From contig JAHIHG010000050.1 of the NCBI GenBank assembly GCA_018898425.1, forward strand, positions 1 through 34,763: a stretch of DNA of 34,763 nt, written 5' to 3'. The position numbers and the translations under genes were made by a program. The notes beneath the pieces are model-generated. The model was not told the origin of the DNA and did no database searches. It saw only the letters and a list, made by a program, of their open reading frames with translations. Positions 1 through 34,763 of the stretch are shown one piece after another (within the stretch, counting starts at the first letter, position 1; each line of letters starts with the position of its first letter). Origin of the DNA: Nanobdellota archaeon. GTDB lineage: Archaea; Nanobdellota; Nanobdellia; Pacearchaeales; GW2011-AR1.

Positions 1-240
1 GAAATCTGTTTTTCTTAATGATTTTAGATGAACTTAATTATTTGGTGTTTCGGAAATGAAATTTTTTAGATTTATTAGTTATAATAGTTTTCAGTTAAGA
101 GATTCTAGTGGTTGAAATTTGTGTGGAGGTTCAATCAACTGTAATTGAATCATTTAAAACCCCAAAAATAAAACAAAAAGAAGATTCAGATGGAAACACA
201 GAATTAAAAAAAGGTATTAATAAAAAGTATATTTCAGAGA

Positions 241-645
241 ATGGAAAATAAACCCCTAATGTATTTCGGTCATCCTATTAATTTCTACAATACAAAAAAA
301 GAAAAAAAACTAATAATTGCAATTCAGGAAAAATTTCCTGAATACTATATTGAAAATCCAAATCAACTAATTCATAAAGATAACTACATCAAATGGAAAG
401 AAAGAACAGGAAATGGAATGAATTATTATTTTAAAATTGTTCTTCCAAAAATGGAGGGTGGGACATTTTTATGCTTTGAAGATGGTATGTTTGGGGCAGG
501 AGTTTTTGGAGAAGCTGAATTTTTGAAAGATAGCGGAAAATTAATTTATGAAATAAATCTTGAAGAGAAAATTAAAGAAATGATATTAGATTCTTCGAGA
601 ACATTATCAATTAAAGAAACAAAAAAAAGAGTTTATAGTTTTTAA
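241..645 (+). CDS. hypothetical protein, possible nucleoside 2-deoxyribosyltransferase-like (Rossmann) fold
   Basis: 134-aa ORF. The pattern YFGHPI...(x)n...GMFGAGVFGEAEFLKDSGKLIYEI resembles the Gly-rich/Glu segment of NDT-like/DUF4406-type proteins, but only weakly. A TATA-like 12-mer at 228-239 suggests the real start may be the in-frame ATG at 259 (leaderless). Confidence 0.5.
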   Translation: MENKPLMYFGHPINFYNTKKEKKLIIAIQEKFPEYYIENPNQLIHKDNYIKWKERTGNGMNYYFKIVLPKMEGGTFLCFEDGMFGAGVFGEAEFLKDSGKLIYEINLEEKIKEMILDSSRTLSIKETKKRVYSF

Positions 646-697
646 AATATATTTCAGAGTATATATCTTTTTAAAAAAGAGATTTTGTTTTAAAAAC

Positions 698-3600
698 ATG
701 GGGATGAGGAAAAAGAGGATTAATGCAGTCTATCTTGATACAAACCAGTTTAAATTATTTAAATTTTTAAAAGTTAATTCTGCAGATTTTTCCAATTGGT
801 CTTCTTTAAAAGATATTTCTAAAAAATTAAAGATTTCGGAAAATGCTACAAAAAAATTAATTTCTTCTTTAAGAGAAAAAGAAGGCATTGCTTTAGATTC
901 AAAAACAGAAAAAAAAGGAGAAATGAAAATAAGAAAATATGGACTTGCTCCAGAAACATTGGGAATCTTAGTAAAATCAGAGAGAGACATACATAAAAAC
1001 AATAAGAATGGAAATCTTTTTTCTGCATTATATCTTGCAGAACCTTGTTTTGGAACAAAAGCTTTTGAAGAAAGGTATACTATGAAGGGGCTTGCCTTGG
1101 CTTTGGAAGTAAATGGCTTGGCTGGAAAAATACAAGAAGTTATTATTCAGGGAGGGGTAATTCCTCATCTTCCCCCATATTCTTCTAAAAGTTATGATTG
1201 GGATTTAAAATTTTTAGGACAAATTGACAAAGAAAAAACTAGATTTTCTGAGAAATTATTAGAAGATAAAATAGAAACAAGTTGGGAAAGAGAGTTTTAT
1301 GAAAAATTTATTCATAATTCAAAAAAAAGTAAAATAACCACTTTAACAGATGCTTTTAAAGCTGCAGAAAATCAACTTTCACCTTTAATGAATTCACTTC
1401 CAGAAGATACTGTTCTTAGAATCCAGTTAGGGGAAGAAGACAGAAAAAATATTGAACACTTGCAAGCAGCAAGAGTTCAGGAATGGGCTAAAGAAAAAGG
1501 AGAGAAAATTAATAAAATTAGGGATGAAATTATGAATGAATCTTATAAAACTTTTCAAGATTCATATATTTTTCTTGTTCAAAAAAGTTATTTGGAAAAA
1601 ACATTAAAAAATGAAAAAATTTTAAGAAAAATTAATGAAAAAAGAATTGATTTTAAAAAAAGGATTTTAAATAATTTTCAAGATTTTTTAATGGAAGTTA
1701 AAGAAGATTCAGAAATTGAAACATCTAATTTTTGGGAGGATCATCAAAAAATTTTAGGTTTAGACATCAATGAAATATTATATGGGGAAACAATTAAAGA
1801 AGATAAACACCAAATGGAAAATTTTGGAATTGAAAGAGCAATGAATTATGTTTCAAGATCGCAAAGAAAATCAAAAAACATAAAGCAAGGCATGAAAAAA
1901 CTAGAAAATTTACTCCAAAAAACTAAAGAAAAACAAGAAGATTTAAGCTCTAGATTAGAAGATTTAAATGAATCTGCTAGCTGGACAAAACAATTATTAG
2001 AATCTGGAAGAAAAACGATAACCTGGTTTACAAGGCAGTACCCTGTTTTTTCAGATGAAGTAGAATTAATATTTAAACAAGTAAAAGACAAATATACTCA
2101 ACATTTTTTTAATTGGAATATTTCTCAACCAACAGTTATTCATGTTTCTCCAAGAAAAAGAATTGAAATAGAAACAGGAGTTATAACTAATGTTTTATCT
2201 AATGAAAAAGATAAATTAGAAGTAGATTATAGTGTTGAATCTTATGAAAAGAAAAGAATGTTATTAATCCACAATATAAATCACATAACGTCAGATGGAA
2301 TTGCTCCAAATGCTATAAAAAAAGCAAAAGAATTAATGAATCATGAAAATATTGTTTTGAAAAAGCTATATGAAGAAGAACTAATTAAATTCCAACCAGA
2401 TATTCTTTTATTGGGGGGGCATCAAACAGGGGGTTTTAGGGTAATGCCTTGGTTTAAAGATTCTGAACAAATTATCCAGGGAGAATTTGTAGAAAACCAG
2501 AAAATAAGTTATTTAATTCATCTTCCAACACTTCAGTCAATTCCACGTTTAGAATGGTTAATTTCAAAAGGTTTTAAAAATTGGCACACAAAAAGATATC
2601 AATCTGGCCCCTATGCATCTGCAGCAATTATCCATACTGAAGATAAAGAAGGAGTTGGGAGATTTGGGATAATAAATAGTGCACAATTAGAAAAATTTGG
2701 AAAAAAAGCAGAAGAAATAGAAGTTTATAGAAAAGAACTTAAAAAAAATTTAAGTTCAGAAAATAGAAAAGAAATTTTTAAATTAATAAAAGAAAAAAAA
2801 GAAGAAGTAAAAATTAATTTTAAAAAAATAGAAGCTGCAGGAGATTTTCATCTTGGAGCTCCAGATTATCCGGGCAGATATTCAAAAGACCAGTTTATAG
2901 AAGCTATGCAATACTATCAAATAAAAAAAGGATTGCCAGAGATTATTTCATGGGATGAAATTCCGCATGGCTGTTTAGATTCTTTTGGAAGCGGTTCCAG
3001 ATATTTGGGGATGACTCCTGCCAAATTTAAAAGAAAAATTATAAATCCTATCTTGGAAAGTGATTTAAACCCAGAAGAAAAAGCCAGAGAAATAGCTAGA
3101 GAATCTCTAAGAAATCATAGGGCAATTACAATTCATAATCAAGCAGACCAAAAAGAGCTTTTTGCAGAAATGTTAAGACCTTATGCTGAGAAAGTTATTA
3201 AAAATGGTGGAAAATTAATTTTAACCAGCGGGAATCATGCTAACAATTCAGATAAAAAATCCGATGAAGCATTGGAATTAGCAAATCAATTTTCCACAGA
3301 ATATAGAGACAAAAATAAAGTAATTGCATTTTCTGGAAAAGGCAACCCTGTTGGAGTGGGTGCAATAAGATTAGATGGAGGACAAACTCTTTTTGTCATG
3401 CATAAATTTCCAGAAAGACAAGATGAAATTTATGGAATAATGACTCATTTAAGAAAAATGAATAATGATGCAGACATAGTTATTGCAGGGGACAGGCATC
3501 AAACAGGAGCAGGTTATGCTGATGGACATTTAATAGTGCTACACCCAGGGATGGAGCCAATAAATACATATGTTCCATTAATTGGAAAACCTGCTGGAGT

Positions 3601-3712
3601 TAGAGGTTTTAATAATATTTATTTTGACCCAAATAAAAGGGGAATATATGCAGTAGAATTTATATTAAATAATACTCTTGAAAAAATTGTAAAAGAAGAA
3701 AATATAATTTAA
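698..3712 (+). CDS. large multidomain protein: N-terminal winged-HTH, long Lys/Glu-rich coiled-coil region, C-terminal calcineurin-like metallophosphoesterase domain
   Basis: 1004-aa uninterrupted ORF. N-terminus: LKDISKKLKISENATKKLISSLREKEG (HTH-like). The middle ~300 aa is heptad-like and K/E-rich. The C-terminus carries MPP-like motifs AAGDFHLG (about 2840), SGNHAN (about 3230) and IAGDRHQTGAG (3485-3511). An earlier degenerate copy, LLLGGHQTGG, lies at 2409-2435. Confidence 0.75.
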   Translation: MGMRKKRINAVYLDTNQFKLFKFLKVNSADFSNWSSLKDISKKLKISENATKKLISSLREKEGIALDSKTEKKGEMKIRKYGLAPETLGILVKSERDIHKNNKNGNLFSALYLAEPCFGTKAFEERYTMKGLALALEVNGLAGKIQEVIIQGGVIPHLPPYSSKSYDWDLKFLGQIDKEKTRFSEKLLEDKIETSWEREFYEKFIHNSKKSKITTLTDAFKAAENQLSPLMNSLPEDTVLRIQLGEEDRKNIEHLQAARVQEWAKEKGEKINKIRDEIMNESYKTFQDSYIFLVQKSYLEKTLKNEKILRKINEKRIDFKKRILNNFQDFLMEVKEDSEIETSNFWEDHQKILGLDINEILYGETIKEDKHQMENFGIERAMNYVSRSQRKSKNIKQGMKKLENLLQKTKEKQEDLSSRLEDLNESASWTKQLLESGRKTITWFTRQYPVFSDEVELIFKQVKDKYTQHFFNWNISQPTVIHVSPRKRIEIETGVITNVLSNEKDKLEVDYSVESYEKKRMLLIHNINHITSDGIAPNAIKKAKELMNHENIVLKKLYEEELIKFQPDILLLGGHQTGGFRVMPWFKDSEQIIQGEFVENQKISYLIHLPTLQSIPRLEWLISKGFKNWHTKRYQSGPYASAAIIHTEDKEGVGRFGIINSAQLEKFGKKAEEIEVYRKELKKNLSSENRKEIFKLIKEKKEEVKINFKKIEAAGDFHLGAPDYPGRYSKDQFIEAMQYYQIKKGLPEIISWDEIPHGCLDSFGSGSRYLGMTPAKFKRKIINPILESDLNPEEKAREIARESLRNHRAITIHNQADQKELFAEMLRPYAEKVIKNGGKLILTSGNHANNSDKKSDEALELANQFSTEYRDKNKVIAFSGKGNPVGVGAIRLDGGQTLFVMHKFPERQDEIYGIMTHLRKMNNDADIVIAGDRHQTGAGYADGHLIVLHPGMEPINTYVPLIGKPAGVRGFNNIYFDPNKRGIYAVEFILNNTLEKIVKEENII

Positions 3713-3743
3713 ATCACGACGACAAAGTTAATTTTTTTTTGTA

Positions 3744-3757
3744 GAAACATTTATAAA
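3744..3757 (+). promoter_or_regulatory. candidate BRE/TATA promoter of the rRNA operon
   Basis: gaaacatttataaa is an archaeal BRE (purine-rich, gaaac) plus TATA (tttata) arrangement. It lies about 270 nt upstream of the mature 16S 5' end. The same 12-mer gaaacatttata recurs at 24455-24466. Confidence 0.4.
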
Positions 3758-4023
3758 GTCAATTTTTCTGAAATACTTGTAACTAAGATGAGTGCTTTAA
3801 TATATAAAATTACAAGTTAAAGTATGAGGTATGTAGCAGTCATAGTTGTAGTTCTAATAAATATTAATATTTTCATAATATTAAGCTAAGCCAATAGTTA
3901 GGAATCGTGTGAAGTGATTTGTTTATCTTATACAAAACAAATTGCGCAATAGAGATTATTTTATGATAATCGCACCCACAAAGAAAGGGTGTACCCTCAC
4001 AAAAGAGAGGGTAACATTGTTTA

Positions 4024-5469
4024 ATTCCAGTTGATCCTGCTGGCGGCTGCGGCTCTCTGGTTTGCACTTAGACATGCAAGTTTCTTTGTTTCTTCGGAAG
4101 TAAGGGAGCGAACTGCTCAGTAACACGTAGCTAATCTACCCTTAAGTCAGAGATACCCTCGGGAAACTGAGGTTAATATCTGATAGAAGATATACCCTGG
4201 AATGATTTATCTTTTAAACTTGAGCTTAAGGATGAGGCTGCGGCGGATTAGGTTGTTGGCGGGGTAATAGCCCACCAAGCCGAAAATCCGTAAGGGCTCT
4301 TAGCGGAGAGGCCCTGAGAGGGAATCTGAGACACTATTCCCAGCCCCACGGGGTGCAGCAGTTAGGAATATTCTGCAATGCGCGAATGCGTGACAGATTG
4401 AACCAGAGTGTGTTTCTATTGAAATGCTTTTGTGAAATGCAAAAAGTTTCACGAATAAGGACTGGGTAAGACTAGTGCCAGCCGCCGCGGTAATACTAGC
4501 GGTCCAAGTCGCAGCCATTTTTATTGGGTCTAAAACATCCGTAGCTTGTCTAATAAGTTTCTTGTGAAATTTTATATCTCAAATATAAAGCGCGCAAGAA
4601 GTACTATTAAACTAGAGACTGGAAGACGTAAGAAGTATGTTCGAAGTAGCGGTAAAATGTTTTAATCTCGGACAGACTCACAATAGCGAAGGCATCTTAC
4701 GAGGACAGTTCTGACAGTAAGGGATGAAGGCTAGGGGCGCAAAACGGATTAGATACCCGTGTAGTCCTAGCAGTAAACACTGCACACTAAACATTAGTAC
4801 CTCCTCGAGAGGTATTAGTGCTGAAGGGAAGCCGAAGAGTGTGCTACCTGGGAAGTATAGCCGCAAGGCCGAAACTTAAAGGAATTGGCGGGGAGACACT
4901 ACAACAGGTGACGCGTGCGGTTCAATTAGACTATACACCGTGAACCTCACCAGGAGCGACAGCAGGATGAAGGTCAGTCTAAAGGGCTTACCTGACACGC
5001 TGAGAGGAGCTGCATGGCCGACGTCAGCCTGTGCCGTGAGGTGACCTGTTAAATCAGGTAACAGGCAAGACCCACATACATATTTGCCACGTGCACCATA
5101 TGTAGATCGCCTTGGCAACAAGGATGAAAGTGTGGGCTACGTTAGGTGAGTACAGCCCGAATCCCCTGGGCAACACGCGCGCGTCAATGGTGAATACAAC
5201 GGGATGCGACTCTGAAAAGAGAAGCTAATCTCTTAAAGTTCATCTCAGTCCAGATTGAGGTTTGCAACTCAGCCTCATGACGCTGGAATCTGTAGTAATC
5301 GTTTGTTATCAGCGAACGGTGAATACGTCACTGTCTCTTGCACACACTGCCCGTCAAACCAACCAAGTTATGTTATGGTGAAACTTTTCGAAGGAGAACT
5401 TTAGCATGACAAGGTAGGTTAAGTCGTCACAAGGTAACTGTAGGGGAACCTGCAGTTGGATCACCTCCT
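4024..5469 (+). rRNA. 16S rRNA (archaeal)
   Basis: Starts attccagttgatcctgctggcgg. Contains gtgccagccgccgcggtaata (about 4476-4497), gcacacactgcccgtca, and the 3' end ggatcacctcct (ends 5469). About 1446 nt with no insertion evident. Confidence 0.95.
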
Positions 5470-5596
5470 AAAAAAACTTTGAATTATAACTTGTACTCTA
5501 CATACCCATCTTATTTATAAAAATAAGATAAAAATAAATAAAGTTTAAAAAGCCGAAACAGGTTAAATTATTACCCTTAAATTTTAAAAGGTTAAA

Positions 5597-5706
5597 GGGC
5601 CTGTTGTCCAATGGTTTAAGATACTTCCCTTGCACACGACGCGAACTTGTTTGCGAAGTCATCGTCAAGATCGGAAGAGATCCGTGTTCGATTCACGGCA
5701 GGTCCA
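5597..5706 (+). tRNA. tRNA-Ala(UGC) with a 37-nt intron (5635-5671) at the canonical 37/38 position
   Basis: Acceptor gggcctg/caggtcc includes G3:U70. Anticodon stem cttcc/ggaag, loop c-t-TGC-a, T arm ccgtg-ttcgatt-cacgg, discriminator A. The intron folds into helix / 3-nt bulge / 4-bp helix / 3-nt bulge / helix. It sits in the 16S-23S spacer, as is typical for archaea. Confidence 0.9.
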
Positions 5707-5955
5707 TTATAGATTAATTCTTAATGGATAAAAAAACAATATTAAATAAAATGGAAAAAATAAATAATAGTTCAAAAAAAATTAGAAAGAACAGTTTTAA
5801 AAGGAACTTTAGCAAAAAGAATATTAAACAAAATCACACAATTATATAACAAATCACAAATAAAAAAATCATATTCACGAAAGTGAAAAATATGGTTCGA
5901 GAAGTAATATTTTCGGATCATTTTGAGGACATACTCAAAAAATTATGTTCAATGA

Positions 5956-6003
5956 AATAAGCAGTAGAAGAAATCCCACTTAAAAATAAATTCAGAATAA
6001 ATA
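5956..6003 (+). other. 5' strand of the pre-23S processing helix
   Basis: aataagcagtagaagaaat (5956-5974) is the exact reverse complement of 9601-9619. tcagaataaata (5992-6003) is the exact reverse complement of 9581-9592. Confidence 0.75.
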
Positions 6004-7879
6004 CTACTATTTATACTGTTAGATGGATAGCTTGGTTTTGGTTTTGATGAAAGACGTGGCAAGCTGCGATAAGCTTGGGGGAGCTGCATGCAAGCTTTGA
6101 TCCCAAGATTTCTGAATAACGCAGAGATGCGGAATTACGCCGGGAATTGAAACATCTTAGTACCGGCAGGAAAAGAAAACAATTAGTGATGCCCTTAGTA
6201 GCAGCGAGCGAAAAGGGTACAGGGCAAACTGAATCTTCTCTTGAAAGAGAGATAGAGATGTGGTGAGGAACAAAGACTAAGTCAATGATTCAAACTTTGC
6301 TGGAAAGCAAGACCTTAGAAGGTGATAGTCCTGTAGAAAAAATTGATATGTTATACCTCGAAAGAGTAGGGCTTCCTAGATTGGGGGTCTGAATATGGCA
6401 GGATTAACTGACCAACCCTAAATAAAACCAAAGTCCGATAGCGCACTAGTACCGCGAGGGAAAGCTGAAAAGTACTCTTAATAGAGAGTTAAAAGACTTG
6501 AAATCTAACAGTTACAGTTTGTTACTGATCTTACTGTTTACTCAGATAAGATTTGTAACGTACGTTTTGAAAAACGGGCCAGGGAGTTTTTCTATGTGGC
6601 AAGGCTAATCTTCTCTGAAGAGTAACCGAAGCGAAAGCAAGTATGAAAATGCATTAGTCACATGGAGAAGACCTGAAGCCAGATGATCTATTCATGGGCA
6701 AGGTGAAGTCTTTCGAAAGGAGGATGGAGGCCTGAACCGGTGTTATGAACATGTACTCGAATGACCTGTGAATAGGGGTGAAAAGCTTATCTAATCTGGC
6801 GATGGCTGGTTCCTACTGAAATATGCCTTCGTATAGTCTTGTTTAGTTTGTTAGCGGTGTAAAGTACGGATAAATCTTGCAGGAGCTAATGCTTACGGAG
6901 ATTTTTCCAACTCAGAAGCTGTTAATTGCTTAGAACAGGAAACAGGGTGTGTATGTAAGATACATTTCCGAGACCCGAACAAGGGAGACCAGAGTTAAGG
7001 TCCCAAAATTTATGCTAAGTGTATCAAAAGGTGTCTTGAACCTGAGACACTGGGGATGTAAGCTTAGAAGCAGCTATCATTTAAAGAAAGCGTAACAGCT
7101 CACCCATCGAGGTTCAGGGCCCTGAAAATGGACGGGGCTAAAGCATAATACCGATACTTTGGAGGCATTCATTAGAATGTTCTGGTAAGTAGGCGTGGTT
7201 TCTGCGCAGAAGGTTTTTCGTGAGAAAGGCTGGAGCGGGAACCAATGAGAATCCTGGCAATAGTAGGATGTGATTTTTCTGAGAATGAAAAATGTCGAAA
7301 GAGCAAGGTTTCCTCGGCAATATTTTTTAACCGAGGGTTAGTCAGCACCTAAGTCGTGCCTTAACTGAACACGACGATGGACAGCAGGTTAATATTCCTG
7401 CACTAATTGAATTTTATATAATAGGGTTTTGCTTCTGGATAAGTAAGCACTTGAGAAAGTGTTTTTATAAATAAATCTGTCGAGGGTAATCCTTAGACGC
7501 AGATGAATTTTTTGAACAAAATTGCTGATTCCAGGAGCCAGTGAAAAGACCTTATTCTTAATTTAATTAGCTGTACCCACAACCGACACTGGTGCTCTGG
7601 CTGAGTAGGCCAAGACATGAAAGGGAAAACCAATTAAGGGAATTCAGCAATTTAGTCCTGTAGCTTAGGCTTAAGGGATGTCTATCTTTGTGCGCTTCAG
7701 AAATGTGTGTGCATCGATAGATCTCAGTAACAAGGACGGCCCGACTGTTTACCAAAAACGTAGCCAAGTGCTAATCTGAAAAGACTTGTATACTTGGTGA
7801 GACCTGCCCAGTGGTGGTGTCTCAAACTCCTTTTCAAGGGAGCTAAGGTCCATTAAACGGCGGGGGTAACTATGACCCT

Positions 7880-8638
7880 CAATAAAGGGGGTATTTAAAT
7901 TTGGCTGTATGCTGGAAACTCCTGTTAAGTCTTTGGTACTCGACGTTTATCGTCAGTAAAAATCCAAAGAATAAGGACAATCAGCAGGAAACTAAAGGTT
8001 TATATATTTGACCTTCTATAAAAGGTCATGAATAAAAAACAATATGTGTATTATCTTACGGGGTTTATGGATGGAGAGAGTTGTTTTTGTATTGCTCTTA
8101 AAAACCAAAAATCTGCAAAAGTAAGATGGGTGCTTGATCCAATATTCCATGTAACACAAAATGCAATTAACAAAAAGATATTATATGATCTTCAAAAAAT
8201 GTTTAATTGTGGTGTTGTAATTAAGAAATATGGTCAGCTAAATACTATGCAGTTTGTAGTTCAAAGTAGAAATGAAATAATAGAAAAAATTATTCCCTTC
8301 TTCAAAAAATATCAATTGATAACAAAAAAGAAAGATTTTGAAATATTTGCAGAAGTTGTTGAAGCATTGAATCAACATAAACATAAAGATTTTAATGAAT
8401 TCAAAAAACTTCTTAAGAAAGTCTTTACAATGAATGGAGGAGGAAAACAAAGAAGATACAAACTTAAAGATGTGTTAGAATCTTTAGGATCCTCAGAGAC
8501 TATACGCCAAACACAATCCAAAAAATTGTGATGATATAGTCCGAACTGCATGGAGACATGCAGAGACTCACTCGCGTGAGTCCGCTGTTAATTAAATAAC
8601 AGTTAAGTAACTCTTTTTAGAGTGAAAGTAACAGAAAG
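7880..8638 (+). mobile_element. group I intron (candidate) in 23S domain IV, E. coli position about 1923, carrying a homing endonuclease ORF
   Basis: Exon text breaks after ...gaccct (7879) and resumes at cttaaggtagcg (8639). P1 pairs accct (7875-7879) with ggggt (7888-7892), with a U.G at the splice site. aag (7885-7887) can pair with exon-2 ctt (P10). The terminal nucleotide is G at 8638. gatatagtcc (8533-8542) matches the group I J8/7-P7 consensus. Nested hairpins lie at 7930-7970, and three 3' hairpins at 8546-8602. Confidence 0.75.
8028..8531 (+). CDS. single-motif LAGLIDADG homing endonuclease (I-CeuI/I-CreI-like, presumably homodimeric)
   Basis: 167 aa with one LAGLIDADG-type motif, YLTGFMDGES. 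LDPIFHVTQN and EKIIPFFKKY resemble the I-CeuI/I-CreI blocks (DPxFxVTQ, IPF...). The ORF lies entirely inside the 23S intron. Confidence 0.9.
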   Translation: MNKKQYVYYLTGFMDGESCFCIALKNQKSAKVRWVLDPIFHVTQNAINKKILYDLQKMFNCGVVIKKYGQLNTMQFVVQSRNEIIEKIIPFFKKYQLITKKKDFEIFAEVVEALNQHKHKDFNEFKKLLKKVFTMNGGGKQRRYKLKDVLESLGSSETIRQTQSKKL

Positions 8639-9580
8639 CTTAAGGTAGCGTAATACCTTGTCATTTGAATGATGACTTGCATGAATGGTTTAACGAGGTT
8701 GTCACTGTCCCTAATTGGAGCCTTCTGAAAATATTTTTCCGGTGCAAAGACCGGAGACACCTAGTGGGAAGCGAAGACCTTGTGGAACTTTACTGCAACT
8801 TGTTGTTGTAATTTTATGAAAAACGCATAGCATAGGTAGGAGCGTCGAAGCTGTCATTTCGGTGACAGTGGAGCGAACTTGTAATACTACCCATTTTTTA
8901 TAAGATTGCTTACTCTTTAGAGGACAGCAGCAGGCGGGCAGTTTGACTGGGGCGGTGCCCTGTCGAAAAGATATCGATAGGACCCAAAGACAAGCTCATC
9001 CAGCTTGGAAATCTGGAGTTGAGTGCGAAGGCAAAAGCTTGTCTGACTGTATTTTGAAAAGCAAGAAATGCAGGGGAGAAATCCGGGCTTAGTGAACCCA
9101 CATGCTCATTTAATAGGAGCTGTGTCTGATAGAAAAGTTACCCCAAGGATAATAAGCTTGTCGCCCCCGATAGTCCGAATTGACGGGGCGGTTTGGTATT
9201 TCGCTGTCGGCTCTTCCTATCCTGCGCGTGCAGAAGCGTGCAAGGGTGCCGGAGTTCACGTATTAAAAGGAATCGTTAGCTGGGTTAAGAACGTCGCGAG
9301 ACAGTTTGTATGATATCTACTAGGTGTGTTATTGTCTGAGTGGAACAAGTTAGTAGTACGAGAGGAACCTGACTTGGATGCCTCTGGTGAGCAGTTGTTA
9401 TATAGCAGGCTGCATAGCTACGCATTGTATGGATAAGAGCTGAATGCATCTAAGCTCGAAGCCATTCGCAAAACGAGACAATTAAGGCCGTCAAAGAAGA
9501 TGACGTTGATAGAGTTCTTGTGTAAGCACGAAGGTTCGCCGACGTGTTCAGCATAGAACAACTAAAAGCCTCACTTGTAT

Positions 9581-9619
9581 TATTTATTCTGATAAAGAGA
9601 ATTTCTTCTACTGCTTATT
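9581..9619 (+). other. 3' strand of the pre-23S processing helix
   Basis: tatttattctga (9581-9592) and atttcttctactgcttatt (9601-9619) are perfect complements of 5992-6003 and 5956-5974. Confidence 0.75.
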
Positions 9620-9687
9620 AATTGTATTATTTTTAAATAAATTTTTCATAATCAAAATCTTTTTATATAAAGAATTCTTGTTAAAAT

Positions 9688-9933
9688 ATGTGTAAAATAG
9701 AGGTGAAGGTTGTACCAATGTATAGTGCTCCTTTAATAAGTTTTAATAAATTGCTCAATGCTTTTAGTCAATATGCTGACTTGCCTCTTAATTCAATTGA
9801 AATTATAAGTGTAAGAAATAGCCATCAAACATATTATTTAAAATTTGATGAATTAAAAGTTAAAATTCCTCTTGAAAAAATCTTAGATTATTTTAACAAA
9901 TTAGAAAATTATCATGCAGAAGAAAAGTTTTAA
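9688..9933 (+). CDS. hypothetical protein
   Basis: 81-aa ORF downstream of a ttttatataaag TATA-like element (9661-9672). An alternative start is the ATG at 9718, preceded by gaggtga (SD-like). No recognisable motif. Confidence 0.45.
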   Translation: MCKIEVKVVPMYSAPLISFNKLLNAFSQYADLPLNSIEIISVRNSHQTYYLKFDELKVKIPLEKILDYFNKLENYHAEEKF

Positions 9934-9957
9934 AAATAAATTAATCAGATATATCTT

Positions 9958-10167
9958 ATGGCAAAAACAAAAAAGAGGACTAAAACAAAAACAACCACAG
10001 ACAAAAAAGTGTGTTACCCTTGCAAGACAAGTGATTGGATTTTTCCAATTGCAATTATTGCATTAGTTTGGCTAGCGCCTGCAGTGATGTGGTCTAAAAT
10101 TGTAATAACAGTTTTAGCTGTATTGGCTTGGGGAAGTAATTTCTGTCCTTGCAGAAAAAAGAAATAA
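9958..10167 (+). CDS. small membrane protein (basic N-terminus, two hydrophobic segments, Cys pairs)
   Basis: 69 aa: a KTKKRTKTKT N-terminus, CYPC, two TM-like stretches, and C-terminal CPCRKKK. Confidence 0.5.
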   Translation: MAKTKKRTKTKTTTDKKVCYPCKTSDWIFPIAIIALVWLAPAVMWSKIVITVLAVLAWGSNFCPCRKKK

Positions 10168-10253
10168 GAAATTTAAAAAATCTATTGAATTGACTGGTTA
10201 CTTAGAAGTTAATAAGGAATGATTTTTTACATCATTAATTCTCTAAAATTTAT

Positions 10254-10526
10254 TTACAACCCAAAATTATCAACAAAATCTTCAATAATTTTATATTCTT
10301 GCAAAAAATCCTGTCCCTTTTTTGTTAATGAAAATGTTTTTTTTTCTTTATTATCAATGTCGATATTAATAAATTTTTTACTTATTAATTCATTTATATA
10401 TTCCTTAAACATTTGGGGAGATAGATTAGAAGCATATAACAACCTTGTTGGCTTAATACTTCTGGTTTCTCTAATAGCTCTTAAAATATCTTTAATAACT
10501 TCCAGTCGTTCACGTTTTTTAGGCAT
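10254..10526 (-). CDS. winged-helix DNA-binding protein (archaeal HTH_45-like small regulator)
   Basis: 90 aa. RERLEVIKDILRAIRETRSIKPTRLLYASNLSPQMFKEYINELISKKFI fits the small archaeal wHTH regulator pattern. Preferred over the overlapping plus-strand ORF 10219-10545. Confidence 0.75.
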   Translation of the reverse strand: MPKKRERLEVIKDILRAIRETRSIKPTRLLYASNLSPQMFKEYINELISKKFINIDIDNKEKKTFSLTKKGQDFLQEYKIIEDFVDNFGL

Positions 10527-10537
10527 TTTATATTATT

Positions 10538-11212
10538 TTATTTAGTTATTCTAACAACCCCTGCTGCAAAAAATAAAAAAATAATTATGTTTAGCAAATA
10601 AATTGTAATTAAAATTCCAGGATTCCATGCAAAAGTCAGGGCTGCTAAAAAATTAAGCACCCATGCAATAAAACTAAAAATCATTGCTATTAAATAAAAT
10701 TTAAGAAACTTTCCTTTACTTCCTTTTGCGATATAATTATTATAACTTATTAAAATTAAAATTGCAAAAAGAATTATTTGCGAAAAAAACATAAAATAAA
10801 ATGTTTTCCAGATACAATCTAATCCAACAATAACAAAAGCCATTAAATAAAAAACAAGAACTTTTGAATTAATTAAAGAGGTAAAATATTCTTCTCCTGC
10901 TGATTCTATTTTTTTCCATAATAAACTATAAAGCAAAAAAAAACCACCCATTATTAAAAAATATTCAAAAATAAAAGTTGTTAAAACATGATAATTTTTG
11001 TTAAAAATAAAATATTTTAAATCAAAAAAATACCTTATAAAAAATCCAATCCCGTAAAAAAAGAATGCATTCCTAAAGTATCTTATGCCTTGGTGTTCAC
11101 TTAATTTAAATAATTTGTTTGTCTTAATTACAATTACAAAGCAACTTAAAATAATTATAAAAGCATAAATTAATTTAAGTGATTCCTTGCTCTGAATAAT
11201 CCATTCAATCAT
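10538..11212 (-). CDS. polytopic membrane protein, unknown function
   Basis: 224 aa with about 6-7 hydrophobic helices, rich in F/I/L/Y. Confidence 0.7.
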   Translation of the reverse strand: MIEWIIQSKESLKLIYAFIIILSCFVIVIKTNKLFKLSEHQGIRYFRNAFFFYGIGFFIRYFFDLKYFIFNKNYHVLTTFIFEYFLIMGGFFLLYSLLWKKIESAGEEYFTSLINSKVLVFYLMAFVIVGLDCIWKTFYFMFFSQIILFAILILISYNNYIAKGSKGKFLKFYLIAMIFSFIAWVLNFLAALTFAWNPGILITIYLLNIIIFLFFAAGVVRITK

Positions 11213-11465
11213 AAAAATTTGATTTTTTTAAATTATTTAAAGATATATGTAAATAAAAATAGAGGATAAATACATATTTTTACTTCTTATTGCTTATAAA
11301 GAGTTTTTGACTAAGATTATTATGAAAAATAAAAAAGGAGGAGTTGCCCCAACTAAAATGGAAGAAGAATTACCTTACTGACATACTCAATAAATAGCTG
11401 GGTTCTGCTTATTCTCTTATTATCCCTCATCTAACAACCTCAAAGAACCTGGCTTTTTATTATAT

Positions 11466-11567
11466 CTATTTTTTAGGAGCAGTTATTTTTAAAACTCCTT
11501 TTTTGAATTCTATTTTAGCCTGATTAGGATTAATTTTTGGCAGGGTAGTTGCATAATTAAATTTCAT
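11466..11567 (-). pseudogene. possible remnant of a small heat-shock protein (Hsp20/alpha-crystallin) C-terminus
   Basis: A 33-aa minus-strand ORF, MKFNYATTLPKINPNQAKIEFKKGVLKITAPKK. It ends like Hsp20 proteins (A.y.nGVL.I..PK). The rest of the domain is absent upstream because of in-frame stops. Confidence 0.25.
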
Positions 11568-11642
11568 AAGATTTTTTTTATAAATTAATAAATATTTTTA
11601 AATTTAAGTCAAATTTTTAAACTCTGATTATTTGTTTTTAAG

Positions 11643-12131
11643 ATGGGAAAAGGGATGGAAAAAAATAGTGTAAATGAAAACATGCTTCAGGCAACAATAA
11701 GTTTTGCTATTTTTGCAATATTAATAATTGGAGGAGGTGCTTATTTTGTGTTTAATAAACCCTTAATAGGGCCTGTATTTTTGGGATTAAGCTTAGTTGG
11801 ATTAATATTTTTAAAATTTTTTAAGATAAAAATCAGATCAGTTTATCCAGACATAATTTTTGGGATAGTTGATAATGGAATCCTGCTTTTTGGGGTAATT
11901 TTAGGAGGAACATATGCAGGAATTGGAGGAGCAATAATTGGCGGAGCTGCAGGCAATGCCATAACAGATGGTTTAGGAGGTTTATCTGAAGGATATATGG
12001 CAGAAATATTAAGAAAAAAAAGAATCAAGAATGAAAGAACTTCGCTTTCAACTATGATTGGAAAAATGATGGGTTGTTTAATAGGAGCAGGTGTGGGATT
12101 AAGTTTAATTTGGTTGATTAGTTTGTTTTGA
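11643..12131 (+). CDS. Gly-rich membrane protein, unknown function
   Basis: 162 aa with four hydrophobic segments and a GGTYAGIGGAIIGGAAGNAITDGLGG stretch. Confidence 0.7.
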   Translation: MGKGMEKNSVNENMLQATISFAIFAILIIGGGAYFVFNKPLIGPVFLGLSLVGLIFLKFFKIKIRSVYPDIIFGIVDNGILLFGVILGGTYAGIGGAIIGGAAGNAITDGLGGLSEGYMAEILRKKRIKNERTSLSTMIGKMMGCLIGAGVGLSLIWLISLF

Positions 12132-12194
12132 AGATAAAATAAATATAATAAAAAACATCAAAAACTATTAAAGAGATAGAATCTTGATTTATTC

Positions 12195-12536
12195 ATGAGA
12201 GAATTAATAAAAAATATCTCAAATAAAATTGAAAATTATCCCCCTAATCAAATTGAATTTACTCAATATTGTTTTGGTAGAATGAAAGAAAGAAATATTA
12301 AAAAAAATATTGTAATTACAACTTTATTTTCTAAAAATAATCTCTATTATGTGGAAGAGCAATTAAAACAGCATCAAGGAGAAATTGAAAAAAGATATAA
12401 ATTAATTTTTAAAATAAGTTCAAAATACTCTCTTATACTTATTATTGCATTTTATCCAAAGGTTTTAAAAGTTGTTAATGTTATTAAAACTAGCAAAGGA
12501 ACTGAAAAAAAATGGAGAAAAACAATATTAAAATAG
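12195..12536 (+). CDS. DUF4258-like protein (putative toxin-like component)
   Basis: 113 aa. IEFTQYCFGRMKERNIKKNIVITTL resembles the DUF4258 signature (H/Y...RM.ER.I). It overlaps the next ORF by 25 nt. Confidence 0.6.
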   Translation: MRELIKNISNKIENYPPNQIEFTQYCFGRMKERNIKKNIVITTLFSKNNLYYVEEQLKQHQGEIEKRYKLIFKISSKYSLILIIAFYPKVLKVVNVIKTSKGTEKKWRKTILK

Positions 12537-12859
12537 ATTATGATAAAGAAGAAGATATGCTTCATTTATCTAAGAGAGAAAGTAATGTAAAATTTAGTTT
12601 TGATATTGATCTCCCAAATGGGGATATTATTCTTGACTTTGGTTTTAATGGGCAAATAGTTGGATTGGAATTTTTTAATGCATCTAATTATTTTCCTTTT
12701 TTGAAAAATATCAAAAACCAAAAAATAAAAGGAAAAATGAGTGTTCAATATGGGCTTAATTGGGCACAGGTTTTTTATGAAGTGCATATTCCAGGCAAAA
12801 AACCAATATCTAATAGTTTGATTTCTCCGTATAACAGGGAATTAGTTATGAAGCATTGA
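12512..12859 (+). CDS. DUF2283-like protein (putative partner of DUF4258)
   Basis: 115 aa. DYDKEEDMLHLS...DIILDFGFNGQIVGLEFFNAS matches the YD.E.D.LYI ... D.d..G.ivGiEi..AS pattern of DUF2283. Confidence 0.65.
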   Translation: MEKNNIKIDYDKEEDMLHLSKRESNVKFSFDIDLPNGDIILDFGFNGQIVGLEFFNASNYFPFLKNIKNQKIKGKMSVQYGLNWAQVFYEVHIPGKKPISNSLISPYNRELVMKH

Positions 12860-13011
12860 GGTTTTTTAGTAATTATTTTGTTGAAAATTTTTTGATTGAA
12901 TATCATTATTCATAATATTCTTTTGTAGGATAAAGATTGAAGTTATTTGTTACCTTTGGATAATAGTAATAAAATAGAAAGGTTTAAATAATTTAAAGTT
13001 CTGGAAAAAGT

Positions 13012-13263
13012 ATGGCAAACAAAATTAATAAAACACTCGAAAAAATAGCCAATGTTTCAGTAGGTGCTATGGGTTTATCTACAATTGGTGTTGGAATTGC
13101 CTCTATGTGTGGAGAATATGAAATTGCAGAATTTTTTATGCAAGGTTTGGCTGGAAGTTCAGTCTTAACTTTTGGATTAGCCCCGCTTTTAGGAATTAAT
13201 ACATATAACAAAGAGAAGGATTTAGATGAAAGAAAACTTATTGCTGAATCTTACGGATATTAA
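13012..13263 (+). CDS. small membrane protein, unknown function
   Basis: 83 aa with two hydrophobic Gly-rich segments. Confidence 0.45.
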   Translation: MANKINKTLEKIANVSVGAMGLSTIGVGIASMCGEYEIAEFFMQGLAGSSVLTFGLAPLLGINTYNKEKDLDERKLIAESYGY

Positions 13264-13348
13264 TAATTTTAACTTGTTTTTATTTTATCAATTCGCATCT
13301 AGTACACAATTTATATTCAATTTTTCTCAAATAAAAATTTCCTAAAAC

Positions 13349-16000
13349 TCAATCTTTCTTCCCAATCTTCCCCTTAACCAGCTTCGCAATTTCAAACACA
13401 ATTAATCCTGAAACTGCAAAAGGCAAAATTAATAACCAGTTATTAAGTGTTAAAGGAACTACATCAAAAGCTTTTGCAAGAGGGGTGTATAAGAGTAATA
13501 AATGCAGTGCTAAAGAAATTAAAACTGCATAATTCAGCCATTTATTTGAAAAAGGTTTTAATTTAATCAAGGACTCATTTGAACGAAAGGTATAAACAAA
13601 AAACAATTCAAATAAAATAGCTGTTGTTAAAACCATTGTTCTTGTTAGCTCAACTGAAAAATTATTTCCAATTCCTATTAAATACATAACAAATTTTATT
13701 GCAAAAGTGAAAATTCCTGCAATAATTATAAACCTCCATATATTTTCCAAAATGCTTTTTTCTCTTCTAGGAGGAGTCTTCATAACTTGCTCAGGATTTT
13801 CAAAAACAAGGGATAATGCCGGAAGAGAATCTGTGATAAGATTTATCCATAAAATTTGAAGTGGAAGCAGGGGAAGAAACCATTTATCCTGCCCATAAAG
13901 CATTCCCAAAATTAAGGCAATTAAGATCAAAAAAATCTCGCTAAAATTAACAGCAAGAAAATATTTGGTAAATTTTTTTATGTTATCATAAGTTTTTCTG
14001 CCTTGTTTTACACCCTCAACAATTGAAGCAAAATTATCATTCACTAAAACAATATCTGAAACATCTCTTGCCACATCTGTTCCTCTTTTGCCCATTGCAA
14101 TGCCAACATCTGCTGATTTTAATGCCAGGACATCATTTATTCCATCACCAGTAATTGCCACTATTTCTTGTTTTTGCTGAAGTATCTGAGTTATTCTTAA
14201 TTTTTGATGAGGAGTTGTTCTTGCAAAAATAACAAGTTCATCAATAGAATCTAATAAATCAGCGTCACTCATTTTTTCAAGCTCTTCCCCAGTAATTGTC
14301 TTTCCTTTTATTCCAATTTGCTTTGCAATGGCTACTGCAGTTGCAACAGAATCTCCAGTTATTATTTTTATTTTTATTCCTGCTTCTTTGCATTGCTTAA
14401 TGGCATTTTTAACTTCTTTTCTCGGAGGGTCAATCATTCCAACAAGTCCCACAAAAATCATTGCTTTTTCCTCTAATTCATCTTTTTTATTAAAATTCTT
14501 ATAGGCAAAAGCCAGAACTCTCAAAGCATTATGCTCCATTTTTTTTGAAGATTCTAAAATCTCTTTTTTTCTTTTTTCAGTTAATGGCTTTATCTGCCCA
14601 TTAATTAATTCTGATTTTGATATACTTAGAATTTTTTCCACTGCTCCTTTTGAATAAAGAACATAATTTCTTCCGTTATCTCTTGCAATAGACATTAATT
14701 TTCTTTTTGAATCAAATTCAAATTTCCTTATGCTTGGTTCAGCTTCAATCATTTTTTTCTTGTTTAATCCAAACTCAAGAGATGCTGAAAGCAAAGCCTC
14801 TTCAGTGGGCTCTCCAAAAAATACATATTTATCATCAATTAATTCAAATCTTGCATTATTACAAAGAACACTTATTTTAAATAACTGCAAAAGTTCCTTA
14901 TTTTTATTTAATAGTATTTTTTTATCTCCTAAAAAAATATTATTCTTGTCTTTTAAATAAAATTTATTATTGGTAAAAATCTCCTGCACACTCATTTTTT
15001 CTTCTGTAATTGTTCCTGTTTTATCTGAGCAAATCACAGTAACACTACCCAAACTTTCCACTGCAGAAAGTTTTCTAATGATAACATTTTGTTTTGACAT
15101 AAGTAAGGAAGAAATTGCAAAAGAAAGTGAAAGCACTGCTGGAAGCCCTTCTGGAATTGCAGATACTGCCAGTGCTATTGCAGTCATAAACATTGTAAGT
15201 GCATCAAACTTTCCAGTAATTCCCAAAAATCCTACAAAAGCAACAAAAATTAAAATAAAAATCCCTATTTGTTTTGAAAAATTATCAAGACGTTTTTGCA
15301 TTGGGGTTTTTTGCACTTCAATGTCCTGCAAACTCCCTGCTATTTTGCCAAATGCTGTGTTCATTCCTGTAGCAATAACAACTGCCTTAGAAGTTCCCCT
15401 GACAATCTGGGTTCCTGTAAAAAGCACATTTGTTCTTTCTGTTAAAATAGTATCTAATAAAAGTTTTTTTGAGTGCTTGTCAATAGGCAAACTTTCTCCT
15501 GTTAAAATCGCTTCATTTGTTTGCAAATTTTCAGATTCAATTATCCTGCAATCTGCATTTAATTTATCCCCTGAATTTAAAACCACAATATCTCCTAATA
15601 CTAACTCTGATGAAGGGATTAATTCAAATTGATTATTTCTTATTACCCTTGACATTGGAACTAAAACTTTTCTAAGGTTTTTTATGGCTTTTTCTGCCTT
15701 ATATTGCTGAAAAAAACCAATTAAAGAATTTAAAACAATTATTGCAGAAATAACAATTGCATCAAGAAGATGATTTATTAAAAATGAAACTATTGCTGCA
15801 AAAATAAGAATATAAATTAGAAAAGAATTAAATTGCTGGATAAAAATCTTAAAAGGCCTTAGTTTATGAGTTTTTTTCAGGATATTTTTTCCGTATTTTT
15901 CAAGTCGTTGTTTTGCCTGCTCTCCTGTTAATCCTTGCTCAGATGTTTTAAGTTCATTAAATATTTCCTCTTTTGATTTGGAATGAGCATTAATTTCCAT
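13349..16000 (-). CDS. P-type (P2, Ca2+/cation-transporting) ATPase
   Basis: 883 aa with TGES, IPEGLPAV (TM4), the CSDKTGTIT phosphorylation site, and the TGDGINDVLALKSADVGIAMG hinge. Confidence 0.95.
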   Translation of the reverse strand: MEINAHSKSKEEIFNELKTSEQGLTGEQAKQRLEKYGKNILKKTHKLRPFKIFIQQFNSFLIYILIFAAIVSFLINHLLDAIVISAIIVLNSLIGFFQQYKAEKAIKNLRKVLVPMSRVIRNNQFELIPSSELVLGDIVVLNSGDKLNADCRIIESENLQTNEAILTGESLPIDKHSKKLLLDTILTERTNVLFTGTQIVRGTSKAVVIATGMNTAFGKIAGSLQDIEVQKTPMQKRLDNFSKQIGIFILIFVAFVGFLGITGKFDALTMFMTAIALAVSAIPEGLPAVLSLSFAISSLLMSKQNVIIRKLSAVESLGSVTVICSDKTGTITEEKMSVQEIFTNNKFYLKDKNNIFLGDKKILLNKNKELLQLFKISVLCNNARFELIDDKYVFFGEPTEEALLSASLEFGLNKKKMIEAEPSIRKFEFDSKRKLMSIARDNGRNYVLYSKGAVEKILSISKSELINGQIKPLTEKRKKEILESSKKMEHNALRVLAFAYKNFNKKDELEEKAMIFVGLVGMIDPPRKEVKNAIKQCKEAGIKIKIITGDSVATAVAIAKQIGIKGKTITGEELEKMSDADLLDSIDELVIFARTTPHQKLRITQILQQKQEIVAITGDGINDVLALKSADVGIAMGKRGTDVARDVSDIVLVNDNFASIVEGVKQGRKTYDNIKKFTKYFLAVNFSEIFLILIALILGMLYGQDKWFLPLLPLQILWINLITDSLPALSLVFENPEQVMKTPPRREKSILENIWRFIIIAGIFTFAIKFVMYLIGIGNNFSVELTRTMVLTTAILFELFFVYTFRSNESLIKLKPFSNKWLNYAVLISLALHLLLLYTPLAKAFDVVPLTLNNWLLILPFAVSGLIVFEIAKLVKGKIGKKD

Positions 16001-16080
16001 TAATAAAAAAGGAAAAAGGAATTTAGAAAAGTTACTTAAAAAAAAAAAAAATATTTATAGATTAACCTCTTGTGTTTATT

Positions 16081-16305
16081 ATGGGAGATAATTATGAAAC
16101 AGGTTCTGCTGAATCAGATGTTTATTATGTTGTTGATAAAAAAACCGGGAAATTAATTAAAAAATACCTGCCTGCTGATTCAGTAATGCCTGAAGCAAGA
16201 CCTGGCACAAAAGCAGGAAATTCCCTGCTTAATCATATTAATAAAGAATTACAAAACAGTGAAATAATTGATTTAATGAAAAAGCTGTATGAATTGGATA
16301 AATGA
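16081..16305 (+). CDS. hypothetical protein
   Basis: The ORF track starts at GTG 16072. The first ATG is at 16081 (MGDNYETGS...). No recognisable motif. Confidence 0.45.
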   Translation: MGDNYETGSAESDVYYVVDKKTGKLIKKYLPADSVMPEARPGTKAGNSLLNHINKELQNSEIIDLMKKLYELDK

Positions 16306-16372
16306 TAATTTTGATTTTAATAGAAGAAATTAAATATAATAAATTTTAAAAACTTAAAAATTTAGTGTTTAA

Positions 16373-16873
16373 ATGGTAATTAATCTTGATAAAGCAACTT
16401 TAGGATGGTATATGTATCAATGTATTGAAATTGCAAGAAAAACCCCTTATCAGATTGGCAGACCTTATGTGGGAGCAATTGTAGTTTCACAAGAAGGAGA
16501 AATATCGGGAAAAGGATATAAAAAATTTATTCCACACACAAAAAGAATTATGCATGCAGAAAGAGTTGCATTAGATAATGCGGGATATAAAACAAAACAA
16601 AGTTATCTATTTACCACACTAGAACCATGTATTTGTGTTAAAAAAAATCAGGTTTTAAAATCATGTTCTGAATTAATAGTAGAAAGAGGAATTGATACTG
16701 TTATTATTGGTATGCAAGATTTATCATCTGCTGTTCATTCTGAAGCAGGCATTAAATTTTTAAAAAATCATGGAATAAATGTGAAAAGATATCATGGTTT
16801 AAATAATATGGTTATTGATGAATTAATAAGTCAAAAGTGGCAAAATTCTTTTTTAAATTATAATCAAAGATAA
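16373..16873 (+). CDS. cytidine/deoxycytidylate deaminase-fold zinc enzyme (RibD-deaminase/dCMP-deaminase-like)
   Basis: 166 aa with MHAERVAL (H-A-E zinc/catalytic motif) and TLEPCICV...KSC (PC...C zinc ligands). Confidence 0.8.
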   Translation: MVINLDKATLGWYMYQCIEIARKTPYQIGRPYVGAIVVSQEGEISGKGYKKFIPHTKRIMHAERVALDNAGYKTKQSYLFTTLEPCICVKKNQVLKSCSELIVERGIDTVIIGMQDLSSAVHSEAGIKFLKNHGINVKRYHGLNNMVIDELISQKWQNSFLNYNQR

Positions 16874-16924
16874 TTTAAATCAAACTATCAACATCTTTAA
16901 ATAATTAAAATACTTATTTTTTTA

Positions 16925-19381
16925 ATGAAAACAGAGTTTATTCCAATAGATTATGATTATTTTGATTTTAATGGAAGAAATTATGCCAAAATAATTGGAA
17001 GAAATGCAAAAGGCAAAAGAGTTTGCATAATTGATTCTTGTCCAGTATATTTATGGGCTATTTTAAAAGATAAATTAAAACAAAGTGAAATTGATAAACT
17101 TGTTTTAAAAATTGAAAAAATAAAACTTGATGTTAAAGGAAGGAAAACAAAAGTTGAAAAAGTGGAAGTTCATGAAAAAAACTTTTTAGGTAAAAAAGTA
17201 AAAGCTTTGAAAGTTTTTGCAACAAATTACAAAGATTTGCATGACATTGCAGATAAATTGGGAACAAAAGAGATTGTCAAAAGAAGAGGCTATGATTTGG
17301 GGTATGTAACACATTATATTATTGAAAAAAAAATAATTCCTTTAAATTGGTATGAAATTTCGGGAGAATTATTAAATAATTCAGAAAAATTTGGGGGTAT
17401 TGACAAGAGTTTAGATGTTGATTATTGCATTAAATTAAAAAGTTTAAAGAGTATTAAAGAAAAAAAATTTATGCCAAAAACTCTTGCCTATGATATTGAA
17501 ACAGATGAATTAAAAATTGGCGAAGGAGAAATTCTTATGATTTCCCTTGTTTCAGAAGAATATAAAAAAGTCATAACCTGGAAAAAATATTCTGGAAAAA
17601 AGCAGGATTATGTTGAATATGTGGAGAATGAAAAAGAATTAATTAAAAGATTTATTGAGTGTGTTAAAGAGGTATCTCCTGATTTTTTAGTTGGATATTT
17701 CTCAGATGGTTTTGACTTACCTTATTTAAAAGCAAGAGCTGATAAGCACAGAGTAAAACTCAGCTTAGGTCTTGATGGAAGTGTGCCAAGATTTAGCAGG
17801 GGCATAAACTTAACTGGAAGAATAAATGGGGTGGTGCATTTAGATATAATAAAATTCATAAAAACAGCATATGCCCAATATATGCAATCTGAAACACTTT
17901 CTTTAAATGATGTTTCAAAAGAATTTTTAGGCGAGGGGAAAAAAGATTTTACAATTAAACACTCTTCAAAAATAAACAAAGAAGAATGGGATAAATATTA
18001 TGAATATAATTTGCATGATTCTGTTTTAGCTTATGGTTTATTTGAAAAATTCTGGCCAGACATGCTGGAATTCTCAAGAGTAATGCAAGAACCAGTTTTT
18101 GATGTCTCAAGATATGGCTTATCAAAACAAGTAGAATCATATATATTGCATAATCTGGAAAAATTTAATGAAATTCCTGAAAAAAGGCCAGGCTATGATG
18201 AGATTTCACAAAGAAAGCACAGGGAAAAAGTTGAAGGAGCATTTGTTTTAGAACCCACTCCAGGACTTTACAAAAATATAGCAATATTTGACTTTACCTC
18301 AATGCATACTAGTATTATAATTTCTATGAACATTTCAAAATCAACTCTTCTTGAAAAACCTGAAAAAAATTCATTCAATATAGAAACAAAAACAGGAAAG
18401 TTTTATTTTTCAAAAAAACCAGGATTTATTCCATTGTTATTAAAAGAAATTCTTGAAAAAAGAAAAAGATATAAACAAGAATACAAAAAAAACCCGGACA
18501 ATATCACAAAAGCCAGAAGCAATGCATTCAAAGTATTATCTGCATCTGTCCATGGATATATTGGTTTTTTTGGAGCAAGATATTTTTCACTGGAATCTTC
18601 TTCTGCTATACTTGCCTTTGTCAGAAAATATAATAAAGAAACAATCAAGAAAATAGAAGAAGCAGGATATAAAGTTATTTTTGCAGATACTGATAGTACT
18701 GGGTTTTTAATGAACAAAAAATCAAAAACAGAAATAAAAAAGTTTCTTAAAGAAATTAATTCAAAACTTCCAGGGGTAATGGAGCTTGGATTAGAAGGTT
18801 TTTTTGAAAAAGGGCTGTGGGTTTCTACTCGTGGAGGAACAATTGGAGCAAAGAAAAAATATGCTCTAATTGATGAAAAAGGAAAAGTAAAAATAAGAGG
18901 GTTTGAAACAGTGAGAAGAGACTGGTGTGGAATATCCAGAAAAATGCAGGATAAAGTAATAAAATTAATTTTAAAAAATGGTAATGAAAAAAAAGCTCTT
19001 GAATATGTTAAAGAAGTGATTAAAGATATAAAAAACAGAAAAATAAGCAAAGAAGATTTAATAATAAGATCTCAGCTTAAAAAACCTATTTCAGAGTATA
19101 AGCTTATTTCTCCGCATGTTATTGCAGCCAAAAAAATGAAAGAACAGAATATCCCACTTAGTCAGGGAAATTTAATTGCATATTATATTGCTGAATCAAA
19201 AGACAAGAAAAAATTAGTCAGGGACAAGGTAAAACTTCCTGAAGAAAAAGGAGAATATGATATTCAGTATTATCTTGAAAGACAGATTCTTCCTGCTGTT
19301 GAAAATATTTTTCAGGTGTTTAAAATAAATATTAAAGAAGTAATTGATGGAAAAAAGCAGATGACTTTGGGGGATTTTTAA
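16925..19381 (+). CDS. polB: family B DNA polymerase
   Basis: 818 aa. Exo I is LAYDIETDE, Exo II GFDLPYL, Exo III YYEYNLHDS. Motif A is DFTSMHTSII, motif B KVLSASVHGYIG, motif C FADTDS, followed by KKKYALID. Confidence 0.95.
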   Translation: MKTEFIPIDYDYFDFNGRNYAKIIGRNAKGKRVCIIDSCPVYLWAILKDKLKQSEIDKLVLKIEKIKLDVKGRKTKVEKVEVHEKNFLGKKVKALKVFATNYKDLHDIADKLGTKEIVKRRGYDLGYVTHYIIEKKIIPLNWYEISGELLNNSEKFGGIDKSLDVDYCIKLKSLKSIKEKKFMPKTLAYDIETDELKIGEGEILMISLVSEEYKKVITWKKYSGKKQDYVEYVENEKELIKRFIECVKEVSPDFLVGYFSDGFDLPYLKARADKHRVKLSLGLDGSVPRFSRGINLTGRINGVVHLDIIKFIKTAYAQYMQSETLSLNDVSKEFLGEGKKDFTIKHSSKINKEEWDKYYEYNLHDSVLAYGLFEKFWPDMLEFSRVMQEPVFDVSRYGLSKQVESYILHNLEKFNEIPEKRPGYDEISQRKHREKVEGAFVLEPTPGLYKNIAIFDFTSMHTSIIISMNISKSTLLEKPEKNSFNIETKTGKFYFSKKPGFIPLLLKEILEKRKRYKQEYKKNPDNITKARSNAFKVLSASVHGYIGFFGARYFSLESSSAILAFVRKYNKETIKKIEEAGYKVIFADTDSTGFLMNKKSKTEIKKFLKEINSKLPGVMELGLEGFFEKGLWVSTRGGTIGAKKKYALIDEKGKVKIRGFETVRRDWCGISRKMQDKVIKLILKNGNEKKALEYVKEVIKDIKNRKISKEDLIIRSQLKKPISEYKLISPHVIAAKKMKEQNIPLSQGNLIAYYIAESKDKKKLVRDKVKLPEEKGEYDIQYYLERQILPAVENIFQVFKINIKEVIDGKKQMTLGDF

Positions 19382-19422
19382 GAAAATTTTATAAAAGGGA
19401 GGTACTATAAATTATAAAGAAA

Positions 19423-20148
19423 ATGCTTCATCTTGCAAAAATTCCCAAACAAGAAAAAGACCCCTTAACATTAGCACGGGCAAATTTAATTTTTGAAGAA
19501 TATTGTCAAAAAGGTATATATTCAAAAAGAGATAAGAATAAAACCAAAAATATAATTGAAGAATATTTAAATGATATAGATTCAGTATCATATCTTTTAT
19601 TTGATTTAAAAAATGATGGAGTTCTTGAAGGACAAACAACTGTAACATACACAATTAAAGAATTTCAAAAATTACCTTCTTTTAAAAAAGGATTCTGGCG
19701 TGACAAAGATATAAAAATTATAATGGAAAAAAAAGGTTTTGGATTAGAGGAAAAAATAGCAGAACTTAACAAATTTGCAACAAAAACAAAAAGAGGAAAA
19801 AATCCTTCTGTAAATCTTATAAGGCTTTATGGAAAAATATTTCCAAAAATTAAAAAACAAACAGACCATGTTTTAATTTCTTCTTGCAGAAAAAATTTAG
19901 AAAATTATATGAGAATGGGGCTGGGGGAAGCATTCTTAGAAACAGAGCACTACTCAGAAAAATTAAATGGAAAAGATGTTGTAGTGGGATATATTGGGCT
20001 TTCAAATTTAAATATAGAAAAAAGTGTACATAAATTATTAAAAAGAATGGGGGAAAAAGAAACTACTCAAGAATATTTAGAAAATTTGAAGAAAACATGC
20101 ATGGGTTATGCTATTGGTATGGGACATCCCCTTTGGAATTGCATTTAA
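19423..20148 (+). CDS. hypothetical protein
   Basis: 241-aa ORF 41 nt downstream of polB. No recognisable motif. Confidence 0.6.
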   Translation: MLHLAKIPKQEKDPLTLARANLIFEEYCQKGIYSKRDKNKTKNIIEEYLNDIDSVSYLLFDLKNDGVLEGQTTVTYTIKEFQKLPSFKKGFWRDKDIKIIMEKKGFGLEEKIAELNKFATKTKRGKNPSVNLIRLYGKIFPKIKKQTDHVLISSCRKNLENYMRMGLGEAFLETEHYSEKLNGKDVVVGYIGLSNLNIEKSVHKLLKRMGEKETTQEYLENLKKTCMGYAIGMGHPLWNCI

Positions 20149-20184
20149 AAAATCTATTGTAAAATATTTTTTGAAAAATAAACT

Positions 20185-20529
20185 TTAAATATTTATTTTA
20201 TTTGCATAATGTCCAATCAGAGGAGTTTCTTTTTGCTTTCCAGATACTGAATTTATTAATGCAACCACCCAGATTACAAAATACATCACCCACAAAACCG
20301 GAACAGCTATTACCCCAATTATAGTAAGAATAAGAAGAACAGAAAGTATTTTTACAACAATTCCAGACAAGAAAAGAATTAAACTTTGTTTTGCATAATA
20401 CATAACATATTTATCATCTTTTTTGGCAATTAATGCAATTATAAAACCTGCAACACTTAAAAGAATTGCTAAAAAAGCAAATAATTTTGAATCTGATTTT
20501 TGCTTCACTCTTTTTTGTTTTTTTGCCAT
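20185..20529 (-). CDS. small membrane protein (DUF4870-like)
   Basis: 114 aa with three hydrophobic helices. KKDDKYVMYYAKQSLILF resembles the DUF4870 pattern. Confidence 0.6.
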   Translation of the reverse strand: MAKKQKRVKQKSDSKLFAFLAILLSVAGFIIALIAKKDDKYVMYYAKQSLILFLSGIVVKILSVLLILTIIGVIAVPVLWVMYFVIWVVALINSVSGKQKETPLIGHYANKINI

Positions 20530-20670
20530 TATAGGTTAAGTAAAATAATATATTTAAATGTTCTTATTAATCAGTATTGTTACAGAATTTAATAAATTAA
20601 ATTTATTCAAATTTTCATTATAACATTGTCTTCAGAAAAATATTATAAACCCTTTTTAATTTATTATTTA

Positions 20671-22113
20671 ATGGAATTAGATTATGAAAAACTGGGATTA
20701 AAAAGTGGATTAGAAATTCATCAGCAACTTGACACAAATAAATTATTCTGCAATTGCCCCTCTGTTTTAAGAACAGATGAACCTGATTTTAAAATCACAA
20801 GAAAACTTCATGCTGTGGCAGGTGAATCTGGAAAAATTGATAAGGCTGCAGCTTATCAGGCTTCTTTAGATAAAGAATTTATTTATCAGGGTTATGATAC
20901 TACCTGCTTGATTGAATTAGATGAAGAGCCCCCGCATGAAATAAATAAAGATGCTTTGAAAATTGCATTACAAATTTCTATTTTATTAAATGCTAAAATA
21001 ATTCCATTAACACAAATTATGAGAAAAACAGTTATTGATGGTTCTAACACCAGCGGTTTTCAGAGAACAGTCATGATTGCAAAAGAGGGTTATGTGAATA
21101 CAACACATGGAAAAGTGAGAATTGCTGGAATTTTTTTAGAAGAAGATTCAGCAAGACCAATTATGCGGGAAAAAAATCTTGCTGTTTATAGATTAGACAG
21201 ATTAGGAATTCCATTAGTTGAAATTGCGACATATCCAGATATAAAAAGTGCAGAACATGCAAAAGAAACTGCCTTGAAAATTGGAGGAATTTTAAGAAGT
21301 TGCAGGGTCAAAAGAGGTATTGGGACAATAAGACAAGATATTAATATTTCGCTTAAAGACAGACAAAGAGTTGAACTTAAGGGATTTCAAGACCCAAAAA
21401 TCATGATAAAAACTTTTGAAAATGAAATCAAAAGGCAAAAAAAATTAATTGATTCTGGAAATACAATGGAAGCAGAAGTGAGAAATTGTCTTGCTAATGG
21501 AGAATCAGAATTTTTAAGACCAATGCCTGGAGCTGCAAGAATGTATCCTGAAACAGATTTGCCTTTATTAAAAATATCAAGAAACTTGATTAATGAGGTT
21601 AAAAAAAATCTGCCAACATTAAGAAGTGAAACTGAAAAAGAACTCAAAGAAAAAGGATTAAGCCAGGAAATGATTAAATTATTACTTAAACAAAACAAAT
21701 TAGAAGAATTTAGAGAATTAACTGAGGTTACTGATAACCTTCAACTAGCAGGAAAAATTCTTCTTATTATTCCAAAAGAAATAGCAACTCGTGAAAAAAT
21801 TTCAATAATTAAAATTAATAAAATTTTAAATAAAGATGTTTTGGCATTTGTTTTAGAATCGTTGAAAAAGAAAAAGATTTCTGAATCACAAGTTAAGCAA
21901 GTTTTAGAAAAAATTGTAAAAGGCGAGGATTTGGATAAAGCTATTAAATTTGAAAAACAAGATTCTGGAATTATTGAAGAAAGAATTATGAAAATAATTA
22001 AAGAAAAACCAGGATTATCTATGAATGCTTATATGGGGCTTATTATGAAAGAGTTTAAGGGAAAAATTGACGGAAAACAGGCAATGGAAATTATTCAAAA
22101 ATTTGCAAAGTAA
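20671..22113 (+). CDS. gatE: GatE-type tRNA-dependent amidotransferase subunit lacking the GatE insertion domain
   Basis: GLEIHQQLDTNKLFCNCPS, MRKTVIDGSNTSGFQRT, RLDRLGIPLVEI, VKRGIGTIRQDINIS and ARMYPETDLP are GatE-type rather than GatB-type blocks (GatB has RKNYFYPD..KNYQISQ). There is a YqeY-like tail. About 480 aa from the ATG at 20671; the track's TTG start at 20626 is unlikely. Confidence 0.85.
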   Translation: MELDYEKLGLKSGLEIHQQLDTNKLFCNCPSVLRTDEPDFKITRKLHAVAGESGKIDKAAAYQASLDKEFIYQGYDTTCLIELDEEPPHEINKDALKIALQISILLNAKIIPLTQIMRKTVIDGSNTSGFQRTVMIAKEGYVNTTHGKVRIAGIFLEEDSARPIMREKNLAVYRLDRLGIPLVEIATYPDIKSAEHAKETALKIGGILRSCRVKRGIGTIRQDINISLKDRQRVELKGFQDPKIMIKTFENEIKRQKKLIDSGNTMEAEVRNCLANGESEFLRPMPGAARMYPETDLPLLKISRNLINEVKKNLPTLRSETEKELKEKGLSQEMIKLLLKQNKLEEFRELTEVTDNLQLAGKILLIIPKEIATREKISIIKINKILNKDVLAFVLESLKKKKISESQVKQVLEKIVKGEDLDKAIKFEKQDSGIIEERIMKIIKEKPGLSMNAYMGLIMKEFKGKIDGKQAMEIIQKFAK

Positions 22114-22164
22114 ATATAAATTTTATAAAAGAAGATTTAAATATTAAGAAAATAAACCAATAAC

Positions 22165-23493
22165 ATGAAACAAATTGATTTAAACAAAAACAGGATTTTA
22201 ATAAAAGATGTTTTTAATAGTAAAAAGCTAAAAGTTGAAATTGCCGGATGGGTTCATAAAATTCGGGGGTTAGGAAAAATTAATTTTATTGTTTTAAGAG
22301 ATATATCTGGGATTATTCAAATTACTGCTGTTAAGGGTAAAGTTTCTGATGAATTATTTAACTTAATGGATAAGATTACAAGAGAATCAGTAATTTATGT
22401 TAAAGGAACTATCAAAGATTCAAAGCAAGCACCTAGGGGAAAAGAGATTATCCCTGATGAAATTGAAATTATCAGCAAGGCAGAAGATTTGCCTATTGAT
22501 GTTTCTGATTTTTCAAAAACAGAATTGCCTAAGAGATTGGATTGGAGATGTTTAAGTCTTAGAACAAGGAAATCACAAATTATTTTCAAAATACAATCTA
22601 AATTAATTGAGGGCATGCAAGAATGGCTTCATAAAAATGGATTTTCTCAAGTTTTTACACCTTGTTTAATGGGGGTTGCTTCTGAATCTGGAAGTGAGGT
22701 GTTTGAAGTCAAATATTTCAAAGACAAAGCATTTTTAAGACAAGACCCTCAATTACATCGGCAGCTTACTATTTTAGGGGGTTTGGAAAGAATTTATGAT
22801 ATTGGTGCAAGTTGGAGAGCTGAAAAAAGCCATACTGTAAGGCATTTATGTGAACACAGAACTTGTGCAGTTGAACTAGCTTTTATTGATTCTGAAAAAG
22901 ATGTTATGAAAATAGAAGAGCAGGTGATTATTTCTGCGTTTAAAAAAGTAAATCAAGATTGTAAAAAAGAACTTGAAGAATTAGAAATTAAATTAAATAT
23001 TCCTCAAACTAATTTTCCAGAAATAACTTTCCCAGAAGTTTATAGTATTTTAGAAAAAATGGGGATAAAAATTAAAGAGGGTGAAGATTTAGATTTAGAG
23101 GCAGAAAAATTATTATGGAAATATGTTCAAAAACAATATCCAGGTGTTGATTTTTATTTTCTTAATAAATTTCCTTTTAAGAAAAAACCATTTTATGTCA
23201 TGGGGGAAGACAATTCAAGATACGCAAGAAGCACAGATTTATACTATAGAGGAATTGAAATGTCATCAGGAGGGCAGAGAGAAAATAGATATGATTCTTT
23301 AATGAAAAATATAAAAGATAGGAAAGTAAATCCAAAATCTGTGGAATGGTTTACTAAGTTTTTTAAATATGGTGTTCCAACGCATGGGGGGTTTGCAATT
23401 GGCATAGAAAGATTAACAATGGTCTTGTTAGAATTGCCAAATGTTAGGGAAGCTGTTTTATTCCCCAGAGATACTGAAAGATTACTTCCTTAA
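22165..23493 (+). CDS. aspS: aspartyl-tRNA synthetase, archaeal type (class IIb)
   Basis: 442 aa. OB-fold N-terminus (IAGWVHKIRGLGKINFIVLRD), FLRQDPQLHRQL, motif 2 WRAEKSHTVRHLCE, motif 3 GGFAIGIERLTMVLLELPNVREAVLFPRDTERLLP. Confidence 0.9.
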   Translation: MKQIDLNKNRILIKDVFNSKKLKVEIAGWVHKIRGLGKINFIVLRDISGIIQITAVKGKVSDELFNLMDKITRESVIYVKGTIKDSKQAPRGKEIIPDEIEIISKAEDLPIDVSDFSKTELPKRLDWRCLSLRTRKSQIIFKIQSKLIEGMQEWLHKNGFSQVFTPCLMGVASESGSEVFEVKYFKDKAFLRQDPQLHRQLTILGGLERIYDIGASWRAEKSHTVRHLCEHRTCAVELAFIDSEKDVMKIEEQVIISAFKKVNQDCKKELEELEIKLNIPQTNFPEITFPEVYSILEKMGIKIKEGEDLDLEAEKLLWKYVQKQYPGVDFYFLNKFPFKKKPFYVMGEDNSRYARSTDLYYRGIEMSSGGQRENRYDSLMKNIKDRKVNPKSVEWFTKFFKYGVPTHGGFAIGIERLTMVLLELPNVREAVLFPRDTERLLP

Positions 23494-23523
23494 AATTCCC
23501 TATTCTTAAGTACATAGACTTTG

Positions 23524-23543
23524 TTACCTTAATTGGTCTTTTT
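23524..23543. repeat. left copy of a perfect 20-bp inverted repeat (ttaccttaattggtcttttt)
   Basis: Exact reverse complement of 26721-26740. Lies between the aspS stop (23493) and the first methyltransferase gene. Confidence 0.9.
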
Positions 23544-23588
23544 TGTTTGAATGAAAGATTTTTTATAACTTCTTTCCTTGATTATTTT

Positions 23589-24242
23589 ATGATAAAAGAG
23601 TGGACAAATAAGATTATTTGTGGAGATGCTTTAGAATTAATTAAAGAAATTTCTAATGAAAGTGTAGATTTAATTTTAACTGACCCCCCTTATGGAATTA
23701 AAAAAGAAGGAATAAAAAATAGTGCAGATTTAGAAACCTTTTATTTAATTCTTCTAGAGTGTTATAGGGTTTTAAAAAAAGACGGATTTTTTATAACCTT
23801 TTTTAGCACAAAACTTCTTCCAGAAATTTTTAAAAATAATCCTTTTAATTATCATTGGCAATTTATATTAAACTGTCCTCTTGGGAGTGTTCGTTCCCCC
23901 ATAGGTTTCAGTAAATATATGTCTTGCTTCGTTTTTAAAAAAGGAAATCCAAAGATTATAAAATGGAATAAAGATATATTTAATGATTCTCCTTCTAAAA
24001 TGGTTGAACCAGATGAGGGGTTTATTAATCATCCATCTCCAAAACCAAAAAACTTTATTTCTGAATTATTAAAAATGTTTTCTAAAGAGAGAGATATAAT
24101 TTTAGACCCTTTTATTGGCTCAGGTAGTACTGCTCTTGCTTGTTTGCTCTGCAATAGAAATTTTATAGGATTTGAGATAGAAAAAGAATATTGTGATTTA
24201 GCAATAAACCGTTTAGAAAGATTAAGATACAGAAAAACTTAA
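23589..24242 (+). CDS. beta-class (N6-adenine/N4-cytosine) DNA methyltransferase
   Basis: Motif IV (LTDPPYG) precedes HPSPKPKNFISELL and motif I (LDPFIGSGSTALA), the circular permutation typical of N6_N4_Mtase enzymes. The start is taken at ATG 23589 (MIKEWTNKIICGDALE) rather than the track's TTG at 23547. Confidence 0.9.
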   Translation: MIKEWTNKIICGDALELIKEISNESVDLILTDPPYGIKKEGIKNSADLETFYLILLECYRVLKKDGFFITFFSTKLLPEIFKNNPFNYHWQFILNCPLGSVRSPIGFSKYMSCFVFKKGNPKIIKWNKDIFNDSPSKMVEPDEGFINHPSPKPKNFISELLKMFSKERDIILDPFIGSGSTALACLLCNRNFIGFEIEKEYCDLAINRLERLRYRKT

Positions 24243-24266
24243 AAATAATCGGTACCTTAACAATTA

Positions 24267-24425
24267 ATGAAAGTTATTAAAGTTTTATCAAAAAAAGTAG
24301 GAGATATGATCTACTTTAAATTTATTATTAATATCCCTAAAGAAATTATTAAAAAATCTGGGTTAATAGGAAAAAATCTTAAAGTAAAAGCAGAAAAAGA
24401 TAAAATTATTATTGAGAAAGAATAA
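24267..24425 (+). CDS. AbrB/SpoVT-type small DNA-binding protein (candidate controller or antitoxin-like regulator); below the ORF-track size cutoff
   Basis: 52 aa: MKVIKVLSKKVGDMIYFKFIINIPKEIIKKSGLIGKNLKVKAEKDKIIIEKE. The segment v.IPKEI.kk.GL..G..L.V....dkIII.K is the looped-hinge-helix (SpoVT-AbrB) signature. Confidence 0.7.
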   Translation: MKVIKVLSKKVGDMIYFKFIINIPKEIIKKSGLIGKNLKVKAEKDKIIIEKE

Positions 24426-24448
24426 AAATAATATACCTTTTTGTTTCT

Positions 24449-24479
24449 GGTACCGAAACATTTATATACGAGCGGTACC
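24449..24479. promoter_or_regulatory. two GGTACC hexamers bracketing a BRE/TATA element (gaaacatttata, 24455-24466) upstream of the second methyltransferase
   Basis: GGTACC occurs at 24449-24454 and 24474-24479, with centres 25 bp apart and TATA between them. The ATG at 24490 is about 25 nt from TATA, which suggests a leaderless transcript. A third GGTACC lies at 24251-24256. Confidence 0.45.
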
Positions 24480-24489
24480 ATAATAGATT

Positions 24490-25647
24490 ATGGTTAACCT
24501 TTATAATGCCGAAGACACTCAAAACAGCATGGAAGAAATAAAGAAATTTGTCTTAGGGCAATATTTTACAAAAGAGGAAATAGTTAAGAGAGTGATAAAT
24601 TTATTGCAAAGTTATAAATATTATAGTAAAGATGTTTCAATTTTAGAACCCTCCGCAGGAACCAGAAATTTTGTTAAAGAATTAGTAAAAAGTGGTTTTA
24701 ACAAAATAAACGAGTGTGAGATTGATAAAGATTTAACCAATAACCCTCAAGATTTTTTTAACTTTGAAGAAAAAAGTAAGTTTGATTTAGTTATAGGGAA
24801 CCCCCCATTTACCAAATACAATGTTAAGAATAGTTATTTTTACCCATCAAAATATCAAAATATTTCTTTTTTAGAAAATGGTTTAAATAAAAAAGAAAAA
24901 ATACAAATAGAAAAAGCATTTATTTTAAAATCTATCAAACATCTCAAAAATAAAGAATCAAGTATCGCTTTCGTTTTACCAATTTCTTTTTTTATTGGGA
25001 ATAAAAACAATGAAACAAAAAAAATACTCTTAGATAATTTCTCAACAATAATCATCTACCAAAACGATAAAAGCTGGTTTGAAGAACCTATCCCTTGTTG
25101 TTTTGCGATATTTACTAATATTGAAGAATATAAAGACAAGATTATTTTGCTTTATGAAGATGGGGAAAAAATTAAAGAAGTTATAGATATAGGAAAATTA
25201 TTAACAGAAGAGCTTATACCAAAATCATTTTTATATAAAAAAAAGAACGGAAACGGTAAAGGAAAACATACTCTTTCAAAATATCTCTCAGAAAAGATAG
25301 CAAAATATCAAAGAGATTATAAAAATAATAATATTTCTGGAGCAAATATATTAACAAAGACCAAAATACCTAAAGAAAAAAATATTAAAGAGTATTCTTT
25401 GGCAGTTGTTAGGGTTGGAAATTCAAGTATAGGAAAAACAGGTTTAATTAATATCAAAGAAAATATTTTAAATGATATGTTTTATGTATTTGATTTTAAG
25501 GAAGAACATAATTTAAATAAGGAATTAAAAGAAAAGATAGTTTCAGAAATAAATAAAAATCAAGAGCATTTTAGGAATTTATCTGTTCGTGTTGGAAGTA
25601 AGTCTATGAAGAAAAATGATTTATTAAATTTTAAGATTAACTTGTAA
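24490..25647 (+). CDS. gamma-class N6-adenine DNA methyltransferase (M.TaqI/Eco57I-like)
   Basis: 385 aa with GQYFTKEEIVKRVINLL, motif I ILEPSAGTRNF, and motif IV LVIGNPPFTKY. The C-terminal half is plausibly a target-recognition domain. Confidence 0.85.
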   Translation: MVNLYNAEDTQNSMEEIKKFVLGQYFTKEEIVKRVINLLQSYKYYSKDVSILEPSAGTRNFVKELVKSGFNKINECEIDKDLTNNPQDFFNFEEKSKFDLVIGNPPFTKYNVKNSYFYPSKYQNISFLENGLNKKEKIQIEKAFILKSIKHLKNKESSIAFVLPISFFIGNKNNETKKILLDNFSTIIIYQNDKSWFEEPIPCCFAIFTNIEEYKDKIILLYEDGEKIKEVIDIGKLLTEELIPKSFLYKKKNGNGKGKHTLSKYLSEKIAKYQRDYKNNNISGANILTKTKIPKEKNIKEYSLAVVRVGNSSIGKTGLINIKENILNDMFYVFDFKEEHNLNKELKEKIVSEINKNQEHFRNLSVRVGSKSMKKNDLLNFKINL

Positions 25648-26503
25648 TTCCCTTAAGTATTGTTTTCATATCCCACTCGTGGTCTTTTGAAGTTATCATA
25701 AATGTTTTAGCAATATTAAATAAATCTTCTTTTGATAAATTTATTATAATTTTTTCGTTCGATTTTGCCTTTCTTCCAATAAGTGGTTTATTTTCTTTAT
25801 CTTTTAAGGATTTTATCCAAATACAAAAATAGACCATTCCCTGGTAACCTACTGCTCTTTGTTTATGTTTTATTTGTATTTCTGTAAAAAATTTATCATT
25901 CATTCTTTTAATAAATAAGGGAGCATACTCTTCATAATACTCAAAATCCTCTGAAATCTTTTTATTTAAGGATTTTCTTTTAACAGAATATTGAATCTCA
26001 ACATCTATTTTTTCTTCATTAAATTTTAGTAATTCTTCAATTTCTTTTTTGGAGATAACCTTTTCCTGTATAGCTCTTTCAAATAAATCGGCAAGTTCAT
26101 ACATAACATAAGTTTTATTGGCCTTATGTTCTTTTATAATTAAAATTTGATTATGTCTCTCAAAAATCTCTTTTAATTTACTTTTAAAATCTCTTCTTTG
26201 AATTTCTTCTGTTTCTTCAAAGAAATTAATAAGTTCTTGAATTAATTCGTTTGGTTTAAATTCTCTAAAATAATCTTCAATCAATAATTTTTTCTTTTGT
26301 TTGTTCTTCTTAACACTTTTGAATTTATCCCAAAGGGTATCAAAAGGCATAAAATAAGAAATCTGCCATTCAATATAATCCTCCTTAGAAAGTTTATCTT
26401 CTATTTTTAGTGGTTCTCCAAATTCGTTCTTTCTTCTCTTTACTCTTGCTCTCCCTGTTGAAGTTGTAAGAGGTAGTTCATATTTTAAAGTATTTTCTAC
26501 CAT
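25637..26503 (-). CDS. uncharacterised protein, candidate restriction endonuclease/effector of the cassette
   Basis: 288-aa ORF convergent with the methyltransferase, with an 11-nt tail overlap. I could not place a nuclease motif with confidence. Confidence 0.7.
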   Translation of the reverse strand: MVENTLKYELPLTTSTGRARVKRRKNEFGEPLKIEDKLSKEDYIEWQISYFMPFDTLWDKFKSVKKNKQKKKLLIEDYFREFKPNELIQELINFFEETEEIQRRDFKSKLKEIFERHNQILIIKEHKANKTYVMYELADLFERAIQEKVISKKEIEELLKFNEEKIDVEIQYSVKRKSLNKKISEDFEYYEEYAPLFIKRMNDKFFTEIQIKHKQRAVGYQGMVYFCIWIKSLKDKENKPLIGRKAKSNEKIIINLSKEDLFNIAKTFMITSKDHEWDMKTILKGITS

Positions 26504-26504
26504 A

Positions 26505-26684
26505 TTATTTTATCAAACCAATTTCTTTTAGTTTTTGAAGTCTTTCTTGATGTTCTTCTTCTGTTAAAGATTTAGCATTTTTTAGTTCATTAATCTTACT
26601 TTTTCTTAATTCTTCATTTTGTTTAGAAATCCTACCTTGTTTATGTCTTGCCTTATTGAGTTTTGATATACTGGGGGTTGCCAT
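26505..26684 (-). CDS. small basic helical protein, translationally coupled to the 288-aa ORF; below the ORF-track cutoff
   Basis: 59 aa: MATPSISKLNKARHKQGRISKQNEELRKSKINELKNAKSLTEEEHQERLQKLKEIGLIK. Its stop (26507-26505) is 1 nt from the downstream ATG (26503). Confidence 0.55.
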   Translation of the reverse strand: MATPSISKLNKARHKQGRISKQNEELRKSKINELKNAKSLTEEEHQERLQKLKEIGLIK

Positions 26685-26720
26685 AAAAAATTAAATTAAA
26701 AGAAACTTAAAAACCTATCT

Positions 26721-26740
26721 AAAAAGACCAATTAAGGTAA
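26721..26740. repeat. right copy of the perfect 20-bp inverted repeat (aaaaagaccaattaaggtaa)
   Basis: Exact reverse complement of 23524-23543. Lies 36 nt upstream, in the minus sense, of the 59-aa ORF start. Confidence 0.9.
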
Positions 26741-26812
26741 TAACGAAAATACGGAGAAATGTTTAAAAACGAGGTAATTTAGTACATCTATTTTAAATTG
26801 GAGGAAATAAAC

Positions 26813-26878
26813 ATGAGTGACGATGAATGGGAAGATGATGATGACACAGATGATGACTCTGATGACGACGAAGACTGA
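26813..26878 (+). CDS. hyperacidic 21-aa micro-ORF (MSDDEWEDDDDTDDDSDDDED)
   Basis: The ATG is preceded by ggagg (26800-26804) with an 8-nt spacer, complementary to the 16S 3' end cctcc. 17 of 21 residues are D/E. A T-rich tract follows the ORF. Confidence 0.3.
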   Translation: MSDDEWEDDDDTDDDSDDDED

Positions 26879-27000
26879 GTTGTCTTAAATTTTTTCTTTT
26901 AATTTTTATTTTTTTATTGAAAGTTTCTTAAAAAGGTTGAATAAAGGGTTATAAAATATTATGCCCTGAGTGTATAAAAAACCGAAATATTTAAATAGAA

Positions 27001-27020
27001 GTACTCATACTATGTACTCA
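27001..27020 (+). promoter_or_regulatory. direct repeat gtactca (x2) immediately upstream of vapB, candidate operator
   Basis: gtactca occurs at 27001-27007 and 27014-27020. The ATG is at 27022. Confidence 0.35.
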
Positions 27021-27021
27021 G

Positions 27022-27264
27022 ATGGTAAGTGTAAATATTTCAATTAAAAAGGAAGCATATAATTTTTTAAAATCATTAAAAGCAAAAGATGCAAGTTTCT
27101 CAGATGTTATTTTGGAATTCAAGGAGAGAGAAATAGGGAAAAAAGGAAGTAAAGAAAGCGTAATGAAATTTTTTGGTGTATTGAAAAATAAAAATATAGA
27201 CTGGAAAGCCAAAGAAAAAAGAATGGGAGAATTCAGGGAAGAATTTGAAAAAAGATTAAAATGA
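27022..27264 (+). CDS. vapB: VapB-family antitoxin (archaeal putative-antitoxin/DUF217 type)
   Basis: 80 aa. VSVNISIKKEAYNFLKSLKAKDASFSDVILEF matches the I.I.eevY..L...K...eSFSDVI pattern. Overlaps vapC by ATGA. Confidence 0.75.
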   Translation: MVSVNISIKKEAYNFLKSLKAKDASFSDVILEFKEREIGKKGSKESVMKFFGVLKNKNIDWKAKEKRMGEFREEFEKRLK

Positions 27265-27653
27265 TCGGACTAGACACAACTGCAATAATAGACATTTTTA
27301 AAAATGATTTAAAAATTATCAAGTTAATTAATAGTCTTGATAAAACTTTTGCAAGCACAATCATTAATCATCAGGAGATTATGTTTGGATTAGATAATGA
27401 GAATCTTCAACATCTTGAAGAAGAAAAATATTATGATGATTTTTTTAATAACATTTTTGTTTTTTCATTGGAAAAACCATCCTCAAAAAAAGCATCTAAA
27501 ATTTTTTGGGAATTGAAAAAGCAAGGAGAATCTTCTGGAAGATTTGACTGCATGATTGCAGGAATTTTATTATCAAATGGCATTAACACAATTATTACTA
27601 GAAATGTCAAGCATTTTAAAAAAATTAAAAATCTCAAAGTTATTTCTTATTGA
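27261..27653 (+). CDS. vapC: PIN-domain ribonuclease toxin VapC
   Basis: 130 aa with an MIGLDTTAIIDIF N-terminus (first PIN Asp), later acidic residues and a C-terminal ITRNVKHF. 4-nt overlap with vapB. Confidence 0.8.
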   Translation: MIGLDTTAIIDIFKNDLKIIKLINSLDKTFASTIINHQEIMFGLDNENLQHLEEEKYYDDFFNNIFVFSLEKPSSKKASKIFWELKKQGESSGRFDCMIAGILLSNGINTIITRNVKHFKKIKNLKVISY

Positions 27654-27711
27654 AAGTTTTAAAAATAATGTTTTGTTTGGAATTGAAACAGTGATTTTTG
27701 GGAATTTCCCA

Positions 27712-28503
27712 TTATTTTATTAATTTTCCCAATTCTTTTAAAAATAATTTAGCAGTTTCTCTTAATTCTTTTATGCCTTGTTTTTTATAAATTCTAATTA
27801 TTTTGAAATACTCTTTTTGTAATTGCAGAGGTAATTTTCTAGATAATTTTTTTAATTTCTCTCTGTTTTTTCCAACAATAAATCCTTTGTAACAAAAGTA
27901 ATTCATTAATGCGACTTCTATACTAAATACAATTGATTCTTTTTTGTATTGATTAGTCAATTTAATTTTCTGATCAAGCTTTAATTCAAGTTTATTATTT
28001 TTTATTTTATATTGATTATACCAACCAAATCTGCCTTTAATATCTCCTTCAAATTTTTGCAAATCTTTTAACAAGGCTTTTTTTGAGATTTTCTTTAAAC
28101 TTCTTATTTTGTTTAATTGTTTTCCTTTGATAAATTTATAATTATGAAGTGCATTAAACCAAATAGGTTCTCCAATTTTTTTTAACAAATTTAAATCATA
28201 AACCAAAAGATGAAATTGAAGTACTTTTTTGTCTTTTACTTTTTTTGGTTTAATAGGGCCCATGCGTGTTTCAACAATGGCTTTTATTTTTCTTGTTGTT
28301 ATCTCTTTTGCAATTTGCTTGAATTCCTTGAGTAAATTTTTATAAATTTTAGAGTTTAATTTATCAAAAATTATCAAAATATCTATGTCATTTACATTTT
28401 TTATTCTTTTTTTTGGAAATGAACCAAGAATACTAATTGATATTATTGAAGGAGTTTTTATATTAGAAATTTTTTGGTATATTTTTTGTTTGAATTTATT
28501 CAT
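27712..28503 (-). CDS. Pol-beta-superfamily nucleotidyltransferase with a C-terminal helical domain
   Basis: 263 aa. ISILGSFPKKRIKNVNDIDILIIF carries the GS-x(n)-DxD signature. The size and architecture are like KNTase/MNT-type enzymes. Confidence 0.75.
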   Translation of the reverse strand: MNKFKQKIYQKISNIKTPSIISISILGSFPKKRIKNVNDIDILIIFDKLNSKIYKNLLKEFKQIAKEITTRKIKAIVETRMGPIKPKKVKDKKVLQFHLLVYDLNLLKKIGEPIWFNALHNYKFIKGKQLNKIRSLKKISKKALLKDLQKFEGDIKGRFGWYNQYKIKNNKLELKLDQKIKLTNQYKKESIVFSIEVALMNYFCYKGFIVGKNREKLKKLSRKLPLQLQKEYFKIIRIYKKQGIKELRETAKLFLKELGKLIK

Positions 28504-28563
28504 AAGATTCTATTAATTTCAATATTTAAATAATTTTATAAATTGATTCTTGTTTAATAAACT

Positions 28564-29039
28564 ATGAAAATATTGGTTATTGGAGACCCGCATGGAAAAT
28601 TAGGAAAAATCAAAAAACTCAATCTTAAAAATATAGATTTAAAATTAATTACAGGAGATTTGGGAAAAGCGGATTTAGCTAGAAAAAGATTTTTTGAAAA
28701 TTTGGAAAGAAGGGCAAAAAAAGATTGGTAAATGCAAAAAAAGATTCTGCAAAAGCTAAAAAAATTTTAAATCATTTTGGGAAAAATTTAGATATTTTAT
28801 TATGTCATGGTCCCCCAAAAGGATATTTAGATAAAGTAAGCGGGAAGTATGGGGCTCCAAAACGATTTTGGGGTAAGCATGCTGGAAGTAAAATAATTTT
28901 AGATTATATTCTAAAAAAACAACCAAGATATGTTTTTTGTGGACATATTCATGAAGGCAAGGGAAAAACAAAAATTGGAAAGACAGAAGTTTATAATGTT
29001 GGGGTTTCAGGAGATTATGTTTTGCTGGATATTAATTAA
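28564..29039 (+). pseudogene. calcineurin-like metallophosphoesterase, frame-disrupted
   Basis: The N-terminal piece MKILVIGDPHGK...LITGDLGK (28564-28731) stops at TAA 28729. The C-terminal piece (track ORF 28725-29039) carries LLCHGPP and CGHIHEG. The frames differ. gcaaaaaaagatt occurs twice, 20 nt apart (28714-28726 and 28734-28746), and removing 20 nt restores one ORF. Confidence 0.65.
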
Positions 29040-29116
29040 TTTATTTTTTACATCAAGACTGTTTTCATTAGTTAGTTAAGGTAAAACTTTTTAGATAATC
29101 TTATTTTTTAATTAAT

Positions 29117-29368
29117 ATGAATAAATTGGATAAACAACAAATTAAAGAAATAACAAAAAAATTAAAACTTTTTTTTGAAAAATATAGAAAATTAGAGAGT
29201 GAATTTTTTAAAGATAAAGAGAATATTGAAAAGGAAATGTCTAAAAAAATTGGAAAAATGGATTTAGAATTCTTTTATGTTGATGGCGAATGTGTTGGTA
29301 TTGGTGCAGCAAATTGGAATGATAGAAAAGCATGTCCATTAATTCAGAGTTGCGAATTAGAAGATTAA
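29117..29368 (+). CDS. hypothetical protein
   Basis: 83-aa ORF with a coiled-coil-like N-terminus and three Cys in the C-terminal part. No recognisable motif. Confidence 0.5.
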   Translation: MNKLDKQQIKEITKKLKLFFEKYRKLESEFFKDKENIEKEMSKKIGKMDLEFFYVDGECVGIGAANWNDRKACPLIQSCELED

Positions 29369-29398
29369 TCTTATAAATCCTTTATTCTTTTGTAAATT

Positions 29399-29731
29399 AT
29401 GATTGATGATTTCCTATTTCATGAAATATCTGAGAAAGAAAGAAAACAGATTCAAGAGCAGGCAAATTCCATTATTGATGATTTTGCAAAACAGCTTTCT
29501 AAAGTTGATAAAAAAATACAAGAACCTTTGATTGAAAGAGATGAATCTGAACGTGAGGAAGGCACACCGCAGGCGTACCCTGAAAAATTTTCTACGAAAA
29601 TTTTTACTAAGGGCAAAGTAAAAAATTGTGAAATTGACAGAAAAATCATGTTTGATAATGCGCCTGATACCCTGGGGAAGGGTACAAGTCAAAATTCTGA
29701 TTTTATCATTGCGGAGAAGAAAGAATGGTGA
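29399..29731 (+). CDS. GatC-like small subunit (tentative)
   Basis: 110 aa. ISEKERKQIQEQANSIIDDFAKQLSKVDK...PLIERDESE...MFDNAP...DFII resembles the GatC layout (helical N-terminus, R.DE, NAP....f.V) with an inserted segment. First gene of an overlapping three-gene unit that ends with gatA. Confidence 0.45.
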   Translation: MIDDFLFHEISEKERKQIQEQANSIIDDFAKQLSKVDKKIQEPLIERDESEREEGTPQAYPEKFSTKIFTKGKVKNCEIDRKIMFDNAPDTLGKGTSQNSDFIIAEKKEW

Positions 29732-30441
29732 TAATAGACGCACATATGCATTTAGGTTCGATTCCTGATGGAAAAAAGAAATGGGGAAATTTTAGAGAAT
29801 ATAAAATAATCTCTAAAAAATTAGGAATTGAAAAGTATTGTGTAGTTCCAATTGGTTTGCCTAAAAATTTCACTGACAAGTCAACTCCAGATAATGATTC
29901 TGTTTTAAAAGAAGCAGAAAAAAATAAATTAATTATTCCTGTTTATTGGTTTAATGTTTTTGATTTACCTAAAGAGATTAGTGAAAAGTATCAAGCAATT
30001 AAATTGCATTCTGATATCGGGAAAGTGAATATTAGTGATAAAAAAGTTGAAAAATTTGTTAATAAAATTAATTTGCCTGTTTTTGTTCATACAAATGAAG
30101 GTAAGGAATATACAAATTTGGGAGAAGTTTCTAATTTAGCGAAAAAAGTTGATGTGCCAGTGATTGCTGTTCATTCTGGTTCTGTTACTGGAACATTTTT
30201 TAAATTAAATAATTATGATTTTCCAAAAAATGTTTATTTTGAAACTTCTGGAATTCAATATTCTATCATCTTGCAAAAAATTTATGAAAGATTTGGGGCA
30301 AAAAAAATTATTTTTGGGAGTGATTATCCTTTTGGAGATCCAAGGGTTTCTTTAGCAATGATAGATACATTAGAAGCGTCAAAAAAAGATTATAAATTAA
30401 TGACTGAAGGAAACATAAGAAGTATTTTTCAATTAAAATGA
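29725..30441 (+). CDS. TIM-barrel metal-dependent hydrolase (amidohydrolase_2-like)
   Basis: 238 aa with an MVIIDAHMHLG N-terminus and IIFGSDYPFGDP near the C-terminus. Overlaps both neighbours. Confidence 0.75.
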   Translation: MVIIDAHMHLGSIPDGKKKWGNFREYKIISKKLGIEKYCVVPIGLPKNFTDKSTPDNDSVLKEAEKNKLIIPVYWFNVFDLPKEISEKYQAIKLHSDIGKVNISDKKVEKFVNKINLPVFVHTNEGKEYTNLGEVSNLAKKVDVPVIAVHSGSVTGTFFKLNNYDFPKNVYFETSGIQYSIILQKIYERFGAKKIIFGSDYPFGDPRVSLAMIDTLEASKKDYKLMTEGNIRSIFQLK

Positions 30442-31760
30442 ACACTCAACAAAAACTTAAAAAATATCTTGAAGAAATTGAAAAAAATGATAAAAAAGGG
30501 AAAAAGATAAATGCTTTTTTGCAATTAAATTCAGATGCTCTTGAAGATGCAAAAAAAATTGATGAAAAAATTAAAAAAGGTGTTGCAGGCAAGCTTGCTG
30601 GTAAAATAATTGCTGTAAAAGCAAATATCAATGTTAGAGGTATGAATATCTCTTGTGCTTCAAAAGTTCTTGAGAATTATAAAGCGCCTTATAATGCCAC
30701 AGTAATTGAAAAAATAAAAAAACAAGATGGCTTAATTATTGGAATTGCTAATTGCGATGAATTTGCTTGCGGAAGTAGTGGTGAAACTTCTGCTTTTGGA
30801 CCAACAAAAAATCCACAATGTTTAGAATTAATTCCAGGAGGCTCTTCTTCTGGAAGTGCTGCAAGTGTTTCAGCTGATTTTTGTGATATGGCTTTAGGTT
30901 CTGATACAGGGGGAAGCATAAGAAATCCGGCAAGTCATTGCGGAGTTGTTGGGGTGAAACCGACTTACTCAAGTGTTTCAAGATATGGTTTAATTGATTT
31001 AGCCATGAGTTTTGACCAGATTGGACCTTTTGCAAAAAATGTTCTTGATGTATCTTTATTATTAAGTGTTATTCAAGGAAAAAATTTTTGTGATTCAATA
31101 AGCCAGAAAAGTAAAATAATTAATTTAAAAGAAATTGACAAAATCCCACAAAATCTAAAAGTTGGCTTGCTTGATTTTCCTATTCAGGATAATAATATTC
31201 AAAAACTAATTAATAAAAAGATTCAAAAAGCTTGTGAAAAATACAACTGGGAAATTAAAAAAATAAAAATTCCATATCTTGATTTAGCTATAGCAACTTA
31301 TTATCCCCTGGTTTATGTGGAATTTTTTTCAGCAACAAGAAAACTGGATGGTAGAAGATATGGCAAAAAAATTGAAGAGGTTTGCGGTCCAGAGGTTTTA
31401 AGAAGAATTTTAGGCGGAAGCGAAATTGCAAAAGCAGAGCATCAGGGAAGATATTATTATCAGGCACTAAAAGTGAGAAGATTAATTAAAGAAGAGTTTA
31501 GAAAAGCATTTACAAATGTTGATTGCATTATTTCTCCTACTGTTCCAAGATTACCCCATAAAATTAAAGAGAAAATTTCTGTTGAAGAAATGTATGATTA
31601 TGATGCTCTAACAATTCCCTCAAATTTAGCAGGAAATTGTTCTATTTCTATTCCAGTTGGAAAAATTAACAAAATTCCAGTCGGCATGCAAATAATGTGT
31701 GATAAATTTCAAGATGAAAAAATGCTTCAGATTGCAAGAAGCATTGAGAAATTGGGTTAA
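30438..31760 (+). CDS. gatA: amidase-signature glutamyl/aspartyl-tRNA amidotransferase subunit A
   Basis: 440 aa with IAVKANINV (catalytic Lys region) and the amidase signature GGSSSGSAASVSADFCDMALGSDTGGSIRNPASHCGVVGVKPTYSSVSRYGLI. Confidence 0.9.
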   Translation: MNTQQKLKKYLEEIEKNDKKGKKINAFLQLNSDALEDAKKIDEKIKKGVAGKLAGKIIAVKANINVRGMNISCASKVLENYKAPYNATVIEKIKKQDGLIIGIANCDEFACGSSGETSAFGPTKNPQCLELIPGGSSSGSAASVSADFCDMALGSDTGGSIRNPASHCGVVGVKPTYSSVSRYGLIDLAMSFDQIGPFAKNVLDVSLLLSVIQGKNFCDSISQKSKIINLKEIDKIPQNLKVGLLDFPIQDNNIQKLINKKIQKACEKYNWEIKKIKIPYLDLAIATYYPLVYVEFFSATRKLDGRRYGKKIEEVCGPEVLRRILGGSEIAKAEHQGRYYYQALKVRRLIKEEFRKAFTNVDCIISPTVPRLPHKIKEKISVEEMYDYDALTIPSNLAGNCSISIPVGKINKIPVGMQIMCDKFQDEKMLQIARSIEKLG

Positions 31761-32108
31761 TTATTTAAAACAATTGAGTAAAACATTTTCTAATTTTGGT
31801 GCAAAGTATTCATCAACTATATGCTCGGGTAAATAACCCAATAATATTTCAGATAATACTTGTCCTAAAATTTGGGGTCTTTTATGACCTATTCTAATTT
31901 GCTCAGCAATCACTGCTTTTACTGGAAAATACTTTTTTTCTTTTATTTCTAGGATGCTTTCAATTTCACCTGGAAAGATTAAATTTTCTTGCCCTTTATC
32001 CCCAAATGAAGCAGAATTCATTGTGAGATAATATTTTTTGTTAGGTGCATAAATTCTTATATAGGGATTATAAATCTCTCCCCCAGTTATTTCATCTGTT
32101 AGACTCAT
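31761..32108 (-). CDS. hypothetical protein
   Basis: 115-aa ORF, tail-to-tail with gatA with no gap. No recognisable motif. Confidence 0.55.
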   Translation of the reverse strand: MSLTDEITGGEIYNPYIRIYAPNKKYYLTMNSASFGDKGQENLIFPGEIESILEIKEKKYFPVKAVIAEQIRIGHKRPQILGQVLSEILLGYLPEHIVDEYFAPKLENVLLNCFK

Positions 32109-32152
32109 AATTAATCATAATTTTTTGAGTTTTTAATATTTTGTATGGATAA

Positions 32153-32758
32153 TTATGTATTTTCTGTGATCAGTGTCTTAATTTTTATTTCTTTATTTAA
32201 ATCATTTTTTAAAAGATTATAGTCACTGTTTATTATTTCTTTTTTGTATTTATTAATGTCTATGTATTTTAATTTGTCTTTTGTTTTTGCACTAGTTAAA
32301 ATTAAAAGAAAACTATGAATTGTTCTGTCTTGCTTTTTAACATGTTCCAAAGAAATAGAATTGATTTTTATAAATTCAGCATTAATATTTAATTTTTCTT
32401 TCATTATTCTTTTTACAGCTTTTTTTATGCTTTCTTTTTCAAGCATTCTTCCTCCTGGAAGAGAAAGCTTGTCTTTAAAAGGTCTTTTTTGCCGTTTATA
32501 TAAAAATATGTTTTTGTTTTTTTTAATAGAAATTAAGATTACTGGAAGAATTGAATTTTTTGCAGAGAGATATGGAATTAATGATTCTACTATTTCTGAA
32601 AGTTGATAATAATCTTTGTTTTTAATTAAAATTTCTTTTTGTTCAAGTTTTTTTAAATGATATGCTAATTTATTTGAACGAATTTTTAATAATTTTTCAA
32701 TTTCATTAAATCTGAGTTTATTATTATATAAAAATACAGAAAGTATTTTGTTTTTCAT
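32153..32758 (-). CDS. winged-HTH (ArsR-like) fused to a degenerate Nudix domain, putative ligand-sensing regulator
   Basis: N-terminus: FNEIEKLLKIRSNKLAYHLKKLEQKEILIK. Nudix box: GGRMLEKESIKKAVKRIMKEKLNI, in which REUxEE has become RIMKEK (two catalytic Glu lost). Confidence 0.75.
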   Translation of the reverse strand: MKNKILSVFLYNNKLRFNEIEKLLKIRSNKLAYHLKKLEQKEILIKNKDYYQLSEIVESLIPYLSAKNSILPVILISIKKNKNIFLYKRQKRPFKDKLSLPGGRMLEKESIKKAVKRIMKEKLNINAEFIKINSISLEHVKKQDRTIHSFLLILTSAKTKDKLKYIDINKYKKEIINSDYNLLKNDLNKEIKIKTLITENT

Positions 32759-32810
32759 AGGTCAATTTTTTTGAGGAACTATTTAAATATAATTGTAATA
32801 AAGTTTTTCC

Positions 32811-33314
32811 ATGGTTGATAAAAATCAAGTTCATTATGTAACAGCTACTGTAATTCTTGTTAAAGATGGTAAATTTTTAATCACGAAAAGAGCAGATTGG
32901 GAAAAAGCCTTTCCTAGTAAATGGACTGTTCCTGGAGGGAAACTTGAAGTTTTAGATTATGTTTTAAAACAAAAAGATACAGCTTTTCATTGGTATAATG
33001 TTTTAGAAGATTTAGCTAAAAAAGAGGTTATGGAAGAAGTTGGCTTGGGATTTAAGAACCTTAATTATGTTACTAGTTTGGTTTATATTAGAAGTGATAA
33101 AATACCTTCTTTGATTATTAGTTTATGGGCAGAGCCAATTGGTGAAAAAATCAATCTTTGTCCTGCTTTAACAGAATATAAATGGGTGAGTTTAGAAGAA
33201 GCTAAAAATTATGAATTAATTGAAGGAATCTATGAAGAATTGAAAATCTTAGATAAAAAGCTTATAACTGGAAAAATGGGTGAGTGGGTGAATAATTCTG
33301 CCCAAAATCTTTAA
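32811..33314 (+). CDS. Nudix hydrolase with an insertion in the Nudix box
   Basis: 167 aa. WTVPGGKLEV...(insertion)...LEDLAKKEVMEEVGL retains E-x-x-EE-x-GL. Confidence 0.8.
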   Translation: MVDKNQVHYVTATVILVKDGKFLITKRADWEKAFPSKWTVPGGKLEVLDYVLKQKDTAFHWYNVLEDLAKKEVMEEVGLGFKNLNYVTSLVYIRSDKIPSLIISLWAEPIGEKINLCPALTEYKWVSLEEAKNYELIEGIYEELKILDKKLITGKMGEWVNNSAQNL

Positions 33315-33338
33315 AAGCCCCCCCAGATTCTTGTTTTC

Positions 33339-34004
33339 ATGGAAATAAATGATATTGAGATTAAATGGCTTGGGCATTCTGGATTTTTAATCAAGAATTC
33401 AAAAATAATTTATATTGACCCTTATAATATTAAAGATGCATCTGAAAAAGCTGATTTGATTTTAATCACACATAGTCATTATGATCATTGTAGTGTTGCA
33501 GATATAAAAAAAATAATTAAACAAGGAACTAAAATTATTCTCACAGCAGACTGCCAGAGCAAAATTGCAAGGTTTGATATTCCTATTAAAATTGACATCA
33601 TAGAACCAGAAAGGGAATTAATATATAATAATATTAAAATTGTTGCTTTGCCTGCATATAATACTGACAAGCCTTTTCATGCAAAAGAAGAAGGGTGGGT
33701 TGGTTATTTAATAAAAATTGGAAATACTTTAATTTATCATGCAGGGGATACTGACTTAATCCCTGAAATGCAAAAACTTACTGGATATAATCATGAAAAA
33801 AATAAATTTATTGCTCTGCTTCCTATTGGAGGAAGATTTACAATGAGTGTTGAAGAAGCTGTTGAAGCTGTAAAATTAATTAAACCTTTTCTGGTTATCC
33901 CTATGCATTATGGAAGTGTGGTTGGTGATGTGACTGATGCTCAAGAATTTAAAGAGTTATGTGAAGAAGAAGGGATTGATGTAGAAATTTTGGAGAAGGA
34001 ATAA
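33339..34004 (+). CDS. metallo-beta-lactamase-fold hydrolase (UPF0173-like)
   Basis: 221 aa with LITHSHYDHC (HxHxDH), a later HAGDT, and a PMHYG histidine. Confidence 0.85.
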   Translation: MEINDIEIKWLGHSGFLIKNSKIIYIDPYNIKDASEKADLILITHSHYDHCSVADIKKIIKQGTKIILTADCQSKIARFDIPIKIDIIEPERELIYNNIKIVALPAYNTDKPFHAKEEGWVGYLIKIGNTLIYHAGDTDLIPEMQKLTGYNHEKNKFIALLPIGGRFTMSVEEAVEAVKLIKPFLVIPMHYGSVVGDVTDAQEFKELCEEEGIDVEILEKE

Positions 34005-34024
34005 ATAAAAGTTCTTAGAAAAAA

Positions 34025-34510
34025 TTAACATTTAAGAAGAGATATTTTTTCTTTTAGTTCTTTTAAGTTTCTTACTACATCTTTAGAATCACTCTTTTTT
34101 TCAAAATCTACTAAAATATATGGGATATTTTCTGATTTACAATAATTCATAGTCTCTTCTCCAAAACCAATATATGCAAAGGGTTTTCCATATTTTTTAA
34201 CAAATCTTTTAAACACACTAATTTTATTATCTTTTTCTTCTGGTTTTGAAGTTTCTATTAAATCAAACAAATCTTTGTCTAACTTTATTGATTTAATTAT
34301 TTTTTCAAGTGCAGATTGGGTATTTGTGGTTATTATAGCTAATCTATATTTATTTTTAAGTGAAGAAAAATAATCTATTATATTGTAATTCACCTGATTT
34401 TTATTATCTTTTATGAATTTTATAACTGAATTAAAATAACTTTCTCTGGCAATTTTTGTTCTTTTTTCCTTAGACAAATCAGGATATAATGTTATCATAA
34501 CCTTATCCAC
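34025..34510 (-). CDS. HAD-superfamily-like protein lacking an obvious motif I (tentative)
   Basis: 161 aa. LAIITTNT (motif II-like), a KP.. Lys and IGFGEE (motif IV-like) are present, but there is no N-terminal DxD. The start codon is uncertain (GTG 34510 or ATG 34498). Confidence 0.45.
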   Translation of the reverse strand: MDKVMITLYPDLSKEKRTKIARESYFNSVIKFIKDNKNQVNYNIIDYFSSLKNKYRLAIITTNTQSALEKIIKSIKLDKDLFDLIETSKPEEKDNKISVFKRFVKKYGKPFAYIGFGEETMNYCKSENIPYILVDFEKKSDSKDVVRNLKELKEKISLLKC

Positions 34511-34702
34511 ATAATTAAAATAAACTTTTTTTTCTTTTTCTGGATTTTCTTTTAATAATGTTTTCCATTCAATTATAGGCTGAATGCTAAGCCCTTTTAT
34601 TTTTAATTCTTTTTCTCTTTCAGTACCTGGTAACAGGTTTTAAGAGTCTTCTGTAAAAATCAAATTTTATCCTTAATAAGTGTTTACTAATATTTATATA
34701 AT

Positions 34703-34721
34703 GTAGTTACTTGGTAACTAC
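34703..34721. promoter_or_regulatory. 8-bp inverted repeat gtagttac-ttg-gtaactac between a TATA-like box and a start codon
   Basis: tatttatata (34691-34700), then the palindrome at 34703-34721, then the ATG at 34726. Confidence 0.3.
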
Positions 34722-34725
34722 TATT

Positions 34726-34763
34726 ATGAAAACTAAAATCAATATGAAGATGGAAGGTTATGA
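34726..34763 (+). CDS. 5' end of an ORF running off the window (MKTKINMKMEGY...)
   Basis: ATG after a TATA-like box and a palindrome. Only 12 codons are visible. Confidence 0.3.
   Translation, partial: MKTKINMKMEGY

Follow-up and report, generated by a model that had tools for sequence, protein, structure and literature searches.

The window (the whole stretch of 34,763 nucleotides of DNA that was analysed) comes from an archaeon of the DPANN type that is related to Pacearchaeota and Nanoarchaeota and is very AT-rich (approximately 27% GC). A single rRNA operon can be seen in it, where an Rfam scan places the SSU model at 4024-5469 and the archaeal LSU model at 5999-9585, with a tRNA-Ala gene between them. 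The 23S rRNA gene is interrupted on the forward strand by an insert of 759 nt (7880-8638), which contains an open reading frame (ORF). The rRNA on either side of the insert is intact, and the match to the LSU model amounts to 2041 bits.

At the 5′ boundary the exon text ends GGTAACTATGACCCT at position 7879, and at the 3′ boundary it restarts CTTAAGGTAGCG at position 8639. In comparison with the rrlH gene of E. coli, the T at 7879 corresponds to position 1923 and the C after it to position 1924, which makes the insertion site L1923, i.e., directly after U1923. The sequence alone leaves the junction uncertain by one base, because a C begins both the intron and the 3′ exon; it was set at 7879/7880 and 8638/8639 following the rules for group I introns (a U before the intron and a G at its end). 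The parts of the intron and the tRNA-Ala gene are collected in Table 1.

Table 1. Positions in the window of the tRNA-Ala gene and of the parts of the 23S rRNA intron
Feature	Position	Strand	Evidence or remark
tRNA-Ala(UGC) with 37-nt intron (5635-5671) at position 37/38	5597-5706	+	Rfam tRNA, 44.6 bits
Whole group I intron	7880-8638	+	Exon boundaries, RF00028 partial matches, covariation; 759 nt
P1, 5′ exon strand ACCCU	7875-7879	+	Pairs with 7888-7892; ends with U1923 at the 5′ splice site
Internal guide: AAG (P10 strand, 7885-7887), then GGGGU (P1 strand, 7888-7892)	7885-7892	+	
P3, 5′ strand UUUGGC	7900-7905	+	Partner 8506-8511
P4-P5 domain	7910-7986	+	Covariation in P4, P5, P5a; same helices in minimum-energy fold
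P4; P5	7910-14/7982-86; 7920-23/7974-77	+	
P5a; P5b	7930-36/7964-70; 7937-45/7951-58	+	
P6 (7987-89) and P6a (7992-97), 5′ strands	7987-7997	+	Partners 8490-92 and 8482-87
Possible archaeal TATA box, TTTATATA	7999-8006	+	29 nt ahead of the ATG of the endonuclease gene; inferred
Gene for a homing endonuclease of 167 aa with one LAGLIDADG motif (LTGFMDGES, residues 10-18)	8028-8531	+	ORF, Pfam
P7, 5′ strand GACUAUA	8498-8504	+	Partner 8535-8541, covariation
P3, 3′ strand GCCAAA	8506-8511	+	Covariation
P8 hairpin, 8512-17 with 8525-30	8512-8530	+	4/4 basal pairs changed on both sides
J8/7 (AUGA) and P7 3′ strand (UAUAGUC)	8531-8541	+	Match to RF00028 consensus GAUAUAGUC; covariation with 8498-8504
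Peripheral P9 hairpins	8546-8623	+	Four hairpins in fold
P9 (GAGA loop); P9a	8546-52/8557-63; 8565-71/8576-82	+	
P9b; P9c	~8584-8590/8597-8603; 8610-14/8619-23	+	
Conserved AGUAACA block and terminal guanosine G8638	8627-8638	+	30-intron comparison
3′ exon start CUU (C1924-U1926), P10 partner	8639-8641	+	Alignment

The secondary structure was examined in a comparative set of 30 complete L1923 introns, nine of which have archaeal-type exons and 21 bacterial-type exons. The covariation score of the proposed pairs is 0.388, compared with 0.159 in shuffled alignments (none of 500 shuffles reaches 0.388) and 0.07-0.13 in controls in which the partners were slid. Paired cells make up 85.6% of the total, as against 71.7% in shuffles, and changes on both sides are found in 43 of the 64 pairs. 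The helices that covary are P1, P3, P4, P5, P5a, P6/P6a, P7, P8 and P9. P3 is paired in 97.2% of cells and has both-side changes in five of its six pairs, P6 changes from GGA/UCC to GGG/CCC in L039, L040, L041 and L057, and P6a covaries widely. In P7 some pairs (G-C and C-G) never vary, and others change from A-U to G-C (17/13 sequences) or from U-A to C-G (three sequences); 16 of the 30 sequences leave position 8503 unpaired, as expected of the P7 bulge. This pattern would be compatible with a guanosine-binding site in P7, i.e., a G-C pair beside an unpaired base. Covariation extends to six of the seven pairs of P9. P9a is paired in 48.6% of cells in an alignment with misaligned columns, because loop lengths vary among the relatives and the alignment is unreliable there; this helix is taken from the fold of the window sequence only. 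The minimum-energy fold recovers P4 to P5b (z = -4.27) and shows the four P9 hairpins (z = -5.32). P2 is absent. The GTAACA sequence close to the 3′ end is retained in most of the 30 introns, and a search for a conserved pairing partner of the AGUAACA block (8627-8633) found none. Judged by this covariation, the conserved group I core, i.e., the P3-P7 pseudoknot together with the P4-P6 and P3-P8 stacks, is present and complete.

The first-pass annotation, which was made from the letters of the window, had read the insert as a group I intron with an endonuclease gene at L1923, and the site, the covariation and the LAGLIDADG_1 match described below bear this out. P1 (7875-7879 with 7888-7892) is as it had drawn it: the U.G pair at the splice site, here U7879.G7888, is found in 30/30 introns, as is the terminal G, here G8638, which it had also pointed out. 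P1 is paired in 98.7% of cells, and two of its pairs covary with the exon sequence, the exon/guide combinations being CCC/GGG in archaea, CGG/CCG in bacteria, CUC/GAG in L028 and CCG/CGG in L011 and L039. The proposed P10 (7885-7887 with 8639-8641) can form its 3 bp but is weak, being paired in 67.8% of cells, with G7887-C8639 as the only constant pair. Its identification of gatatagtcc (8533-8542) as the J8/7-P7 element agrees with the RF00028 consensus. The partner that had been assigned to P7, ggaaacta (7987-7994), has to be replaced: the strand that covaries with 8535-8541 is gactata (8498-8504), and the bases at 7987-7994 belong to P6 and J6/6a. The helices tctttgg/ccaaaga and tactcgacg/cgtcagta are real but correspond to P5a and P5b rather than to P4 and P5, and the P9-like hairpins do follow P7, but the fold has four of them (8546-8623) instead of three.

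The Rfam model for group I introns (RF00028), which had been suggested as a check, gives a divided answer. In a local E-value scan it matches 8405-8563 with E = 5e-8, with a weak second fragment (14.1 bits) in the P4-P6 region, but the main match scores 38.1 bits against a gathering threshold of 50 bits, and a group I match is absent from the gathering scan of the whole window with Rfam. The score is below the threshold because the ORF, of approximately 500 nt, splits the model; the formal failure at the curated threshold remains. The ORF-bearing L1923 intron of the relative L024 likewise scores below the threshold (42.5 bits), whereas the ORF-less L1931 intron of L024 passes the cut-off of 50 with 80.5 bits. 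When the ORF is deleted from the window intron, the remainder and the L024 L1931 intron share 76% column identity across P3-P9, and only the guide sequence has been retargeted.

The ORF lies within the loop of P6a and its 3′ end overlaps P6a′, P6′, J6/7, P7, P3′ and P8; it reads through into the ribozyme core in 29 of the 30 introns, and the C-terminal tail of the protein, SSET(I/V/A)R, is encoded by the J6/7-P7-P3′ core. The protein matches Pfam LAGLIDADG_1 (PF00961) over profile positions 1-101 of 102 with 75.4 bits (cut-off 23.1; E = 7.5e-21), in keeping with the earlier description, which gave it one LAGLIDADG motif and the blocks GFMDGES, DPIFHVTQ and IPFF. D15 and E17 are invariant in an alignment of eight sequences. 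E17 is aligned with the metal-binding D/E of the LAGLIDADG motif, i.e., the catalytic acidic position. Relatives among solved structures (PDB) reach E = 1e-28. By score, I-Vdi141I (68.3 bits, 6.8e-18) and 5gkk (67.7 bits) lie ahead of I-CeuI (2ex5; 55.8 bits), whose score is similar to those of single halves of I-OnuI-type enzymes. Thus, the earlier assignment to an I-CeuI family is correct as to the Pfam family and the rDNA site that are shared, but it is too narrow, and I-CeuI is not the closest solved relative of the protein. For L046, a bacterial L1923 homologue, there is no I-CeuI match at E <= 1e-8. In alignments the protein covers one half of two-domain enzymes and the full length of I-Vdi141I (169 aa), and 167 aa with one matched stretch is a length typical of homodimeric enzymes. 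By its sequence the ORF is an intact single-motif LAGLIDADG_1 homing-endonuclease gene, whose product would be active and is most likely a homodimer.

Archaea also have introns with a bulge-helix-bulge (BHB) at their boundaries, in which a helix of 4 bp lies between two 3-nt bulges that contain the splice sites, with further helices on the outside, and the intron of the tRNA-Ala gene served as the positive control for a scorer of this motif. ARAGORN found no tRNA here; the tRNA-Ala intron was read from the Rfam match and by manual reading. The scorer, which covers tRNA-like geometry only and 81 registers, gives 4/4/4 for this intron, a perfect BHB, as the first-pass annotation had held. At the boundaries of the 23S rRNA intron it gives 1/0/0 (H/h/h′) for the exact register, and the best of the 81 registers scores 5, which is under the mode of 7 for random pairs; no BHB is formed there, again as had been reported. 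A mirror-image geometry, with the bulge 5′ of the central helix, was dropped as it is not a motif recognised by the endonuclease.

Taken together, the insert at 7880-8638 is very probably a mobile intron of the group I class, located at L1923 in the 23S rRNA gene of a DPANN-type archaeon. In such an intron, the guide GGGGU would pair with the last five bases of the 5′ exon and set U1923 in the U.G wobble of P1. The core would fold into two stacks, P4-P5-P6 and P3-P7-P8, linked by the P3/P7 pseudoknot, and an external guanosine bound in P7 would attack the 5′ splice site. G8638 would then take the place of the external guanosine, and the freed 3′-OH of the exon, with the 3′ exon held weakly by the 3-bp P10, would attack the 3′ splice site to give ligated 23S rRNA. 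Self-splicing is suggested by the class to which the intron belongs. The endonuclease, most likely as a homodimer, would cut intron-less 23S rDNA near CTTAAGG (putative target GGTAACTATGACCCTCTTAAGGTAGCGTAATACC), and repair after the cut would copy the intron in, a process known as homing; both the endonuclease activity and the mobility are inferred.

An alternative with a modest share of the probability, and on the whole unlikely, is that the group I fold is real but that in the cell the intron depends on a protein for correct folding and splicing, either the LAGLIDADG product serving as a maturase or one from the host. Some organellar group I introns are known to be spliced with the help of LAGLIDADG maturases (also noted in PMC11270868), the overlap of the ORF with P6a′ to P8 in 29/30 introns ties the evolution of the protein to that of the RNA, and the intron has no P2 and a weak P10 in a host of low GC content. 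Against this, every core helix and joining region is conserved with covariation, no core defect is marked in the sequence, and a relative of the ribozyme, the L1931 intron of L024, lacks an ORF; therefore the scaffold persists without the protein. It is far less probable that the insert is a classical BHB intron, which the tRNA splicing endonuclease would remove before an RtcB-type ligase joined the exons, and in which the group I elements are relics. The host does employ BHB splicing (in tRNA-Ala), a decay of group I introns into BHB introns was proposed by Tocchini-Valentini et al., to judge from the citation in PMC6125680, and a BHB rRNA intron with a single-motif LAGLIDADG enzyme, Vdi141.L1927, lies four bases away (PMC2602781). 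The first-pass annotation had used the single motif to set the enzyme apart from those of archaeal BHB rRNA introns; this distinction fails, because I-Vdi141I is also single-motif and has the same target region (PMC2602781). What speaks against a BHB intron is the scoring of the boundaries, and also that the core has been kept by compensatory changes across 30 introns, with a P1 guide that tracks the exon.

There is an equally slight chance that the insert is not spliced at all, being either excised without ligation, leaving a fragmented 23S rRNA, or part of a dead copy of the operon. Intervening sequences that are excised but not ligated are possible in bacterial 23S genes (PMC11270868), and the operon is the only one visible in the window; the site belongs to the functionally essential region of helices 69/71, the rRNA on both sides has remained intact, and an RNase III-type spacer would have no need of a complete, covarying ribozyme. 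An assembly artefact, in which a bacterial intron has been joined onto an archaeal rRNA contig, is hardly credible. Related introns are common in metagenomic 23S genes of the bacterial type, but the guide GGGGU fits ACCCU, the exon of the archaeal type, rather than ACGGU, that of the bacterial type, and the same ORF and intron, with identical junctions, are found on 13 contigs from several samples. These are independent assemblies and the contig is therefore not a chimera; the same arrangement is also carried by five GTDB archaeal MAGs. Among the GTDB genomes searched the best relative has 85% protein identity, and a search for a named NCBI entry with the exact intron sequence found none.

Tentatively, and with rather less than even probability, one L1923 lineage of intron and endonuclease may have moved between ultra-small bacteria of the CPR type and DPANN archaea. 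In an unbootstrapped NJ tree the archaeal endonucleases form one cluster that is nested among the bacterial ones. According to such a history the guide would have been refitted to the archaeal exon (GGGGU for ACCCU) and a TATA-type promoter gained in the P6a loop, from which a leaderless endonuclease mRNA starting at the ATG could be made, while the SSET(I/V/A)R tail would have remained tied throughout to its coding sequence, the J6/7-P7-P3′ core. The TATA-like box occurs at identical spacing in L007, L008 and L010, close relatives that may share it by descent; in the window such motifs have a density of 1.75 per kb. Most of the bacterial ORFs begin further upstream within the intron.

Rather than a novel kind of element, the intron is a further example of a known one, because the same type of intron at the same rRNA position (LSU/1923) in archaea was described in 2018. 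The rarity that the first-pass annotation had assumed does not hold, as the catalogue of archaeal introns published in that year includes IB4 introns at LSU/1923 (PMC6125680). What is added to the archaeal group I introns, known since 2018, is one well-resolved example from a DPANN-type genome, with a full secondary structure backed by covariation in both archaeal and bacterial hosts; current views of intron biology are unchanged. The operon brings together two archaeal routes of intron loss, one ribozyme-based (in the 23S rRNA) and one protein-based (in the tRNA). For 23S phylogeny and probe design 7880-8638 should be masked, and annotations should not list the ORF among the genes of the cell. 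The 30 L1923 introns could serve as the seed of an improved covariance model for introns that are interrupted by ORFs and are missed by the general Rfam model when its threshold is applied.

Of the systems with which the intron can be compared, Ce.LSU.5 of the chloroplast 23S rRNA gene of Chlamydomonas eugametos, the source of I-CeuI, also belongs to group I and occupies the homologous position, L1923. The target of I-CeuI is the same conserved helix 69/71 stretch of rDNA, which reads TAACTATAACGGTCCTAAGGTAGCGAA in bacteria and organelles. I-CeuI, which is homodimeric, is a single-motif LAGLIDADG_1 protein like that of the window; the differences are the archaeal host and an exon that departs at 1918 and 1921-1922, with matching changes of the guide at 1921-1922. 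I-Vdi141I (PDB 3E54), the homodimeric single-motif enzyme of 169 aa from the Vulcanisaeta distributa intron Vdi141.L1927 (PMC2602781), is the solved structure that scores best, over a single stretch, against the window protein. Its intron also lies in an archaeal 23S rRNA gene, with a target region, CTGACTCTCTTAAGGTAGCC, four bases from L1923 (PMC2602781), but is of the archaeal endonuclease-spliced type, whereas the core of the window intron is that of group I and its boundaries lack a BHB.

Group I introns with single-domain LAGLIDADG genes also occur in the 23S rRNA of CPR bacteria (Tsurumaki et al. 2024, PMC11270868), and for I-ShaI homodimeric activity has been demonstrated (PMC11270868). 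The 21 L1923 introns with bacterial-type exons have the same ribozyme core and endonuclease family as the window intron; their guide, GCCGU, fits the exon ACGGU, whereas the window guide GGGGU fits ACCCU. Among the archaeal introns scanned, the TATA-like box was seen in close relatives. The nearest counterparts are the archaeal introns of Nawrocki, Jones and Eddy 2018 (NAR 46:7970, PMC6125680), who reported 39 archaeal group I introns, of which approximately ten, some from Pacearchaeota, are of subgroup IB4 and lie at LSU/1923. Many of the archaeal LSU/1923 IB4 introns are 690-760 nt long with LAGLIDADG genes, and because all of the archaeal LSU/1923 and LSU/1931 introns in that study were IB4 (PMC6125680), the window intron can by analogy be placed in the same subgroup. 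These introns, for example IB4.11, IB4.13, IB4.21 and IB4.28, share with it the domain of life, the gene and the position; the ORF-bearing ones, at 687-757 nt and with LAGLIDADG genes inside, resemble the 759-nt intron described here, and the hosts include Pacearchaeota, Micrarchaeota and other DPANN archaea (PMC6125680). Group I and BHB introns coexist in one organism there (PMC6125680), as they do here.

The 23S exon breaks off at GGTAACTATGACCCT (7879) and picks up again at CTTAAGGTAGCG (8639). In E. coli rrlH the corresponding junction lies between CGTAACTATAACGGT and CCTAAGGTAGCG, and the T preceding it is position 1923. Thus, the insert comprises 759 nt at L1923 (E. coli numbering), where the first-pass annotation had placed it. 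From sequence alone the junction could be drawn on either side of one C; the group I rules settle the register. The contig is cellular and DPANN-like archaeal. The surrounding genome has a GC content of about 27% and encodes a family B DNA polymerase, GatB/E, a class II aminoacyl-tRNA synthetase, a GatA-type amidase and a P-type ATPase. The 23S flanks find their closest counterparts in MAGs of Pacearchaeota, Nanoarchaeota and Woesearchaeota. Once the intron is subtracted, about 2828 nt of 23S rRNA remain, fewer than the 2987 positions of the archaeal model, and Rfam found no 5S rRNA anywhere in the window. Directly upstream of the operon is a 1004-aa ORF (698-3712) which, like three smaller ORFs (241-645, 10538-11212 and 11643-12131), has no Pfam match at 1e-5. 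The ORF at 24490-25647 matches Eco57I-like and N-6 DNA methylase domains, and is possibly part of a restriction-modification system.

The Rfam group I intron model (RF00028) matches the window at 8405-8563 (38.1 bits, E = 5e-8) and at 7910-8016 (14 bits), both below the 50-bit threshold because a 504-nt ORF parts the two halves of the core. For an independent check on the fold, relatives were gathered through the ORF (15 loci from GTDB genomes and 80 from metagenomes), and the 30 in which the whole intron is present precisely at L1923, nine with archaeal-type exons (GACCCT/CTTAAGG) and 21 with bacterial-type exons (AACGGT/CCTAAGG), formed the comparative set. The ORFs were cut out, the cores aligned, and pairs counted against the structure drawn on the window sequence. 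Paired cells amounted to 85.6%, compared with 71.7% for shuffled alignments; changes on both sides were seen at 43 of 64 pairs; and the covariation score was 0.388 versus 0.159 in shuffles (reached by none of 500), falling to 0.07-0.13 with partners slid by 1-3 columns. The most telling helix is P1, in which guide and exon occur as GGGGU/ACCCU, GCCGU/ACGGU, GGAGU/ACUCU and GCGGU/ACCGU. The U.G wobble at the 5' splice site and the terminal G are present in all 30 introns. Folded alone, the window sequence gives the arm made up of P4, P5, P5a and P5b with z = -4.27, and four hairpins on the 3' side with z = -5.32. In one related locus with two introns (L024), RF00028 scores the ORF-less L1931 intron at 80.5 bits versus 42.5 bits for the ORF-bearing L1923 intron. 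Without its ORF, the window intron is 76% identical to this L1931 intron from P3 to P9, and their guides differ as the two target sites demand (GCCUU for exon AAGGU in L024).

Features of the rRNA operon and intron, in window coordinates
Feature	Position	Strand	Remark
Archaeal SSU rRNA	4024-5469	+	Rfam
tRNA-Ala(UGC)	5597-5706	+	Rfam
Archaeal LSU rRNA	5999-9585	+	Rfam
P1	7875-79 / 7888-92
P10	7885-87 / 8639-41		weak
P3	7900-05 / 8506-11
P4	7910-14 / 7982-86
P5	7920-23 / 7974-77
P5a	7930-36 / 7964-70
P5b	7937-45 / 7951-58
P6	7987-89 / 8490-92
P6a	7992-97 / 8482-87
Endonuclease ORF	8028-8531	+	167 aa
J6/7	8493-97
P7	8498-8504 / 8535-41
P8	8512-17 / 8525-30
J8/7	8531-34
P9	8546-52 / 8557-63		GAGA loop
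P9a, P9b, P9c	extend to 8623
AGUAACA	8627-33		conserved block
Terminal G	8638

The intron has no P2. The P1, P10, terminal G and J8/7-P7 element of the first-pass annotation all recur in this structure; its P7 partner (7987-94) was misplaced, and its 'P4/P5-like' helices are in fact P5a and P5b. The AGUAACA block, a few bases ahead of the terminal G, recurs in the majority of the 30 introns, and no conserved pairing partner was found for it.

The alternative, an archaeal bulge-helix-bulge (BHB) intron, was assessed by scoring the canonical motif, in which each strand carries a 3-nt bulge on the 3' side of a central helix of 4 bp, with further helices flanking these. The 37-nt intron of the tRNA-Ala(UGC) gene (5635-5671, canonical position 37/38), a gene reported by Rfam but not by ARAGORN, scores 4/4/4, a perfect hBHBh'. 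For the 23S junctions the in-register score is 1/0/0, and none of 81 neighbouring registers exceeds 5 of 10, below the mode of 7 obtained with 2000 pairs of random positions. These scores speak strongly against a BHB intron in the 23S gene, and the contrast between the two inserts that had been noticed by eye is real. As a group I intron, the 23S insert would be expected from its class to leave the pre-rRNA by guanosine-initiated, two-step transesterification, and a homodimeric endonuclease would cleave intron-less alleles near CTTAAGG, resulting in homing. That splicing in vivo should require the encoded protein as a maturase seems rather improbable.

The endonuclease matches the whole Pfam LAGLIDADG_1 profile (7.5e-21) and has one motif, LTGFMDGES, of which D15 and E17 are invariant among relatives. 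The identical sequence occurs on 13 metagenome contigs; this exact sequence has no name and no NCBI record. Among solved relatives, halves of I-OnuI-type monomers score about 1e-28 for both stretches together, followed by I-Vdi141I (6.8e-18), 5gkk (1.1e-17) and I-CeuI (4.9e-14), and I-CeuI is absent from the matches of a bacterial L1923 homologue at 1e-8. Thus, the proposed I-CeuI family holds at the Pfam level only, I-Vdi141I and 5gkk being closer. I-Vdi141I, which belongs to an archaeal 23S intron at L1927, is a homodimer with a single motif and cuts CTC/TTAA/GG (PMC2602781); therefore, contrary to what had been supposed, the number of motifs does not tell archaeal group I and BHB introns apart.

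The ORF is sited in the P6a loop, and its 3' end (8482-8531) reads through P6a', P6', J6/7, P7, P3' and P8. Read-through of P6', J6/7, P7 and P3' occurs in 29 of the 30 L1923 introns, which leaves the protein with a conserved (G)SSET(I/V/A)R tail at its C-terminus; this tail is also found in an L1931 intron (L015) and in a further related locus (L012). Thus, the same bases code for the protein tail and the catalytic core. A TATA-like TTTATATA (7999-8006) precedes the endonuclease ATG by 29 nt, a spacing that recurs in the close archaeal relatives L007, L008 and L010 and, counting from the second ATG, in L023 and L024. It may be an archaeal TATA box from which a leaderless mRNA for the endonuclease would be made; common descent could also explain it, as could chance, since such motifs occur 1.75 times per kb in this AT-rich DNA.

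The L1923 intron with this endonuclease type is common in bacterial-type metagenome 23S genes (21 loci, L029-L100). In an unbootstrapped neighbour-joining tree the endonucleases of the nine archaeal introns fall together in a single cluster within the bacterial ones, a hint of transfer between domains. A Pacearchaeota relative (L007, intron 1352-2500) has an extra 387-nt insertion (2095-2481) in the P9b loop, holding two 57-aa ORFs (2105-2278 and 2283-2456). Twin introns at L1923 and L1931 occur in L024 (1353-2355) and L070 (1328-2488), separated by an 8-nt micro-exon, C(T/C)TAAGGT.

Group I introns with single-domain LAGLIDADG proteins are also abundant in the 23S genes of CPR bacteria (PMC11270868). 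In archaea, Nawrocki, Jones and Eddy (2018) found 39 group I introns, about 10 of them of type IB4 at LSU/1923, from Pacearchaeota, Micrarchaeota, Aenigmarchaeota, Thaumarchaeota and Aigarchaeota; of these, several carry LAGLIDADG genes and measure 687-757 nt, and some stand alongside BHB introns (PMC6125680). The published introns were missed by RF00028 alone (PMC6125680), as is the window intron, which is a further example of the archaeal L1923 group I introns already described.

Follow-up and report, generated by a model that had tools for sequence, protein, structure and literature searches.

The 20-nt sequence TTACCTTAATTGGTCTTTTT occurs at positions 23524–23543 on the forward strand of the window (the whole 34,763-nt stretch analyzed here), and its exact reverse complement lies at 26721–26740; no further matches with three or fewer mismatches were found in the window. 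A sequence-only reading of this DNA had described these copies as an exact inverted pair unlikely to have arisen by chance, and this was confirmed, with 0.03 copies expected by chance and two or more matches in 0 of 100 shuffles. As that reading also stated, the repeats enclose five genes (seen here as five ORFs), immediately following the end of aspS at 23493 (Table 1). An 11-nt match at 12946, to which it had drawn attention, is indeed present but does not extend into the terminal repeat defined below. The window comes from an AT-rich genome and contains many long imperfect inverted matches.

Table 1. Features of the inverted-repeat element and its borders (window positions; L numbers denote loci used for comparison).
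Feature	Positions	Strand	Basis or remark
Left 9-bp target copy AAGTACATA	23508–23516	.	Identical to the single copy in the L057/L058 empty site
Left terminal inverted repeat, variable "B-end"	23517–23543	+	GACTTTG + core TTACCTTAATTGGTC + TTTTT; tip base off-consensus
TATA-like box TTTTTTATAA of predicted inward beta-methyltransferase promoter	23559–23568	+	Read from sequence
Beta-class N6/N4 DNA methyltransferase, 217 aa, optional cargo	23589–24242	+	Pfam PF01555, E 1e-32
AbrB/SpoVT-like small protein, 52 aa, recurrent backbone gene	24267–24425	+	NCBIfam TIGR01439 below threshold, E 0.002
Transposase promoter relic and start codon ATGGT	24438–24494	+	Homology to L032, L023, L011
Relic motifs GGTACC, TATA, GGTACC	24449–24454, 24460–24468, 24474–24479	+	Within 24438–24494
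Gamma-class (Eco57I-like) N6-adenine DNA methyltransferase, 385 aa	24490–25647	+	Pfam PF07669, PF02384; junction alignment
PabI-family restriction endonuclease / DNA glycosylase homologue, 288 aa	25637–26503	-	Pfam PF09522, E 6e-15
Basic ORF, 59 aa, between end promoter and restriction gene, optional	26505–26684	-	Absent in L011, L023
Conserved "A-end" predicted promoter block, AGATAGG-TTTTTAAG	26685–26720	-	TATA-like at 26706–26713
Right terminal inverted repeat, "A-end"	26721–26747	-	Outer 7 nt TTCGTTA, 2 mismatches vs consensus TTCTTTG
Degraded right target copy AATACGGAG, other register AAATACGGA	26748–26756	.	6/9, 1-nt register ambiguity
Host promoter beside insertion, BRE-like AAATG + TATA box TTTAAAAA (26762–26769)	26757–26769	+	Predicted

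The five enclosed genes make up a complete PabI-family restriction-modification (R-M) system. Both genes behind the earlier label of a two-methyltransferase cassette are present, but the label was incomplete, since the 288-aa ORF encodes a PabI-family restriction endonuclease (PF09522), which makes the unit a full R-M system. This ORF and the 59-aa ORF, previously taken for a convergent pair, are in fact co-directional and jointly converge on the gamma-methyltransferase gene. The endonuclease matched PDB entries 7CFA, 2DVY and 3WAZ (E ~1e-21, residues 6–286 covered). R.PabI of Pyrococcus abyssi (PDB 2DVY/3WAZ) is a GTAC-specific DNA glycosylase; the window protein resembles it as a full-length homologue paired with adenine-type methyltransferases, but has a ~40-aa insertion and is accompanied by two methyltransferases of different classes. 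Homology suggests that the window protein may likewise be specific for GTAC, and GTAC depletion was not found in the window (33 observed vs 28 expected). The R-M genes are intact and under purifying selection, with dN/dS values of 0.11–0.14 for the beta-methyltransferase (vs L032/L023), 0.10–0.12 for the gamma-methyltransferase and 0.11 for the PabI homologue. Homologues of the 52-aa AbrB-like protein were found at L011, L023, L032, L052, L063 and L065, with more distant ones at L009, L031 and L045; it gave no significant PDB profile match, and profile searches with the 52-aa and 59-aa proteins returned no HTH or C-protein family.

Both repeats abut inward-facing TATA boxes, as had been read from the sequence before. 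The promoter block preceding the beta-methyltransferase ATG (23589) is conserved in L015, L016, L023, L032, L047 and L063, and the gene itself is absent from the related L011 element. At the A-end, a BRE/TATA-like block begins ~6 nt past the 20-mer, and the restriction-side ATG lies 41 nt from the core in the window; of the 22 A-type ends listed, nearly all keep the block and an ATG spacing of +40 to +42, and the block was found upstream of at least nine unrelated genes. These TATA-like blocks of the window are predicted promoters.

The exact 20-mer is present in 31 metagenome stretches, and in ~25 of them it is preceded by T(T/A)C(T/A)TTG; collecting loci by the exact 20-mer inflates the apparent conservation of the search ends, while the partner ends and L063 are unbiased. 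The functional repeat extends beyond 20 bp: each 20-mer forms the conserved core of a terminal inverted repeat (TIR) of ~27 bp, for which the family structure is 7 nt + 15-nt core + TT(TT). This TIR is present in 19 DPANN MAGs. In the window, the outer 7 nt (GACTTTG and TTCGTTA) depart from the T(T/A)C(T/A)TTG consensus, and the 20-nt core is identical at both ends (20/20) despite a dS of 0.5–0.85 relative to L032/L023. With its TIRs, the window element measures 3,231 bp (23517–26747). Inward-facing inverted core pairs bracket 0.14–5.9 kb in 13 elements, namely the window element and those at L006, L009, L011, L014, L018, L023, L030, L031, L032, L045, L052 and L063. A search for further copies of the repeat, which the sequence-only reading had recommended, thus revealed the same TIRs around transposase-bearing relatives with target site duplications (TSDs); L063, which was retrieved by its transposase alone, has the same TIRs and a perfect TSD.

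Every element of at least 2 kb encodes a zinc-ribbon DDE transposase of 294–322 aa (~305 aa). The protein combines a DDE/RNase-H-like core with an HTH-like helical region and, at the N terminus, a zinc ribbon with four cysteines; its residues C9, C12, C36, C39, D121, D187, E231 and R238 are invariant. It scored above cut-off against Pfam DDE_Tnp_IS240 and Transposase_mut and against the NCBIfam IS1/IS1595 zinc domain, and matched the NCBIfam IS6 model over positions 1–201 of 202 (E 4e-22). An AlphaFold2 model (pLDDT 85) was closest in the PDB to the ISCth4 transposase (E 8e-9), TnsB, MuA and IstA. This protein would bind the TIRs. At 90% identity, the transposase family falls into 1,443 clusters, and one family member is labelled "IS1/IS6 family transposase" in its NCBI source.

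Intact members share one layout, in which the variable-end TIR and optional genes are followed by the AbrB-like protein, the ~305-aa transposase and, starting 1–6 nt past the transposase stop codon, a DNA methyltransferase gene; a convergent restriction endonuclease gene comes next, and then a conserved predicted promoter built into the other end beside the TIR. The methyltransferase/endonuclease pair is exchangeable: this one slot was seen to hold at least seven different Type II R-M modules. The window element belongs to the PabI-type subgroup. The elements are hosted by Pacearchaeota, Woesearchaeota and Nanoarchaeota. Association of the transposase family with R-M genes is frequent, not universal: two of four relatives found independently of the TIR (L064 and L065) have neither recognizable R-M cargo nor a clear TIR match.

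Nine independent elements (L006, L009, L011, L018, L023, L032, L052, L063 and L012+L016) have perfect 9-bp direct duplications, differing in sequence, at a distance of exactly 7 nt outward from the core, while the best match in a cross-locus control was 6/9 (mean 2.2). No perfect TSD was found in L014, L030, L031, L045 or the window pair. For the window, the absence of a flanking direct duplication had been noted earlier; a perfect one is indeed missing, but alignment to an empty site revealed a degraded 6/9 duplication. This empty aspS/vapB junction, suggested previously as a check, was found in L057 and L058, two independent assemblies of a ~97%-identical strain whose AspRS is 96% and whose flanks are 96–97% identical to the window. 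There, aspS is joined to an acidic ORF and vapBC, and exactly the segment corresponding to window 23519–26746 is absent. Compared with the empty site, the 11 target nucleotides (AAGTACATAGA) are represented on both window flanks, perfectly on the left and at 8/11 on the right. The right junction carries five substitutions and a 1-nt register shift within ~16 nt, next to a perfect 20-nt core and in flanks that differ by 3–4%. The transposition signature of the window copy is degraded, and the case for its insertion depends on comparing it with the empty site and on its homology to intact elements.

In agreement with the earlier description of a cassette without a transposase, tblastn detected none in the cassette or elsewhere in the window. 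A relic does remain: window 24438–24494 is 80–84% identical to the region upstream of the transposase gene in L032, L023 and L011, and the remainder of the element is colinear with L032 and L023 (~84% identical). The ~920-bp transposase ORF has been deleted downstream of this relic, with its promoter and start codon kept. We envisage that the element lost this ORF and the adjacent variable segment after insertion. The gamma-methyltransferase gene now begins at the former transposase start codon and may be driven by the leftover promoter. Mutations in its tips and in one target copy probably leave the element immobile.

Taken together, the TIR-bracketed transposase relatives with 9-bp TSDs, the empty site and the transposase relic strongly support a mobile cassette, one of the two readings proposed from the sequence, and we consider it very likely that the 20-mers are TIR cores of a DDE-transposon family specific to DPANN archaea, of which the window copy is a transposase-deleted member. 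The other reading, which had been slightly favored, was that both repeats are an operator which coordinates the two inward operons. In the form weighed here, the operator would be bound by a regulator such as the AbrB-like 52-aa or the 59-aa protein, in the manner of C-protein/C-box control, with no mobility involved. The position of both repeats directly upstream of inward-facing TATA-like boxes, the fixed core-to-ATG spacing at A-type ends and the AbrB-like protein as a conserved companion gene are in keeping with this. However, ends without an inward-facing gene (L009, L030, L031, L045) show the same degree of core conservation, the core is also conserved in ORF-less or near-empty pairs (L014, 138 bp; L018, 470 bp), neither small protein matched an HTH or C-protein family, the transposase traveling with the repeats is left unexplained, and nine perfect TSDs at a fixed offset from the core, together with the absence of the entire repeat-bounded unit from a ~97%-identical strain, refute an operator as the sole explanation. 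We therefore regard this as very unlikely, and not as the primary explanation. Mobility was to be doubted if the 20-mer proved to lie upstream of many unrelated genes; it does, but this is solely due to their being alternative cargo carried by one transposon, and mobility is not refuted.

A combination of the two, in which the repeats are transposon ends and the transposase or the AbrB-like protein, when bound to them, would influence the restriction-gene promoter as well (for example delaying restriction after entry into a new host), seems to us possible though rather unlikely. The BRE/TATA-like block conserved next to the core upstream of the unrelated restriction-side genes fits such a role, and the perfect core at both window ends, despite decayed tips and TSD and a lost transposase, hints at a constraint other than mobility. 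Yet recent transposase loss could simply account for the perfect core, the promoter block is missing at B-ends, and the window encodes no transposase able to occupy the site. It is highly improbable that the repeats are crossover sites at which a recombinase encoded elsewhere flips or exchanges the R-M module: inverted repeats do flank the module, and in a related element one end joins two flanks via reverse-complementary 9-mers (L067 vs L069), junctions compatible with both element orientations at one site, but the elements are associated with a DDE transposase instead of a tyrosine or serine recombinase, and variable 9-bp direct duplications with an empty site are signatures of transposition, not inversion. 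Chance recurrence, or two unrelated solo repeats flanking genes by accident, might be entertained given the AT-rich genome and the imperfect inverted matches mentioned above, but its probability is negligible: it is refuted by the 0.03 expectation, by the ~84%-identical colinear repeat-to-repeat intervals at other loci, and by the absence of this interval as one unit from L057/L058.

Returning to the transposon, we compared its insertion sites. Of 52 distinct ends, 21 have a strict TATA 8-mer whose end is exactly 14 nt away from the TIR tip, against a background of ~0.12–0.18% per position (binomial p ~4e-44); at these 52 ends there was no enrichment at any other distance. All 13 complete pairs, including the window, have a TATA-like 8-mer at 14 nt on at least one flank; in L018 and L045 the opposite flank also shows an AT-rich 8-mer, though a weaker one. 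Host ORFs pointing away from the element begin 20–23 nt past the TATA box. In the window, the host promoter reads away from the element towards a 21-aa acidic ORF and vapBC, and the end of its TATA box is at the same 14-nt distance from the TIR tip as in the rest of the family. Transposition generates 9-bp target duplications, and we propose that it is aimed at the 9 bp found 5 nt upstream of the TATA box of a host gene, where the BRE has its outer edge; the host promoter stays intact because the target duplication restores its upstream sequence. The window element inserted upstream of the predicted acidic-ORF/vapBC promoter, following aspS. The target might be chosen through a tether to TBP/TFB, or the BRE/TATA sequence might be read directly. 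In the literature searched, we found no archaeal transposon reported to target sites by reference to a TATA box.

Factor-guided integration near promoters is known for yeast Ty3 (through TFIIIB, i.e., TBP plus Brf1) and Dictyostelium TRE elements, and Tn7 TnsD at attTn7 is a further case. The DPANN elements are similar in keeping a fixed distance from a transcription-machinery landmark and leaving the neighboring gene intact and, as with Ty3, occur in both orientations; they differ in being DDE DNA transposons in archaea, with recognition of TBP/TFB or BRE/TATA as candidates. In ISfinder terms, mobile insertion cassettes (MICs), such as MIC231 of Bacillus cereus, are comparable with the window element, in which IS-type TIRs surround passenger genes and a transposase is missing, although the window copy is probably immobile, its tips being mutated. 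The intact relatives, which hold a transposase and passenger genes between one TIR pair, resemble transporter IS (tIS; PMC7986276). Unlike in MICs and tIS, the fixed slot of the DPANN elements consistently holds an R-M module as cargo, co-transcribed with the transposase.

Among IS families, IS6 (IS26, IS257, IS240) gave the best profile match to the transposase, full-length at E 4e-22, and shares with it the DDE-plus-R signature and a TGTT motif near the TIR tip; the N-terminal zinc-binding domain of the transposase is of the IS1/IS1595 type, and the structurally nearest solved transposase, ISCth4, belongs to IS256. Its scores fall below the curated cut-off of every family (IS6, 79 vs 125; IS1, 52 vs 100; IS256, 38–49 vs 150). 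In contrast to IS6, the elements have a 9-bp TSD (8 bp in IS6), carry T(T/A)C in place of GG at their TIR tips, and are 2–6 kb long with cargo, only one IS6 member with a passenger gene being listed.

Transposon-like R-M units with inverted repeats (IRs) and short target duplications were described by Furuta, Abe and Kobayashi (2010; PMC2853133) in Xanthomonas oryzae (65-bp IRs) and Neisseria gonorrhoeae (26-bp IRs), both with 8-bp TSDs, and these authors expressly considered that such a unit could be non-autonomous and mobilized by a transposase acting in trans. The DPANN elements agree with these units in their IR-bounded Type II R-M genes, short flanking duplication and empty site in a related genome. 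Those were isolated bacterial cases with no identified active transposase or wider family, whereas the present family has an identified cognate DDE transposase, a 9-bp TSD, one TIR common to many elements, exchangeable R-M cargo, archaeal hosts and TATA-positioned insertion. Like the Tn7-like transposons reported to carry R-M and other defence cargo (Benler et al., 2021; PMC8649781), the DPANN transposons serve as vehicles for R-M defence systems, but they use a single small DDE protein in place of TnsABC plus a targeting protein, and are much smaller, with one fixed cargo slot.

In the window, which is archaeal, contains a 16S-23S rRNA operon and has a G+C content of about 27%, the 20-mer TTACCTTAATTGGTCTTTTT is matched further along by its perfect reverse complement, and no third copy was found with up to 3 mismatches allowed. 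Chance is excluded as the primary explanation of this recurrence, for which the expectation was 0.03, and none of 100 shuffled sequences contained two matches. The sequence-only reading had reported this inverted pair as exact and non-random, and had placed five ORFs between the copies, immediately downstream of aspS; all of this was borne out. The enclosed genes comprise a beta-class N6/N4 methyltransferase (Pfam PF01555, E 1e-32), a 52-aa ORF, a gamma-class Eco57I-like methyltransferase on the + strand and, on the strand opposite to the methyltransferases, a 59-aa ORF followed by a 288-aa ORF whose 3′ end is overlapped by the convergent gamma-class gene. The unit had been described as a two-methyltransferase cassette, and both methyltransferases are indeed there, but because the 288-aa product is a full-length PabI-family restriction enzyme (PF09522, E 6e-15; PDB 7CFA, 2DVY and 3WAZ, E ~1e-21), we regard it as a complete Type II restriction-modification (R-M) system, with an R.PabI-fold endonuclease and an adjacent DNA methyltransferase as in other PabI-family systems. 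The 52-aa ORF is present as described, but the label "AbrB-like" is only a suggestion, since its profile gave solely non-significant PDB matches. The 59-aa ORF had no significant match in Pfam or NCBIfam.

Coordinates of features in the window and in related loci (L-numbered stretches fetched from metagenome and genome data). TIR, terminal inverted repeat; TSD, target-site duplication.
Feature	Position	Strand	Details
tRNA in 16S-23S spacer	window 5597-5706	+	110 nt
23S rRNA match	window 5999-9585		about 600 nt longer than the Rfam model
ORF inside the 23S match	window 8028-8531	+	167-aa LAGLIDADG homing endonuclease; PF00961, E 7.5e-21
11-nt partial repeat match	window 12946
Left 20-mer	window 23524-23543	+	TTACCTTAATTGGTCTTTTT
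Right 20-mer	window 26721-26740		perfect reverse complement of left copy
Window element	window 23517-26747		3,231 bp
Segment missing from L057 and L058	window 23519-26746
Left segment aligned to L057	window 16893-23518		97.1% identity
Right segment aligned to L057	window 26747-27663		96.2% identity
GGTACC preceding the 52-aa gene	window 24251-24256
Relic transposase promoter and start codon	window 24438-24494		TATA box between two GGTACC; ATGGT
GGTACC flanking the relic TATA box	window 24449-24454; 24474-24479
Right TIR tip and right TSD copy	window 26741-26756		five substitutions and a 1-nt register shift in about 16 nt
Host TATA box	window 26762-26769		TTTAAAAA
Highly acidic ORF	window 26813-26878	+	21 aa, MSDDEWEDDDDTDDDSDDDED; GGAGG motif upstream
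Variable hotspot downstream of aspS	window 27664-29037		also in L057 and L059-L062
MITE-like derivative	L014 2296-2433		138-bp ORF-less TIR pair without TSD
MITE-like derivative	L018 2441-2910		470-bp pair; truncated restriction-side ORF; perfect 9-bp TSD
R-M-less transposase relative and neighbours	L065 6876-7985; 9610-10906		tyrosine integrase; protein-primed-type family B DNA polymerase (PF03175)
One element end with two different flanks	L067 3740-3900; L069 3560-3715		reverse-complementary 9-mers GGTTTACAA and TTGTAAACC

The exact 20-mer occurred in 31 metagenome stretches and had no match in viral contigs. In about 25 of the 31 it stood in an extended context, T(T/A)C(T/A)TTG followed by the 20-mer and often by AGATAGG-TTTTTAAG and an ATG. 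We set aside as probable chance matches six loci with a GC-rich or non-canonical context (L008, L013, L020, L024, L027 and L033), and likewise L056 and probably L050. A search of the fetched loci for the 15-nt core TTACCTTAATTGGTC showed that nine of them (L006, L009, L011, L014, L018, L023, L030, L031 and L032) contain inverted pairs that face inward and span 124 bp to 5.8 kb, and in 6 of the 10 pairs, counting the window, a perfect 9-bp direct repeat lay exactly 7 nt outside the core. These duplications differed in sequence from element to element, and a cross-locus control gave a best match of 6/9 and a mean of 2.2. Three further perfect 9-bp duplications (L052, L063 and the contig split into L012 and L016) brought the total to nine independent elements with the same offset. 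The TIR consensus from 24 ends was TtCtTTG-TTACCTTAATTGGTC-TTTT; the core was identical in 20 of the 24 non-window ends of complete pairs and the remaining four had a single mismatch each, while the outer 7 nt were also conserved across the ends of complete pairs. Both TIRs are present in the window, and the TIR was found in 19 metagenome-assembled genomes of Pacearchaeota, Woesearchaeota and Nanoarchaeota.

Several loci departed from this arrangement. MITE-like derivatives were observed in L014 and L018. The pairs in L014, L030, L031 and L045 have no perfect TSD, yet keep the canonical TATA-N5 spacing described below on one flank, as would be expected after adjacent deletions, or after recombination between copies following replicative transposition. 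L067 and L069 show a single element end joined to two different flanks, the pattern expected if the element occupies one site in both orientations. L068, which could have passed for an element with inverted flanks, was rejected as an assembly artefact: it is palindromic, with 141 nt at its start that reappear reverse-complemented at its end.

Every element of at least 2 kb encodes a 294-322-aa protein. Pfam models DDE_Tnp_IS240 and Transposase_mut scored above cut-off, the former in 3 of the 5 proteins tested. The NCBIfam IS6 model NF033587 aligned over its full length with 67-79 bits (best E 4e-22), short of its cut-off of 125, and the IS1 and IS1595 models scored 43-53 against a cut-off of 100 and 26 against 75, respectively; the IS1/IS1595 N-terminal zinc-binding domain NF050000 exceeded its cut-off of 28 bits in 2 of 4 proteins, with scores of 31-33. 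Residues invariant among 29 diverse members include C9, C12, C36, C39, D121, D187, E231 and R238. An AlphaFold2 model (pLDDT 85, pTM 0.83) had as its best structural match the ISCth4 transposase (E 8e-9); TnsB, retroviral integrase, MuA and IstA ranked next. By sequence and predicted structure, the protein is thus a putative, catalytically intact DDE transposase, and its scores do not reach the curated threshold of any named IS family. The transposase family comprises 1,443 clusters at 90% identity, almost all from DPANN archaea, and carries only generic labels in the source databases.

Intact elements share a compact layout. The methyltransferase gene starts 1-6 nt past the transposase stop codon, and the spacer TAA-AAG-ATG precedes unrelated gamma-N6 and C5 methyltransferases alike. 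Convergent with it is the endonuclease gene, which is preceded by a conserved BRE/TATA-like block and has its start 40-42 nt away from the TIR core; nearly all of the 22 listed ends of this restriction-side type (A-ends) keep this spacing, upstream of at least nine unrelated genes. Seven cargo types were distinguished: (1) a PabI-like endonuclease with a gamma methyltransferase, with or without a beta methyltransferase; (2) an MvaI/BcnI endonuclease with an N4/N6 methyltransferase; (3) a Dam-like D12 methyltransferase with a 181-aa protein; (4) a C5 methyltransferase with a 250-aa protein; (5) a C5 methyltransferase with an HNH protein; (6) an N6_N4 methyltransferase with a 225-aa protein; and (7) an N6_N4 methyltransferase with 398-aa and 217-aa proteins. 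Close to the transposase there is repeatedly a small AbrB/SpoVT-like ORF; together with the transposase and a 227-aa methyltransferase-like ORF, it makes up the whole gene content of the compact 2.06-kb element of L052. Among four transposase relatives sampled irrespective of the TIR, the R-M layout was present in two (L063 and L067) and absent from two (L064 and L065), so that the association with R-M genes is frequent, not universal. The relative in L065 may be nested within another mobile element. In the PabI-type elements, to which the arrangement is restricted, GGTACC flanks the TATA box of the transposase promoter or its relic (the window, L011, L023 and L032), and in the window a further GGTACC precedes the 52-aa gene; these could be operator or methylation-sensitive sites, GTAC being contained in them.

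The window itself contains no transposase copy anywhere in its 34.8 kb, in agreement with the sequence-only reading, and its element is colinear with, and about 84% identical to, the PabI-type elements of L032 and L023 on either side of a gap. At this gap a transposase ORF of about 920 bp is missing, and the segment there matches the transposase promoter and start codon of L032, L023 and L011, with the gamma-methyltransferase now read from the former transposase ATG. As only the promoter and start codon are left, the window copy is a non-autonomous derivative. In ISfinder usage, cargo-carrying IS elements are termed tIS and transposase-less cassettes MIC (mobile insertion cassettes); with IS-type TIRs round passenger genes and no transposase, the window element has the latter organization. 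Its R-M genes are intact, with a dN/dS of about 0.1 at a dS of 0.5-0.85 relative to L032 and L023, and over the same divergence both of its TIR cores have stayed identical at 20/20 positions. The outer 7 nt are off-consensus in both TIRs, which, judged from the sequence, argues against current mobility. We conclude that the window copy is a transposase-deleted, PabI-type family member, probably immobilised yet functional.

An empty aspS/vapB junction, which the sequence-only reading had proposed looking for, was found in two independent assemblies, L057 (ENA) and L058 (JGI), where an AspRS 96% identical to that of the window is directly followed by the 21-aa acidic ORF and vapBC. That reading had also noted no flanking direct duplication. 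There is no perfect one, but a degraded copy exists: 11 L057 bases (AAGTACATAGA) have counterparts on both sides of the window element, perfect on the left and 8/11 on the right, and the window therefore carries a target duplication, its 9-mers agreeing at 6/9 positions with a 1-nt register ambiguity. The substitutions in the right TIR tip and TSD copy are clustered beside a perfect 20-nt core and flanks that differ from L057 by just 3-4%, and a G-to-A change in the right copy abolishes the GTAC of the duplicated target. The 11-nt partial match noted earlier at some distance from the element is real but does not extend into a TIR; a fuzzy search of the window with the full TIR returned no further copy. 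The acidic ORF is conserved in both empty-site assemblies and lies between the host TATA box and vapB. The region beyond is variable: L057 also lacks a 263-aa nucleotidyltransferase-like gene and split metallophosphoesterase fragments (55 and 104 aa), and in strains whose AspRS is 93% or 80% identical, aspS is immediately followed by an intact 266-aa metallophosphoesterase and the toxin-antitoxin content is different.

The flanks of the elements revealed a further regularity. Of 52 distinct ends, 21 had a strict TATA 8-mer (TTTATAAA-like) ending exactly 14 nt beyond the TIR tip, a distance made up of the 9-bp target and a further 5 nt; the random-position background in the same loci was 0.12-0.18% per distance (binomial p ~4e-44), and no other distance had more than one case. 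With a relaxed definition 27 of 51 ends were positive, and none of the 13 complete pairs was without a box on one flank or the other; for L018 and L045 the second flank passed too, with a weaker AT-rich 8-mer. The TATA-facing end was the A-end in 10 cases and the variable B-end in 11. In six loci (L010, L012, L018, L022, L029 and L067) outward host ORFs start 20-23 nt past the box, which is the spacing of leaderless archaeal promoters, while L014, L045 and the window have instead a short leader with a GGAGG-type motif. A bacterial sigma-70 promoter scan was disregarded, the organism being archaeal. We rejected the idea that the outer TATA box belongs to the element or drives transcription inward, because the TSD separates it from the TIR, the window box was already there in the empty site, and host ORFs face outward beyond it. 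In promoter orientation the consensus is N8-G-WAA-NN-TTTATAAA-CC, which places the 9-bp target directly against the upstream edge of the BRE, and duplication of the target restores the promoter. Because selection alone cannot yield exact spacing, the spacing reflects target choice at insertion, and its constancy points to a promoter-referenced choice that would spare the host promoter.

Two accounts of the repeats had been offered by the sequence-only reading, as ends of a mobile cassette or as operators of the inward-facing operons. The first proved correct, on the combined evidence of TIRs, 9-bp TSDs, the DDE transposase of relatives and the empty site; site-specific inversion is excluded as the primary explanation. 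The view that the repeats are regulatory sites only fails on several grounds, and regulation does not account for them in the main: ends without an inward-facing gene (L009, L030, L031 and L045) and the ORF-less pair of L014 have the conserved core as well, the core keeps a fixed offset from the TSDs, the whole repeat-bounded unit is missing from a near-identical strain, and neither the 59-aa nor the 52-aa protein matches an HTH or C-protein family, whereas a C-protein-controlled R-M operon would have an HTH controller and a palindromic C-box upstream of the C-R genes. A secondary role for the TIR, in which its occupancy would also regulate the adjacent restriction-gene promoter, we consider unlikely.

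Within the transposon reading, a mechanism may be sketched. The transposase or an AbrB-like partner would recognise a landmark of the archaeal pre-initiation complex, either TBP/TFB on BRE-TATA or the BRE-TATA sequence itself, and integration would follow exactly at the upstream edge of the BRE. Different methyltransferase/endonuclease pairs would be swapped into an ORF-precise slot of the backbone, set on one side by the methyltransferase ATG 1-6 nt past the transposase stop and on the other by an ATG 41 nt from the core, and TIR occupancy may time restriction-gene expression from the promoter in the element end. That the family is a dedicated promoter-guided R-M shuttle, combining BRE-TATA targeting, an exchangeable cargo slot and TIR-timed restriction expression, seems to us possible but doubtful as a joint proposition.

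IS6 elements, whose features are known in part from ISfinder, generate 8-bp direct repeats. Their 15-20-bp inverted repeats have GG tips, and only one member has been reported to carry a passenger gene (PMC7986276). The present family differs in having T(T/A)C tips rather than GG and a TSD of 9 bp rather than 8, and does not fit the IS6 definition. Tn7-like elements with defence cargo are established (PMC8649781). If promoter guidance holds true, the present family would be an archaeal DNA-transposon counterpart of Ty3, which is targeted through TFIIIB. A literature search, incomplete in coverage, returned no description of this transposon family or of TATA-referenced targeting in archaea; it is a previously uncharacterised, DPANN-specific, R-M-carrying family that inserts next to host promoters. 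The means by which R-M systems pass from genome to genome have long been in question. Bacterial R-M units with inverted repeats and 8-bp TSDs on either side were noted with no transposase identified, and trans-mobilisation was raised as a possibility (Furuta et al., 2010, PMC2853133). Here a vehicle is identified, with one conserved TIR, a defined DDE transposase, 9-bp duplications, an empty site and at least seven R-M modules in one slot. The family is widespread among DPANN archaea, a group about whose mobile elements and defence systems little is known. The finding explains the "orphan" R-M island beside aspS, and the TIR core combined with TATA-N5-N9 provides a search signature for such elements.

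GTAC and GGTACC occur near their expected frequencies in the window, GTAC not being depleted. We therefore rejected R-M site avoidance as a reading of the target GTAC and the GGTACC pairs; the other PabI-type TSDs also lack GTAC. GATC is strongly under-represented in the whole window (25 observed vs 74 expected under a Markov model), with other 4-mer palindromes near expectation. This deficit may stem from past or present GATC-specific restriction, and Dam-type modules are known in this transposon family. In the rRNA operon, the extra 23S segment with its LAGLIDADG ORF is probably an rRNA intron, and the spacer tRNA, detected by Rfam and not called by ARAGORN, probably contains an intron as well.
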